The notes under the pieces: model-generated
What the model saw: the letters and a program-made list of their open reading frames with translations, nothing else
Told to the model about the DNA's origin: nothing
Databases searched by the model: none
Source of the DNA: a virus
Taxonomy: Duplodnaviria; Heunggongvirae; Uroviricota; Caudoviricetes
Virus record (IMG/VR): IMGVR_UViG_2778261418_000005
Span: 1-17,126 of that record
Length of the DNA: 17,126 nucleotides
Reading direction: 5' to 3' (one strand)
Position numbers and translations under genes: made by a program
In this document: positions 1-17,126 of the stretch, piece after piece
Layout: the number at the start of each line of letters is the position of its first letter
Position numbering within the stretch: the stretch's first letter is position 1

Positions 1-88
1 TTCCCTACAGAGTGGCTTTGATAATGGCTTATACCCTACACGGGATAACTTAACTGATATCCCTTTTAACGGATAAACGGAGCCAACA

Positions 89-331
89 ATGGCAGAGATT
101 ATTCCCATGACTGAAGAACAGAAATTCCAGTTAGAGATTTACAAACTGGTCATGAACCAGAACGCAGCCGCGGAGGAAGCATTTCAATTCATTGGCACTG
201 ACGAACTGAAGCTTGAGCTATTCAAAATTCACTTCCAGTCAGGTGGCGCTAATTCAGATATCACGATCCGCACATTCGAAGCGGTGCGTAAATCGAAGGA
301 AGCGTTAGACCTGTTCACTACCGGAGCATAA
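89..331 (+). CDS. Hypothetical small protein (80 aa) immediately upstream of the terminase genes
   Basis: Intact ORF with a GGAG Shine-Dalgarno at 79-82, 6 nt before the ATG at 89; same strand and tight spacing with the downstream terminase genes. No recognisable motif. I recall a similar small ORF at this position in P22-like phages, from memory only. Confidence 0.55.
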   Translation: MAEIIPMTEEQKFQLEIYKLVMNQNAAAEEAFQFIGTDELKLELFKIHFQSGGANSDITIRTFEAVRKSKEALDLFTTGA

Positions 332-410
332 ACATGGCAACTCAAGGGTTCGACAACCCATCCAAATTCCGCGATGAATGGGATAAGCAAGCAGAAGGGA
401 AATAATCAAT

Positions 411-899
411 ATGGCAGCACCAAAGGGCAACCGATTTTGGGAGGCCCGCAGTAGTCATGGGCGAAATCCTAAATTCGAATCGCCTGAGGCGCTGTGGGCT
501 GCTTGTTGTGAATACTTCGAGTGGGTGGAAGCTAACCCGCTATGGGAGATGAAGGCGTTCTCGTATCAGGGTGAAGTGATACAAGAGCCTATCGCCAAGA
601 TGCGAGCGATGACTATTACAGGCCTCACTCTGTTCATTGATGTGACGCTTGAAACATGGCGCACATATCGCCTGCGAGAAGATTTATCTGAAGTCGTTAC
701 GCGAGCAGAACAGGTCATCTACGACCAGAAATTCTCTGGCGCAGCCGCTGACCTTCTCAACGCTAACATCATCGCCCGTGATTTGGGCCTCAAAGAGCAG
801 TCGCAAGTTGAAGACGTGACACCTGATAAGGGAGATCGCGATAAGCGGCGCTCTCGTATCAAGGAGCTATTCAACCGTGGAACTGGACGCGATTCTTGA
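411..899 (+). CDS. Terminase small subunit (P22 gp3 equivalent), 162 aa
   Basis: A 162-aa ORF directly upstream of and overlapping the large terminase gene; size and sequence ([15 protein letters not shown]...) match my memory of P22 gp3; contains the pac-like sequence at codons ~89-97. Confidence 0.88.
678..703. other. Candidate pac site (headful packaging initiation sequence) inside the small terminase gene
   Basis: Sequence GAAGATTTATCTGAAGTCGTTACGCG at 678-703 matches my recollection of the P22 pac site, which lies within gene 3 at roughly this codon position. From memory, not database-verified. Confidence 0.55.
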
Positions 900-2376
900 T
901 AACCTGAGCGACGAAGAGCAAATCGAATTGCTCGAGCTACTCGAAGAAGAAGAGAACTACCGTAACACACACCTGCTATATGAATTTACGCCATACAGCA
1001 AACAGCGTGAGTTCATCGACGCCGGGCATGACTATCCAGAGCGATGTTTTATGGCTGGTAACCAGCTTGGTAAGTCATTTACCGGTGCTGCCGAAGTCGC
1101 GTTTCACCTTACAGGGCGTTATCCGGGCACAAAAGGCTATCCTGCTGATGGTAAATATGGCGGTGAGTGGAAAGGTAAGCGTTTCTATGAGCCTGTTGTC
1201 TTTTGGATTGGTGGCGAGACAAACGAGACTGTAACCAAAACGACTCAACGCATCCTGTGTGGTCGTATCGAAGAGAATGGTGAGCCAGGCTACGGTTCCA
1301 TACCGAAAGAAGACATCATTAGCTGGAAGAAGTCTCCTTTCTTTCCGAACCTTGTTGATCACCTTCTGGTTAAGCATCACACGGCTGATGGCGTTGAAGA
1401 TGGCATTTCAATCTGCTACTTCAAGCCATACTCGCAAGGCCGCGCTCGCTGGCAGGGTGACACAATCCACGGTGTGTGGTTTGACGAAGAGCCACCATAC
1501 AGCATTTATGGCGAAGGGCTTACCCGTACCAACAAATACGGGCAATTCTCAATTCTGACGTTTACCCCGCTGATGGGGATGTCTGACGTTGTTACCAAGT
1601 TCCTGAAGAATCCCAGCAAGTCGCAGAAAGTGGTCAACATGACCATCTATGACGCTGAGCACTACACAGACGAACAGAAAGAGCAAATCATCGCATCCTA
1701 TCCCGAGCATGAGAGAGAGGCGCGTGCTCGCGGTATTCCTACGATGGGTAGCGGTCGAATCTTCCAGATACCGGAAGAGACGATTAAGTGTCAGCCGTTC
1801 GAGTGTCCTGATCACTTCTACGTAATTGGCGGGATGGATTTCGGATGGGATCACCCACAGGCGCAAGTTCAGCTTTGGTGGGATAAGGACGCAGACACAA
1901 TCTACGTTTCACGCGTGTGGAAGGCGAAAGAAAAAACAGCCGTTCAGGCATGGGGAGCCGTTAAATCATGGGCGCATAAAGTGCCAACCGCATGGCCTCA
2001 TGACGGAAACCAGCATGAGAAGGGCGGCGGTGAGCAGCTCAAAGGGCAGTATGCCGACGCTGGTTTTATGATGTTGCAGGAGCATGCGACATGGCCTGAT
2101 GGCGGTAACGCTGTGGAGCCTGGCATCACTGAATTGCGCGACATGATGCTCGATGGTCGCTTCAAAGTATTCAACACCTGTGAGCCATTCTTTGAGGAGT
2201 TCCGCCTCTATCACCGTGATGAAAACGGGAAAATCGTCAAGCTTAACGACGACGTTCTCTCAGCCGTTCGCTATGCATACATGATGCGCCGCTTCGCAAA
2301 AATGATGCGCGACATCAAAAAACCAAAAGAGAAAAAGATACCAGCCCCAATCAGGCCCATCGCACGGAGAACTTAA
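877..2376 (+). CDS. Terminase large subunit (P22 gp2 equivalent), 499 aa
   Basis: A 499-aa ORF overlapping the end of the small terminase gene by 23 nt; Walker A-like motif AGNQLGKS near the N-terminus; size and N-terminal sequence ([37 protein letters not shown]) match my memory of P22 gp2. Confidence 0.9.
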
Positions 2377-4542
2377 ATGGCCGACGAAAACAGACTCAAT
2401 TCCATTCTGTGTAAGTTTGACGCGGACTGGATGGCGAGCGATGAAGCCAGAACCGAGGCGACAAATGACCTGTATTTTAGCCGAGTGTCGCAATGGGATG
2501 ACTGGCTATCAAACTACACTACCCTGCAATATCGCGGACAATTCGATGTTGTTCGCCCGGTGGTCAGGAAACTGGTCGCAGAGATGCGCCGGAACCCTAT
2601 CGACGTTCTCTTCCGACCCAAAGACGGCGCTAATCCTGATGCTGCCGATGTGCTGATGGGGATGTATCGTACTGATATGCGCCATAACACGGCAAAAATT
2701 GCCGTTAACGTTGGCGTTCGTGAGCAGATAGAGTCCGGCGTTGGTGCATGGCGTCTGGTCACGCAGTACGAAGACAACGATCCAACAAGCAACAATCAGG
2801 TAATTCGACGCCTGCCAATTCATGAAGCCTGCTCACACGTCATATGGGACGCCAACAGCAAGCAGATGGATAAGAGCGACGCTAAGCACTGCACGGTGAT
2901 TAACGCTTTGTCACGCAATGGCTGGAAAGAGTTCGCAGAGGATTACGGTATTGATCCGGATACCTTGCCATCTTTCCAGAATCCGAACGATACATGGCTG
3001 TTTCCGTGGGTATCGAATGATGTCGTCTACGTCGCTGAGTATTACGAGGTCGAAGAGAAGAAAGAGAAAGTATTCATCTACCGCGACCCACTGACAGGTG
3101 AGCCAGTCAGCTATTACCAGCAGGATATCAAAGACGTCATCGACGACCTGGCTAATCGTGGATTCATTAAGGTAGCAGAGCGTAAGGTGAAGCGTCGGCG
3201 TGTGTATAAGTCGATTATCACCTGCACGCAGATACTGAAAGACCGCGAGAAGATAGCCGGAGAGCATATTCCAATCGTTCCAGTGTATGGCGAATGGTCA
3301 TTCGCTGGTGACAAGGAGTGCTACGAAGGAGTGGTAAGGCTGACGAAAGACGGTCAACGCCTTCGTAACATGATCATGTCATTCAACGCCGATATTGTTG
3401 CTCGTTCACCGAAGAAGAAACCGACCTTCTTCCCTGAGCAAATCGAAGGCTACGAATACATGTACGGTGGAAATGATGACTATCCGTACTATCTGCAGAA
3501 CAGGACCGATGAAAACGGTAACGACCTGCCGATTGGTCCAATCTCCTACATGGAAAACCCTGAAGTGCCGCAAGCCAACGCTTATATGCTTGAGGCTGCC
3601 ACCAACGCAGTGAAAGAGGTGGCTAGTCTTGGTGTGGATGCGCAGGCAGCAAACTCTCAGGTCGCTTTCGATACCGTCAATCAACTGAACATGCGGGCAG
3701 ACCTTGAGACATACGTGTTTCAGGATAACCTGGCTACCGCAATGCGACGTGATGGCGAGATTTATGCCTCAATGGTCAACGATATTTATGACGTTCCTCG
3801 TCATGTAACGCTGACACTTGAAGATGGAAGCGAGAAAGACGTTCAACTCTATGCGCAAGTTGTCGATTACCAGTCCGGCAATGTGGTCACACTCAACGAC
3901 ATTCGCGGTCGCTATGAGTGCTATACAGACGTCGGACCATCCTTCCAGAGTATGAAGGAACAGAATCGCGCAGAGATTCAGGAGTTGCTAACCAAGGTTC
4001 CGCAAGGTACTCCAGAGTTCCAGATGCTGATGCTGCAATACTTCACGCTGCTTGACGGTAAAGGCGTCGAGATGATGCGAGAGTACGCGAACAAGCAACT
4101 GGTGATGATGGGGCTGAAGAAACCAGAAACACCTGAAGAGATGGAGATGGTACAGCAGGCTCAACAGCAGCCGCAGCAGCCATCAGCAGAGCAAATTCAG
4201 GCGCAGGGCATTCTTCTGCAAGGTCAGGCTGAATTGCTCAAGGCAGAGAACCAACAGGCGCAGATTCAGGTTGAAGCCGCCAAGGTTGAAGCCCAAAACC
4301 AACTCAACGCCGCGAAGATTGCAGAAATCTTCAACAATATGGACCTCGACAAGCAGGCAGAACTGCGTGAGTACCTCAAGCTCGTAGGTCAATTCCAGCA
4401 ACAGCGCAGCAAAGATGCTCGTGCTAACGCTGAGCTGCTTCTTAAAGATGCAGACCAGACTCATTCACAACGCATGGATTTCGCGAATCTTATGCGTCAA
4501 GTTCAAATCCCCTCCGGCGGAGTAGCCGAGACACCTCAATAA
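2377..4542 (+). CDS. Portal protein (P22 gp1 equivalent), 721 aa
   Basis: A 721-aa ORF starting immediately after the large terminase stop (TAA at 2374-2376, ATG at 2377); size and position are those of a P22-type portal; long C-terminal Q/A/E-rich predicted helix typical of the P22 portal C-terminal barrel. Confidence 0.9.
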
Positions 4543-4555
4543 GAGAGAGTTAATC

Positions 4556-5467
4556 ATGGACCAAACCACCGACATTCAGGCTTCTGAAGAATTAACCCTG
4601 CCCGGCAATCATGCAGCGGCATCTGCTGATGGCTTAGTTGTCGATAATGCCAACGACAACGCAGGTCAGGAAGAAGGCTTCGAGATTGTCCTGAAAGACG
4701 ATGAGAAACCAAAACAAGACCCGGCAACTAATGCTGAATTTGCCCGTCGCCGCATCGAACGCAAACGCCAGCGTGAGCTTGAGCAGCAGATGGAAGCGGT
4801 TAAGCGTGGAGAGTTGCCGGAGCACCTGCGGGTGAGTCCTGAGTTACCAAAACAACCAGACCCTAACGATTATCTTTCCGAAGACGCACTGGCTAAGTAC
4901 GACTATGACCAGGGCCGCGCACTGGCTGCCTTCCAGCAGGCAAACAGTGAATGGCAGATCAAGGCTATGGACGCACGAAGCCAGGCTGTCGCCGAGCAGG
5001 GGCGAAAAACTCAGGAGTTCACCCAGCAATCAGCGCAATACGTCGAGGCAGCCCGTAAGCACTACGACGCAGCGGAAAAGCTCAACATCCCTGACTATCA
5101 GGAGAAAGAGGATGCATTCATGCAATTGGTGCCGCCAGCAGTCGGTGCCGATATCATGCGTCTCTTCCCGGAGAAATCCGCTGCTCTCATGTATCACCTT
5201 GGTGCTAATCCTGAGAAAACACGCCAGTTGCTGGCGATGGACGGGCAATCCGCGCTGATTGAACTCACTCGACTGTCAGAACGTTTAACTCTCAAGCCTC
5301 GAGCCAAGCCTGTTTCAGAAGCCCCGTTACCTGATGAACCCATTCAGGGACACGCTGTTGCTGCAAATATCTCTGCGATTGAAAAGCAGATGGAAGCGGC
5401 AGCAAACAAAGGGGATGTAGAGACATACCGCAAGCTCAAGGCGCAACTGAATAAAGGAATTCGATAA
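4556..5467 (+). CDS. Scaffolding protein (P22 gp8 equivalent), 303 aa
   Basis: A 303-aa ORF between portal and coat; highly charged and helical in composition (E/K/R/A/Q-rich); stop overlaps the coat start (TAATG at 5465-5469). Confidence 0.88.
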
Positions 5468-6762
5468 TGGCATTAAATGAAGGTCAACTGGTCACGTATG
5501 CTCTGGATGAAATCATCGAAACCGTCCAGAACCTGACGCCAATGGCGTCCAAAGTGACAAAATACACCCCTCCGGCAGAATCCATGCAGCGTTCAAGCAA
5601 CACCGTGTGGATGCCTGTTGAGCAGGAAGCGCCAACCCAGACTGGCTGGGATTTAACTGGCAAAGCAACCGGGATTCTGGAACTCTCCGTGAAATGCAAC
5701 ATGGGCGATCCGGATAACGATTTCTTCGAGCTTCGTGCAGATGACCTGCGTGATGAGCGTTCTTACCGTCGCCGCATCCAGGCATCCGCCAAAAAATTGG
5801 CGAATAACATTGAGTCAGCAATTGCCAAACAGGCAACCGAAATGGGCTCACTTGTTGTTCACGATACCCGCGCAATTGGTCCATCTACTGGCCTGTCTGG
5901 CTGGGATTTTGTGTCTGATGCAGAGCGACTGATGTTCTCCCGCGAACTCAACCGCGACATGGGAATCAGTTACTTCCTGAACCCTGACGATTACCGCAAA
6001 GCAGGCCGCAACCTGGTAGATGGTGACATCTTTGGGCGCGTTCCTGAAGAAGCGTATCGTAACGGTACTATTCAGCGTCAGATTGCTGGCTTTGATGAAA
6101 TTCTTCGCTCACCGAAACTTCCGGCAGTTACCAAGTCAACCGCTACTGGTGTAACTGTTTCTGGTGCGCAGAAGTTTAAGCCGCAGGCATACACCCTTGA
6201 TACCGATGGTAACAAAGAGAACGTCGACAACCGTGTTGCAACGGTGACCGTATCCTCAACCACCGGATTTAAGCGCGGCGACAAAATCAGCTTCACTGGT
6301 GTGAAATTCCTGTCTCAGATGGCGAAGAACGTGCTGACTGATGATGCTACTTTCTCAATCACCCGTGTGATCGATGGTACTCACATAGAAATCACGCCGA
6401 AGCCGATTGCGCTTGATGACGCTTCACTGACAAAAGAAGAGAAGGCTTACGCTAACGTAAACACCTCTCTTGCTGATACCACTCCGGTAAACGTTCTGAA
6501 CGTGGCAACAACCACCGCTAACGTGTTCTGGGCTGATGACTCAATCCGTCTGCTGTCTCAGCCGATCCCGGTAACCCATGAACTGTTTGCTGGCATGAAA
6601 ACGTCTTCCTTCAGCATTCCTGGTATTGGTGTTAACGGCATCTTCGCAACGCAGGGAGATATCAACACCCTGTCTGGTAAGTGCCGTATTGCTGTGTGGT
6701 ATTCAGCATGTGCTGTACGACCAGAGGCAATTGGTGTTGGTCTGCCTAACCAGACTGCGTGA
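5467..6762 (+). CDS. Major capsid (coat) protein (P22 gp5 equivalent), 431 aa
   Basis: A 431-aa ORF translationally coupled to the scaffold gene; size and position match the P22 coat protein; followed by a strong hairpin terminator. Confidence 0.9.
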
Positions 6763-6768
6763 TAACCA

Positions 6769-6793
6769 GAGGGAGCTTCGGCTCCCTTTTTTA
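6769..6793 (+). terminator. Intrinsic (rho-independent) terminator-like hairpin directly after the coat gene
   Basis: AGGGAGC-TTCG-GCTCCCT stem-loop (7-bp GC-rich stem, tetraloop) followed by TTTTTTA, starting 7 nt after the coat stop codon. Confidence 0.6.
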
Positions 6794-6806
6794 TCTGGAG
6801 ACAAGC

Positions 6807-7079
6807 ATGACACACATGATCTTTCGTCATGGCGACATGAAGAAGTGGAAAGGCGTTGGCTACGACTTTGAAATCGTGAAAGCCGAAGAGCTTCAGGAAT
6901 ATCTGGATGCTGGCTGGTTTTCACATCCTGATGACCTTTTGAAGGATGTTGCAGAGCCAGAGCCAGAGCCAGAGCCAGAGCAAGAGCCAGAGCAAGAGCC
7001 AGAGCAAGAAGAAAAACAGCGTAAAAAGCCTAGTCGAAAACCTAAGGCGGCAGCAGATGAACCTGACAACGAAGGGTGA
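6807..7079 (+). CDS. Hypothetical acidic protein with a tandem PE/QE repeat ([21 protein letters not shown]) and a basic C-terminal tail, about 90 aa
   Basis: ORF in the gap between coat and the gp4 equivalent; ATG at 6807 preceded by GGAG at 6797-6800; lies downstream of the coat terminator; 3' end overlaps the gp4-like start by 23 nt. The track ORF starts further upstream at 6759 (GTG), but that start would span the terminator hairpin. Confidence 0.45.
6954..7007. repeat. Hexanucleotide tandem repeat (GAGCCA/GAGCAA, 9 units)
   Basis: Direct reading: gagcca x4, then gagcaa/gagcca alternating; encodes the EP/EQ repeat in one frame and an SQ/SK repeat in the frame of the downstream gene. Confidence 0.9.
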
Positions 7080-7557
7080 TTTAGTTCTTGCGGCATTACG
7101 TAAGCTCGGTGTGGCATCAAATGCCACGTTAACCGATGTCGAACCGCAGTCTATGGAAGACGGCGTCAACGACCTTGAAATGATGATGGCTGAATGGCTT
7201 GGCGGTGATGCGTCACCAGGTATCAACGTTGGCTACATTTTCGCTGATGCAGATGTCGCTCCAGATCCGGGCGATGAGCACGGTTTATCAAATAACGCTA
7301 TCAATGCCGTCATTTTCAACCTTGCCTGCCGCATTGCTCCGGATTATGCGCTGGAAGCGTCTACAAAACTTATAACCACTGCCAGATACGGGAAAGAGCG
7401 ACTCGTCAAACTGTCTGCAATGGACAGAGCAAAAGCCGCTAAATGTAAGTCCGGTTATCCAAACCGTATGCCTGTTGGTAGCGGTAATCAGTTGGCGAAG
7501 TGGAACGGTTGGAATTACTTCCAGCGAAAGGAACCTTGCGATAACGGGAGCGAATAA
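7057..7557 (+). CDS. P22 gp4 equivalent (portal-associated head completion / tail adaptor protein), 166 aa
   Basis: Start chosen at the ATG at 7057 ([21 protein letters not shown]...), which gives 166 aa and matches my memory of the P22 gp4 N-terminus and length; AAGG at 7044-7047, 9 nt upstream. The track ORF extends upstream to 6946 through the repeat. Confidence 0.8.
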
Positions 7558-8975
7558 TGCCGATTCAGCAACTTCCGCTCATGAAAGGCGTCGGCAAAGA
7601 CTTCCGAAACGCCGACTATATCGACTATCTGCCAGTGAATATGCTGGCTACACCCAAAGAAATACTCAACAGCAGCGGATATCTTCGCTCATTCCCGGGC
7701 ATTGCCAAACGCTCTGATGTGAACGGCGTATCTCGCGGCGTCGAGTACAACATGGCGCAGAGTGCTGTTTATCGCGTGTGCGGGGGCAAGTTGTATAAGG
7801 GCGAAAGCGAAGTCGGTGATGTTGCCGGAAGTGGTCGTGTATCAATGGCTCATGGTCGGACATCACAGGCGGTAGGCGTTAATGGTCAACTGGTCGAGTA
7901 TCGTTATGATGGCACGGTTAAAACCGTCTCAAACTGGCCTACAGACAGCGGATTCACGCAGTATGAGTTAGGCTCAGTACGCGACATTACGCGCTTACGT
8001 GGGCGTTATGCGTGGTCAAAAGACGGCACTGATTCATGGTTTATCACTGACCTTGAAGACGAATCGCATCCTGACCGATACAGCGCACAATATCGCGCAG
8101 AATCGCAGCCTGACGGCATCATCGGCATCGGCACATGGCGAGACTTCATTGTCTGCTTTGGTTCATCGACGATTGAGTATTTCTCCCTGACTGGTGCAAC
8201 CACCGTTGGTGCTGCTTTGTATGTCGCACAGCCATCACTGATGGTGCAAAAAGGCATCGCCGGGACTTACTGCAAAACGCCGTTTGCTGATTCGTATGCA
8301 TTTATCAGCAATCCGGCAACAGGTGCGCCGTCTGTGTATATCATCGGCTCCGGTCAGGTATCACCAATCGCCAGCGCGAGCATTGAGAAAATCCTCCGCT
8401 CCTACACTGCTGATGAACTGGCTGATGGTGTGATGGAATCGCTGCGATTTGATGCTCATGAGTTGCTGATTATCCACCTTCCGCGCCATGTTCTCGTGTA
8501 CGACGCATCTTCAAGCGCCAATGGTCCGCAATGGTGTGTACTGAAAACAGGCCTGTATGACGATGTGTACCGCGCTATCGACTTCATTTACGAAGGCAAC
8601 CAAATAACGTGCGGCGATAAGCTTGAATCGATGACAGGGAAATTGCAGTTCGATATCAGCAGCCAGTACGACAAGCAACAGGAACACCTGCTGTTTACTC
8701 CGTTGTTCAAAGCAGATAACGCCAGAGTTTTCGACCTTGAAGTTGAGTCGTCAACTGGCGTTGCGCAGTATGCTGACCGCCTGTTCCTCTCTGCAACCAC
8801 TGACGGCATAAATTATGGGCGTGAGCAGATGATTGAGCAGAATGAACCGTTCGTTTACGACAAACGCGTTTTGTGGAAACGAGTAGGGCGCATCAGGAAA
8901 AACATTGGCTTCAAATTGCGCGTTATCACGAAGTCACCTGTCACTCTGTCTGGCTGCCAGATAAGGATTGAGTAA
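7557..8975 (+). CDS. P22 gp10 equivalent (head completion / tail hub protein), 472 aa
   Basis: A 472-aa ORF, the length I recall for P22 gp10; translationally coupled to the upstream gene (TAATG at 7555-7559); position after the gp4 equivalent. Confidence 0.85.
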
Positions 8976-9823
8976 TGGCGGATTCGAATCTCAATGTGCC
9001 GGTAATCATTCAGGCTACACGACTCGATACATCAGTCCTTCCACGCAATATCTTCTCGCAGTCATATCTGCTGTACGTTATTGCACAGGGTACTGATGTT
9101 GGTAACGTGGCGAACAAGGCCAACGAAGCAGGGCAGGGCGCTTATGACGCACAAGTCAGGAACGATGAGCAGGATGTGATTCTGGTCGATCACGAAATTC
9201 GACTGGCATCAGCTGAAGCGAAGATTCAGGACCACGAAACAAGGATCACTAACGCAGAATCGGCGATAGTCGGCCTTGATTCCCGATTAACGACAGCAGA
9301 AAACGATATTGATTATCTGACTGATGAAGTTATCGCCATTCAAAACACGCTTTCAGACCATGAAACGCGCATTGATGCTCTGGAGTATGCCACTACTCGC
9401 AAAAAGTCAGAGGTTGTTTACTCTGGCGTATCTGTAACCATCCCGACAGCGCCGACCAACCTTGTTAGCCTGCTGAAAACGCTCACGCCGTCATCCGGGA
9501 CGTTGGCACCATTCTTCGACACTGTTAACAACAAGATGGTTGTGTTCAACGAGAACAAAACCTTGTTCTTCAAGCTGTCGATCGTCGGGACGTGGCCCAG
9601 CGGAACCGCCAACAGGTCAATGCAGCTAACCTTTTCCGGCTCTGTTCCTGATACGCTGGTCAGCAGTCGTAATGCGGCGACAACAACCGACAACATCCTG
9701 TTAGTTACGTTCTTCAGCGTGGATAAAGACGGTTTTCTTGCCACAAATGGCAGTACGTTAACTATTCAGTCAAATGGGGCGGCGTTTACTGCCACAACCA
9801 TCAAGATAATCGCGGAGCAGTAA
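8975..9823 (+). CDS. Tail needle protein (P22 gp26 equivalent) with an extended C-terminal domain, 282 aa
   Basis: N-terminus [43 protein letters not shown] matches my memory of the P22 gp26 N-terminal tip; central heptad-like coiled coil; the C-terminal ~120 aa are S/T/N-rich and beta-like, and the protein is longer than the P22 needle. Confidence 0.85.
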
Positions 9824-10278
9824 TGATTCAGTTCAAACCAACGCGAAACATCGACTTGATCGAAGCAGTCGGAAATCACCCTGACATTATTGCCGGGAGC
9901 AACAACGGTGATGGATACGACTATAAACATGATTGCCGTTACTTTGAGGTGAACGTGCACGGGCAGTTCGGCGGCATTGTTTACTATCAGGAGATTCAGC
10001 CTTTGACCTTTGATTGCCACGCCATGTACCTGCCAGAGGTTCGTGGATTCAGCAAGGAAATCGGGCTGGCGTTCTGGCGATACATTCTGACTAACACCAC
10101 CGTTCAGTGCGTCACATCGTTCGCTGCGCGCAAATTCCGCCACGGTCAGATGTACTGCGCAATGATTGGCCTTAAGCGAGTAGGAACCATCAAGAAATAC
10201 TTCAAAGGCGTGGATGACGTGACTTTTTACAGCGCAACACGCGAAGAACTAATCGACTTCCTGAATCACGGGAGATAG
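9823..10278 (+). CDS. P22 gp14-position protein (head completion / ejection-associated), 151 aa
   Basis: Assigned by synteny only (between tail needle and ejection protein genes); TAATG coupling with the tail needle gene; no motif recognised. Confidence 0.6.
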   Translation: MIQFKPTRNIDLIEAVGNHPDIIAGSNNGDGYDYKHDCRYFEVNVHGQFGGIVYYQEIQPLTFDCHAMYLPEVRGFSKEIGLAFWRYILTNTTVQCVTSFAARKFRHGQMYCAMIGLKRVGTIKKYFKGVDDVTFYSATREELIDFLNHGR

Positions 10279-10280
10279 CC

Positions 10281-10973
10281 ATGTTATATGCATTTAAGCT
10301 GGGCAGAAAACTGCGCGGCGAGGAACCTTATTGCCCTGAAAAAGGCGGGAAAGGTGGCAGTTCTGATAAAAGCGCAAAGTATGCCGCAGAAGCCCAGAAG
10401 TATGCCGCAGACCTGCAAAATCAGCAGTTCAACACCATCATGAACAACCTGAAGCCGTTTACTCCTCTGGCTGATAAGTATGTCGGCAGCCTCGAGAACT
10501 TATCGTCTCTGGAAGGGCAAGGTCAGGCACTTAACCAGTATTACAACTCTCAGCAGTACAAAGATCTTGCTGGTCAGGCTCGCTATCAGAGTCTGGCGGC
10601 AGCGGAAGCAACAGGTGGATTGGGTTCCACTGCAACCGGTAATCAGTTAGCAACAATCGCACCAACGCTTGGTCAGCAATGGCTATCTGGTCAGATGAAC
10701 AACTACCAGAATCTGGCAAATATTGGTCTTGGCGCACTGCAAGGTCAGGCAAACGCCGGGCAAACATATGCCAACAATATGAGTCAGATTTCGCAGCAAA
10801 GTGCGGCTCTTGCAGCGGCAAATGCCAACAGACCATCAGCAATGCAATCTGCTATTGGCGGAGGTGCGTCTGGTGCTATTGCTGGGGCCGGACTTGCGAA
10901 ATTAATTGGTTCATCAACTCCGTGGGGGGCTGCGATCGGCGGCGGTCTTGGTCTGCTTGGCTCGTTGTTTTAA
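10281..10973 (+). CDS. Ejection (internal virion) protein, P22 gp7 equivalent, 230 aa
   Basis: A 230-aa ORF in the gp7 position; Q/N/A/G-rich with a glycine-rich hydrophobic C-terminus (GAIAGAGLAKLIG...GGGLGLLGSLF). Confidence 0.8.
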   Translation: MLYAFKLGRKLRGEEPYCPEKGGKGGSSDKSAKYAAEAQKYAADLQNQQFNTIMNNLKPFTPLADKYVGSLENLSSLEGQGQALNQYYNSQQYKDLAGQARYQSLAAAEATGGLGSTATGNQLATIAPTLGQQWLSGQMNNYQNLANIGLGALQGQANAGQTYANNMSQISQQSAALAAANANRPSAMQSAIGGGASGAIAGAGLAKLIGSSTPWGAAIGGGLGLLGSLF

Positions 10974-10983
10974 GGGGTAATCA

Positions 10984-12333
10984 ATGGCTACGTGGCAACA
11001 GGGTATTAATTCTGGTGGTTTTCTGGCTGGCATCGGTACGCAAAATGAGAATGCGCCAAAGGCAAGCGACATTAACGCAACGCTTGGTCTGATCCGCGAA
11101 AACAATGAACTGGCTCGCTCAGGTGCAAATAACATTGGTCTGACCGCGTTACGTGGTCTGGCTGGAGTTGCTGATATTTACAATCAGGAACAGCAACAGA
11201 AAGCGATTAGTGCGTTCAATAAGGTTCACGCTGATGCATGGGCTTCTGGTGATCCATCGGGACTATTTAAGTTTGCCCAGGAAAATCCAGCGTTTGTTGC
11301 ACAGGCACAACAGGCGTTTTCCGGTCTTAATGATCAGCAACGCAACGATATGGGCGATTTAGCCATGAGGGCTAACGTCGCTCTTTCTCAGGGACCGGAA
11401 GCCTACAGTAAATTCATTACTGACAACAAGGACAGGTTAAATCGCGTGGGGGCGAATGCTGACTGGATGATTCAGACAGGTATCCAGAATCCAGAGCAGC
11501 TATCACACATGCTGACTACTATGTCTCTCGGTGCGCTTGGACCAGAAAAGGCGTTTGCTGTTCAGGATAAGATGGTTGGTCGCCAGCAGGAGCAGCAAAG
11601 AATTAACGAAACCATTCGCAATAATGACATGACGAATGCGAGGGCTATTAGGGGGCAGGATCTTTCCTATAAGGCTCAAATGGCAAGACTGAATCACGAC
11701 AAGTATGTGTTTAAGCAGTCACAGGCGGCCCTTGAAAGAGCAGGACAACCTCAGGATATGGATGTTTTGTCTCTTAACTCACAGATAGCAGCGACGGGAA
11801 TTGATCCGCTAACCGGTAAAGCTGCAACGTCAGCCAGAATGTCTCAGGCTAAGAGATGGCTTGATGGCAACAATAATTACAACAATGCGTTGATTACTGG
11901 TGAGCGAGGGATAGAGAAAATAGATTCTTTGCTTGGTAAGAAGGAGCTTGAAGGTATCGGTCGCTTCGAAGGAAGAAATATAGATGGCTTCACAAGTGCT
12001 GAAGGGCTTGCAAACCGTAATGCGATAGAAGAATTAAAGTCGGGTGCGTTTGTCCAGAACGTGCAGACTATGCGAGGTATGGGTAGCCTCTCCAATGCTG
12101 AAGGACAAAAACTGGAAAACCTTATCGCGAAACTCGATATAACACAGCCTGAAGAGGTCGTCAGAAAACAGTTATCTGAAATCCGATCGCAATATTCTGT
12201 ATTTCAAAAGGTTGCAGCAAGGGAGGCTGAATCAATGGGATATAGTTCATCAGGTTATGACACATATGTTAGTGAGCGAAAATCAGGAAGCGACAGCAAT
12301 AAGTCCGGTTTCTCGTCTTTATGGGGTGATTAA
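10984..12333 (+). CDS. Ejection (internal virion) protein, P22 gp20 equivalent, 449 aa
   Basis: A 449-aa ORF in the gp20 position, same strand, 10-nt gap after the gp7 equivalent. Confidence 0.8.
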
Positions 12334-14492
12334 TGGCTAAAGCATGGAAAGATGTTATCGCTTCTCCACAGTATCAGGCGTTAACTGAAGAACAGAAAGC
12401 ACAGGCTCAAGCGCAATATTTTGATGAGGTTGTTGCCCCTAAGGCTGGTGACAAATGGGCTGAAGCAAGAGATCAGTTTTATGCAGCATACCCTCCGCAT
12501 CAGCAGCAGAAAGAAGAACCATCATTGATGCAACAAGCTGGCGATTGGCTCACAGGTGGTCAAAGTGCAGGGCAAATTGCAGAACAGGCTGGTCGTGGTC
12601 TGGTAAACATACCATTTGACGTATTGCAGGGTGGCGCAAGTCTGATTAATGCAATCAGCCAGGGGCTTGGTGGCCCCAAGGTTTTGGATGATGTTTATCG
12701 CCCTGTCGATCGACCGACAGACCGTTGGGCGCAAGCCGGTGAAACATTTGGTGGGTATCTCCTGCCAATTGGCACAGCGGCAAAAGCTGCTGGAGCGACA
12801 GCAAAGCTCGCAGGAGACATCGGTTCCGCAGGAAACATGATTGCAGGTTCTCTTGCTGATGCTGCAAATCAGGAGGGTGATTTTGCACAAAATGCTGCCA
12901 TTAACGGTGGTATCAATTTTGGTGCTCAAGGCGTTCTTTCAGGTGTCGGGCGCGTTATTGCGCCAAGGGTTTCACAGGCTCTTGGTGGTGCAGCACTGAA
13001 TTCTGCTAATGATGTTTCCAGGATGGCAAAGTCAGGTGCTGGGCGTCAGTCAATTGCCAGTCAGGCCGCTAATGTGTCCGAAGATGTAGCAAAAGCGGCT
13101 GAGTCTGCTGGAATTGATATAAACGCATTAACACCAGGAATGCGATCTGGAAGTCGTGGAATTGCACAAGCCGAAGGCGCATTGGCATCAACACCAGGAA
13201 TTGTTCAGGACGCCCATCAGGCAGCATTTAACGAAATATCATCAAAGTTAAGTCGAAACCTTGATGAATTTGGGGCCGCATCTGGAACGGCATCAGAAAA
13301 AAGTGCGGCTATAAAACAAAGGATTCTTCAAAATCTTGATCAGATGAAGGATGCCGAGCGCGCGGCATGGGATGACGTGCGGTCAACAATGCCAAATCAA
13401 AAAGCAAGAATGCTAAATGGTAATGCCGTTATTCAGGCAGAGCGATCTGCCGGCATACCGCTTACTCCTGAAATGAAACAGTTTGTTCAGGCAAACAATC
13501 AAGGTGGAGTAACATTTGATGGCATGAAAGCATGGAGAGCGAAATTTGCTGATGCGGAGCAAAAATATAAGCGTAGCGGAGAGGCAAATGCGGCAAGGAG
13601 AGCAGGGGAAATACGCCGGGCAATTACTGATGATATGCGCACAATGGCGGAAAACGGCGGATTTCTTGATGACTGGCAAAAAGCTAATGATCTGTCTAAA
13701 GCGAGGTTATCAGCACAAGAGAGTGCAGAGTCTGTTTTCGGGCGTGATTTGGCAACAGATGCACTGATTACGAATGGAGTAAAATCCCTTCAATCATCGT
13801 CAGCTAAAGGTCTTAATGGTCCTGCTGGATTCCATTCTATGATCCGCGCTCTGCCAGAATCAGAGCGTGTTCCTGCTATATCATCAATGTTGAAGGATGC
13901 CATCTCGCATGGTGTACGTGGTGGCAAAGCTGATGCAGCAGGAATTAACCATATCGCAGAGATACTCACTCCACAAAATGTAAAAGCCATTAGCCGATAT
14001 TCCTCAGAGCTTGGAAGAATTGCTGATGCATATGGCACTCTTGCAAGAGCAGCAGTGAAACCTCAGCAGTATATTGAAAGAACAGGGAGAACTGCCAATG
14101 TACTACGCGATCTGGATGCCGGTTTATCCAACATCACATCAGCAGTGTTAAATGCAATTGCCAACTCAACATCAGGTGCCATTGTTGGTGGCGCTGGAGG
14201 GGGCATTGCAGGCGCTGCCGTGGGTGCTTTAGTTGGCGCTGGGTTAAAAGGCGCTGTATCTAAAATTGCCACCACACGTAGTGGTCGATATGCGATAGAG
14301 AAAGCTGTTCAGGAAGCCACCAAAGCAGTAAGAGCTGGCGGAAGTAAAGAAGCATTAGCGGCGGCGGAACGCAGATTTATGGCAAATAAAGCCGCCGTAA
14401 AAGCAATACGTGATGCAGTTGGAAACGAAGAGTTCAATCGCTTAGCGAGGGCTGGCATTGTAGCGTCGCTAAGCGGAATAGCACAGGAGTAA
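12333..14492 (+). CDS. Ejection (internal virion) protein, P22 gp16 equivalent, 719 aa
   Basis: A 719-aa ORF in the gp16 position; translationally coupled to the gp20 equivalent (TAATG at 12331-12335); glycine-zipper-like hydrophobic segment near the C-terminus ([27 protein letters not shown]). Confidence 0.8.
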
Positions 14493-14816
14493 TTAATCAT
14501 CCATGGATGGATTGAGCTTATCTCGTGTTGATGTGGCGATTTGCCCTACATTCCTAAGCCAAGATTTCAAATCCTTGATATTGTCATTGATTTCATGAAT
14601 ATCTTCTTTTTTTAGTCTGTTAATATTATTCTCAATAATTTCAATGGATTGCTCAATATCAGATATAGTGAATGATAGTTTGTTCTTCTCATCTTTTATT
14701 GAGTTTTTAAGTGCTTCGTTCTCAGTCTTGAGGTCAGATATCTTTTGTTTTAAAGATGCCAGTTGGTACTGAACCACAATGAGTGCGATAGCTATCACGA
14801 TAACTGTTGTATACAC
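14493..14816 (-). CDS. Hypothetical membrane-anchored coiled-coil protein, 107 aa (accessory/moron gene)
   Basis: GTG start at 14816 preceded by AAGGAGG with a 5-nt spacer; N-terminal hydrophobic helix (YTTVIVIAIALIVV) followed by a K/E/N/I-rich heptad-like segment; strongly AT-rich compared with the flanking structural genes; stop codon abuts the gp16-like stop (TAATTA at 14490-14495). Confidence 0.55.
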   Translation of the reverse strand: MYTTVIVIAIALIVVQYQLASLKQKISDLKTENEALKNSIKDEKNKLSFTISDIEQSIEIIENNINRLKKEDIHEINDNIKDLKSWLRNVGQIATSTRDKLNPSMDD

Positions 14817-14933
14817 ACCAACCTCCTTAGTTTTGAGCAGGATACCATGAAAAAAGTAAACATCTTTTGCCTACTTCACATTTGAATGGTTTGTCATTAG
14901 GATGTTTCCGGTTTTTTAAATATGGAAATTGAT

Positions 14934-15353
14934 ATGAAGAGGATTATTGGCGTCGTTGCTGGCGCTATGATGTTATCTGGGTGCGCAACTATTGTTGGTG
15001 ATGAAACGCAACTTGTGCAAGTGAACAGCAACCCTTCCGGTGCGAGCTTTAAGGTAAAAGATGAATCAGGCGTGATTGTTGCGCAAGGCAAGACTCCACA
15101 AGGAGTAACTCTTGCCAAGTCAGATGGTAGTTATTTTGGCAAAAAGAGCTACCAGATCACTATGGAAAAGGATGGGTACGAACCAGTTACCCTGCCAATC
15201 AAAGCCAATGCTAATGGTTGGTATATTGGTGGAAACCTTGTGTTTGGTGGGTTAATCGGTTGGCTTGCTGTTGATCCATTTAATGGTGGGATGTATACAT
15301 TGAAGCCAAAAGAGGCAAATGCATCTCTTATACCTTCTACGAAGCAAGATTAA
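14934..15353 (+). CDS. Putative lipoprotein with a PEGA-like domain and a glycine-rich C-terminal segment, 139 aa
   Basis: Signal peptide MKRIIGVVAGAMMLSGC with lipobox LSG-C; a following segment (NPSGASFKV...GKTP...KDGYEPV) resembles the PEGA domain pattern; C-terminal GWYIGGNLVFGGLIGWLAVDPFNGGMY. Start at 14934 preferred over the track's 14922. Confidence 0.7.
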   Translation: MKRIIGVVAGAMMLSGCATIVGDETQLVQVNSNPSGASFKVKDESGVIVAQGKTPQGVTLAKSDGSYFGKKSYQITMEKDGYEPVTLPIKANANGWYIGGNLVFGGLIGWLAVDPFNGGMYTLKPKEANASLIPSTKQD

Positions 15354-15358
15354 GAAAT

Positions 15359-15386
15359 GAAACCCACCGTCAGGTGGGTTTTTTAT
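15359..15386. terminator. Bidirectional intrinsic terminator between the convergent lipoprotein and peptidase genes
   Basis: AAACCCACC-GTCA-GGTGGGTTT hairpin with a T-run downstream on the + strand (TTTTTAT) and a T-rich run on the - strand (TTTCATTTCTT); lies between the stops at 15353 (+) and 15410 (-). Confidence 0.6.
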
Positions 15387-15409
15387 AAGGAGTAATCATG
15401 ATTTACCCA

Positions 15410-15946
15410 TCAAACAACCCACCAGTTTGCCTGATTGGATACCAGCCTTGCAGTTTTTATGGAATTAATTATGCCATGCTCAAGAGCCTTGTTAGCATCC
15501 AAAATGGTCGAGTCTGCTATCAGGGATGCCCACCTAATATGGGTTCCGATGTCGATATTGAACGCCTCAACGAAGCGATCAAGATCGTTATCGAGGCATT
15601 TCCCGTACTCTCTCAATCTGGCATGGTCGGCGGCTGGGGTGGCAAAGCCCCATAATAGAGGATGTAACAGGAATCTTGATAATGGGTTTGCGAAACGTTC
15701 TGAGCCAGCCAGGAAAACGATATTAGCTATGGATTCAACATTGCTTATGTTGTGAGTTCTAACGGTAACAGGGAGTGACTTAAGAAAGTTATACGCAGTA
15801 AAGCCAGCGGCAGTTTCCCCTCCCTGACTTGATATATGGATATTTAATTCAGTTGCGCCCTGAGATAATGCGGTGAGACAGTGGTTCTGAAGTTGCCCAA
15901 CAGTGGCAGTGTTAACGGGGCATAAGAAATGAATTGTGTGCAGCAT
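15410..15946 (-). CDS. Minimal ClpP-fold (peptidase S14-like) serine peptidase, 178 aa
   Basis: Collinear match to the ClpP core as I recall it: NIHISSQGGETAAGFTAYNFL against ClpP YINSPGGVITAGMSIYDTM; SIANIVFLAG against catalytic-Ser SMGAFLLTAG; LLHPL against MIHQP (His); a D-S-T segment near the ClpP Asp position; C-terminal HGIINSI against YGLVDSI. Start codon overlaps the stop of the upstream Mnt-like gene (TAATG). Confidence 0.7.
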   Translation of the reverse strand: MLHTIHFLCPVNTATVGQLQNHCLTALSQGATELNIHISSQGGETAAGFTAYNFLKSLPVTVRTHNISNVESIANIVFLAGSERFANPLSRFLLHPLLWGFATPAADHARLREYGKCLDNDLDRFVEAFNIDIGTHIRWASLIADSTILDANKALEHGIINSIKTARLVSNQANWWVV

Positions 15947-16182
15947 TATTTTTCATCCTTACCATACATGGTCTTTAGCGTCTCAAGCAGCGCCTCCCTG
16001 AATTTGTCAGCCTCTTTCTGAGCAAATTCATTGCTATTAAGCGATCTACCACAAACAGCATCTTCGATAATCTGTATTATTTCAGCATTCATGGAACGCT
16101 TGTTATGTTGCGCCCTAGCTTTAACCTTTGCCTTTAACTCTTTGGAAATTCTAATATTTATTTGCGGCTCTTCGCGTGACAT
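15946..16182 (-). CDS. mnt: Mnt-like ribbon-helix-helix repressor, 78 aa
   Basis: N-terminal RHH pattern (INIRISKELKAKVKARAQHNKRSMNAEIIQIIEDA) similar to my memory of P22 Mnt; divergent from the arc-ant genes as in P22 immI; GGAGG 4 nt upstream of the ATG. Confidence 0.82.
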   Translation of the reverse strand: MSREEPQINIRISKELKAKVKARAQHNKRSMNAEIIQIIEDAVCGRSLNSNEFAQKEADKFREALLETLKTMYGKDEK

Positions 16183-16205
16183 ATCACCTCCATAGCATTT
16201 TGGTG

Positions 16206-16234
16206 ATATTACTATTGCATCACTGCGATCACAA
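16206..16234 (-). promoter_or_regulatory. Candidate Pmnt promoter (leftward)
   Basis: On the - strand: -35 TTGTGA (16229-16234), 17-bp spacer, -10 TAATAT (16206-16211); about 25-30 nt upstream of the mnt-like start. Confidence 0.4.
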
Positions 16235-16243
16235 TGGTATAAC
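16215..16243 (+). promoter_or_regulatory. Candidate Pant promoter (rightward), overlapping Pmnt
   Basis: -35 TTGCAT (16215-16220), 17-bp spacer, TG-extended -10 TATAAC (16238-16243); about 28 nt upstream of the arc-like start. Confidence 0.45.
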
Positions 16244-16253
16244 GGTTATACCA
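16235..16253. promoter_or_regulatory. Perfect 19-bp palindromic operator candidate (Mnt-like operator)
   Basis: TGGTATAAC-G-GTTATACCA is exactly self-complementary around the central base; overlaps the candidate Pant -10 and start site, as the Mnt operator does in P22. Confidence 0.55.
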
Positions 16254-16270
16254 AATTGATTGGAGGTAAT

Positions 16271-16444
16271 ATGATAGTCAAGTCAGACGCACCAAAGTAC
16301 CCTTTGCGCATCCCATTAGAGGTTAAGTTAGCAATCGAGAAGTCAGCGAAAGAAAATGGTCGCTCAATAAATACCGAGATGGTAATGCGGTTGGTGGATA
16401 GTTTAAGGCGGGATAGTTCTAAAGGTAATCTAGCAAAAAGTTGA
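16271..16444 (+). CDS. arc: Arc-like ribbon-helix-helix repressor, 57 aa
   Basis: [38 protein letters not shown] aligns in length and pattern with my memory of P22 Arc (MKGMSKMPQFNLRWPREVLDLVRKVAEENGRSVNSEIY); GGAGG at 16262-16266; directly upstream of ant. Confidence 0.8.
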
Positions 16445-16507
16445 AGCCCCAACTGCGGGAACAGTCAGGGCTTCGGTTGTCAGTAAATCCGTGGAGAAAA
16501 ACCAACA
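16433..16507 (-). ncRNA. Candidate sar-like antisense small RNA covering the ant ribosome-binding site and start codon
   Basis: On the - strand: a TATACT -10 element (16513-16518) inside the ant 5' end, then about 70 nt downstream a hairpin (16443-16474) followed by a T-run (AACTTTTTGCTA). The size and placement parallel the roughly 69-nt sar RNA of P22. Promoter -35 is weak; ends are approximate. Confidence 0.4.
16443..16474 (-). terminator. Hairpin acting as a terminator on the - strand only (arc-ant intercistronic region)
   Basis: GAAGCCC...GGGCTTC stem with an inner ACTG/CAGT stem; followed by a T-run only in the - orientation, so rightward arc-ant transcription would read through. Confidence 0.5.
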
Positions 16508-17126
16508 TGAATAGTATAGCAATTTTAGAAGCAGTGAACACCTCTTACGTACCATTCAACGGTCAGCAAATTATCACCGCCATGGCTGCCGGAGTTGCAT
16601 ATGTTGCGATGAAGCCAATCGTTGAAAACCTTGGAATGAGCTGGTCAACGCAGCAAACAAAACTCATGAAGCAGATTAGCAAATTCAACTGTGTTCATAT
16701 GAACATGGTTGCTGCTGATGGGAAGCTTCGTAAGTTACTCTGCCTTCCTTTGAAGAAGTTAAATGGATGGCTGTTCAGCATCAACCCTGAGAAAGTTCGT
16801 GCTGACATCCGTGATAAACTTATTCAGTACCAGGAAGAATGCTTTACTGTGCTGCATGACTACTGGACGAAGGGAAAGGCAGAAAATGCACGTAAGAAAA
16901 CATCTGTTGATGACAGGACTCCGCTTCGTGATGCTGTAAATATGCTGGTCAGCAAAAAGCATCTAATGTACCCAGAAGCTTATGCAATGATTCATCAGCG
17001 TTTCAATGTGGAAAGTATTGAAGAGCTTGATGCATCTCAGATACCGAAAGCCGTAGAGTACATCCACAGGGTAGTGCTTGAAGGTGAGTTCATTGGCAAA
17101 CAAGAGAAGAAAACCAACGAGCTTTC
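16507..17126 (+). CDS. ant: Antirepressor Ant, N-terminal part (ORF continues past the window end)
   Basis: Open frame from the ATG at 16507 to the window end with no stop (206 codons); N-terminus [21 protein letters not shown] matches my memory of P22 Ant; located immediately after arc as in P22 immI. Confidence 0.8.

Follow-up and report, generated by a model that had tools for sequence, protein, structure and literature searches.

The question raised by this locus is which of two overlapping reading frames is translated through a short tandem array at a gene junction, and what the array does there. The array consists of nine hexanucleotide units and lies in a stretch of phage DNA of 17,126 nucleotides (IMG/VR record IMGVR_UViG_2778261418_000005, positions 1 to 17,126; hereafter the window), where a small open reading frame runs into the gene of the head-tail adaptor gp4. 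The window corresponds to the morphogenesis block of a phage or prophage of E. coli that is P22-like (Lederbergvirus), and the closest phage records, at 93-96% identity, are Dewey, Louie, Bas106, APC_JM3.2, HZ41 and IME10. We are confident that the array is a coding hexanucleotide microsatellite, located in a genuine small late gene homologous to P22 orf69, that it forms a tolerant linker in the protein, and that gp4 is a separate product starting at 7057. The gene order of the window and the features of the junction are as follows.

411-899, small terminase
877-2376, large terminase
2377-4542, portal
4556-5467, scaffold
5467-6762, coat
6768-6795, plus strand, intrinsic terminator-like hairpin with a T-run directly past the coat stop; the same feature is annotated in the P22, Sf6 and HK620 records
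6797-6800, plus strand, Shine-Dalgarno GGAG of the small ORF
6807-7079, plus strand, small ORF of 90 aa between the coat terminator and gp4, homolog of P22 orf69 (phrog_1175)
6807-6950, plus strand, folded N-terminal domain of the small ORF, residues 1-48, a beta-hairpin and two helices (from AlphaFold2, the codon-position pattern and alignments)
6946-7056, plus strand, spurious in-frame extension upstream of gp4, reading MLQ(SQ/SK)n...
6954-7007, plus strand, hexanucleotide array of nine units, residues 50-67 of the small ORF
7020-7046, plus strand, basic C-terminal motif RKKPSRKPK of the small ORF
7043-7049, plus strand, gp4 Shine-Dalgarno TAAGGCG, inside the small-ORF tail
7057-7557, plus strand, gp4 head-tail adaptor (P22_Tail-4, PF11650), 166 aa, from ATG 7057
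7557-8975, gp10
8975-9823, knobbed tail needle
9823-10278, gp14-like protein
10281-14492, three ejection proteins
after the ejection proteins, at the end of the gene order, immI-like region with an Arc-like repressor

Direct reading of the array gives four GAGCCA units followed by GAGCAA, GAGCCA, GAGCAA, GAGCCA and GAGCAA, that is, six GAGCCA and three GAGCAA, so that the original prediction of nine tandem 6-nt units at 6954-7007 is exact. Its account of both frames is correct too: in the ORF 6807-7079 the units are read as an EP/EQ repeat, with the sole amendment that this ORF starts at ATG 6807, and the gp4 frame is open from ATG 6946, with the array read as SQ/SK. The latter frame is open upstream of 7057 because the repeat (GAGCCA) contains no stop in any frame. 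Tandem Repeats Finder places the repeat at 6952-7009 (period 6, 9.7 copies, 90% matches, score 95) as the top repeat of the window. The exact period-6 self-match run reaches 24 nt at the array, against 8 nt for the longest run elsewhere in the window and a mean of 6.8 (maximum 10) in 500 first-order Markov simulations; the array is far above chance expectation. Other within-gene tandem duplications in the window are found in the first ejection protein (10370-10411, period 21, two copies), at the C-terminus of the portal (4152-4180, period 12, 2.4 copies) and in the large terminase (1938-1972, period 18, 1.9 copies).

The same hexamer is not specific to phages. At least 120 unrelated bacterial genomes, among them Marinobacter, Vreelandella, Shewanella, Bartonella and Pseudomonas, have runs of four or more GAGCCA units, and we used the frame in which these are read there as a generic prior. 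The longest ORF spanning the run reads EP in 66 of the 80 unrelated bacterial loci examined (L094-L173), and GAGCCA is a generic EP-linker microsatellite.

Variation of the array was followed in 80 IMG/VR loci, retrieved via the gp4 protein, and in phage and E. coli records; units were counted in 88 sequences. The expectation that the repeat number varies between isolates is borne out: the count in these related phages and prophages is not uniform but 1, 2, 3 ... 15, 24 or 33 units, always in whole hexamers. The distance from the end of the array to the gp4 ATG is 49 nt in all 88, and none of them carries an out-of-frame array allele, the small ORF being open throughout. Unit number differs even between sequences with identical flanks (250 + 300 nt), in 10 of 16 such pairs; hence, the array changes faster than a flank of about 550 nt gains one substitution. 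The longest array, of 33 perfect GAGCCA units, belongs to E. coli 98195, where the annotated protein has 138 aa, and strain GPEC1446 has 24 units. Protein clusters of the small ORF range from 76 to 98 aa, and, among the 219 E. coli genome records that gave a match, a query of 361 nt spans 331 to 505 nt in the best 60.

Long arrays contain a single type of unit, GAGCCA or GAACCA, and interrupted ones show higher-order blocks of 12 nt (EPEQ, the window type) or 24 nt (ESEPELEP). Such a block pattern is what slippage by whole or multiple units would be expected to produce, and we infer slippage as the mechanism. With its near-perfect head-to-tail units and whole-unit polymorphism among close relatives, the array belongs to the coding microsatellites (VNTRs). 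An on/off phase-variable contingency locus was also considered and rejected, in view of the 6-nt unit, the 88 open alleles and the constant 49 nt to the gp4 ATG. Frameshift alleles fusing the small ORF to gp4 had been suggested by spans that are not a multiple of three in E. coli H34, H36, H48 and H49. In the two that were fetched, H36 and H48, the odd base lies in the intergenic region between coat and the small ORF (ORF start at 347, not 348) and the arrays consist of whole units, and this candidate was dropped. Four IMG/VR contigs (L012, L017, L029, L040) begin inside the array, and many genome contigs with at least four GAGCCA units start or end at such arrays as well. Short-read assemblies thus break at the repeat, and array lengths in draft data are therefore likely under-sampled.

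The ORF that carries the array belongs to a conserved family. It matches phrog_1175 (function unknown) over residues 1-88 with an E of 3.7e-32, and has 309 homologs, nearly all of them called 'hypothetical protein', in prophages of E. coli, Salmonella, Shigella, Klebsiella and Enterobacter. The label 'dihydrolipoamide acetyltransferase' on some of these is probably an artefact of linker composition. Distant members, with 30-45% identity, came from an exhaustive HMMER search, and a second profile search, of a set of 5.8 billion proteins, mainly returned close relatives that were already known. The Pfam scan of the small ORF gave no family; its sole match, to trypanosome procyclin (EP/PARP, PF05887; E 0.004, 17.5 bits), shares long Glu-Pro arrays but is far below the 100-bit cut-off, a low-complexity resemblance in composition and not homology. 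P22 orf69 ('unknown, putative', BK000583) occupies the same genomic place and can be aligned with the small ORF over its whole length. The layout, with the gene after the coat terminator and its stop overlapping the gp4 start, is also that of P22, ST64T, Enterobacter and Klebsiella; the overlap with gp4 amounts to 23 nt in the window, and all lineages examined have such an overlap of stop and start.

Members of the family share four parts: an N-terminal domain of about 45 residues, in which G36 and W37 are invariant and H40 and P41 (the HP motif) nearly so, an acidic and often Pro-rich linker of highly variable length, a basic K/R-x-G-R-(K/P)-P-K motif (distant members have RGRP here), and a short acidic end. 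G36, W37, H40 and P41 are kept in the alignment of the small ORF with P22 orf69 and the distant members, and the small ORF shares with this family the N-domain homology, the gene position and the acidic linker with a basic tail. The AlphaFold2 model, built on an alignment of 29 sequences, has residues 1-48 folded with a pLDDT of 85-92 (hairpin 2-25; helices 26-34 and 41-48), and residues 49-90, with a pLDDT of about 50, are predicted to be disordered or extended. Comparison of the fold with the PDB gave no match, and its matches in BFVD are uncharacterised phage proteins only. The N-domain is represented by 32 distinct DNA alleles; of the 31 variant alleles, 22 fall at third codon positions, and 19 are synonymous when read in the small-ORF frame, compared with 3 and 5 in the two alternative frames. 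This bias indicates that the small gene is under purifying selection as a protein.

Other forms of the gene differ in length outside the array. In some prophages and in ST64T (orf-186) a 197-aa form is found, in which a WDGH domain (PF25311, E 1.3e-39) separates the N-domain from the linker. An E. coli homolog of 93 aa (P0010) carries a tandem duplication of 13 residues at the end of the N-domain, directly upstream of the EP array, which is a second type of length change in the small gene. Two relatives (L039 and P0049) have lost the TGA stop of the small ORF by mutation to GGA, which adds eight residues (GFSSCGIT) running over the gp4 start; the exact C-terminus of the small protein is apparently not critical. 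In the literature searched we found no paper describing the function of orf69 or the polymorphism of the array.

The original prediction had left it uncertain which frame is translated through the repeat. By the comparative evidence, in which we counted five independent lines in favour, the array belongs to the small ORF and is read in the EP frame, with the gp4 start at 7057. The competing idea is that gp4 is made, at least in part, with an SQ/SK N-terminal extension from ATG 6946, as in the RefSeq record of IME10 and the annotation of Dewey. The frame is indeed open from 6946, the homologous ATG is kept in 71 of 84 relatives, and two public records annotate the extension. However, the ATG is absent in the other 13 of the 84; three of these losses are GAT to GAC changes, synonymous in the small ORF, and in two of the 13 relatives the frame is open further upstream and has other ATGs. 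Moreover, in loci L214-L218, among them the complete E. coli chromosome CP056955.1, there are GAGCTA (Glu-Leu) units by which the stretch from the upstream ATG to the conserved gp4 start acquires TAG stops in the gp4 frame, the small ORF remaining open; four of these five loci have a gp4 call of 166 aa. Outside this sub-lineage the upstream frame is closed or lacks a start: in P22 a TAA stands two codons ahead of the gp4 ATG, and the open codons upstream of gp4, none of them Met, number 23 in ST64T, 12 in Sf6 and 29 in an Enterobacter prophage.

The protein and the ribosome-binding sites point the same way. Window gp4 residues 1-163 align to residues 1-157 of the 166-residue P22 gp4, whose structure is solved (PDB 8tvu and other entries), and Pfam P22_Tail-4 (PF11650) matches residues 2-160 of the 7057 ORF, so that the family domain begins at the 7057 N-terminus without any extension; the 37-residue extension 6946-7056 has no protein family match in PHROG and Pfam searches. 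Anti-Shine-Dalgarno pairing amounts to -7.5 kcal/mol at 5-nt spacing before 7057 and to -6.4 kcal/mol at the same spacing before 6807, against -2.9 kcal/mol at zero spacing before 6946, where GAAGG abuts the ATG. There is a usable Shine-Dalgarno at 7057 and none before 6946. The gp4 Shine-Dalgarno, CCTAAGGCGG, is identical in the P22, ST64T, Enterobacter and Klebsiella relatives, and that of Sf6 is CGTAAGGCGG, with a different first base from CCTAAGGCGG. We consider an extended gp4 highly improbable, and place the gp4 N-terminus at ATG 7057 by comparison of sequences rather than by measurement. Several counts within the array region were left out of this argument. In the 49 nt that follow the array, substitutions favour neither frame; synonymous counts at the level of units (28 of 51 in the EP frame, 2 of 51 in the gp4 frame) were dropped as inflated by amplification of GAACCA in two arrays, and the count by type of unit variant (3 against 2 of 9 synonymous, EP against gp4 frame) was dropped as uninformative.

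The two frames could also be joined by the ribosome, since gp4 lies in the +1 frame of the small ORF. In such a case the tRNA-Gly would slip from GGG (7074-7076) to GGU at GGG-UGA, where GGG UGA U allows Gly-to-Gly re-pairing, and a fusion would run from ...DNEG of the small protein into gp4 residue 8. However, the small ORF of P22 and those of the Enterobacter and Klebsiella relatives end in GAC TAA; the site lacks conservation, and the possibility of a +1 slip at 7074-7079 is thus probably coincidental. No correctly spaced stimulatory Shine-Dalgarno is present, gp4 has its own strong Shine-Dalgarno and start, and the fusion would miss gp4 residues 1-7. GGG-UGA at 7074-7079 is the sole candidate noticed by direct reading, and a programmed ribosomal frameshift was rejected for want of a conserved site. 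Fusion by this route appears extremely improbable.

The basic tail that follows the array reads RKKPSRKPK in the window, KKPGRKPK in most relatives and RGRP in distant ones. The family's motif is like the AT-hook (PF02178) in that it is short and basic and has G-R between K/R and P, with RGRP in the distant homologs. The window's KKPSRKPK is unlike it: in PSRKP a serine replaces the glycine and the G of the G-R core is absent. The AT_hook profile gives no match for the window protein at E<=0.1 and none for P22 orf69 or a close relative (P0051) at E<=10, and only a single distant homolog (P0134) matches, below threshold, with 14.0 bits against a cut-off of 17.4. AT-hook membership was consequently rejected for the window protein, which lacks the R-G-R-P core and has no match above the Pfam threshold.

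The variability itself might be selected. In this case the distance spanned from the N-domain to a DNA-binding tail, or the ribosome flow into gp4, would depend on the number of units, as adaptive tuning or contingency. In its favour, the array is hypervariable when set against its flanks, distant members likewise have acidic Pro-rich linkers that differ in length, with the basic K/R-x-G-R-(K/P)-P-K motif after them, and the small-ORF stop lies over the gp4 start in all lineages examined. On the other hand, 6-nt units are unable to switch expression on and off, and out-of-frame alleles number 0 of 88. P22 orf69 works without any repeat, and the tail of the window protein departs from the AT-hook as described above. 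The same hexamer serves as a generic EP linker in unrelated bacteria, and the broad spread from 1 to 33 units, with no preferred length, resembles drift. We therefore regard tuning as unlikely. A more specific version, in which the orf69-family protein is a late DNA-contacting factor with a rod of hypermutable length between the folded head and an AT-hook-like tail, its reach varied by slippage, seems to us quite unlikely. If it were true, slippage could tune gp4 synthesis, DNA handling at the portal or escape from a host defence sensing this protein, and the locus would be a 'rheostat' contingency locus, not of the on/off type, in a phage morphogenesis operon.

A role mainly at the DNA level was weighed as well. 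Here the array would serve as a recombination joint, a tract of microhomology at which phages exchange the body of the small gene. In the IMG/VR prophages L025, L041, L049, L051, L069, L070, L072 and L075 the cassette of the 197-aa WDGH form stands in place of window 6760-6953. Their identity to the window is 98% or more at the 3' end of the coat gene and 98% over the 549 nt that follow the array, while the segment between is replaced (555 nt against 193 nt), with its right-hand junction at the left edge of the array. A cassette swapped between outer sides of about 98% identity makes the left edge of the EP array a mosaic junction. However, a single junction type was examined, a protein-domain boundary is expected at the linker anyway, the long form orf-186 of ST64T has no EP array, and there is no sign that the repeat promotes exchange. 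We give the recombination joint little probability.

We return to the coding microsatellite with a tolerated length and suggest the following mechanism. On this reading the array is translated as (Glu-Pro/Gln)9, an acidic, proline-rich spacer, predicted to be disordered or extended, which joins the folded N-terminal domain of 48 residues to the short basic C-terminal tail. With a unit of 6 nt, the frame is kept whenever units are gained or lost. Units may be gained and lost by replication slippage or unequal recombination, sometimes in blocks of 12 or 24 nt. The protein tolerates from 0 to at least 33 units, and the copy number thus drifts fast between near-identical phages, presumably in a nearly neutral way. 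Initiation of gp4 would be independent, at 7057, from the Shine-Dalgarno embedded in the small-ORF tail, and the SQ/SK reading of the array in the gp4 frame would have no product. Given the 23-nt overlap of stop and start, translational coupling of the small ORF and gp4 is plausible from the sequence. The array is ordinary in kind, a length-variable linker, and no new mechanism is implied.

The doubt about the frame expressed in the original prediction mirrors a real split in public annotation. In IME10 (RefSeq NC_019501.1, 25847-26452) and Dewey (PQ850600.1, 7126-7719) gp4 is annotated from the upstream ATG, and the 'head-tail adaptor' has 201 or 197 aa, with the SQ extension, and the orf69-like small gene is omitted. 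In Dewey a 45-aa ORF is called in place of the small gene. APC_JM3.2, Bas106 and the PGAP-annotated prophages inspected have the small ORF and a gp4 of 166 aa, and the record of APC_JM3.2 flags a repeat_region too. The extensions in IME10 and Dewey are probably mis-annotations, and our reading settles the conflict, both for the spurious SQ-extended gp4 and for the omitted small gene.

The small gene may be compared with several known systems. P22 orf69 and ST64T orf-186, with their positional analogs Sf6 gene 6 and HK620 hkbT, share its place after the coat terminator and the stop over the gp4 start. P22 orf69 further shares the homologous N-domain (invariant GW, HP, about 34% identity), the tail of KGRKPK type and the gp4 Shine-Dalgarno, but it has a short non-repetitive linker, PVEADDV, in place of the nine EP/EQ units. 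ST64T orf-186 differs by the inserted WDGH domain, and Sf6 gene 6 and HK620 hkbT by their N-terminal part. E. coli TonB, the energy transducer that spans the periplasm, has a (Glu-Pro)n-(Lys-Pro)m spacer, an acidic X-Pro stretch followed by a basic Pro stretch, which is thought to be extended and whose exact length is tolerated. Unlike TonB, the basic part in the window is one short motif with no envelope role indicated, and the two proteins have no homology. Coding 6-bp MLVA loci are used in bacterial strain typing, and some of them lie in prophages. The array resembles these VNTRs in its in-frame 6-nt units, in copy number that differs between close isolates and in contigs that break at it; no description of this locus as a typing marker was found in the literature searched. 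Thus, the small gene is a member of the P22 orf69 / phrog_1175 family, set apart by its expanded EP array, and the repeat behaves as a standard in-frame VNTR. Its value is chiefly practical, for correcting annotation and for telling strains apart: as a fast-evolving in-frame length marker (1-33 units) it could separate near-identical P22-like prophages. It also draws attention to the conserved and unstudied orf69 family, with its folded head, length-tolerant acidic spacer and basic tail.

Two further observations concern other genes of the window. The tail needle (8975-9823, 282 aa) matches the 'tail needle knob' family phrog_1030 and is of the knobbed type; its first 146 residues also match the plain tail-needle family phrog_1219, and it is longer than the 233 positions of that family. 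Next to the Arc-like repressor (15946-16182, minus strand), the ORFs 15398-15655 (plus strand) and 15410-15946 (minus strand) overlap almost completely on opposite strands, and both match PHROG families. One of them is phrog_7758, at full length with an E of 1e-61, and the other is a ClpP/SppA-like 'head maturation protease', phrog_94, with an E of 1e-21; probably a single one of the two is a real gene.

Follow-up and report, generated by a model that had tools for sequence, protein, structure and literature searches.

The window, a stretch of 17,126 nucleotides, carries three small genes directly downstream of its gene 16 homolog, the last ejection-protein gene, whose stop codon lies at 14492. 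This flanking gene (12333-14492, plus strand) encodes a gene-16-type ejection (DNA transfer) protein of 719 aa, for which no Pfam match was obtained; at the DNA level the gene shares 96-98% identity with epsilon34 gene 13 and with the gene for the CUS-3 DNA transfer protein. The convergent/divergent layout of three genes noted in the preliminary description was borne out by ORFs at 14493-14816 (minus strand), 14922-15353 (plus strand) and 15410-15946 (minus strand), which encode an hkcB-like protein, a lipoprotein and a ClpP-like protein, respectively; the interval end given there, 16182, takes in mnt itself. The genes mnt, arc and ant and the sar RNA were all found in the window by Pfam, Rfam and alignment to P22. 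The same three genes are carried by a prophage of E. coli ETEC1721, which matches 88% of the window at 97.4% identity; in this prophage ant is followed by a tailspike gene with a head-binding domain, and the window itself ends within ant.

The mnt gene (15946-16182, minus strand; Pfam Arc, 48.9 bits) is the first gene of the leftward Pmnt operon and encodes a ribbon-helix-helix repressor of 78 aa with 35% identity to P22 Mnt along the entire protein. An inverted-repeat scan detected a perfect palindrome of 17 bp, GGTATAACGGTTATACC, at 16236-16252, the position of the P22 Mnt operator. It aligned column for column with AGGTCCACGGTGGACCT of P22 and epsilon34, so that the position of the operator is kept whereas its sequence is different in the window. 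The Pmnt hexamers, read by eye, showed only 8 matches out of 12 and were not reported by the promoter scan. The arc gene (16271-16444, plus strand; Pfam Arc, 46.8 bits) was called mechanically from a TTG at 16256; its start is likely the ATG at 16271, which lies behind a GGAGG and is aligned with the P22 arc start. It is followed by the sar antisense RNA (16439-16506, minus strand; Rfam RF00262, 95.6 bits against a gathering threshold of 43, E 1.5e-20) and by the antirepressor gene ant (16507-17126, plus strand), cut by the end of the window, whose equivalent is annotated as antirepressor in epsilon34, ETEC1721 and APEC O1.

The hkcB-like gene (14493-14816, minus strand; phrog_5962, E 1.4e-58) touches the stop codon of gene 16 with zero spacer. 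Its product of 107 aa combines an N-terminal membrane helix with a long coiled coil: residues 1-22 form one strong hydrophobic segment, the AF2 model is one helix over residues 2-101 (pLDDT 80), and the best-conserved part is the C-terminal motif W..NVG.IATSTRDK.NPS. It is 99% identical to epsilon34 gp14, 97% to CUS-3 hkcB and 56% to HK620 hkcB, and the family comprises only 21 clusters among 5.8 billion proteins. Matches to BicD, SMC, Rad50 and spanin-like models in Pfam and NCBIfam were all below the cutoffs and concerned coiled-coil families; we rejected them as compositional resemblance, not homology. In Leclercia and Salmonella prophages hkcB is likewise convergent and set against gene 16, a pairing kept down to 53% identity. 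We conclude that this is a lineage-restricted membrane coiled-coil protein always encoded against gene 16, and, among the three genes viewed earlier as acquired cargo, it is a steady companion of gene 16 and not a recent acquisition.

Upstream of the hkcB-like gene lies a junction block of 34 bp (14814-14847) that contains the ribosome-binding site (AAGGAGG) and the leader of the leftward gene beside gene 16. The same block, 94-100% identical, stands in front of another leftward gene in EC.P3, phiv205-1, APEC O1 and MS 21-1. Reading by eye, we noted within it a possible extended -10 element, TGGTATCCT, at 14847-14839 on the minus strand.

To the right of this block, which forms the left joint of what we call slot A, a candidate promoter-like site on the plus strand (14875-14903; TTCACA-17-TAGGAT, 9/12 in the consensus scan) lies upstream of the lipoprotein gene. 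The latter was called mechanically from 14922, and its homologs begin at the ATG at 14934, giving a gene at 14934-15353 (plus strand) for a protein of 139 aa. Its lipobox, read from the sequence, is LSGC; C21 is invariant and G20 nearly so in 36 homologs, and the Ala at +2 suggests sorting to the outer membrane. A beta-sandwich (residues 29-97) is followed by the invariant glycine-rich segment NGWYIGGN..FGG.IGW..VDPFNGGMY, which is a glycine-zipper. Comparison of the model with solved structures and viral models returned generic beta-sandwich matches only, and the literature searched held nothing relevant on this family. It comprises 597 clusters, and homologs also sit in tail operons of siphovirus prophages. 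We considered and rejected a co-evolving pair made of the hkcB-like protein and the lipoprotein: in a Salmonella prophage (L020) the lipoprotein is 98% identical to that of the window and hkcB only 60%, an independent assortment, and the neighbour of hkcB in Leclercia is unrelated to the lipoprotein.

Slots A and B share a joint at an intrinsic terminator hairpin (15359-15386). The hairpin at 15359-15382 with its T-run folds at -16.2 kcal/mol on the plus strand and -14.2 kcal/mol on the minus strand (z -4.2 and -4.0), and the terminator scan also listed the 15359-15386 hairpin; its bidirectional nature, already proposed, is therefore supported by a stable fold on both strands as well as by the scan. 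The annotations of epsilon34 and HK620 likewise place a terminator at the corresponding site, labelled bidirectional in HK620. Slot B holds the ClpP-like gene (15410-15946, minus strand; 178 aa), whose ATG shares one base with the stop codon of mnt (TAATG). This overlap of 1 nt recurs in E. coli and among phage records, and also in Pectobacterium with a protein of 79% identity. Given this overlap, the gene is probably translationally coupled to mnt, co-expressed with Mnt from Pmnt and made in lysogens. Expression from the prophage, which had been suggested for all three genes, thus has a good case for the ClpP-like gene and a weaker one for the hkcB-like gene and the lipoprotein gene.

Alignment to P22-like relatives gave the boundaries of these units. 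Similarity to epsilon34 extends over 14201-15387 and resumes from 16437, whereas EC.P3, phiv205-1, APEC O1, MS 21-1 and PhiR12_1 match from 15346 or 15363 to 16027, the first four of them sharing the 14814-14847 block as well. Similarity to SEN22, CUS-3 and HK620 ends at 14850, 14832 and 14863, respectively, and in all relatives bearing the ClpP-like gene it ends at 16027, inside mnt. We thus recovered three separate and sharp joints, at 14847/14848, at about 15356 in the terminator, and at 16027. Between the same flanks the slot fillings are replaced in epsilon34, HK620, SEN22, EC.P3, APEC O1, MS 21-1, P22 and CUS-3. Slot A holds hkcC in HK620, a 217-aa protein and a YcfA-like protein in SEN22, Panacea and a 140-aa protein in EC.P3, a 188-aa protein and a YafO toxin in APEC O1, and a P63C-domain protein in MS 21-1; slot B holds ORF59 and sieA in P22, an 89-aa and a 148-aa protein in a Salmonella prophage, and is empty in epsilon34. 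The gene set of the window is not common to the P22-like group: a survey of 50,697 phage records yielded 6 with the ClpP-like protein, 4 with the lipoprotein and 8 with the hkcB-like protein, and no record combined all three genes.

On balance, we favour reading the interval as the left arm of the gene 16-gene 9 region, known as 'ant moron' or immI, of an E. coli P22-like (Lederbergvirus) prophage, and as a three-slot cargo site instead of a single insertion. The order would be gene 16 (rightward), the hkcB-like gene (leftward), a promoter and slot A (rightward), the bidirectional terminator, slot B and mnt (both leftward), then Pmnt and Pant back to back, the latter leading rightward into arc, sar and ant. 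Cassettes may be swapped by recombination at short conserved joints, that is, the hkcB leader block (14814-14847), the terminator (about 15356-15387) and the mnt-internal joint (16027). Such a slot-and-joint structure would explain how cargo is exchanged without disturbing the late operon or immunity, and the three joints provide exact boundaries for engineering or cargo mining. The variability of the site had been rightly pointed out: P22 carries sieA, ORF59 and mnt at this place, all leftward, and Villafane et al. (2008), who gave the gene 16-gene 9 interval the name 'ant moron', described ten types in sixteen genomes (PMC2629481). The site is thus already described as variable, and it is one cargo family, the ClpP-like one, that is under-studied.

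The ClpP-like protein matched Pfam PF00574 (CLP_protease, family S14) with 46.7 bits, above the cutoff of 20.2. Among solved structures, its best match is Pseudomonas plecoglossicida PpClpP1 (PDB 9uxt), with an E-value of 4e-35 and about 40% identity across 172 residues. Residues 32-167 align to residues 57-192 of E. coli ClpP; since residue 32 aligns with residue 57 of the mature E. coli protein, about 25 N-terminal residues, which form the axial loops docking ClpX and ClpA, are absent. Ser72 and His95 are invariant across the family alignment and align with S73 and H96 of PpClpP1. The full Ser-His-Asp triad is absent: Ser146 stands at the position of Asp171, in a column not conserved in the family, and the third residue is Ser here and Pro in PpClpP1. 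The slot B protein is thus an N-terminally truncated, Ser-His orphan ClpP paralog. Its family comprises 524 clusters (50% identity) at E <= 1e-10, mostly of about 180-190 aa, and the gene was found in 128 of 5,426 complete E. coli genomes.

Genomic contexts of this family were read from phage and prophage records and, a clustering of neighbours in 80 loci having been swamped by spurious ORFs in high-GC Massilia, from six representative loci. In the lambda-like PhiR12_1 the whole ClpP-mnt-arc-ant unit is transplanted between the tail genes L and K, and in another prophage (L014) the ClpP-like gene, then an Arc-family gene, occupy the same spot after tail gene L, where the locus ends. In prophages of Klebsiella, E. 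coli, Citrobacter and Leclercia, antisense copies stand alone between the genes for lysis and those for terminase; prophages of Chromobacterium, Pantoea and Proteus have further copies in their tail or early regions. Short orphan ClpP paralogs thus recur at moron positions in unrelated prophage types. Chromosomal, non-phage members were also present in Massilia and Pseudomonas, in housekeeping neighbourhoods, and a phage-related role of the protein is therefore not obligatory.

The ClpP-like protein would be made whenever Mnt is made, i.e., in the lysogen. By homology to PpClpP1, it would assemble into seven-membered rings with a broad axial pore and a Ser-His active site, and neither ClpX nor ClpA would dock on it directly; it might also stack on a ring of host ClpP and so tune host Clp proteolysis, for instance as a mixed ClpP particle open to the unfoldase on one side only. 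We tentatively propose, with rather low confidence, that enterobacterial temperate phages carry a dedicated, lysogen-expressed, gate-less ClpP subunit that stacks on host ClpP and re-tunes ClpXP and ClpAP, and that in P22-like phages this subunit has been wired into the Mnt operon. If so, lysogeny could be stabilised, or superinfecting phages that either need Clp degradation or are vulnerable to it could be blunted or excluded, which would constitute an undescribed class of lysogenic conversion acting on host proteostasis. PpClpP1 is a tetradecamer with weak peptidase activity that forms a ring-ring heterocomplex with the housekeeping ClpP and does not bind ClpX (PMC12900304). As its structure has just been solved and it pairs with housekeeping ClpP, tuning of host Clp by a prophage is directly testable. 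The identity of about 40% and the replacement of Pro by Ser at the third residue mean that the biochemistry of PpClpP1 may not transfer; a further point against the proposal is that E. coli is not known to have a natural second ClpP.

It is doubtful that the cargo consists instead of anti-phage effectors of the abortive-infection or toxin-antitoxin kind, the ClpP-like protein being a defence protease held in check by its co-expression with Mnt. The cargo of relatives does include a YafO toxin (CUS-3, APEC O1), Panacea (EC.P3) and a YcfA-like protein (SEN22), and in many types of prophage the ClpP-like gene is found, antisense to a lytic operon, at a classic moron position. However, the PADLOC-DB 2.0 defence models gave no match for the lipoprotein or the ClpP-like protein, no conserved partner gene lies beside the ClpP-like gene outside the P22-like phages, and the chromosomal orthologs of Massilia and Pseudomonas have housekeeping neighbours. 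The full-text literature searched likewise held no relevant paper on prophage-encoded ClpP or on ClpP in defence systems. The PADLOC matches of the hkcB-like protein were weak (E about 1e-3 or worse), concerned coiled-coil stretches of SMC-like models and were discarded as noise.

The preliminary description had regarded the three genes as one horizontally acquired, compositionally distinct island replacing or supplementing SieA-type superinfection exclusion, which we now consider unlikely. The composition does differ: the GC content is 0.413 at 14493-15946 against 0.498 at 1-14492, with a trough of 0.33 at 14551-14850, and structural-region windows of equal size have a mean of 0.500 (sd 0.014, minimum 0.461). 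Synonymous-codon usage of the island genes also deviates from that of the head and tail genes (z -2.5 to -4.8). However, mnt, arc and ant past the interval are just as AT-rich (0.423), and codon usage is already atypical in gp20 (z -6.0), about 3.5 kb upstream, as well as in gp16 (z -7.8, GC3 0.326), and stays so through mnt and arc. Composition thus fails to mark the edges of an island, even though the genes are AT-richer and their codon usage is off. A repeat scan revealed no flanking direct repeats or insertion scars of note around the interval, and the single island gives way to three cassettes with differing distributions and separate joints.

As for exclusion itself, sieA lies at the same place in P22, and escape mutations from the inner-membrane SieA map to the C-terminal parts of gp16 and gp20 (PMC10883804). 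It also fits that the hkcB-like gene codes for a membrane protein and invariably lies against the 3' end of gene 16. Exclusion could be supplied by something other than SieA, as a tblastn search of the window with P22 SieA (type A) found no homolog (best E 1.8). SieA and the hkcB-like gene are alike in lying leftward between gene 16 and mnt, and SieA is prophage-expressed and located in the membrane (PMC10883804), but SieA, of 164 aa, has several membrane helices, and the hkcB-like protein, with a single one, does not resemble it in sequence. A 199-aa protein of CUS-3, considered as a SieA type, was without similarity to P22 SieA. A replacement of sieA-type functions would thus be argued from position.

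Still less probable, in our view, is that the ClpP-like peptidase belongs to immI as a fail-safe that degrades leaked Ant or processes Mnt or Arc and thereby stabilises lysogeny. Its translational coupling to mnt, the co-inheritance of the mnt 3' end up to 16027 and the transfer of ClpP-mnt-arc-ant as a unit into PhiR12_1 would fit such a role, but homologs at 53-74% identity stand alone at the lysis/terminase site of lambdoid prophages, with no ant or mnt nearby. Moreover, epsilon34 and P22 run immI without the ClpP-like gene, and PpClpP1 alone does not degrade proteins (PMC12900304). Finally, a head-maturation (prohead) protease or its remnant, as annotated in phiv205-1 and echoed by matches to phrog_94 'head maturation protease' (E 1.3e-21) and NCBIfam Clp_rel_HeadMat (E 3e-13), is highly improbable: this NCBIfam model (NF045542) gave 50.1 bits where its cutoff is 120, PpClpP1, a cellular orphan paralog, is a far better match, the gene belongs to the mnt operon and not to the head module, whose strand is the other one, a Citrobacter prophage with a homolog has its own S78 prohead protease, and P22-type capsids are not known to need proteolysis for their maturation.

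Compared with the ant moron/immI regions of P22, epsilon34, HK620 and CUS-3, the locus is alike in position and in its mnt, arc, sar and ant genes. As in HK620, CUS-3 and epsilon34, an hkcB homolog lies against gene 16, and the terminator between rightward and leftward genes is also shared with the ant moron phages, among which gene content is variable. The lipoprotein is a homolog of the product of epsilon34 gene 15, whereas the place of ORF59 and sieA in P22, downstream of mnt, is taken by the ClpP-like gene. The slot A gene codes for a small lipoprotein and, set among late genes, is provided with a promoter-like site and a terminator of its own; in this respect it resembles lambda Bor, Cor of phi80 and N15, and T5 Llp, which we take to be comparable lipoprotein morons of prophages; the likeness to Cor is confined to the signal peptide (phrog_1119, residues 5-24, E 0.0036), fold and length being different.

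With regard to our proposal of a ClpP subunit tuning host Clp proteolysis, the P. aeruginosa ClpP2-type paralogs act as a 'rheostat' on ClpXP because ClpX caps the mixed particle on one side only (PMC13056064). As with P. aeruginosa ClpP2 and the ClpP1P2 of Listeria and Mycobacterium, a second ClpP-type subunit is encoded away from clpX, although the alignment to P. aeruginosa ClpP2 (7m1l, E 6.7e-4) is far weaker than that to PpClpP1. The latter and the ClpP-like protein both have about 180 aa, lack about 25 N-terminal residues and have Ser-His with a non-acidic third position (PMC12900304), but the gene of the window is prophage-borne and coupled to a repressor gene, whereas that of PpClpP1 is chromosomal.

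The window covers a P22-like phage late operon leading into the immunity I region (immI; mnt, arc, sar, ant). ORF analysis recovered the three genes in convergent/divergent orientation announced in the preliminary description, which was correct as an observation: the gene of the gene-16-type ejection protein (719 aa, 12333-14492, + strand) was followed by an hkcB-like ORF (107 aa, 14493-14816, - strand), a lipoprotein ORF (14922-15353, + strand), whose homologs begin at the ATG at 14934, a ClpP-like ORF (178 aa, 15410-15946, - strand) and mnt (78 aa, 15946-16182, - strand; Pfam Arc, 48.9 bits), whose product has 35% full-length identity to P22 Mnt. Beyond mnt, arc was followed by the sar antisense RNA (95.6 bits with the Rfam model) and by the first part of ant. 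The mechanical ORF of arc began at TTG 16256, but the start of P22 arc aligns with ATG 16271, which has GGAGG in front of it, so that Arc probably has 57 aa rather than 62. The bidirectional terminator was likewise confirmed: the hairpin at 15359-15382 folded at -16.2 kcal/mol on the + strand, with a T-run after it, and at -14.2 kcal/mol on the - strand, with a weaker T-tract, about 4 sd better than shuffled sequence on both strands, and was also reported by a terminator scan. The nearest relatives of the window were E. coli prophages, the ETEC1721 prophage being 97.4% identical over 88% of its length; the isolated phages Louie and Dewey matched its structural part at about 95%.

The interval was AT-richer than the structural genes, as had been described (GC 0.413 at 14493-15946 versus 0.498 at 1-14492; the lowest same-size window of the structural region had 0.461), with a trough of 0.33 at 14551-14850. 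The proposal of one compositionally bounded island did not survive quantification. The mnt/arc/ant genes were equally AT-rich (0.423), and synonymous codon usage, compared with that of the head and tail genes while holding each protein sequence fixed, was already shifted in the gp20 (z = -6.0, GC3 0.43) and gp16 (z = -7.8, GC3 0.33) homologs at 10984-14492. The z-scores were -4.2, -2.5 and -4.8 for the hkcB-like, lipoprotein and ClpP-like genes, -4.2 for mnt and -4.9 for arc. The two large ejection-protein genes thus deviated more than any gene of the supposed island. This places the compositional break at about 10984, close to where gp7 meets gp20, and not at 14493, and the edges of the interval are not marked by composition.

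Pairwise BLAST against relatives revealed sharp and recurring breakpoints. Epsilon34 matched at 96% over 14201-15387, and again only from 16437. EC.P3, phiv205-1, APEC O1, MS 21-1 and the lambda-like PhiR12_1 matched only at 15346/15363-16027 (about 98%), a segment that holds the terminator and the ClpP-like gene and takes in the final 80 bp of mnt; the first four also had a 34-bp block at 14814-14847 in common with the window. The match to the window ended at 14850 in SEN22, 14832 in CUS-3 and 14863 in HK620. The similarity to all ClpP-bearing relatives ended at a single base, 16027, inside mnt. The C-terminal third of Mnt moves with the ClpP-like gene; its DNA-binding N-terminal portion is swapped separately, as are the operators and arc.

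According to the annotated maps of the relatives, the leftward gene beside gene 16 was an hkcB homolog in epsilon34, CUS-3, SEN22 and HK620, and small unnamed leftward genes occupied this place in EC.P3, APEC O1 and MS 21-1. The rightward position (slot A) carried the lipoprotein gene in the window, epsilon34 and the Salmonella prophage L020, hkcC in HK620, genes for a 217-aa and a YcfA-like protein in SEN22, for a Panacea-domain and a 140-aa protein in EC.P3, for a 188-aa protein and a YafO toxin in APEC O1, and for a P63C-domain protein in MS 21-1. The leftward position downstream of mnt (slot B) held the ClpP-like gene in the window and five relatives, ORF59 and sieA in P22, genes for 89-aa and 148-aa proteins in L020, and was empty in epsilon34. 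Of 50,697 phage records, 6 encoded the ClpP-like protein, 4 the lipoprotein and 8 the hkcB-like protein, and no sequenced phage combined the three genes; the ETEC1721 prophage does carry the same trio. The best-supported reading is a cargo site of three slots whose contents are swapped at conserved joints, and whose ClpP-like gene would be expressed from Pmnt in lysogens. The interval consists of three cassettes, and of the preliminary interpretation the variable cargo site stands, with its differing slot fillings, whereas the single island falls with the separate joints and the codon shift.

One rival, given lower confidence, is a single island replacing sieA. The close association of the hkcB-like gene with the 3' end of gene 16 is suggestive, and SieA-escape mutations are located in the C-terminal parts of gp16 and gp20 (PMC10883804). 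We looked for similarity of the hkcB-like protein to SieA and found none, and the SieA-type functional reading of the interval is unsupported. The hkcB-like family is narrow: 5.8 billion proteins yielded 21 clusters, almost all with a length of 107 aa. In all contexts examined, its gene was convergent with gene 16 and began at the very next base beyond the stop of that gene, even at 53-60% identity (Leclercia and Salmonella prophages); its behaviour is that of a stable partner of a single gene-16 lineage, not of recent cargo. The protein has one strongly hydrophobic N-terminal segment, was modelled as a single 100-residue helix and is best conserved in a C-terminal motif, W..NVG.IATSTRDK.NPS; its matches to named families were rejected as coiled-coil noise. 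In L020, the lipoprotein was 98% identical to that of the window but the neighbouring hkcB only 60%, so that the two genes assort independently. The lipoprotein family is large (597 clusters), with homologs between the tail chaperone and tape-measure genes of E. coli and Proteus siphovirus prophages. An envelope role, in cell-surface exclusion or another surface property, is a reasonable guess.

Villafane et al. (2008, PMC2629481) described the gene16-gene9 interval under the name "ant moron" and distinguished ten types of it among sixteen genomes; the variability of the site is therefore established knowledge. In several relatives this region housed cargo of the toxin-antitoxin kind: a toxin of the YafO family and a partner gene upstream of it (CUS-3, L023 4040-5043; APEC O1, L111 1950-2974), a Panacea/SocA-like protein with a 140-aa partner (EC.P3, L002 2878-3749) and a YcfA-like protein (SEN22, L105 3659-4513). 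This suggests that toxin-antitoxin or defence modules are often housed here, and the ClpP-like protein could itself be a defence effector, a reading to which we give lower confidence. None of the PADLOC models matched it. Full-text literature searches returned nothing relevant on ClpP combined with defence systems, and no wording for a ClpP that a prophage or phage encodes.

The ATG of the ClpP-like gene and the mnt stop codon have one base in common (TAATG, 15944-15948), an overlap also annotated in ETEC1721, EC.P3, phiv205-1, APEC O1, MS 21-1 and PhiR12_1; it holds in Pectobacterium too, with a protein of only 79% identity. P22 lysogens produce Mnt from Pmnt to keep ant silent. Being translationally coupled to mnt, the ClpP-like gene should therefore also be expressed in the lysogen; the hexamers of Pmnt, identified by visual inspection, are weak. 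That the ClpP-like protein would be a fail-safe protease of the immI circuit is another lower-confidence reading. A perfect 17-bp palindrome, GGTATAACGGTTATACC, lay at 16236-16252, exactly at the Mnt operator position, where P22, epsilon34 and ETEC1721 have AGGTCCACGGTGGACCT. Mnt is only 35% identical to that of P22, and immI appears to differ in specificity from that of the closest relative. The RefSeq records for epsilon34 and Emek label Mnt a "partition protein ATPase", which is likely a mis-annotation.

The ClpP-like gene recurs in moron-type contexts. The siphovirus PhiR12_1 has the whole ClpP-like/mnt/arc/ant unit transplanted between tail genes L and K (L010 5048-7060). In prophage L014, the corresponding site behind tail gene L (9809-10414) has a ClpP-like gene and then a gene of the Arc family; the locus ends there, before any arc or ant. 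L014 also has a lipoprotein homolog between the tail chaperone and tape-measure genes. In lambdoid prophages of Klebsiella, E. coli, Citrobacter and Leclercia (L006-L008, L106-L110), homologs with 53-74% identity stood alone in the gap that separates the lysis cassette from the terminase genes, antisense to both, the position at which lambda has its lysogen-expressed lipoprotein gene bor; others occupied tail or early regions of Chromobacterium, Pantoea and Proteus prophages. In E. coli, 128 of the 5,426 complete genomes carried the gene. Elsewhere the family was chromosomal, with members in some fifty species of Massilia and in many Pseudomonas. Among the loci of Massilia and related genera (L030-L089) and of Pseudomonas and Stutzerimonas (L090-L103), those inspected had housekeeping neighbours (metabolic or transport genes), with no phage genes or AAA+ partner/unfoldase beside the gene. 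In Massilia, nearly every chromosome seems to have this truncated ClpP paralog, which is also common in Pseudomonas.

The family comprised 524 clusters at the 50%-identity level (E <= 1e-10), mostly of 180-190 aa. The protein of the window scored above the Pfam CLP_protease cutoff (46.7 versus 20.2 bits) and passed none of the clpP equivalog models. A prohead protease, the weakest alternative and also of lower confidence, is contradicted by its score under the NCBIfam head-maturation-protease model (50.1, cutoff 120); the label "head maturation protease" in phiv205-1 (L003 3797-4333) is very likely a mis-annotation. The best solved relative by far was PpClpP1 of Pseudomonas plecoglossicida (PDB 9uxt, E 4e-35, about 40% identity). 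Canonical ClpPs matched at E ~1e-8 or weaker, with residue 32 aligned to residue 57 of mature E. coli ClpP, so that about 25 N-terminal residues (axial loops) are absent. The catalytic Ser72 and His95 are invariant across the family; the ClpP Asp171 position is Ser146 in the window protein and is not conserved.

PpClpP1 is reported to be a homo-tetradecamer with a 42.7 A pore and weak peptidase activity requiring Ser and His, not to bind ClpX, to degrade no protein alone and to form a heterocomplex with the housekeeping ClpP2, through whose subunits ClpX engages it (PMC12900304). From work on P. aeruginosa ClpP2, such paralogs have been argued to be ClpXP rheostats, mixed particles being cappable on one side only (PMC13056064). 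By analogy, the ClpP-like protein may assemble into rings and contact host ClpP, and its gene would presumably bring a selective benefit. This prophage-borne truncated ClpP family is the part worth following up. The region itself is a known kind of feature: its gene set is already present in a sequenced E. coli prophage, and the annotators of HK620 had already marked a "bidirectional terminator" at the point equivalent to the hairpin of the window.

What the first reader, a model, noticed from the sequence alone, without database searches (positions are those of the whole stretch)
14493..14816. AT-rich gene for a membrane-anchored coiled-coil protein abutting the gp16-like gene tail-to-tail
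Seen in sequence: a 107-aa ORF on the - strand with a GTG start behind a near-consensus AAGGAGG, one N-terminal hydrophobic helix and a K/E/N-rich heptad-like remainder. Its stop codon is directly adjacent to the gp16-like stop (TAATTA, 14490-14495), with no terminator between the convergent genes. Inference: small single-pass membrane proteins of this kind in temperate phages are often exclusion or abortive-infection factors; convergent transcription into the late operon could also make its expression and late transcription mutually interfering.
Basis: partly seen in the sequence, partly recalled or inferred. Interest (0 to 1): 0.6.

Follow-up and report, generated by a model that had tools for sequence, protein, structure and literature searches.

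The report
hkcB: membrane protein in sieA slot
This is a real, conserved but uncharacterised prophage gene (hkcB) for a small membrane-anchored coiled-coil protein; it occupies the same slot and uses the same start signals as the phage P22 superinfection-exclusion gene sieA, so it is a good but untested candidate for a new exclusion factor.

Summary
A 107-aa ORF lies at 14493-14816 (-), with a GTG start 5 nt after AAGGAGG, one N-terminal hydrophobic helix and a long amphipathic helix. GC is 34% against 49% for the window. Its stop abuts the gene-16 stop (TAATTA), and no terminator-like site was found nearby.

It is not new as an ORF. It is hkcB of HK620/CUS-3 and gp14 of epsilon34 (phrog_5962, function unknown). 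It is under purifying selection (dN/dS 0.13-0.35, dS often above 1). It occurs only in P22-like prophages and always sits 0-4 nt from one type of gene 16.

New here: the 34 nt ending at its GTG (TGGTATCCT, then AAGGAGG, then GTG) match the sequence upstream of P22 sieA at 33 of 34 positions. In IMG/VR the same block precedes at least 12 unrelated ORF families, 11 of them membrane or secreted proteins. SieA is the only one characterised. hkcB is therefore one allele of a swappable cassette in the sieA slot.

It shows no sequence similarity to SieA and has 1 TM helix against 3.

An exclusion role is plausible (about 0.45) but untested. The missing terminator fits the late-operon read-through to the tailspike gene reported for P22. 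Interest is moderate.

The parts
14493..14816 (-). hkcB coding sequence, 107 aa. It is the homologue of CUS-3 HkcB, epsilon34 gp14 and HK620 HkcB (phrog_5962).
   Evidence: ORF. tblastn identity is 99.1% to epsilon34 gp14, 97.2% to CUS-3 HkcB and 56.5% (residues 16-107) to HK620 HkcB. phrog_5962 E=1.4e-58. dN/dS is 0.13-0.35.
14814..14847 (-). 34-nt 'adaptor' block TGGTATCCTGCTCAAAACTAAGGAGGTTGGTGTG. It shares 33 of 34 positions with the sequence upstream of P22 sieA. The same block precedes at least 12 unrelated ORF families in P22-like (pro)phages.
   Evidence: P22 sequence, alignment. IMG/VR scan, ORF classification. Also matched in E. coli genomes and phage JEP4.
14839..14847 (-). Candidate extended -10 promoter element TGgTATCCT. 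This is an inference; no usable -35 element is seen.
   Evidence: It is the 5' end of the conserved block, while the DNA further upstream varies freely between loci. The consensus promoter scan did not flag it.
14822..14828 (-). Shine-Dalgarno sequence AAGGAGG, 5 nt before the GTG start (14814-14816).
   Evidence: Read directly. Conserved in 7 of the 8 loci aligned; CUS-3 has AAGGGGG.
14757..14813 (-). Codons 2-20, the single transmembrane helix (YTTVIVIAIALIVVQYQLA). There is no K or R before it; K23, K25 and K30 follow it.
   Evidence: Hydropathy and charge counts. Conservation of V7 I8 A9 I10.
14514..14762 (-). Codons 19-101, a long amphipathic helix or coiled coil. a-positions are L19 I26 N33 I40 L47, then I51 I58 I65, then I73 I80 L87 A94 L101. 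N33 is invariant.
   Evidence: AlphaFold2 helix 2-101. Register, periodicity. Only generic coiled-coil matches in Pfam and PDB.
14496..14570 (-). Codons 83-107, the family signature LKxW[LVI]xNVGxIAxSTRDKxNPSxD. It is the best conserved part of the protein apart from the TM helix.
   Evidence: Alignments. Still recognisable in the distant homologues P0022 and P0024. For this segment dN/dS is 0.07-0.55, below 0.35 in most pairs, with dS 0.2-2.7.
14490..14495 (.). TAATTA, the two stop codons of the convergent genes back to back with no intergenic base.
   Evidence: The same 0-nt junction is seen in 12 of 13 tabulated loci and in 25 IMG/VR loci. The gap is 3-4 nt in the distant homologues.
12333..14492 (+). 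Gene-16 homologue, an ejection (DNA-transfer) protein of 719 aa. It has the 'H-type' C-terminus ..[44 protein letters not shown], to which hkcB is always linked.
   Evidence: 98% identical to CUS-3 gp16. C-termini tabulated. PF26808 hits on the homologues.

Best explanation
hkcB is a genuine 'moron' gene of a P22-like (Lederbergvirus) prophage. It occupies the sieA slot: directly after ejection-protein gene 16, on the opposite strand, at the start of the variable 'ant moron'.

**Shown here**
- It is read from a GTG 5 nt after AAGGAGG.
- That GTG ends a 34-nt block, and 33 of its 34 positions are shared with the sequence upstream of P22 sieA.
- The block acts as a shared expression and recombination adaptor, behind which unrelated small envelope-protein genes are swapped.

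**Inferred**
- Transcription starts from an extended -10 promoter (TGgTATCCT) inside the block. Expression is low and constitutive from the prophage, as for sieA.
- The product is a single-pass inner-membrane protein. Residues 2-20 span the membrane. Residues 19-101 form a roughly 12-nm parallel coiled coil, probably a dimer because an invariant Asn33 sits at a core position.
- The conserved C-terminal motif WLxNVGxIAxSTRDKxNPS is the working end.
- The positive-inside rule (no K or R before the helix, three just after it) predicts N-out/C-in, so the rod would be cytoplasmic.

**Most likely function (inferred, untested).** It is a superinfection-exclusion or defence factor acting at the inner membrane. 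It would be a non-homologous analogue of SieA, which blocks DNA delivery through the gp7/gp20/gp16 conduit.

**The tail-to-tail junction.** The junction lacks a terminator. This fits the P22 model, in which the late transcript reads through this region to reach the tailspike gene.
For: **Real gene**
- The 107-aa length is conserved from 99% down to 53% identity.
- dN/dS is 0.13-0.35, with dS often above 1 or saturated.
- It is intact in 72 complete E. coli genomes, and about 80 more carry the HK620-type allele.

**Identity**
- It is hkcB/gp14 and matches phrog_5962.

**sieA slot**
- The P22 map shows sieA directly after gene 16, on the opposite strand, with an annotated promoter.
- The 45 nt upstream of the hkcB GTG differ from P22 at two positions. 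HK620 hkcB carries the P22 sieA upstream region over about 110 nt.
- Leavitt et al. inserted P22 sieA with 85 bp of upstream DNA containing the putative PsieA into galK, and this gave strong exclusion. [quoted passage not shown]

**Cassette behaviour**
- The block precedes SieA, HkcB and at least 11 other unrelated ORF families in more than 120 IMG/VR contigs. Of the 13 families, 11 have TM helices or signal peptides.
- Sequences upstream of the block reassort freely between cassettes.

**Architecture**
- One hydrophobic helix and the charge asymmetry.
- Single long helix in AlphaFold2, pLDDT 80.
- Heptad register with an invariant Asn at an a-position.
- Only coiled-coil-type sub-threshold matches.

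**Link to the SieA target**
- hkcB and its most distant homologues always lie 0-4 nt from an H-type gene 16.
- SieA escape mutations map to the C-terminal regions of gp16 and gp20 (PMC10883804).

**Read-through**
- Late transcription through the ant moron is described for P22 (PMC2629481).
Against: - There is no functional, transcript or protein evidence for hkcB in anything I could search.
- It has no sequence similarity to SieA, and its architecture differs (1 TM helix against 3).
- It lacks SieA's FxRYPxEAxxFNK motif.
- It matches no PADLOC, Pfam or NCBIfam family above threshold.
- A shared slot and promoter show shared regulation and mobility, not shared function. The other cassettes are all uncharacterised, so 'defence hotspot' rests on one characterised allele.
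- The tight linkage to H-type gene 16 can be explained by descent alone. With no spacer there is nowhere to recombine, and H-type gene 16 also occurs with other cassettes or with none.
- The -35 region of the promoter annotated in P22 is not conserved in the window, and the promoter scan did not call a promoter for hkcB.
- The topology is a rule-based inference, not a prediction from a trained tool.
Confidence: 0.45

Rival explanations
1. Abortive-infection or membrane-damaging effector. The coiled coil oligomerises the TM helices, and on a trigger from an infecting phage the protein depolarises the inner membrane and kills the cell instead of blocking DNA entry.
For: It is a small single-pass protein with an oligomerising rod, AT-rich and moron-borne. 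The slot is rich in small membrane proteins. In the CUS-3 arrangement it follows a YafO-toxin-like gene on the same strand.
Against: A single TM helix with no polar face is a poor pore former. No sensor domain is present. There is no similarity to known Abi or defence effectors. The only characterised allele of the slot, SieA, blocks injection and leaves cell growth essentially unaffected (PMC10883804).
Confidence: 0.15
2. Lysogenic-conversion factor aimed at the host, not at phages. A membrane-anchored coiled coil would mimic or bind host bitopic coiled-coil proteins (FtsB/DivIC/FtsL-like or YhcB-like) and so modulate division, envelope stress or fitness.
For: Sub-threshold matches cover the TM helix plus the first heptads: DivIC PF04977 (E=2e-4, 21.5 bits) and FtsL NCBIfam models (E=0.006-0.016). 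The gene is stably kept in lineages such as UTI89.
Against: All these scores are below the curated cut-offs and resemble dozens of other coiled-coil hits. FtsB and FtsL have N-in/C-out topology with a positive N-terminus, the opposite of the charge pattern here (established knowledge). The family is confined to P22-like prophages and always lies next to gene 16, which points to phage-related biology.
Confidence: 0.15
3. Lytic-cycle helper specific to H-type gp16. For example, it could be a membrane 'immunity' or holding factor that keeps newly made gp16 from damaging the producer cell's inner membrane.
For: hkcB is strictly linked to H-type gene 16 at every level of divergence. Its conserved C-terminal motif is encoded directly beside the conserved gp16 C-terminus. 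sieA transcripts are reported to rise during induction (PMC10883804).
Against: H-type gene 16 works without hkcB. Phage Dewey has no moron at all, and other H-type loci carry the 140-aa, 149-aa or 68-aa cassettes instead. The gene is antisense to the late operon and uses the sieA-type signals.
Confidence: 0.1
4. The main role is regulatory at the RNA level. Convergent transcription from the hkcB promoter into gene 16 would tune late-operon read-through or tailspike dosage, and the protein would be secondary.
For: The 3' ends are back to back with no terminator. [quoted passage not shown]
Against: Strong purifying selection acts on the amino-acid sequence while synonymous sites are free. The hairpin inside the gene-16 3' end is neither conserved nor compensated. 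A perfect Shine-Dalgarno sequence is kept.
Confidence: 0.05

Closest known systems
HkcB of coliphages HK620 and CUS-3, and gp14 of Salmonella phage epsilon34 (phrog_5962, 'unknown function')
   Same: It is the same gene. Identity is 97-99% to CUS-3 HkcB and epsilon34 gp14, and 51% over the full length to HK620 HkcB (56.5% over residues 16-107 by tblastn). Length, position and the 0-nt junction with gene 16 are the same.
   Different: Nothing of substance. The neighbours upstream differ: a lipoprotein gene here and in epsilon34, a YafO-like gene in CUS-3, hkcC in HK620. The central third of the protein is of the 'CUS-3 type' rather than the 'HK620 type'.
P22 SieA, the inner-membrane superinfection-exclusion protein, types A-C (Leavitt et al. 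2024, PMC10883804)
   Same: Same slot and orientation in P22-like prophages. The promoter-proximal, Shine-Dalgarno and GTG block shares 33 of 34 positions. Both are inner-membrane proteins with a conserved C-terminal motif predicted to be cytoplasmic. Both are physically linked to the gp16 gene, whose product is implicated as a SieA target.
   Different: No sequence similarity. 107 aa with 1 TM helix plus a coiled coil, against 162-164 aa with 3 TM helices. No FxRYPxEAxxFNK motif. Linked to H-type rather than P-type gp16. No exclusion phenotype is known.
Bitopic TM-plus-coiled-coil proteins: FtsB/DivIC/FtsL, and Rz-type i-spanins
   Same: An N-terminal membrane helix followed directly by a heptad-repeat helix. 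Weak profile matches to DivIC, FtsL and Rz-like PHROGs.
   Different: All scores are below the thresholds. The charge pattern predicts the opposite topology. No embedded or adjacent o-spanin gene was seen among the ORFs of 40 aa or more, and the gene is not in the lysis cassette. The C-terminal signature has no counterpart in those families.
Other small membrane proteins of temperate phages that block DNA entry (HK97 gp15, T4 Imm, lactococcal Sie2009). Recalled from general knowledge and from the reference list of PMC10883804.
   Same: Moron-type genes expressed from the prophage, encoding small inner-membrane proteins.
   Different: No homology was tested or expected. Their targets are long-tailed-phage tape-measure or host proteins, not the P22-type ejection-protein conduit.

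Membership tests
HkcB / phrog_5962 | Full-length significant match to the family profile | tested here: met
   phrog_5962 E=1.4e-58, residues 1-107 on profile positions 3-109 of 109.
HkcB / phrog_5962 | Close identity to the named members (CUS-3 HkcB, epsilon34 gp14, HK620 HkcB) | tested here: met
   97.2%, 99.1% and 56.5% (residues 16-107) by tblastn. Alignment (51% to HK620 over the full length).
HkcB / phrog_5962 | Position: convergent with gene 16 of a P22-like (pro)phage and abutting it | tested here: met
   0-nt junction in the window and in 12 of the 13 tabulated loci. 25 IMG/VR loci show the same.
SieA (types A-C) | Detectable sequence similarity to SieA | tested here: not met
   BLASTP against P22 SieA (type A): best local match 8 of 18 residues, E=0.047 for a single comparison. 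Types B and C were not tested.
SieA (types A-C) | Three (type A) or four (types B, C) predicted transmembrane helices | tested here: not met
   Only one hydrophobic segment; the second-best 19-residue Kyte-Doolittle mean is 0.3. The SieA description is from PMC10883804.
SieA (types A-C) | Conserved motif FxRYPxEAxxFNK near the C-terminus | tested here: not met
   Absent from the 107-aa sequence (read). The only proline is P103, in NPS.
SieA (types A-C) | Location between genes 16 and 9 of a P22-like prophage, antisense to the late operon, behind the sieA upstream signals | tested here: met
SieA (types A-C) | Blocks DNA injection by P22-like phages | not testable with these tools
   Needs plating, lysogenisation or K+-efflux assays.
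DivIC/FtsB (PF04977) and FtsL | Score at or above the curated cut-off | tested here: not met
   PF04977: 21.5 bits against 28.9. FtsL TIGR02209: 15.1 against 42.45.
Rz-type i-spanin | Significant profile match, a partner o-spanin lipoprotein gene embedded or adjacent, and location in the lysis cassette | tested here: not met
   Only E of about 1e-3 to Rz-like PHROGs. No other ORF of 40 aa or more on the same strand within the gene; shorter ORFs were not examined. The gene lies in the ant moron, not the lysis region.
Parallel coiled coil (structural class) | Continuous helix with hydrophobic a/d core positions | tested here: met
   Helix 2-101. Register with two discontinuities and a/d occupancy up to 0.875. 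Strong amphipathic periodicity: 0 of 2000 shuffles reach it at 3.6, but the 3.5 period alone is not significant. The oligomeric state was not tested.
Known anti-phage defence systems (PADLOC-DB 2.0) | Match to a defence-protein model beyond coiled-coil noise | tested here: not met
   Best hits have E of 6e-4 or weaker, all to the coiled-coil arms of JetC, LmuB and PbeC.

The most novel reading that the evidence does not exclude
The sieA slot of P22-like prophages would be a multi-allelic exclusion locus. One 34-nt promoter/RBS/start adaptor drives at least 13 unrelated small envelope proteins. Each would travel with a particular C-terminal type of the ejection protein gp16.

HkcB would then be a new, non-homologous exclusion protein. 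It would work from the cytoplasmic face of the inner membrane and recognise the conduit built by H-type gp16. Its two divergent central alleles would set specificity.

This would extend 'SieA blocks the ejection-protein conduit' from one protein family to a whole class of conduit-targeting defences, matched to ejection-protein variants.
Probability: 0.25. Interest if true: 0.65.

Novelty: new variant of a known kind. Interest (0 to 1): 0.42.

Why it matters
The ORF itself has been catalogued since 2001 with no function, so finding it is not news.

What matters is the context shown here.
- The only characterised gene of this slot, sieA, is one of many interchangeable cassettes behind a shared expression block.
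- hkcB is one of the more frequent alleles. It is present in about 3% of complete E. coli genomes, including UTI89-type strains.

If HkcB and its slot-mates are exclusion factors, they would form a ready-made panel of natural inhibitors of the podovirus DNA-delivery conduit, a poorly understood step of infection. They would also help explain why gp16 and gp20 are among the most variable virion genes of this group.

The tests are simple: single-gene expression plus plating of CUS-3, HK620, epsilon34 and P22 hybrids that already exist.

Tried and rejected
- **Remote homology.** I searched Pfam, NCBIfam, PADLOC, PDB sequences, 5.8 billion clustered proteins and a profile search of 1.84 billion representatives. 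Only the narrow family itself and generic coiled coils came back.
- **Species-representative genomes.** A scan with the family alignment found nothing.
- **SieA homology.** Rejected.
- **Spanin reading.** Rejected: weak scores, no partner gene among ORFs of 40 aa or more, wrong location.
- **Hidden terminator.** RNA folding of the hkcB-sense strand downstream of the stop gave a 10-bp hairpin inside gene 16 (14441-14476; z = -2.0). Across 13-24 H-type loci the left arm varies without compensation, and third-codon-position entropy there is unremarkable. Rejected as a conserved structure.
- **Rfam.** It found only sar RNA at 16439-16506 and nothing near hkcB.
- **Conserved partner gene.** Rejected. 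The upstream neighbours are a lipoprotein, KilA-N, P63C, YafO-like or other genes in different loci.
- **Literature.** Searches for hkcB function, an HK620 exclusion phenotype or a described 'sieA hotspot' found nothing beyond the 2008 epsilon34 genome paper and the 2024 SieA paper. Hofer et al. 1995, which defined PsieA, and Clark et al. 2001 (HK620) are not held, so earlier remarks on the shared boundary sequence may exist.
- **Not attempted.** A fold search of the model was skipped because a single helix gives meaningless matches. A complex prediction with gp16 was skipped because the tool returns no interface measures.
Full report

Yes.

- The ORF lister gives a 107-aa ORF at 14493..14816 on the minus strand with a GTG start.
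- In the sequence the GTG is at 14814-14816. A perfect AAGGAGG is at 14822-14828, 5 nt upstream. An in-frame TAG lies 16 codons further up, with no other start codon in between.
- The gene-16 homologue (12333..14492, plus strand) ends in TAA at 14490-14492. The minus-strand TAA of the ORF is 14493-14495. The TAATTA junction with zero intergenic bases is exactly as described.
- A consensus scan of 14000-16600 finds no terminator-like hairpin near the junction on either strand.
- The ORF has 33.6% GC against 48.5-48.6% for gene 16 and the whole window.
- There is a single strongly hydrophobic segment at the N-terminus. The rest is rich in I, K, L, N, S, D and E.
- AlphaFold2 with a 14-sequence alignment predicts one unbroken helix over residues 2-101, mean pLDDT 80.
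- A heptad register can be traced from residue 19 to 101 with two discontinuities.
- The overall hydrophobic period is 3.6 rather than 3.5. Power at 3.6 was reached by 0 of 2000 shuffles; power at 3.5 was reached by 266 of 2000. 'Heptad-like' is therefore fair locally but not as a global statement.

**2. Is it a gene?**

Yes.

- Homologues keep the length of 107 aa from 99% down to 53% identity.
- Pairwise dN/dS is 0.13-0.35 where dS could be estimated, and dS often exceeds 1 or is saturated. This holds for the TM, coil and C-terminal parts taken separately in most pairs.
- It is intact in 72 of 5426 complete E. coli genomes. About 80 more carry the HK620-type allele. All copies are chromosomal and annotated 'hypothetical protein'.

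**3. What is it called?**

The window is the late operon plus the 'ant moron' of a P22-like (Lederbergvirus) prophage.

- The ORF is 99% identical to gp14 of Salmonella phage epsilon34 and 97% to hkcB of coliphage CUS-3. It is 51% identical over the full length to hkcB of HK620 (56.5% over residues 16-107 by tblastn).
- It matches PHROG 5962 ('unknown function') at E=1.4e-58.
- The 2008 epsilon34 genome paper lists it as a gene of unknown function homologous to hkcB (PMC2629481).
- The ORF as such is therefore already known. The family is very narrow:
  - 21 clusters were found in 5.8 billion proteins.
  - A profile search of 1.84 billion representatives adds only two distant relatives, P0022 and P0024.
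  - Species-representative genomes contain none.
- No Pfam, NCBIfam, PADLOC or PDB family is matched beyond generic coiled-coil noise.

**4. The context that gives it meaning**

In P22 the gene directly after gene 16, on the opposite strand, is sieA.

*The shared block*
- I compared the DNA upstream of the start codons. The 45 nt before the hkcB GTG differ from P22 sieA at two positions, and the last 34 nt (TGGTATCCTGC-CAAAACTAAGGAGGTTGGTGTG) differ at one.
- HK620 hkcB carries the P22 sieA upstream region over about 110 nt.
- Leavitt et al. inserted sieA with only 85 bp of upstream DNA, containing the putative PsieA, into galK and obtained strong exclusion. [quoted passage not shown]
- The same 34-nt block, at 100% identity, precedes an unannotated 62-aa two-helix ORF in phage JEP4 and in E. 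coli prophages.

*The IMG/VR survey*
- A scan with the block returned more than 120 contigs.
- The ORF that starts at the shared GTG falls into at least 13 unrelated families: SieA, HkcB in two allelic forms, and 11 others. Of the 13, 11 have transmembrane helices or signal peptides.
- Apart from SieA, none has a known function. One, the 68-aa cassette, matches the uncharacterised Pfam family YobH.
- Upstream of the block the sequence reassorts freely: each cassette is found with three or four different upstream regions.
- The conserved block starts precisely with TGgTATCCT, an extended -10-like element, and the -35 region is not conserved. I therefore infer an extended -10 promoter with a leader of about 18 nt. 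The consensus promoter scan did not flag it.

*Linkage on the other side*
- On the gene-16 side the cassettes are not free. In every tabulated locus and every interpretable IMG/VR locus, hkcB sits 0 nt from an 'H-type' gene 16, whose product ends in ..[44 protein letters not shown]. In its most distant homologues the gap is 3-4 nt.
- SieA and the 62-aa, 129-aa and 116-aa cassettes go with the P22-type ending (..LLRLANTK..RPLLA..).
- The window's gp16 is identical to JEP4's for about the first 160 residues and then drops to about 20%. The unit that is exchanged is therefore [gene 16 from about codon 170 to the end, plus the cassette].
- H-type gene 16 also occurs with other cassettes or with none. 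The dependence is one-way and may simply reflect descent with no room for recombination.

**5. Anatomy of the protein**

- Residues 2-20 form the only membrane helix.
- No family member has K or R before the helix, and HK620 and P0022 have a Glu there. All have two to four K or R just after it. By the positive-inside rule this predicts N-out/C-in, so the rod would be cytoplasmic. This is an inference; no trained topology predictor was available.
- Core a-positions are L19 I26 N33 I40 L47, then I51 I58 I65, then I73 I80 L87 A94 L101.
- N33 is invariant across the 14 aligned members. A buried Asn at an a-position is the classic GCN4-type device for a parallel, in-register dimer (established knowledge). 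The oligomer state was not tested.
- The C-terminal 25 residues carry the family signature LKxW[LVI]xNVGxIAxSTRDKxNPSxD. It is still visible in the distant homologues, and synonymous sites there are free.
- The central third exists in two divergent forms with conserved ends. Between the window and a Salmonella prophage whose gp16 is 90% identical, dS is 1.8 in the centre and 0.4-0.6 at the ends. That pattern indicates an intragenic mosaic rather than local positive selection.

**6. How it most likely works**

*Shown*
- It is a conserved coding gene.
- It occupies the sieA slot and carries the sieA-type start signals.
- It behaves as a cassette.
- It has a TM-plus-long-helix architecture.
- It is strictly adjacent to one type of gene 16.

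*Inferred*
- Low-level expression from the prophage.
- Inner-membrane location with a cytoplasmic coiled coil.
- An anti-phage role at the DNA-entry step, analogous to SieA. SieA is thought to interfere with the gp20/gp16 conduit, and its escape mutations lie in the C-terminal regions of gp16 and gp20 (PMC10883804).

I put about 0.45 on this functional reading. The rivals are detailed in their own section: an abortive-infection membrane effector (0.15), a host-directed conversion factor or FtsB/DivIC mimic (0.15), a helper or immunity factor for H-type gp16 during lytic growth (0.10), and a mainly RNA-level regulatory role (0.05).

The absence of a terminator fits what is described for P22. 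[quoted passage not shown] In the window hkcB is followed by the ant-moron genes. The tailspike gene lies just beyond them in the closest relatives. The hkcB transcript itself has no intrinsic terminator. The one hairpin downstream is not conserved, so Rho-dependent termination within antisense gene 16 is the likely end (inference).

**7. Comparison with what is known**

- It is a member of the HkcB/phrog_5962 family.
- It is not a member of the SieA family. Similarity, number of TM helices and the cytoplasmic motif were all tested and not met. It does share SieA's slot, signals and membrane location, so 'works like SieA' remains open.
- It resembles FtsB/DivIC/FtsL and Rz i-spanins only in general architecture. 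Scores are below the cut-offs, the predicted topology is opposite, and no partner gene was found.

**8. Novelty and verdict**

[quoted passage not shown] I did not find the following in the literature available to me:
- the shared 34-nt adaptor linking hkcB to sieA and to at least 11 other cassettes;
- the one-sided linkage of cassettes to gp16 C-terminal types;
- the predicted topology and signature motif.

Clark et al. 2001, who described 'boundary sequences', and Hofer et al. 1995 could not be read.

The functional guess is reasonable and now better grounded, but unproven. Interest is moderate (0.42): this is not a surprise to a P22 specialist, but it is a cheap, well-defined experiment with existing strains.

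Noticed in passing
window 14814-14847 (-); L005:2501-2534, L006, L007; L008:2829-2862 (-): A 34-nt block (extended -10-like TGgTATCCT, AAGGAGG, GTG) is shared at 33 of 34 positions or more by P22 sieA, hkcB and at least 11 other unrelated ORF families in P22-like (pro)phages. DNA upstream of it reassorts freely, while DNA downstream stays linked to one gene-16 type.
   Followed up: yes
L005:2315-2503 (-) (phage JEP4); the same in L006 and L007: An unannotated 62-aa ORF with two hydrophobic helices (MKKKFVNVAKCAIFIFF...) sits in the sieA slot behind the same start block. It matches phrog_21338 but is not annotated in these GenBank/RefSeq records.
   Followed up: partly
L008:2829-2831 (P22 sieA start): The SieA paper calls the sieA start codon uncertain (162 or 164 aa). 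The GTG that gives the 164-aa form is the one conserved with all other cassettes, 5 nt after AAGGAGG, which favours the 164-aa start.
   Followed up: partly
window 14922/14934-15353 (+): A divergently transcribed gene for a probable lipoprotein (MKRIIGVVAGAMMLSGC..., lipobox LSGC). It is the homologue of epsilon34 gp15 (phrog_6823) with a weak PEGA-domain match. It is another envelope-directed moron of unknown function.
   Followed up: partly
window 15410-15946 (-) and 15946-16182 (-): A 178-aa ClpP-family protein gene (PF00574, E=4.5e-12) directly follows an Mnt/Arc-type repressor gene, and its start overlaps that gene's stop by one base. It replaces the plain mnt arrangement of epsilon34 and is also seen in APEC IMT5155 and phage phiv205-1. 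A protease-like gene inside the immunity-I region is unusual.
   Followed up: no
window 16439-16506 (-): sar antisense RNA (Rfam RF00262, 95.6 bits). It is followed by the 5' part of an ant antirepressor gene that runs off the window end, 99.4% identical to epsilon34.
   Followed up: yes
L002:1034-3193 against L003:1025-3193: PMC10883804 states that the CUS-3 and HK620 gp16 proteins are only 26% identical. BLASTP of the GenBank sequences gives 77% over the full length. The divergence is concentrated between residues 280 and 650.
   Followed up: partly
window about 14577-14699 (hkcB codons 40-80): The central third of HkcB exists in two very divergent allelic forms, while the TM helix and the C-terminal motif are conserved. 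Synonymous divergence is also much higher in the centre, so this is an intragenic mosaic.
   Followed up: partly
L002:3540-3959 (-) (CUS-3 ECRS218_0008): In the CUS-3/UTI89-type arrangement hkcB lacks the extended -10 block. It is preceded on the same strand by a YafO-toxin-like gene (PF13957, E=3e-11) and a 199-aa unknown gene, so it is probably co-transcribed with them there.
   Followed up: no
window 14441-14476: A 10-bp inverted repeat lies inside the last 50 nt of gene 16 (CGCTTAGCGA...TCGCTAAGCG). It would form a hairpin on the hkcB transcript just after its stop. It is neither conserved nor compensated in other H-type loci.
   Followed up: yes
L143:2501-2584 (E. coli HCM-22C-2): A prophage remnant in which a deletion joins a truncated replicative helicase gene to the first 84 nt of hkcB, keeping the lipoprotein, mnt, arc, ant and tailspike genes.
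   Followed up: no
IMG/VR cassette 'MLEIVVLALGISCCVLYAGLAALKKQVKEL...' (109 aa, phrog_8100): Another sieA-slot cassette has the same TM-plus-coiled-coil plan and a weak N-terminal similarity to HkcB (33% over 67 residues, E=6e-6 in a single comparison), but a different C-terminal half. It may share the N-terminal module.
   Followed up: partly

What the first reader, a model, noticed from the sequence alone, without database searches (positions are those of the whole stretch)
14934..15353. Phage-encoded lipoprotein with a PEGA-like domain and a glycine-zipper-like C-terminus
Seen in sequence: a canonical lipoprotein signal (MKRIIGVVAGAMMLSGC), then a segment with a PEGA-like pattern (NPSGASFKV ... 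GKTP ... KDGYEPVTL) and a C-terminal GWYIGGNLVFGGLIGWLAVDPFNGGMY segment; own terminator downstream. Established knowledge: prophage lipoproteins such as Cor, Llp and Bor mediate receptor blocking or serum resistance as lysogenic-conversion functions. Inference: a candidate envelope-modifying or superinfection-exclusion lipoprotein.
Basis: partly seen in the sequence, partly recalled or inferred. Interest (0 to 1): 0.6.

Follow-up and report, generated by a model that had tools for sequence, protein, structure and literature searches.

The report
Prophage moron encoding uncharacterised envelope lipoprotein
A P22-like prophage carries a small self-contained gene for an outer-membrane-type lipoprotein from a large, unstudied bacterial family that temperate phages have picked up repeatedly, probably to alter the cell envelope of the lysogen; what it does has never been tested.

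Summary
Window 14934-15353 (+) encodes a 139-aa protein with a lipobox (LSG|C17), a divergent PEGA/transthyretin-like beta-sandwich (aa 25-93), a near-invariant glycine-rich hydrophobic segment (aa 94-120) and its own terminator.

It is epsilon34 gp15 (97.8% identical; PHROG 6823, function unknown). It lies in the variable "ant moron" of a P22-like prophage, between ejection gene 16 and the immI genes.

New here:
- It belongs to a very large uncharacterised lipoprotein family (5521 clusters at 50% identity).
- Most members are stand-alone chromosomal genes with no conserved partner.
- Temperate phages carry it in at least four different slots. Two are the slots of P22 sieA and HK97 gp15.
- The cassette keeps its promoter-like hexamers and terminator among 8 upstream and 8 downstream flank types.
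- It is under strong purifying selection (pN/pS 0.045).
- The hydrophobic segment scores as interfacial rather than as a stop-transfer helix. One homologue is fused to an OmpA-like barrel, which points to the outer membrane.

It is not related to Cor, Llp, Bor, TraT or the Pfam glycine-zipper families. Superinfection exclusion is the favoured function, but an envelope-fitness role is almost as likely, and neither has been tested.

The parts
14875..14903 (+). Promoter-like site: TTCACA, 17-nt spacer, TAGGAT
   Evidence: Consensus scan, 9 of 12 matches. The scan alone is not significant: 2 sites were found against 5.6 expected. Both hexamers (CTTCAC ... TA[G/A]GAT) stay conserved in epsilon34, Gally and 720R6 although the surrounding upstream sequence differs.
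14924..14928 (+). Weak Shine-Dalgarno-like GGAAA, 5 nt before the ATG
   Evidence: Read directly from the sequence; conserved in all four phage copies.
14934..15353 (+). Lipoprotein gene (139 aa; equals epsilon34 gp15; PHROG 6823)
   Evidence: pN/pS is 0.045 over 48 nucleotide alleles.
14934..14984 (+). Signal peptide plus lipobox L-S-G-C (Cys17 codon at 14982-14984); Ala at +2
   Evidence: Lipobox rule. Cys is present in 136 of 137 members; C-A-[ST]-I is nearly invariant.
15006..15212 (+). Divergent PEGA / transthyretin-like beta-sandwich (aa 25-93)
15213..15293 (+). Family signature: glycine-rich hydrophobic segment N94-M120 (NGWYIGGNLVFGGLIGWLAVDPFNGGM), predicted as two short helices (95-104, 106-112)
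   Evidence: Near-invariant W96, Y97, G100, N101, G105, G106, G109, D114, P115, G118 and M120. AlphaFold2 pLDDT is 61-76 here. Hydrophobicity: Kyte-Doolittle mean 1.28, Hessa sum +4.1 kcal/mol, Wimley-White interfacial sum -7.3 kcal/mol, hydrophobic moment 0.09.
15294..15326 (+). Conserved C-terminal strands (aa 121-131) predicted to rejoin the beta-sandwich
   Evidence: AlphaFold2 pLDDT of about 96 for E121-124 and E127-131.
15359..15386 (.). Intrinsic terminator hairpin (GAAACCCACC-GUCA-GGUGGGUUUU) with a T-run; shared with the convergent ClpP-like gene
   Evidence: -16.2 kcal/mol, z -4.1. The scan reports it on the minus strand. It is annotated as a Rho-independent terminator in epsilon34.

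Best explanation
**Shown.**
- This is a moron, an add-on gene with its own transcription signals. It has promoter-like hexamers, a weak ribosome-binding site, a 139-aa ORF and a strong terminator.
- It lies in the variable region of a P22-like prophage, between ejection gene 16 and the immI genes (mnt-like, arc, sar, ant).
- The product has a lipoprotein signal peptide.
- It belongs to a very large uncharacterised bacterial family with a fixed architecture: Cys-Ala-[Ser/Thr]-Ile, then a PEGA-type beta-sandwich, then the motif NGWYxxGNxxFGGLIGWLxVDPxTGAMW and a return strand.
- Temperate phages carry this family in at least four different positions.

**Inferred: location and topology.**
- After lipidation at Cys17, with Ala at +2, the Lol pathway should send the protein to the outer membrane.
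- There the sandwich would be held flat against the periplasmic leaflet by two anchors. One is the N-terminal acyl chains, on a tether of only about 7 residues. The other is the short glycine-rich helical hairpin, which would dip into one leaflet rather than cross the membrane.
- The hairpin may sit next to small OmpA-type beta-barrels.

**Inferred, least certain: function.** When expressed from the prophage, this membrane-embedded module changes the outer membrane or an outer-membrane protein. As a result, incoming phages fail at outer-membrane penetration or DNA delivery. That would be superinfection exclusion acting on a conserved host component, not on a variable phage protein.
For: **Identity and context.**
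- The window is a P22-like late operon. The gene-16 homologue matches PHROG 770, DNA transfer protein. sar RNA is present at 95.6 bits.
- The gene is 97.8-98.6% identical to epsilon34 gp15 and to genes in phages Gally and 720R6.
- It occurs in 126 of 5426 complete E. coli genomes, always on the chromosome, and on 111 IMG/VR viral contigs.

**Moron character.**
- The terminator folds at -16.2 kcal/mol.
- The hexamers, ribosome-binding site and terminator are conserved while the outer flanks differ. There are 8 upstream and 8 downstream flank types.
- The Proteus copy is laid out as terminator, promoter-like site, gene, terminator.
- P22 has sieA and ORF59a at this place instead.

**Repeated capture by phages.**
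[quoted passage not shown] This is the slot of the HK97 gp15 exclusion moron (PMC3594210).
- Between gpI and gpJ in Pseudescherichia.
- Between N and cro in Arsenophonus.

**The gene is functional.** pN/pS is 0.045.

**Topology.**
- Lipobox rule and family conservation.
- The segment 95-113 has an unfavourable translocon-insertion score (+4.1) and a strongly favourable interfacial score (-7.3).
- AlphaFold2 places strands 121-131 back on the sandwich at pLDDT about 96.
- Homologue P0143 carries an OmpA_membrane/OMP_b-brl barrel C-terminal to the module, and such a barrel has to be exported. Other homologues carry long Pro/Ala-rich C-terminal tails.
- In Pasteurellaceae an OMP_b-brl gene lies 10-17 bp upstream on the same strand.

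**Precedent.**
- SieA blocks P22-type DNA delivery (PMC10883804).
- Unrelated lipoproteins encoded in the structural gene cluster of mEpimmI phages exclude phages in plating assays (PMC11893012).
- TraT is a lipoprotein with a beta-sandwich and helical outer-membrane anchor. Mobile elements co-opted it from a chromosomal family (PMC11733297).
Against: - No experiment exists for any member of the family. All sources call it hypothetical or "PEGA domain-containing" (PMC2629481).
- It matches nothing in PADLOC, and it has no homology to Cor, Llp, Bor or TraT.
- Most species carry it as a stand-alone chromosomal gene among housekeeping neighbours:
  - Erwiniaceae: amino-acid permease, MmuM, the lipoprotein gene, a GNAT acetyltransferase, Tsx.
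  - Photorhabdus: a GNAT acetyltransferase, the lipoprotein gene, MurJ.
  - Enterobacter: next to the patD locus.
- The phage copy is 78-81% identical to a chromosomal copy and keeps every invariant residue. It therefore probably does what the chromosomal genes do, which need not be anti-phage.
- The phage slots it occupies also hold non-exclusion morons, so position is weak evidence.
- The promoter call is not statistically significant on its own.
- Outer-membrane sorting, the hairpin topology and any OmpA contact are predictions. The hairpin has only moderate model confidence (pLDDT 61-76). P0143 is a single metagenomic sequence.
Confidence: 0.4

Rival explanations
1. Host-fitness conversion gene. 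The lipoprotein does for the lysogen what its chromosomal relatives do in Erwiniaceae, Photorhabdus, Halomonas and others. That would be a general outer-membrane function, such as stabilising or organising the periplasmic leaflet or small beta-barrel proteins, or tolerance to serum, bile, antimicrobial peptides or osmotic stress. It would have no direct effect on phage entry. The phage benefits because the lysogen is fitter, as with lambda Bor.
For: - The family is mainly chromosomal and stand-alone, and it is syntenic across Erwiniaceae.
- Phage and chromosomal copies intermix in one Enterobacterales clade and share all invariant residues.
- Selection is strongly purifying, with no hypervariable patch.
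- Only 126 and 5 of 5426 complete E. coli genomes match the two phage-type gene sequences, and every match listed in the protein look-ups lay in a prophage. The prophage would therefore supply a function the host lacks.
- There is no PADLOC hit.
Against: - No phenotype is known for any member.
- A general housekeeping role sits oddly with the gene's absence from most E. coli and Salmonella.
- Repeated placement next to DNA-delivery genes and in known exclusion slots is at least as well explained by exclusion.
- The two roles are not exclusive. TraT has been credited with both surface exclusion and serum resistance.
Confidence: 0.35
2. TraT-like surface-exposed oligomer. The protein assembles into a ring. 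The conserved Asn101 and the glycine-rich helices pack into an alpha-helical membrane anchor, and the beta-sandwich faces outward. It would then sterically hinder phage tails or complement, rather than acting from the periplasmic side.
For: - The building blocks match TraT: a lipidated N-terminus, a beta-sandwich, and hydrophobic helices that AlphaFold2 models poorly. The same was true for TraT alpha3/alpha4 (PMC11733297).
- The hydrophobic segment is not amphipathic (hydrophobic moment 0.09, mean hydrophobicity 0.73), so it is buried in lipid or protein.
- A polar Asn and glycines are invariant within it.
- Both families were co-opted from a chromosomal family by mobile elements.
Against: - The helices are only 10 and 7 residues long, too short to span the outer membrane.
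- Strands 121-131 return to the sandwich.
- The OmpA-barrel fusion puts the module on the periplasmic side, because barrel termini are periplasmic (established knowledge).
- The oligomeric state could not be predicted with the tools available.
Confidence: 0.1
3. Phage lysis or virion function, for example an o-spanin-type lipoprotein or an envelope-acting late protein needed for release or assembly.
For: - It is a lipoprotein in a phage genome.
- It is transcribed in the same direction as the late operon, so late read-through transcription is possible.
Against: - Related prophages have a complete lysis cassette elsewhere: holin, endolysin and a lysis protein.
- The gene is absent from P22, HK620, CUS-3 and most P22-like phages, so it cannot be essential.
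- It lies outside the lysis module, is much larger than Rz1-type o-spanins, and most of its relatives are non-phage chromosomal genes.
Confidence: 0.03

Closest known systems
TraT (IncF plasmid surface-exclusion lipoprotein)
   Same: - An outer-membrane lipoprotein built from a beta-sandwich plus hydrophobic alpha-helical membrane segments that AlphaFold2 models poorly.
- A widespread chromosomal family taken up independently by mobile elements for an exclusion role (PMC11733297, PMC12658005).
   Different: - TraT is about twice as large. Three transmembrane helices per protomer form a decameric outer-membrane barrel with the sandwich outside the cell.
- Here the helices are too short to span a membrane, and the module is inferred to be periplasmic.
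Cor (phi80/N15/HK022/mEp phages) and Llp (T5): receptor-blocking lipoproteins
   Same: Small lipoproteins encoded by phages or prophages and expressed to protect the cell. They act on a conserved host outer-membrane protein (FhuA) rather than on phage parts, which is the mode proposed here.
   Different: - Unrelated in sequence. NCBIfam Cor scores 12.6 bits against a cut-off of 31, and PHROG 1119 matches only aa 1-20, the signal peptide.
- No PEGA domain and no hydrophobic hairpin.
- The target here is unknown.
P22 SieA and HK97 gp15: exclusion proteins in the same genomic slots
   Same: - Same positions: gene 16 | mnt in P22-like phages, and tail assembly chaperone | tape measure gene in lambdoid siphoviruses.
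- Independently transcribed morons.
- HK97 gp15 also derives from a host gene family, YebO (PMC3594210).
   Different: - Both are inner-membrane proteins with transmembrane helices and no lipobox (PMC10883804, PMC3594210).
- Neither is homologous to this protein.
- SieA is targeted to ejection proteins gp16 and gp20.
Pfam PEGA domain (PF08308) / transthyretin-like beta-sandwich proteins, such as the S-layer protein SlaB
   Same: The same fold class, with recognisable PEGA sequence features.
   Different: - This protein scores below the Pfam gathering threshold.
- The family adds a lipobox, a conserved K-S-D-G-S-Y-F-G insert and the C-terminal hydrophobic motif, none of which is part of PEGA.
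Lambda Bor / Iss (prophage serum-resistance lipoprotein)
   Same: A prophage moron encoding an outer-membrane lipoprotein that benefits the lysogen. This is the model for the rival explanation.
   Different: No sequence similarity and no Pfam hit; a different size and fold.
SlyB/Pcp-type glycine-zipper lipoproteins
   Same: A lipoprotein that combines a glycine-rich hydrophobic helical hairpin with a small beta domain (from my own knowledge of SlyB, not tested here).
   Different: - No match to any glycine-zipper Pfam family at E up to 10.
- The domain order is reversed and the hairpin is much shorter.
- Only one conserved GxxxG.

Membership tests
Bacterial lipoprotein (Sec/SPII substrate) | Positively charged n-region, hydrophobic h-region and a lipobox [LVI][ASTVI][GAS]C with Cys at position 15-35 | tested here: met
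   MKRIIGVVAGAMMLSG|C17 passes a PS51257-style regular expression, and 116 of 137 relatives pass the same strict rule. Cys is present in 136 of 137. Dedicated predictors (SignalP, LipoP) were not available.
Bacterial lipoprotein (Sec/SPII substrate) | Actual lipid modification and cleavage by Lsp | not testable with these tools
   Needs a globomycin or palmitate-labelling experiment.
Pfam PEGA (PF08308) | Score at or above the curated gathering threshold (20.8 bits) | tested here: not met
   17.6 bits, E 0.0037, aa 28-93.
Pfam PEGA (PF08308) | Homologues in the same family reach PEGA, and the fold is the transthyretin-like beta-sandwich | tested here: met
   [not shown]
Glycine-zipper families (Gly-zipper_Omp, Gly-zipper_OmpA, Gly-zipper_YMGG, Rick_17kDa_Anti) | Profile match, or a contiguous (G/A/S)xxxGxxxG motif | tested here: not met
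   No such Pfam family appears at E up to 10. The conserved glycines are G95, G100, G105, G106 and G109, and only G105xxxG109 is a conserved GxxxG.
Cor exclusion lipoprotein (NCBIfam NF047972 / PHROG 1119) | Profile score above the cut-off over the mature protein | tested here: not met
   12.6 bits against a cut-off of 31, over aa 1-30 only. PHROG 1119 matches aa 1-20 only.
PHROG 6823 (phage protein family, function unknown) | Full-length profile match | tested here: met
   E 7.9e-86, aa 1-139 against profile positions 1-139 of 139.
Moron (independently transcribed add-on gene in a phage operon) | Own terminator | tested here: met
   Hairpin of -16.2 kcal/mol, z -4.1, annotated in epsilon34. 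Analogous terminators follow the E. coli lambdoid copy (read from the sequence) and the Proteus copy.
Moron (independently transcribed add-on gene in a phage operon) | Own promoter active in the lysogen | tested here: inconclusive
   TTCACA-17-TAGGAT scores 9 of 12 and is not above the shuffle expectation, but the hexamers are conserved across divergent flanks. Activity needs transcript data.
Moron (independently transcribed add-on gene in a phage operon) | Present or absent at the same site among otherwise syntenic phages | tested here: met
   Absent from P22 and found in only 4 of 50,697 phage records. The cassette has 8 upstream and 8 downstream flank types.
Superinfection-exclusion protein | Expression reduces plating or DNA entry of superinfecting phage | not testable with these tools
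   No experimental data for any family member were found (PMC2629481).
NCBIfam LEPBI_I2678 family (NF047662) | Score above the cut-off (240 bits) | tested here: not met
   22.9 bits over aa 68-133 only. 14 of 60 relatives give weak hits. The shared part is the C-terminal motif.

The most novel reading that the evidence does not exclude
The family is a new class of exclusion lipoprotein shared by podoviruses and siphoviruses. A PEGA sandwich would be pinned to the periplasmic leaflet of the outer membrane by its lipid anchor and by a hairpin that resembles a viral fusion peptide. It would dock on OmpA-type barrels and stop the trans-envelope DNA conduit (ejection proteins or tape measure) from forming. 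On this reading, the many chromosomal copies are domesticated or ancestral versions of a general defence at phage entry.
Probability: 0.2. Interest if true: 0.65.

Novelty: new variant of a known kind. Interest (0 to 1): 0.4.

Why it matters
Prophage morons that change the cell envelope decide which phages, plasmids and host defences a lysogen can withstand. Few of their protein families have a known mechanism.

This one stands out for several reasons:
- It is abundant in sequence databases, with thousands of clusters.
- It is present in pathogenic E. coli lineages (for example O111:H8 and the adherent-invasive strain NRG 857C) and in Salmonella phage epsilon34.
- Phages carry it in at least four different genomic positions.
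- It has a distinct architecture.

A positive plating assay would add a new exclusion family with an unusual way of binding the membrane. A negative one would point to an unrecognised outer-membrane housekeeping function. Either way the result is incremental, not a change in concepts.

Tried and rejected
- **Sequence search of solved structures:** only chance-level hits to the RNA polymerase beta' subunit (E 0.27).
- **Foldseek against PDB:** nothing below E 1e-3. The afdb50 library was not available.
- **PADLOC defence models:** no hit.
- **Conserved operon partner as a functional clue:** clustering the neighbours in 75 species-representative loci gave only lineage-specific synteny and no partner shared across genera. 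A heuristic for outer-membrane-protein-like neighbours found 11 of 288 genes within two positions against 0 of 773 further away. These come from only three independent lineages, so I treat this as weak.
- **Domain fusions:** 9 of 10 long homologues carry only low-complexity or unknown extensions. One carries an OmpA-like barrel.
- **Names of distant members:** all are "hypothetical" or "PEGA domain-containing".
- **Literature:** no functional study was found. The epsilon34 genome paper lists gene 15 as unknown.
- **Single-pass transmembrane anchor (inner-membrane retention):** considered and rejected. The reasons are the unfavourable insertion score, the return strand and the exported C-terminal extensions.
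- **In-plane amphipathic helix:** considered and rejected, because the hydrophobic moment is 0.09.
- **Spanin:** considered and rejected (see the rival explanations).
- **SieA in phage Gally:** the upstream 171-aa gene shows no similarity to P22 SieA by BLASTP. Whether the lipoprotein co-occurs with SieA types B or C was not resolved.
- **Blocked look-ups:** The diverse alignment A2 was too variable for a locus scan.
Full report
**1. What is in the sequence**

- Window 14934-15353 (+) is an intact ORF of 139 aa. An in-frame ATG 12 nt upstream would add MEID, but homologues begin MKK/MKR, so 14934 is the probable start.
- The N-terminus MKRIIGVVAGAMMLSG|C satisfies a PROSITE-type lipobox rule.
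- Twenty-nine nt upstream of the ATG lies a sigma-70-like pair of hexamers, TTCACA-17-TAGGAT (14875-14903). Alone it is no better than chance.
- Six nt after the stop codon a GC-rich hairpin with a T-run folds at -16.2 kcal/mol (z -4.1; no shuffle of 200 folds as well).

**2. Genomic setting**

- The window is the late operon of a P22-like (Lederbergvirus) prophage. It runs from terminase through portal, scaffold and coat to the ejection proteins. This follows from ORF order, synteny with annotated relatives and a PHROG 770 "DNA transfer protein" match for the 719-aa gene-16 homologue.
- Downstream of gene 16 the order is:
  - an hkcB-like membrane and coiled-coil gene (14493-14816, -);
  - the lipoprotein gene (+);
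  - a ClpP-family gene (15410-15946, -), which overlaps an Arc/Mnt-like gene (15946-16182, -);
  - arc (16256-16444, +);
  - sar RNA (16439-16506, -; Rfam 95.6 bits).
- This is the "ant moron"/immI region, which the epsilon34 genome paper describes as being in rapid flux (PMC2629481).
- The gene is epsilon34 gene 15 (97.8% identical at protein level). It is also present in phages Gally and vB_EcoP-720R6. Only 4 of 50,697 phage records carry it.
- P22 itself has sieA and ORF59a at this place.
- Near-identical copies occur in 126 of 5426 complete E. coli genomes, all chromosomal and nearly all single-copy. They also occur on 111 IMG/VR viral contigs.

**3. It behaves as a mobile, selected cassette**

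- I aligned the window with epsilon34, Gally and 720R6. The -35 and -10 hexamers (CTTCAC ... TA[G/A]GAT), a GGAAA ribosome-binding site, the ORF and the terminator are all conserved. The sequence outside them differs.
- Across 72 full-length viral copies there are 8 upstream and 8 downstream flank types.
- Among 48 nucleotide alleles, pS is 0.160 and pN is 0.0071, a ratio of 0.045. Substitutions are scattered and conservative.
- The gene is therefore functional and under purifying selection, not diversifying selection.

**4. The protein**

- *Profile matches.* Pfam PEGA matches aa 28-93 below threshold (17.6 against 20.8 bits). PHROG 6823, of unknown function, matches end to end (E 8e-86). Matches to Cor are limited to the signal peptide. 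PADLOC gives nothing.
- *Family size.* An exhaustive profile search finds 5521 clusters at 50% identity with E up to 1e-3, and 2065 with E up to 1e-10. Among distant members, 20 of 60 reach PEGA, with a best E of 5e-9.
- *Structure prediction.* With a 137-sequence alignment the AlphaFold2 mean pLDDT is 85.7 and pTM is 0.75:
  - a beta-sandwich at aa 25-93 (pLDDT about 98);
  - two short helices at 95-104 and 106-112 (pLDDT 61-76);
  - strands at 121-131 that return to the sandwich (pLDDT about 96).
- *Conservation.* It is highest at two places. One is directly after the lipidated Cys (C-A-[ST]-I: 136, 134, 134 and 129 of 137). The other is the motif N-G-W-Y-x-x-G-N-x-x-F-G-G-L-I-G-W-L-x-V-D-P-x-T/N-G-A/G-M-W/Y, where G109, D114, P115 and M120 are invariant.
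- *Glycine zipper.* No glycine-zipper profile matches, and only one GxxxG is conserved. "Glycine-zipper-like" is therefore a loose description and not family membership.

**5. Topology reasoning (inference)**

- Ala at +2 predicts Lol-dependent sorting to the outer membrane in Enterobacterales (established rule; not tested here).
- Segment 95-113 is uniformly hydrophobic (hydrophobic moment 0.09). It is rich in Gly and contains Asn.
- Its simple translocon-scale sum is +4.1 kcal/mol, which makes it a poor stop-transfer helix. Its interfacial partitioning sum is -7.3 kcal/mol.
- The chain returns to the sandwich after the segment.
- One homologue (P0143) continues into an OmpA_membrane/OMP_b-brl barrel. 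Several others continue into long Pro/Ala-rich tails. Such extensions must be exported, so the segment does not act as a membrane-spanning anchor there.
- In three Pasteurellaceae genomes an OMP_b-brl gene ends 10-17 bp before the lipoprotein gene on the same strand.
- Together these favour a sandwich pressed against the periplasmic leaflet of the outer membrane. It would be held by the acyl chains, on a tether of about 7 residues, and by a short re-entrant helical hairpin. It may lie beside small beta-barrels.
- The resemblance to the glycine-rich helical-hairpin fusion peptide of influenza haemagglutinin comes from my own knowledge. It is an analogy only.

**6. Where else the family lives**

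- *Phage contexts.* Besides the P22-like slot, there are three:
  - between the tail assembly chaperone genes and the tape measure gene in E. coli and Proteus siphovirus prophages. This is exactly where HK97 carries its gp15 exclusion moron (PMC3594210);
  - between gpI and gpJ in Pseudescherichia and relatives;
  - between N and cro in an Arsenophonus prophage.
- *Chromosomal contexts.*
  - Enterobacter: next to the patD locus.
  - Kosakonia: near pmrD.
  - Erwiniaceae: a syntenic locus of amino-acid permease, MmuM, the lipoprotein gene, a GNAT acetyltransferase and Tsx.
  - Photorhabdus: a GNAT acetyltransferase, the lipoprotein gene, MurJ.
  - Lonsdalea: lipid A acyltransferase, an EAL-domain gene, the lipoprotein gene.
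- No partner gene is shared across genera.
- A neighbour-joining tree without bootstrap support places the phage copies in one Enterobacterales clade together with some chromosomal copies. The Erwiniaceae orthologues form a separate clade.
- Most non-enterobacterial members, such as those of Halomonas, Acinetobacter, Zoogloea and Vogesella, are about 170 aa and carry an extra C-terminal element.
- The family is rare on plasmids.

**7. Function**

Nothing is known experimentally for any member.

- *For superinfection exclusion:*
  - the gene recurs in slots that hold exclusion genes in model phages: SieA, HK97 gp15, and the N-proximal immunity region;
  - it lies next to DNA-delivery genes;
  - exclusion lipoproteins have precedent, including unrelated ones in the structural cluster of mEpimmI phages (PMC11893012);
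  - SieA shows that this locus is used to block P22-type DNA delivery (PMC10883804).
- *Against it:*
  - the phage copies are barely diverged from chromosomal genes that look like housekeeping genes;
  - there is no sign of an arms race;
  - there is no hit in a defence-system library.
- If it does exclude phages, it most likely acts on a conserved host envelope component, as Cor and Llp act on FhuA, and not on variable phage proteins.
- I put exclusion at about 0.4, a pure host-fitness envelope role at about 0.35, a TraT-like surface oligomer at about 0.1, and a lysis or virion role at about 0.03.
- TraT is the best conceptual analogue. It is a lipoprotein with a beta-sandwich and helical outer-membrane anchor, and mobile elements recruited it from a chromosomal family (PMC11733297, PMC12658005). 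There is no detectable homology between the two.

**8. Verdict**

- The gene has been known as a hypothetical protein since the epsilon34 genome paper.
- New here are the size and architecture of the family, its repeated capture into phage moron slots, the cassette structure and selection, and a testable topology and mechanism.
- It is a new variant of a familiar kind, the prophage-encoded envelope lipoprotein, and of moderate interest.

Noticed in passing
window 15410-16182 (-): A 178-aa ClpP-family gene (Pfam CLP_protease, E 4.5e-12) shares a start/stop overlap with a 78-aa Arc/Mnt-like repressor gene, in the place where P22 has plain mnt. The same gene pair sits beside Arc plus Ant in E. 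coli lambdoid prophages (L004, L005, L008) and in strain UTME-3. This looks like an immI variant that includes a protease. Its role is unknown.
   Followed up: partly
window 14493-14816 (-): An hkcB-like 107-aa protein with an N-terminal hydrophobic helix and a coiled coil (PHROG 5962, unknown function). It starts right after the stop of gene 16, in the position and orientation of P22 sieA. It is a second candidate membrane-acting moron gene.
   Followed up: partly
window 16439-16506 (-): Full-length sar antisense RNA (Rfam RF00262, 95.6 bits) between arc and the start of ant, so the immI antirepressor control circuit appears intact.
   Followed up: yes
L004/L005/L007, about 12261-13424: [quoted passage not shown] They carry the ClpP-like/Arc/Ant module after gpL. 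That is several envelope and immunity morons within one tail operon.
   Followed up: no
protein P0143; loci L138, L139, L169 at about 7400-8480: One metagenomic family member is fused to an OmpA-like 8-stranded barrel (OmpA_membrane E 2.3e-15). Three Pasteurellaceae genomes have an OMP_b-brl gene 10-17 bp upstream of the lipoprotein gene on the same strand. This may be a functional link to small outer-membrane barrels.
   Followed up: partly
window 12333-14492 (+): The 719-aa gene-16-type ejection protein also matches PHROG families annotated "lytic tail fiber protein" (aa 19-329, E 2e-61) and "transglycosylase" (aa 63-247, E 6e-24). It has no Pfam domain.
   Followed up: no
L128-L133 (Lonsdalea), the gene just downstream of the lipoprotein gene: A second, unrelated 135-aa lipoprotein gene (MKRVFFLFFALILSGC...) follows the family member in all Lonsdalea loci. 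It has no Pfam hit.
   Followed up: no
L016 (E. coli UTME-3) 17559-19862 compared with window 12333-14816: UTME-3 carries a lipoprotein gene 100% identical to the window's. Its gene-16 homologue (636 aa) and the adjacent minus-strand gene (122 aa) differ from those in the window, which shows very recent mosaic exchange around the cassette.
   Followed up: partly

Follow-up and report, generated by a model that had tools for sequence, protein, structure and literature searches.

Escherichia coli and its relatives are textbook examples of organisms with a single ClpP. Accessory ClpP paralogs are described in other bacteria, including Pseudomonas aeruginosa ClpP2, Listeria ClpP1 and Mycobacterium tuberculosis ClpP1P2, all full-length chromosomal proteins with N-terminal regions, which offer a model in which a second ring without unfoldase binding stacks on a canonical ring. 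P. aeruginosa ClpP2 acts as a 'rheostat' on canonical ClpP, the accessory ring altering how the complex assembles, how fast it works or how it cleaves (PMC13056064). PpClpP1 of Pseudomonas plecoglossicida (PDB 9UXT; PLoS Pathog 2026, PMC12900304) is an N-terminally truncated ClpP that forms a tetradecamer by AUC and cryo-EM with a pore of 42.7 Å, has weak intrinsic peptidase activity, requires its Ser and His with the third residue dispensable, does not pull down ClpX and assembles with canonical ClpP into a heterotetradecamer of higher activity. It was presented as a chromosomal paralog and drug target, and prophages are nowhere mentioned (PMC12900304). In phage P22, ORF59 and sieA lie downstream of mnt on the same strand.

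Here we analyse a stretch of 17,126 nucleotides (the window) from a Caudoviricetes virus, a P22-like E. coli prophage (IMG/VR record IMGVR_UViG_2778261418_000005), in which the gene directly behind an mnt-like repressor gene encodes a short ClpP. The gene pair and its signals are as follows.

15410..15946, minus strand: gene for a ClpP-fold peptidase of 178 aa (ORF call and Pfam PF00574).
15946..16182, minus strand: gene for an Mnt-like RHH repressor of 78 aa (ORF call and Pfam Arc).
15944..15948, minus strand: TAATG stop/start overlap, translational coupling (read directly from the sequence).
15956..15960, minus strand: AAGGA Shine-Dalgarno of the peptidase gene, inside the 3′ end of mnt (read directly).
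15360..15381, unstranded: G+C-rich hairpin AAACCCACC-TGAC-GGTGGGTTT flanked on each side by T/A runs (minus-strand terminator-like site).

The TAA of mnt (15948-15946) and the ATG of the peptidase gene (15946-15944) have base 15946 in common, the minus-strand sequence across the junction reading ...ggtAAGGAtgaaaaaTAATGctg, and the AAGGA (15960-15956) is spaced 9 nt from the ATG. The first-pass annotation had noted the one-base overlap, the Shine-Dalgarno within the Mnt-like gene and a lysogen-side position downstream of mnt, all of which hold on direct reading. The hairpin is likely to be a bidirectional terminator that closes both the mnt-peptidase transcript and a convergent lipoprotein gene. 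The 178-aa ORF is a real gene and not a chance ORF, for it matches Pfam CLP_protease and has 68 full-length homologues with the same M-L-H-T-I/V-H-F start.

The proposed ClpP fold with catalytic Ser and His is borne out by profile, model and alignment. Against Pfam CLP_protease (PF00574), the profile comparison that the first-pass annotation had called for, the protein scores 46.7 bits (E 4.5e-12; gathering cut-off 20.2), with residues 24-165 aligned to profile positions 37-180 of 182. Its single-chain AF2 model (pLDDT 91, pTM 0.87) superposes in Foldseek on E. coli, S. aureus and Listeria ClpP structures with TM 0.77-0.82 (E. coli ClpP about 0.8; Listeria ClpP1/2 0.82), and the ClpP α/β core and handle are complete. 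Four codons bear on the active site, as placed by alignment with E. coli ClpP.

15733-15731, minus strand: catalytic Ser72, aligned with E. coli ClpP Ser97 (mature numbering).
15664-15662, minus strand: catalytic His95, aligned with E. coli ClpP His122 (mature numbering).
15511-15509, minus strand: Ser146, at the position of ClpP Asp171.
15514-15512, minus strand: Asp145, the Asp of IADST that had been put forward as the triad acid.

Superposition thus upholds the fold, and the alignment puts the Ser and the His in register, not the Asp: Asp145 lies off register, Ser146 occupies the canonical Asp position and neither position is kept in the family. Neither Ser72 nor His95 varies among 25 homologues, the most distant at 31% identity; the Asp171 column holds Pro in PpClpP1 and a small residue family-wide. 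At the N terminus the propeptide, axial loop and helix A are all absent, with a start that corresponds to roughly residue 37 of precursor E. coli ClpP, in line with the axial region having been called missing. A C-terminal extension had also been called missing; the C terminus in fact runs about 11 residues beyond the end of E. coli ClpP and terminates in a family-conserved N-W-W-V motif.

The resemblance to canonical E. coli ClpP (MEROPS S14) is one of core fold, Ser-His pair, SxGG loop and handle helix at 21-23% identity; the differences are the lost propeptide, axial loop and helix A, the replacement of Asp171 by Ser, another C-terminal tail and mostly polar residues at the presumed IGF-pocket positions. 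For the pocket of E. coli ClpP that receives the IGF/IGL loops of ClpX and ClpA, which we take to consist of Y60, Y62, F82, I90, M92, F112 and L114, the aligned residues are N35, H37, S57, H65, I67, F85 and N87, so that five of the seven positions are polar. The NCBIfam equivalog for canonical ClpP, TIGR00493, gives 22 bits, below its cut-off of 308.6, and for that reason we consider the PGAP name 'ATP-dependent Clp protease proteolytic subunit' generic.

The match to PpClpP1 is much closer. The two are full-length homologues at 38-40% identity (single-sequence E 4e-35, residues 3-175 against 4-179 of 9UXT; family-profile E 9.5e-51), and the AF2 model fits chain 9uxt_A with TM 0.91 and an rmsd of 1.9 Å. 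They share a length class (178 and 183 aa), N-terminal truncation with a ...H-x-I-H-F start, a catalytic pair in register (Ser72/His95 here, Ser73/His96 there), a non-acidic residue at the ClpP Asp position and the family-specific W99, E113 and D121. They differ in the third position, Ser146 here and Pro there, and in setting: this copy is prophage cargo in a single-ClpP host genus, with predicted co-translation with an immI repressor. The full-length accessory paralogs named above differ from the short family, which lacks the N terminus altogether and is here delivered horizontally by a phage. On these alignments the peptidase is not an orphan but a relative of characterised PpClpP1. The first-pass annotation had missed that a structure (9UXT) and biochemistry (PMC12900304) exist for this full-length homologue; those data lead us to favour an alternative ClpP subunit over a stand-alone novel enzyme.

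A displaced or degenerate head-maturation (prohead) protease, the label that GenBank gives the copy in phage phiv205-1, is suggested by the best PHROG match (phrog_94, head maturation protease, E 1.3e-21) and by the top two NCBIfam matches, a ClpP-like prohead protease/capsid fusion and a ClpP-related head maturation protease. What is shared with such enzymes (phrog_94, NF045542) is the ClpP-like catalytic core: the phrog_94 match spans that core alone in a profile of 622 positions, the NCBIfam scores fall far under the curated cut-offs (51.8 against 475; 50.1 against 120 for NF045542) and no scaffold- or capsid-targeting extension is present. Identity is 27-30% to phage proteases, against 38-40% to cellular PpClpP1, and a BFVD search of viral structures returned only distant ClpP-like proteins at ≤24%. 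The genomic place and strand differ too, the peptidase gene lying beyond the ejection-protein genes on the strand opposite to the head module (411-6762; genes for terminase, portal, scaffold and coat, none for a protease), and in lambdoid and Mu-like prophages the gene is found within tail or early regions. No protease takes part in the maturation of P22-type heads. The earlier judgement that virion assembly does not explain the gene thus stands, and we consider a displaced or degenerate head protease extremely improbable.

The surroundings of the pair are those of a P22-type immI region, of which the window contains the following parts.

16183..16270, unstranded: divergent mnt-arc control region, containing a palindrome (promoters inferred).
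16236-16252, unstranded: perfect 17-bp operator-like palindrome GGTATAACGGTTATACC in the mnt-arc spacer (repeat search).
16181-16209, unstranded: 8-bp inverted repeat ATATCACC/GGTGATAT spanning the mnt start (repeat search).
16256..16444, plus strand: Arc-like repressor gene (ORF call and Pfam Arc, E 2.6e-12).
16443..16474, minus strand: hairpin in the arc-ant spacer (hairpin scan).
16507..17126, plus strand: 5′ portion of antirepressor gene ant, continuing beyond the window edge (translation and annotation of homologous E. coli prophages).

The 78-aa protein matches Pfam Arc (E 5.9e-13) and is 38% identical to P22 Mnt over its full length. By its RHH domain, the divergent arc-ant genes and a candidate symmetric operator, we identify its gene as the Mnt repressor gene of a P22-type immI region. 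Beyond the gene-16 ejection protein the genes follow the P22 order and orientation. As in P22, RHH proteins of Mnt and Arc type are encoded, an operator-like palindrome and a conserved sar segment are present, and cargo sits on the lysogen side downstream of mnt; the DNA-binding half of Mnt and the operator sequence are not the same, and a ClpP paralog overlapping mnt by one base replaces ORF59 and sieA. Over 16437-16500 the sequence is 100% identical to phage epsilon34 DNA that carries the annotation sar (small antisense RNA), and the true arc start is likely, from the sequence, to be the ATG at 16271, which follows GGAGG. P22 Pant and Pmnt are the model for the divergent mnt-arc promoters. 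A consensus promoter scan of the mnt-arc spacer passed no site; the best manual candidate there, TTGTGA and TAATAT separated by 17 nt, matches at 8 of 12 positions.

Such an arrangement also has the look of a type II toxin–antitoxin operon, with a small RHH gene first, an overlapping second gene and autoregulation, and the Mnt-like protein matches FitA-like and HicB antitoxin RHH profiles as well. That the pair is a toxin–antitoxin or abortive-infection module, in which the RHH protein neutralises a toxic unregulated peptidase, nevertheless seems to us very unlikely: the RHH protein, 38% identical to P22 Mnt, sits in a full immI setting of operator-like palindrome, divergent arc-ant and sar, and the pairing fails outside one clade of E. 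coli phages and is loose within it, as the following data show.

In E. coli the peptidase gene is present in 128 of 5426 complete genomes (about 2%), and it travels as part of a mosaic block. Strains with the module include E. coli ATCC 11775 (= DSM 30083), APEC IMT5155 and, in its prophage phiv205-1, DE205B.

15356..16027, unstranded: mosaic block of terminator, peptidase gene and last 26 mnt codons, 98% identical in phages EC.P3, phiv205-1 and PhiR12_1.

The left boundary of the block lies at 15356-15363, so that the hairpin at 15360-15381 is also its left edge, and on the mnt side junctions to other alleles fall at 15986, 16016 and 16027, the last 26 mnt codons (15946-16027) moving with the peptidase gene. 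At least four mnt junction classes occur upstream of the gene in E. coli, and the mnt allele of the window accompanies it in only 8 genomes; in Kapi1 the same allele is coupled to an unrelated 69-aa gene, and in other genomes too its downstream gene is different. Phage E212 has kept the peptidase and lost mnt-arc-ant. The block is combined with antirepressors of several kinds (Ant, P22AR C-terminal domain, Bro-N, antirepressor N-terminal domain). Co-variation of the C-terminal part of Mnt with the peptidase was considered and rejected, the Kapi1 allele having the same C-terminal sequence without a peptidase and the junctions falling at several points of the conserved stretch. Because several mnt alleles stand before the peptidase and its own allele stands before other cargo, the two share a promoter and are not a two-part system; judged from these sequence arrangements, Mnt gives a promoter only and is no functional partner. 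P22-like immI regions thereby appear to have a general cargo slot downstream of mnt, filled by sieA in P22, by the 69-aa gene in Kapi1 and by the peptidase here, and the varied contents of the slot make it a convenient place to seek further lysogen-expressed functions.

Beyond E. coli the association dissolves. Prophages of Klebsiella, Proteus, Pantoea, Rahnella and Chromobacterium have homologues at 53-60% identity that occur singly, oriented against the late, early or tail genes of prophages of various types. A phmmer search of flanks of 4-5 kb a side found an RHH neighbour in 3 of 93 loci only, the E. coli phage loci L001-L003, and no Arc/Mnt-like gene around the 90 others. In the Enterobacterales, short ClpP outside the E. 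coli phage loci is a stand-alone, opposite-strand prophage moron without an RHH partner. We accordingly rejected a conserved two-gene Mnt-peptidase system, and the functional unit of Mnt plus peptidase implied by the first-pass annotation falls with it, mnt alleles reassorting in E. coli as well. In about 60 Massilia genomes the short-ClpP gene is chromosomal with conserved synteny, and in the Pseudomonas loci examined it lies among non-phage genes. The Proteus copy is near an M78-peptidase/DUF4411 pair beside a repressor.

These distributions weaken the earlier suggestion that the enzyme acts on Ant or a repressor. As a dedicated immI regulator, the peptidase would clear leaky Ant, Arc or repressor fragments as a post-translational back-up to Mnt's repression of ant, a role consistent with its tight translational coupling to mnt, with the E. 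coli copies listed, which all adjoin an Arc-family gene with arc-ant on the far side, and with a lambdoid siphovirus in which the entire peptidase-mnt/arc-ant module has been inserted jointly between tail genes L and K. Homologues in five genera without an Arc/Mnt gene within 4-5 kb a side, the pairing of the block with several mnt alleles and antirepressor types, the other cargo served by the same allele in Kapi1 and the retention of the peptidase in E212 all speak against it, and we judge it unlikely.

The reading towards which we lean, with modest confidence, is that the peptidase gene is a lysogen-expressed moron in the variable slot downstream of mnt, whose product mixes with host ClpP and retunes ClpXP and ClpAP. 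With a PpClpP1-type subunit encoded directly behind mnt, the phage probably equips its host with a second ClpP. In the lysogen, Mnt would hold Pant off and Pmnt on, ribosomes ending mnt would re-initiate at the overlapping peptidase ATG, and the mnt-peptidase transcript would stop at the hairpin at 15360-15381. By analogy with PpClpP1, at 38-40% identity, the product may form rings of seven and a 14-mer whose pore is wide open, with weak intrinsic activity and no docking of ClpX or ClpA of its own (PMC12900304). The short ring would most likely stack on a ring of the host's single ClpP, giving a hybrid capped through the host ring only; such a heterocomplex with E. coli ClpP is the most likely outcome by extrapolation from two Pseudomonas proteins that evolved together within a single genome. 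The hybrid would retune the rate or cleavage pattern of ClpXP and ClpAP in the lysogen, much as the P. aeruginosa ClpP2 'rheostat' does (PMC13056064), and the prophage could gain by excluding other phages, by a steadier lysogeny or through the fitness of its host.

Exclusion might instead be the primary function. A single-gene anti-phage or superinfection-exclusion effector, a gate-less peptidase that alone or with host ClpP degrades unfolded or injected phage proteins or a needed host factor and so shields the lysogen much as SieA does in P22, would fit the occupancy of the P22 sieA slot, the classic opposite-strand moron sites in other genera, the toxin–antitoxin- or defence-type neighbours in E. 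coli prophages (a Panacea-domain protein and the YafO toxin), the M78-peptidase/DUF4411 pair near the Proteus copy and the wide open pore of the homologue PpClpP1 (PMC12900304). The same homologue has low intrinsic activity, however, and the peptidase matches none of 5027 PADLOC models (no family at E ≤ 0.1 in a PADLOC-DB v2 scan), in agreement with the first-pass annotation, which had recognised no named defence system; our literature search yielded no paper tying a ClpP paralog to phage defence. Since the gene is chromosomal and syntenic in Massilia and lies in a non-phage setting in Pseudomonas, defence is not its ancestral role. We hold such an effector to be possible but doubtful, and entertain slightly more tentatively still the general proposal that temperate phages of Enterobacterales deliver a gate-less ClpP subunit whose reprogrammed proteolysis, with host ClpP or alone through the open pore, excludes superinfecting phages.

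A literature search covering ClpP-like proteins in prophages, exclusion, defence and immI, and phages phiv205-1 and E212, found no description of the gene or its prophage context, and the SieA paper mentions no protease or Clp in the mnt-downstream slot (PMC10883804). Current annotations as an ordinary ClpP or a head protease are both misleading. Should mixing with host ClpP prove true, prophages would tune the central protease of RpoS, SOS proteins, lambda O and many regulators, which would be a new kind of lysogenic conversion, possibly with phage exclusion, and PpClpP1, the sole studied member, would be recast as part of a phage-mobile family. Were the defence reading true, a single-gene prophage defence built on ClpP would be seen for the first time, as would a virus that adds a subunit to the host Clp machine.

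G+C content gives no distinctive foreign-DNA signal. Among E. coli alleles of the gene, polymorphic codons number 5 with synonymous changes only and 4 with amino-acid changes, too few for dN/dS or a statement on purifying selection; the gene is intact in 126 of the 128 E. coli genomes that carry it.

What the window covers is the late-gene arm of an E. coli phage or prophage that is P22-like (Lederbergvirus-type). PHROG matches place the genes rightward in the order small terminase, large terminase, portal, scaffold, coat, then proteins like gp4, gp10 and gp26, and last the ejection proteins; beyond these comes a region of the immI type (the P22-type immunity region of mnt, arc, ant and sar). 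A first-pass annotation had proposed that a Mnt-like gene is coupled here to a minimal ClpP-fold peptidase, and the two-gene arrangement was borne out by direct reading: the 78-aa and 178-aa ORFs share a TAATG overlap, with AAGGA 9 nt ahead of the second ATG.

Features of the immI-type region and its flank
14493-14816, - strand: cargo gene, 107 aa; N-terminal hydrophobic segment, weak coiled-coil/spanin-like matches (phrog_5962)
14922-15353, + strand: cargo gene, 143 aa; lipoprotein-type signal, weak PEGA-domain match (phrog_6823)
15360-15381: G+C-rich hairpin with flanking T and A runs, 3' of the peptidase gene and facing the convergent lipoprotein gene
15946-15410, - strand: peptidase gene, 178 aa (ORF call)
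16182-15946, - strand: Mnt-like gene, 78 aa (ORF call)
16236-16252: perfect 17-bp palindrome in the mnt-arc spacer
16256-16444, + strand: Arc-like gene, upstream of the 78-aa gene and divergent from it
16507: start of ant, which follows the Arc-like gene

A consensus scan of the mnt-arc spacer detected no promoter. The arc-ant spacer (16437-16500) matches at 100% identity the stretch that bears the sar antisense RNA annotation in epsilon34, and holds a 14-pair hairpin on the minus strand; sar control of ant is probably intact. Separately, a perfect 8-bp inverted repeat (ATATCACC N13 GGTGATAT; 16181-16209) spans the mnt start codon and Shine-Dalgarno sequence; it may serve as a further operator, or as a hairpin in the mRNA that controls mnt translation.

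Profile search and structure superposition upheld the proposed fold. The 178-aa protein matches Pfam CLP_protease above the gathering score (E 4.5e-12), and its AlphaFold2 model (25 homologues; pLDDT 91) gives a TM of about 0.8 against the ClpP structures of E. coli, S. aureus and Listeria; profile and predicted structure both identify it as a ClpP-fold peptidase. The suggested Ser/His/Asp triad held in two of its residues: Ser72 and His95, whose counterparts in the alignment with mature E. coli ClpP are Ser97 and His122, are invariant among homologues down to 31% identity, whereas the proposed aspartate (Asp145, in IADST) lies one residue before the column of the catalytic Asp171, occupied here by Ser146, and neither column is conserved. 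Relative to the ClpP precursor the protein begins near residue 37, so that the propeptide, the axial loop (as anticipated) and helix A are absent; the C-terminal end, thought to be missing as well, is present, with its own tail bearing a conserved N-W-W-V. Five of the seven IGF-loop pocket positions, as we take them to be in E. coli ClpP, are polar in the peptidase. From its sequence the protein appears to be without gate or unfoldase-docking features. While passing the Pfam threshold, it fails three classical ClpP features, namely the aspartate, the N-terminal gate and the NCBIfam canonical ClpP equivalog score (22 versus 308.6 bits).

The closest relative of known structure is PpClpP1, a short ClpP paralog of Pseudomonas plecoglossicida (PDB 9UXT), which the family profile matched far better than any ClpP (E 9.5e-51); the single-sequence match is full length (E 4e-35, 38-40% identity) and the AlphaFold2 model superposes on 9UXT with a TM of 0.91. 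PpClpP1 is N-terminally truncated, with Ser73, His96 and a proline replacing the aspartate, and forms a homotetradecamer with a 42.7 Å pore (PMC12900304). Its peptidase activity is 13-fold below that of the canonical paralog, with Ser and His essential and the third residue dispensable, and it does not pull down ClpX; with canonical ClpP it forms a stable heterotetradecamer that, with ClpX, degrades substrate faster than the canonical enzyme alone (PMC12900304). Prophages are nowhere mentioned in that paper (PMC12900304). Both proteins are N-terminally truncated and pair Ser and His with a non-Asp third residue (Pro versus Ser146), and by sequence, predicted structure and architecture we assign the peptidase to the PpClpP1-type short ClpP family. 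By count of the 9UXT chain the triad proline is residue 150, against Pro151 in the paper (PMC12900304), a trivial difference; Ser73 and His96 agree. Both names in public records, 'ATP-dependent Clp protease proteolytic subunit' and 'head maturation protease', are misleading. That the gene encodes a displaced head-maturation protease is barely conceivable, given a score of 50 bits against the NCBIfam cut-off of 120, a contradictory genomic location and a sequence nearer to the cellular paralog than to any viral protein.

An exhaustive representative search returned 524 clusters at E <= 1e-10, and most of the best ones are 180-190 aa, which makes the short form a sizeable family. When one genome per species was scanned, 191 relatives came up. 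In Massilia the gene is an ordinary chromosomal one, near-universal in the genus, with upstream neighbours conserved in about 60 genomes, among them a polysaccharide deacetylase and a 169-aa protein that belongs to no known family; the loci of Massilia and other Oxalobacteraceae (L020-L079) may point to the family's cellular role. In Pseudomonas the neighbours differ from locus to locus, with non-phage genes at L081, L087 and L093, the three loci with scanned flanks. In Enterobacterales and Chromobacterium, every locus with domain matches in flanking genes is a prophage (neighbours at L014 gave no domain matches). At these sites it is a solitary gene, encoded on the other strand from its neighbours: between lysis genes and the small terminase gene in four distinct Klebsiella prophages, between N and erf-side early genes in Proteus, between tail-fibre and lysis genes in Chromobacterium, between tape measure and a Mu-type DNA-circulation protein in Pantoea dispersa, and beside terminase gpA in Rahnella. 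Such placement is the signature of a moron, a prophage cargo gene. The Klebsiella protein P0026 (238 aa; L005-L008, 5001-5717) carries an N-terminal extension of about 52 aa without counterpart in any homologue, and its real start is probably the internal M-I-H-T-V-H-F. In the Proteus prophage (L009-L012, 6421-8051), a Peptidase_M78 and DUF4411 pair, probably another accessory or defence pair, lies next to an S24 repressor, with the short-ClpP gene about 1 kb away.

When the window's Mnt and Arc were searched with phmmer against all ORFs of 93 loci, a ribbon-helix-helix (RHH) neighbour was found in three E. coli phage loci only. The peptidase gene occurs in 128 of 5426 complete E. coli genomes (126 with at least 80% coverage), with too little variation for a selection test, and an Arc-family gene abuts it in the E. 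coli matches listed. The mobile unit (15356-16027) takes in the terminator and the peptidase gene together with the final 26 codons of mnt; it is 98% identical in EC.P3, phiv205-1 and PhiR12_1, where the Mnt DNA-binding halves differ from that of the window. Among E. coli genomes the junction is at one of three positions, 15986, 16016 or 16027, and the window's mnt allele accompanies the peptidase in only eight. In Kapi1 (L095, 2297-2739) the same allele overlaps an unrelated 69-aa gene (phrog_16466), an arrangement shared by several E. coli genomes with the junction exactly at the mnt stop; in P22, mnt is followed downstream on its own strand by ORF59 and the exclusion gene sieA. These comparisons indicate that the site behind mnt serves generally as a slot for cargo translationally coupled to it, and that the mnt-peptidase link is one of a shared promoter, not a partnership. 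A dedicated protease for Ant, Arc or a repressor is accordingly improbable, and an RHH-toxin pair highly so, both being weakened by the stand-alone homologues and free reassortment.

In the lambda-like siphovirus PhiR12_1 (L003, 4048-6060) a whole immI-like module (short ClpP, mnt-like, arc-like and antirepressor genes) sits between tail-tip genes L and K, and PhiR12_4 and PhiR12_5 share this placement. The module passes between podovirus and siphovirus backbones. The sewage isolate E212 (L004, 4055-5161) keeps the short-ClpP gene, unannotated in GenBank, with similarity stopping 20 nt beyond the gene start and none of mnt, arc or ant annotated ahead of the tailspike gene. The pattern resembles an immI deletion.

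The window holds an intact, conserved short ClpP with Ser and His; its gene occupies a cargo slot on the lysogen side, is coupled to mnt in translation and has a terminator after it. We propose that the peptidase would be expressed from Pmnt in the lysogen, assemble into open-pore rings and, as PpClpP1 and P. aeruginosa ClpP2 (described as a 'rheostat'; PMC13056064) suggest by analogy, stack on a ring of host ClpP; ClpX or ClpA would cap the hybrid on the host side only, altering the rate or products of regulated proteolysis. On balance we lean towards this model, in which the heterocomplex is extrapolated from the comparison with PpClpP1 at 38-40% identity. A literature search of incomplete coverage found no paper on this gene in phages or prophages. 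The protein class is already known, but a phage-borne second ClpP in single-ClpP hosts, seemingly tied to the lysogeny maintenance promoter, is unexpected.

Slot and neighbours are also of a kind that suits a defence or exclusion effector, a possible but rather doubtful role, since neither a defence model match nor literature backing was found. Both cargo genes, flanked by the gene-16 homologue and the peptidase gene, occupy the position of sieA in P22, and their products could be exclusion proteins. In E. coli prophages this stretch is likewise variable, holding a Panacea-domain protein, a YafO toxin or lipoproteins. Just after gene 16, 34 nt (14814-14847) are 100% identical in EC.P3, phiv205-1 and E212, within surrounding sequence not common to them; they could represent a conserved promoter or terminator, or else a recombination joint.

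Follow-up and report, generated by a model that had tools for sequence, protein, structure and literature searches.

The window, by which the whole analysed stretch of DNA (17,126 nucleotides of the Caudoviricetes record IMGVR_UViG_2778261418_000005) is meant, contains two small genes for repressors of the ribbon-helix-helix (RHH) type, one similar to mnt and the other to arc, which are transcribed away from each other and are separated by a short gap with a pair of predicted promoters and a perfect palindrome (Table 1). The Mnt-like protein is composed of an N-terminal RHH domain and a C-terminal helix resembling that of P22 Mnt; its top match in the PDB is 1mnt (E=1.2e-8), and a BLASTP alignment with P22 Mnt (residues 1-75) shows 35% identity over 81 aa (E=1e-18), the C-terminal helix included. 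The best natural PDB match of the Arc-like protein is P22 Arc (1arq, E=1e-6), with 40% identity. A recent PDB entry of a 79-aa 'Arc family DNA-binding protein' (9pio, chain G) also matches the Arc-like protein (E=3e-6). Across the arc-ant junction the antisense RNA sar was recognised far above the gathering score of its Rfam model (43), and the terminator scan placed the sar terminator hairpin at 16474..16443. From about 16437 onward, that is in sar and ant, nucleotide identity to P22 and epsilon34 amounts to 97-100%. The remainder of the window is a P22-like virion-gene (late) operon of an E. coli phage, and in related loci the neighbouring genes are of the gp16 type and for the tailspike; the region from the ejection-protein genes to the tailspike gene has been described as very variable across P22-like phages (PMC2629481; PMC8022706). 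The same mnt-gap-arc stretch is present in about 43 complete E. coli genomes, and a scan of genome contigs for relatives returned distant RHH genes only.

The mnt stop codon shares one base with the ATG of a ClpP-like gene (TAATG). ClpP-related NCBIfam models match the encoded protein below their cut-offs, and PADLOC gave no match for the gene. It is probably a cargo gene, co-transcribed with mnt from the leftward promoter of the prophage. Inspection by eye suggests that motifs resembling the serine site and the histidine site of ClpP (ESIAN, LHPL) are retained. In other prophages the slot behind mnt is occupied by genes of 132 aa, of 217 aa, or of 90 plus 148 aa, or by SieA, and because different prophages carry different genes there the slot looks like a cargo hot spot. 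Two further genes were noted between the ejection-protein and ClpP-like genes, one for a coiled-coil protein of 107 aa that has a hydrophobic stretch at its N-terminus (14493-14816, - strand) and one for a probable lipoprotein of 143 aa with a weak PEGA-domain match (14922-15353, + strand).

Table 1. Features of the mnt-arc region of the window, with promoter elements and operator as predicted; haplotypes are the distinct gap versions aligned in this work
Feature	Position	Strand	Remarks
ClpP-like gene, 178 aa	15410..15946	-	Pfam CLP_protease, E=4.5e-12
mnt-like repressor gene, 78 aa, RHH strand SREEPQINIRIS	15946..16182	-	Pfam Arc domain, E=5.9e-13
mnt Shine-Dalgarno GGAGG	16187..16191	-	near-invariant in 14 haplotypes; one substitution (L121)
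Candidate leftward (Pmnt-like) -10 TAATAT	16206..16211	-	TAnTAT in 14/14 haplotypes; top regional score
Candidate rightward (Pant-like) -35 TTGCAT	16215..16220	+	TTGCA invariant in 14 haplotypes; outside palindrome
Candidate leftward -35 TTGTGA	16229..16234	-	17 bp from -10; TTGT in all haplotypes
Candidate rightward TG-extended -10 TGgTATAAC	16235..16243	+	best + strand candidate of region
Perfect 19-bp palindrome TGGTATAAC-G-GTTATACCA	16235..16253	none	candidate operator of Mnt-like repressor
arc Shine-Dalgarno GGAGG	16262..16266	+	invariant in alignment
arc-like repressor gene, 57 aa, strand APKYPLRIP	16271..16444	+	Pfam Arc domain, E=2e-12
sar antisense RNA	16439..16506	-	Rfam RF00262, 95.6 bits, E=5.9e-21, full length
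ant (antirepressor), 5' part, runs off window	16507..17126	+	Ant annotated in P22, epsilon34 and many records

The four promoter hexamers listed in the first-pass annotation of this DNA were all found where it had placed them, with a 17-bp spacer in each pair, and the interdigitation, given there as within about 40 bp, extends over 38 bp (16206-16243). In the rightward pair the TATAAC hexamer occupies 16238-16243, 17 bp from TTGCAT, and the TG lies at 16235-16236. The hexamers are those of two putative sigma-70 promoters of opposite direction. The leftward one (TTGTGA-17-TAATAT) would start near 16199 and serve mnt with the ClpP-like gene, and the rightward one (TTGCAT-17-TGgTATAAC) would start near 16250 and serve arc and ant. 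In promoters of the face-to-face class each start is located downstream of the other, so that the transcripts overlap at their 5' ends. The term 'face-to-face' had been applied to this pair, wrongly, because the predicted starts are 51 bp apart, face away from each other and give predicted transcripts without overlap; the accompanying wording 'overlapping divergent' fits the hexamer positions and describes the predicted pair correctly. The P22 promoter pair is also worded as divergent and overlapping (PMC2724298).

A consensus promoter scan of 15800-16700 (threshold 9/12) called zero promoters. The leftward candidate agrees with the consensus in 4/6 positions of the -35 and 4/6 of the -10, and the rightward candidate in 3/6 and 5/6 respectively, with C instead of T at the normally invariant -7; both remain under the threshold of the scan. 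A crude weight matrix was made for this analysis and the best score of every 150-nt segment across the window was taken as background. On this matrix the leftward candidate is the regional best (10.5) and exceeds the 90th percentile of the segment scores; the rightward candidate is the best on the + strand (8.1), yet it stays inside the background range of the window. The same crude scale gives 16.6 for P22 Pant and 13.1 for P22 Pmnt. A rightward promoter placed as in P22, judged by its distance to the genes, with a -35 near 16205-16210 and a -10 near 16228-16233, was considered and rejected, the bases at these positions being neither promoter-like nor conserved.

The perfect 19-bp palindrome of the first-pass annotation was confirmed, its arms being fully complementary when read from the sequence, and its left half is identical to the TG-extended -10 of the rightward promoter. 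It is the sole perfect palindrome with arms of at least 9 nt (loop 0-3) in the 17-kb window, where first-order Markov simulations produce 0.33 of them per 17 kb; scaled to the 88-bp gap, the chance of such a palindrome is about 0.002. When up to 3 mismatches were allowed, the 19-mer occurred in 0/200 shuffles, and no second copy of the 19-mer or of the half-site GGTATAAC was found in the window. A literature search for the operator sequence gave no match among the searchable papers. Two IMG/VR contigs (L008, L009) in which the exact 19-mer stands in an unrelated context were left out as chance matches. Two other inverted repeats were also discarded: an extended one of 21 nt (16223-16243 / 16245-16265, 76% complementary), the outer parts of which are only partly kept in relatives, and one of 8 nt around the mnt start (ATATCACC / GGTGATAT), which is perfect in this window alone.

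Relatives were gathered by searching IMG/VR for exact copies of the 19-mer, by a profile search for relatives of Mnt, by look-ups of distant Mnt proteins of the same N-terminal strand type (SREEPQINIR, here type 1) and from two deposited phages. The resulting alignment comprises 14 distinct gap versions with a type-1 Mnt, in which Mnt identity falls to 61%; the type-1 gaps come from elements of six enterobacterial genera (E. coli, Salmonella, Klebsiella, Cronobacter, Serratia and Scandinavium). Three non-coding blocks are invariant in the 14 haplotypes, namely TAnTAT followed by C, TTGCA, and ACAATGG-ATAAC-GTT-TA. Outside the hexamers and the palindrome T16204, C16212 and A16222 are invariant too, and to the right of the palindrome each position of AA-n-TGAT (16254-16260) deviates in a single haplotype. 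The stretch 16220-16229 exists in at least seven unrelated versions, and the mnt leader is divergent as well. Within the palindrome the left half has 1 variable column, in two closely related haplotypes, and the right half has 3, in seven haplotypes, as is expected if the left half doubles as an extended -10. At the central base both G and C occur, and a concerted change of both halves was not met in the sample.

This conservation bears on two explanations which dispense with some part of the proposed switch. It is very improbable that the palindrome is a hairpin of RNA or DNA, such as a terminator or a processing site, instead of a protein-binding site. If it were wholly transcribed it would fold with -12.6 kcal/mol (z = -2.7 against shuffles), however transcripts from the proposed promoter would hold its last 4 bases only, a T-run behind it is absent and the terminator scan made no call; moreover, it is the sequence and not just the pairing that is conserved, compensatory changes are lacking and the single-arm changes break the pairing. 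It is likewise improbable, though less so, that the palindrome is an operator while arc and ant are transcribed from another start or mainly by late read-through, with TTGCA as a protein-binding site. This would suit the three matching bases of the -35, the C at -7, the missing call of the consensus scan, the score within the background range of the window and the position of the region inside a late operon. Nevertheless, the crude matrix finds no better + strand candidate in 16150-16300, the invariant TTGCA stands exactly 17 bp from the invariant TGgTATAAC, and the left half of the palindrome, TG included, is more constrained than the right. In addition, a TG extension can compensate for weak hexamers, which is textbook knowledge.

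The first-pass annotation regarded the region as the equivalent of the P22 immI switch, and gene content, order and spacing all agree with this. In P22 (X01916), as in the window, mnt is directed leftward and arc, sar and ant follow rightward in the same order, the mnt-arc gap measures 90 bp against 88 bp in the window, two overlapping divergent promoters (in the window candidates) have spacers of 17 bp each, and a symmetric operator, in the window the palindrome as candidate, lies over the rightward promoter and adjoins the upstream edge of the leftward -35. The P22 elements in X01916 are Pant (TTGACA 302-307, TATATT 325-330), Pmnt (TTGAGA 335..330, TATCAT 312..307), the Arc operator (307-327) and the Mnt operator AGGTCCACGGTGGACCT (337-353, centre 345). 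From the operator centre the distance to the mnt ATG is 66 bp in P22 and 62 bp in the window, and to the arc ATG 25 and 27 bp, and in both the leftward -35 has its upstream edge 10 bp away. By these distances the palindrome corresponds in position to the Mnt operator, and relative to it the leftward promoter is located as Pmnt is in P22.

Differences from P22 are found mainly on the rightward side and in the operator itself. Measured from the leftward hexamers, the candidate rightward promoter of the window is displaced to the right by about 14 bp, so that the candidate operator lies over its TG motif and -10 instead of the start site, and the predicted starts are about 51 bp apart as compared with about 37 bp in P22. 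The palindrome had been described as lying over the rightward -10 and start region; the first half of this description holds, and coverage of the start site is the situation of the P22 Mnt operator. On the crude scale the rightward promoter also stays well behind Pant (8.1 vs 16.6). The candidate operator has 19 bp (GGTATAAC-G-GTTATACC) against 17 bp in P22 (GGTCCAC-G-GTGGACC), with one extra base pair in each half-site and an AT-rich centre, although both share the frame G-GT..AC-N-GT..AC-C, in which the central base is free; among P22-type loci it is G, C or A. The sequence of the P22 Arc operator is absent, and the corresponding stretch is hypervariable. Identity to P22 is only 35% for Mnt and 40% for Arc, and a ClpP-like gene stands behind mnt. 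The signature of P22 immunity, AGGTCCACGGTGGACCT together with the Mnt strand RDDPHFNFR, differs from the window in both operator and strand. Judged by these sequences, the window carries another immI allele than that of P22. The operator was said in the first-pass annotation to be a different one, which agrees with its length (2 bp longer), its sequence and the distinct N-terminal strand of Mnt; together with the positional equivalence, these make a different immI specificity the natural inference. It is an uncharacterised specificity variant of the well-known immI switch and no new kind of system.

By analogy with P22, we infer that the palindrome is bound by the Mnt-like protein. Arg3, Gln7, Asn9 and Arg11, which we take to correspond to the contact residues of P22 Mnt, are invariant within type-1 Mnt, and in comparison with the P22 strand Arg, Asn and Arg are kept with a sole change of His6 to Gln. 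The Gln/Asn/Arg triad of type-1 Mnt equals the base-contacting triad of P22 Arc, so the strand residues alone cannot assign the site to Mnt. Co-occurrence is equally silent on which protein binds the palindrome, since type-1 Mnt and Arc always occur together: in 24/24 loci obtained with the Arc-like protein as query, the contig also has the palindrome or a type-1 mnt. Natural recombinants that would separate the operators of Mnt and Arc were sought among these 24 loci and none (0) was met; where arc-ant has been lost (L123), the palindrome is lost as well.

Another view is that the palindrome serves the Arc-like protein, or both RHH proteins, as operator, with the Mnt-like protein acting elsewhere, for example at the conserved left block 16204-16224. 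We consider this unlikely, though it deserves more attention than the two explanations discussed above. In its favour, a distance of 27 bp separates the palindrome from the arc start, it overlaps the promoter that in P22 is under autoregulation by Arc, the triad of P22 Arc recurs in the Mnt-like strand, a separate Arc operator was not found, the mnt-like and arc-like genes always co-occur, and the two divergent proteins of one other immI type have a single strand and four repeats in common. It is opposed by the geometry, because Arc of P22 has both promoters to repress and is positioned between the hexamers, whereas the palindrome leaves the leftward promoter free as a Mnt operator does; ending at the edge of the leftward -35, the site would block the rightward promoter only, as is needed from a maintenance repressor. 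Furthermore, the frame GGT..AC-N-GT..ACC is common to the palindrome and the P22 Mnt operator and is not that of the P22 Arc operator. The position equivalent to Asn11 in the Arc-like strand is Pro, Asn or Val across loci with the palindrome unchanged, in contrast to the four invariant contact positions of the Mnt-like protein, and its variation does not track the variable spacer either, which weakly argues against the Arc-like protein as reader of the palindrome or the spacer.

An Arc site between the promoter elements was assumed by analogy in the first-pass annotation. Conserved hexamers for the overlapping promoters of that analogy are present; an Arc operator could not be identified in the gap of the window. 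A conserved symmetric operator in the 17-bp spacer was rejected, for the hypervariable 16220-16229 differs in nearly every haplotype, including those with identical Arc-like strands. Two weak candidates were nevertheless seen: an inverted repeat TACTATTG (16210-16217)-N14-CAATGGTA (16232-16239), the centre of which coincides, as does that of the P22 Arc operator, with the pseudo-dyad of the promoter pair, and AnTACT at 16208-16213 and 16219-16224, 11 bp apart. Both are speculative and are largely accounted for by the promoter hexamers. The additional conserved positions in 16204-16224 and 16254-16260 might be part of the site of the Arc-like protein.

A wider view was obtained from 80 Mnt loci of IMG/VR, in which at least four types of N-terminal strand were distinguished, each with its own repeat in the gap. 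Type 1 (SREEPQINIR) is accompanied by GGTATAAC-S-GTTATAC, the P22 type (RDDPHFNFR) by GGTCCAC-N-GTGGACC, type 3 (VSISPTTVR) by TTTGATATCAAAGTG-type sites, and type 4 (ARDISPLGIR) by four repeats of the CACGGTGTAG type. The comparison of operators across relatives with divergent Mnt proteins, put forward in the first-pass annotation as a check, shows that the palindrome is kept with type-1 Mnt and changes with the strand type. Between type 3 and type 1 the C-terminal domain of Mnt is almost unchanged and the strand and the sites are different, which indicates that the DNA-reading part and its sites are exchanged jointly. Such a joint exchange fits the finding of Knight and Sauer in 1989 that a short N-terminal region reportedly sets the specificity of Arc and Mnt. 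As the mosaic joints are located at the mnt stop (~15946) and at the arc end (~16437), the exchanged unit comprises mnt, the operators and arc. Details of the individual layouts may be added here. In type 3 loci (L127-L159) TTTGATATCAAAGTG lies beside mnt and CACTTTGCTATC inside the rightward promoter; type 4 loci (L141-L171) have four CACGGTGTAG-like repeats, and their divergent proteins share nearly one recognition strand; an IMG/VR locus (L183) and phiv205-1 (L004) are listed with immI types of quite different operator layout.

The interpretation that we favour, and hold to be probable, is that 16206-16253 is an immI switch in which the palindrome is the Mnt-type operator of a heteroimmune allele and its left half serves as the TG-extended -10 of arc-ant. 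A Mnt-like repressor bound to the palindrome would exclude RNA polymerase from the rightward promoter, given that the left half of the operator consists of the same 9 bp as the extended -10. With the palindrome ending at the upstream edge of the leftward -35, transcription of mnt would continue in the lysogen and may even gain from the lost competition between the promoters. The segment mnt-operator-arc (about 15946-16437) would act as a specificity cassette which is swapped against a conserved sar-ant backbone, and the allele created by its exchange should show heteroimmunity towards P22. Sequence features, homologies, positional equivalence, conservation and the co-variation of strand type with repeat type are observed directly; where transcription begins, how strong the promoters are relative to each other, and heteroimmunity are predictions.

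A further reading goes beyond a mere change of address and proposes that type-1 immI is wired differently from P22. According to it, the use of one half-site as extended -10 (9 bp) may force the C at -7; the ant promoter may be intrinsically weaker than the mnt promoter, with the hierarchy of P22 reversed; the Arc-like protein may have no inter-promoter operator of its own and may act on the palindrome or on the conserved flanks; and the Mnt-like strand, which has the triad of P22 Arc, may yet pair with a site unlike either P22 operator and with half-sites 1 bp longer. Taken jointly these points are doubtful. If they were true, type 1 and the three other strand and repeat types would form a natural series for how RHH strands read DNA.

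The principle of the switch dates from the 1980s and the gain is incremental. New in comparison with P22 are the 19-bp operator that would double as an extended -10 and the shifted, apparently weaker ant promoter. The Mnt operator and its recognition strand appear to be swapped as a cassette in P22-like prophages of at least six enterobacterial genera, and the four or more specificity types constitute a natural data set for the rules of DNA recognition by RHH repressors. The types also bear on the question of which prophages can cross-repress the antirepressors of one another. Finally, the switch offers a concrete explanation for a published puzzle, namely the silence of mnt in lysogens of a phage in which the switch is deleted.

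This phage is Escherichia phage vB_EcoP_Kapi1 (MT813197), which is about 95% identical to the window at the nucleotide level over the retained parts (78% of 15900-16560) and has a type-1 Mnt 96% identical to that of the window. In contrast to the intact switch of the window, Kapi1 has a 65-bp deletion corresponding to 16217-16281, which takes away the palindrome, two of the candidate hexamers (leftward -35 and rightward -10) and, on the arc side, the start codon along with the ribosome-binding site; in Kapi1 (L001, about 1776) arc is fused in frame to TTG. The same deletion is found in an IMG/VR contig (L115). In the transcriptome of the Kapi1 lysogen, published in 2026, mnt was unexpressed, to the surprise of the authors, and the deletion is unmentioned (PMC12922286). 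The loss of the switch is a simple explanation for the silent mnt. This evidence is circumstantial: it fits the proposed placement of the promoters and is no test of it.

Besides Kapi1, the deposited phages found with a type-1 Mnt were two, both with an intact switch which has not been described. Klebsiella phage ST899-OXA48phi17.1 (MK448236) has the palindrome and a Mnt 81% identical to that of the window, and in Cronobacter phage ES2 (JF314845), with a Mnt identity of 62%, the palindrome reads TGGTATAACGGTTATATCA; the spacer and leader sequences of both are unlike those of the window. In ES2 (L214) the arc-like gene, on the - strand at about 1110-955, is intact and stands without annotation in the record. 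A separate variant was seen in two IMG/VR loci (L107, L113), where TGGCATAAC replaces TGGTATAAC at the equivalent of window position 16238, a change that alters one arm of the operator and also the rightward -10 at its first base; possibly this is another route to the silencing of ant in a resident prophage.

Follow-up and report, generated by a model that had tools for sequence, protein, structure and literature searches.

The short interval between an arc-like repressor gene and an antirepressor gene, ant, in the virus DNA studied here raises the question of whether the strand opposite the start of ant encodes a small antisense RNA and, if so, which one. A preliminary description of this DNA had tentatively proposed an RNA equivalent to the sar RNA of phage P22 at this position. 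Our results indicate that the element is very probably sar, carried by a P22-like (Lederbergvirus-type) phage or prophage and specifying an antisense RNA that would limit Ant synthesis. It is an RNA gene that was already known, and the annotated copy in Salmonella phage epsilon34 has the same 68 nt; this identity makes the earlier reading right and the finding an ordinary one.

The gene context is an immI-type region. In the window, by which we mean the whole stretch of 17,126 nt that was analysed, a P22-like podovirus late-gene block runs from 411 to 14492 on the plus strand and encodes terminase, portal, scaffold, coat, head-completion, and ejection proteins. Escherichia phages such as Louie, Dewey, and APC_JM3.2 match this block at 93-96% identity, and epsilon34 matches it at ~84%. 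Downstream of this block lie a ClpP-like gene and a Mnt-like gene on the minus strand, followed by an Arc-like gene and ant on the plus strand. The immI gene order and orientation are those of P22, with the Pfam domain Arc in both small proteins and P22_AR_N in Ant. Specifically, ant is represented by its 5' part (16507..17126, plus strand), which opens with the ATG at 16507 and continues beyond the window end; its product matches P22_AR_N at 1.3e-45 and is 84% identical to P22 Ant across the 206 residues present. The arc-like repressor gene (16271..16444, plus strand; 57 aa; Pfam Arc, 2e-12) encodes a protein with 40% identity to P22 Arc, and the divergent mnt-like repressor gene (15946..16182, minus strand; 78 aa; Pfam Arc, 5.9e-13) encodes a ribbon-helix-helix protein with 35% identity to P22 Mnt over the full length. 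The same immI arrangement is found in E. coli chromosomal prophages at 97-98% identity.

The intergenic DNA to the left of the arc-like gene holds symmetric elements of its own. A perfect 17-bp palindrome, GGTATAACGGTTATACC, occupies 16236-16252, its centre 27 nt 5' of the arc-like ATG, where P22 has Omnt; from the centre of the P22 Mnt operator to arc the distance is 28 nt, so that the two agree in position but not in sequence. Another inverted repeat, ATATCACC/GGTGATAT, extends over 16181-16209 across the mnt-like start. Judging from sequence, both probably serve the divergent Arc/Mnt pair as operators with a new specificity. The best candidate for Pant/Pmnt (TTGCAT-16 bp-TATAAC at 16216-16243) was placed without confidence. 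Further to the left, the ClpP-like serine protease ORF (15410-15946, minus strand; 178 aa) has family matches in Pfam (CLP_protease, 4.5e-12) and among the PHROGs (phrog_94, 'head maturation protease', 1.3e-21), and it shares one base (15946) with the mnt-like ORF, so that it is probably cotranscribed with the lysogen-expressed Mnt-like repressor. The moron region of P22 has orf59a and, according to PMC2629481, sieA in the place of this stand-alone ClpP-like gene in a prophage-expressed slot. A PADLOC search of the neighbouring moron genes returned no match for the ClpP-like ORF and only weak coiled-coil matches for a 107-aa coiled-coil ORF. An 85-aa ORF on the opposite strand (15398-15655, plus strand; phrog_7758, 1e-61) overlaps the CLP_protease ORF, and one PHROG family may consist of miscalled shadow ORFs.

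The identity of the RNA itself follows from two kinds of match. Rfam family RF00262 (sar) matches 16439-16506 on the minus strand at 95.6 bits (gathering score, 43; E = 8.2e-20), covering model positions 1-68 of 68 without truncation, and it is the sole Rfam match in the window; the proposal of a P22 sar equivalent at the start of ant is thereby supported over the full length of the model. A megablast search with 15900-17126 matched P22, epsilon34, and ~60 other phages, and over the matched stretch the P22 (BK000583, NC_002371, AF527608) and epsilon34 records carry annotations for the sar antisense RNA, its terminator, and its promoter. When the P22 misc_RNA 'sar' (positions 901-970 of our P22 locus, L001) is mapped onto the window with an offset of 15536, the sar gene falls at 16437..16506 on the minus strand. 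The predicted RNA has its 5' end at G 16506 and its 3' end in the U-run at 16435-16439, for a length of 68-72 nt. An alignment with the P22 sar region, which the preliminary description had suggested as a check, showed identity at 66/68 nt, with the P22 sar, its terminator, and Psar all mapping to the window, while identity to the annotated epsilon34 sar is complete (68/68). As in P22, sar sits between an Arc-family gene and a P22_AR_N ant gene, near a divergent Mnt-like gene. Two minus-strand mechanical ORFs (16419-16541 and 16430-16555) were considered as coding sequences and set aside, the second because it starts upstream of Psar, and both as unneeded given the noncoding sar match.

The RNA has the two-hairpin architecture of the family. 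The 72-nt RNA folds at -29.4 kcal/mol (z = -5.3; 0/200 shuffles as stable) into two stem-loops. Stem-loop I (16479..16506, minus strand), seen in both the Rfam consensus structure and the minimum free energy fold, has a 6-bp stem and a 16-nt loop that carries an anti-Shine-Dalgarno CUCC, the complement of 16493-16496. Stem-loop II, the intrinsic terminator hairpin (16443..16474, minus strand; 14 bp), was returned both by the terminator scan and as inverted repeat I2, and the P22 'sar terminator' annotation maps to 16437-16474. On the minus strand this hairpin is followed by AACTTTTTGC, in which the terminator U-run, UUUUU, can be read at 16435..16439, whereas on the plus strand the sequence continues with GGTTGTCAGT, without a T-run; the scan of 15800-17126 found one terminator-like site, on the minus strand. 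The hairpin and its one-sided T-run, both of which had been described from the sequence before, thus hold up under the scan and on rereading.

Klebsiella phage ST899-OXA48phi17.1, Cronobacter phage ES2, and three IMG/VR contigs have divergent copies that take up the same two-hairpin shape. In these copies, a pyrimidine-rich anti-Shine-Dalgarno sequence is kept in loop I, though the stem I sequence differs, and stem I pairing is retained via one-sided and two-sided changes. Among the 27 distinct variants aligned, standard pairs fill 96.3% of pair cells, a share that falls to 26-52% once the 3' partners are shifted by 1-3 columns, and both sides change in three pairs, with a covariation score above all 500 shuffles; since the variants are closely related and their alignment is not structure-aware, these numbers are supportive rather than decisive. 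Plain MAFFT misaligned stem I in the most distant of the divergent copies, which makes the covariation counts conservative. Structure-aware alignments were taken from the Rfam model, with no covariance model of our own being built, and the strong evidence for the structure and the family is the Rfam score, not the covariation counts.

The promoter is likewise recognizable. An extended -10 element, TGCTATACT, lies at 16513..16521 on the minus strand, with TATACT at 16518..16513 and TG one base upstream; it is the sole match to TGNTATACT in the 17-kb window, against 0.29 expected by chance. The whole element lies inside ant codons 3-5 (AGT ATA GCA), and the TATACT that had been reported within the first ant codons is indeed there, in codons 3-4. 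The P22 'sar promoter' annotation maps to 16513-16541 on the minus strand with 28/29 bases identical, the single difference lying in ant codon 10, where GTG replaces the GTT of P22 without altering the amino acid. The -35 region (16535..16541, minus strand) is weak, reading GTGTTC if the spacer is taken as 17 bp and TGTTCA if it is taken as 16 bp, and matching the consensus at 2-3 of 6 positions; P22 has GTGTTA or TGTTAA here, so that the window carries an A-to-C change. We assigned this region by alignment with the annotated Psar of P22 and epsilon34. A generic sigma-70 scan of 15800-17126 found no promoter, a null result that we do not count against Psar, because the scan requires 9/12 hexamer matches and Psar has an extended -10 with a poor -35. 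Extended -10 (TGn) promoters of sigma-70 are typically less dependent on the -35 and tolerate a poor one, so the TGn at Psar would offset its weak -35. The weakness of the -35 was therefore rightly noted before, while the caution drawn from it is answered by the TGn element, which had been overlooked.

The position of the transcript start requires one correction. The start mapped from P22 is G 16506, 7 nt downstream of the -10 and one base before the ant AUG, and the target, the ant translation initiation region (16493..16509, plus strand), comprises the Shine-Dalgarno GGAG at 16493-16496 and the AUG at 16507-16509. If the start at 16506 holds by P22 homology, the sar RNA covers the Shine-Dalgarno and the spacer up to position -1, and not the AUG. 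Hence, of the earlier statement that the RNA covers both the ant Shine-Dalgarno and the start codon, the former part stands and the latter probably does not. As predicted from the sequence, Psar would lie inside the first ant codons and fire convergently with Pant.

A comparison of 89 related loci (80 from IMG/VR, found via the Ant protein, 8 phage records, and 1 E. coli prophage) indicates which strand is under selection. In 88/88 copies (related loci plus window), the minus strand keeps a run of 3-5 T no more than 10 nt beyond the hairpin, and this retention spans 18 distinct flank blocks, which amount to ~14 unrelated upstream classes. At the other end of the gene, synonymous change is almost lacking from ant codons 3-14, which coincide with Psar, when 33 distinct ant 5' sequences are compared: AGT, ATA, ATT, GAA, AAC, ACC, and TCT are invariant in 33/33, and GCA (codons 5 and 9) and TAC (codon 14) are kept in 32/33. 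The invariant Ser-Ile codons AGT ATA are those that form the -10 hexamer TATACT. Over codons 15-30, by contrast, synonymous sites vary freely, and at codons 15-19 and 24-25, where the amino acids are invariant in the 33 sequences, 2-3 synonymous codons nevertheless occur at comparable frequencies. We attribute the suppressed synonymous change in codons 3-14 and the T-run preserved in unrelated flanks to selection on the sar promoter and terminator, and these comparative data provide clean, strand-specific evidence of selection on a cis-antisense promoter and terminator inside and beside a coding sequence. The 89-locus comparison supports a functional leftward RNA in preference to a role in the ant leader, and part of the high regional conservation could come from constraints on the ant leader and N-terminal codons.

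These data bear directly on a competing account in which the conserved hairpins do their work in the rightward arc-ant mRNA, for instance as an attenuator, a processing site, or a leader structure, and no antisense RNA is needed. The region does lie between two cotranscribed genes, and the large hairpin forms on the plus strand too (-16.0 kcal/mol, z = -3.8). Stem-loop II is, however, more stable in the minus-strand RNA, at -21.9 kcal/mol, and stem-loop I, at -4.3 kcal/mol on the minus strand, is essentially absent on the plus strand at -0.8 kcal/mol. Two conserved G.U pairs of the terminator exist in the minus-strand RNA only and become A.C mismatches in the plus-strand RNA, and nothing on the plus strand gives a reason for keeping the minus-strand T-run and -10. 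We also considered a rightward terminator or attenuator between arc and ant in its own right and rejected it, there being no T-run, no plus-strand terminator call, and a weaker plus-strand hairpin. A plus-strand role that replaces sar is thus scarcely credible; one that coexists with sar could still be accommodated.

The promoter raises a different objection, namely that sar is a silent relic here, the change from GTGTTA to GTGTTC having inactivated Psar and left Ant under the Arc-like and Mnt-like repressors only. A -35 with 2/6 consensus matches at the 17-bp spacing, the absence of a promoter call in the sigma-70 scan, and the replacement of the arc/mnt partners by divergent versions, which means that the regulatory circuit has been reshuffled, would all fit such a view. 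We nonetheless consider it very unlikely, given that the G variant of the Val codon is the majority form (23/33 distinct sequences) and is also found in epsilon34, where Psar is annotated, that the TGn extended -10 is intact, that the terminator U-run is longer here than in P22, and that 100% identity over 109 nt in other phages and E. coli prophages speaks against decay. As for a chance co-occurrence of a hairpin and a -10-like hexamer without function, the terminator-like hairpin carries no significance by itself (the region has 1, where its shuffles lead one to expect 1.2), and TGNTATACT arises in 24% of window shuffles; yet a covariance-model E-value of 8e-20, a sequence identical to an annotated gene (epsilon34 sar), and a structure kept across genera leave this reading with next to no probability, and it is effectively refuted. 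A functional sar gene accordingly remains our preferred interpretation.

Although the classification is unchanged by it, the left edge of sar has a history of its own. Homology to P22 and epsilon34 begins exactly at 16437, the sar 3' end, and among the 89 related loci leftward similarity stops at the base of the hairpin, where ~14 unrelated upstream sequences, including different arc-type genes, are joined. The window is thus a standard sar-ant cassette joined to a different repressor pair, and the pattern suggests that the sar terminator marks a recurrent mosaic joint of an 'ant moron'. In Escherichia phage phiv205-1 (L003, 2059-2232), an extra ORF encoding a 57-aa hypothetical protein is found between arc and the sar terminator, which shows further insertion and exchange at this joint. 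In the window, the arc-like gene ends with a stop codon (16442-16444) within the base of the sar terminator stem, so that sar overlaps the last 8 nt of the arc-like gene. A broader proposal, that sar-ant is a self-contained cassette whose left edge, the sar terminator, is a preferred recombination joint and that sar pairing also affects the arc-like message, strikes us as rather unlikely in this full form, if less so than the accounts weighed above. Were it true, repressor specificities would be swapped at the sar terminator joint, and sar pairing (for example, through duplex cleavage) would reach the arc-like message via the 8-nt overlap and its stop codon.

The best-supported mechanism for the sar RNA identified here would be that of P22, in which sar pairs over the ribosome-binding site of ant and so keeps the antirepressor from being translated. 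Transcription of sar in the phage represented by the window, the exact ends of the RNA, and its repression of Ant translation are all read across from P22. By this analogy, RNA polymerase would start at the extended -10 of Psar, on the opposite strand of ant codons 3-12, with 16506 as the first base, and transcription would end at the intrinsic terminator formed by the hairpin 16474..16443 and its U-run, leaving an untranslated, two-hairpin RNA of ~68-72 nt. Its cis location opposite the target makes this RNA perfectly complementary to the arc-ant intercistronic mRNA, and its pairing, with the anti-Shine-Dalgarno CUCC in loop I, would sequester the ant Shine-Dalgarno and block ribosome binding. 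Ant synthesis would then be limited posttranscriptionally, in addition to the control that the Arc-like and Mnt-like proteins exert as repressors of transcription, which would help to establish and protect lysogeny.

The background for this analogy is substantial. In P22, transcription from Pant interferes with the convergent Psar, and sar is made mainly after Arc shuts Pant off. The sar RNA has been characterized since 1987, and the P22 studies include those of Liao et al. in 1987, Wu et al. in 1987, and Schaefer and McClure in 1997. P22 sar is a 69-nt RNA (PMC3134472) and has been seen by small-RNA sequencing in P22 infection, where the locus is 104 nt and extends past the 69 nt at both ends (PMC13397905), so that in vivo the ends of the transcript may be more diffuse than annotated. 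The genetics and biochemistry of posttranscriptional repression of Ant synthesis by P22 sar have been summarized (PMC7968456, PMC13397905). P22 sar acts on message coming from the late promoter (PMC12111858); since the late operon in the window lies upstream of ant in the same orientation, a read-through message may plausibly be a sar target here.

The distribution of the element is wide, and its annotation is uneven. A 109-nt query comprising sar and Psar was found in 70 phage records and in 425/5426 complete E. coli genomes, with several copies 100% identical. The closest complete E. coli genome, with 97.6% identity over 15400-17126, is that of WCHEC025943 (L086, NZ_CP027205.2), in whose prophage the RefSeq annotation includes the arc, mnt, ClpP-like, and ant CDSs but lacks a sar ncRNA at ~2538-2607, although the copy in the window is far above the Rfam threshold. 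The discovery value of our result is small, and its practical value lies in the annotation of sar in E. coli prophages. Related elements extend further. Escherichia phage PhiR12_5 has a sar-like RNA above the Rfam threshold (69.4 bits), and in Salmonella phage S135 (L087, MH370382, 903-990), a sar-like RNA scoring 48.0 bits, against the gathering score of 43, precedes a gene for a non-Ant 'Rha protein'. Opposite the first codons of this gene, ATG AAT ATT GTA GCA, the complementary strand reads as a different extended -10, TGCTACAAT, and the antisense module is hence not confined to ant genes of the P22_AR_N type. In Erwinia phage Midgardsormr38 (L089, 865-960), the arc-ant spacer contains a hairpin, and ant codons 3-5 contain the conserved box AGTATAGCA; this spacer misses the Rfam sar E-value cut-off, and the element may be a remote relative of sar that the present family model does not cover.

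Set against known systems, the element is closest to its own family. Like P22 sar, it occupies the arc-ant position antisense to the ant ribosome-binding site, has two hairpins and a promoter in ant codons 3-12, and uses a TATACT -10 with an upstream TG. It differs from P22 sar at two loop positions, one in loop I and one in the terminator loop, where in each case C replaces the A of P22, and the terminator tail is UUU in P22 and UUUUU in the window; further, sar and arc overlap by 2 nt in P22 as opposed to 8 nt here, the arc stop lying 6 nt further into the terminator. In epsilon34, where sar is one of two annotated antisense RNA genes (PMC2629481), the gene (EU570103, gene 'sar', epsilon34_gp72) is 100% identical over the 68-nt RNA and over the 109 nt that include Psar, and ant is 99.4% identical to the window ant over 690 nt, whereas the arc/mnt genes are of the P22 type in epsilon34 and form a divergent pair, accompanied by a ClpP-like gene, in the window. 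Beyond the family, the likeness is one of logic. The c4 RNA of phages P1 and P7 (immI) represses the antirepressor ant by masking a ribosome-binding site; as with sar, a small phage RNA pairs over a ribosome-binding site and prevents translation of an antirepressor. However, c4 is processed from its target's own transcript and acts through short complementary boxes, it has no sequence relationship to sar, and it is not, as sar is, a cis-antisense RNA with a convergent promoter of its own. IS10 RNA-OUT and lambda OOP RNA are listed alongside sar as classic cis-antisense RNAs (PMC5415839, PMC7968456). Both are likewise short, structured, and encoded in cis, with a promoter inside or beside the target gene, and RNA-OUT shares with sar the blocking of ribosome binding at the target start. 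They differ in their targets (transposase and cII, respectively) and in their structures and are not homologous to sar, and OOP acts through RNase III cleavage of the cII 3' end.
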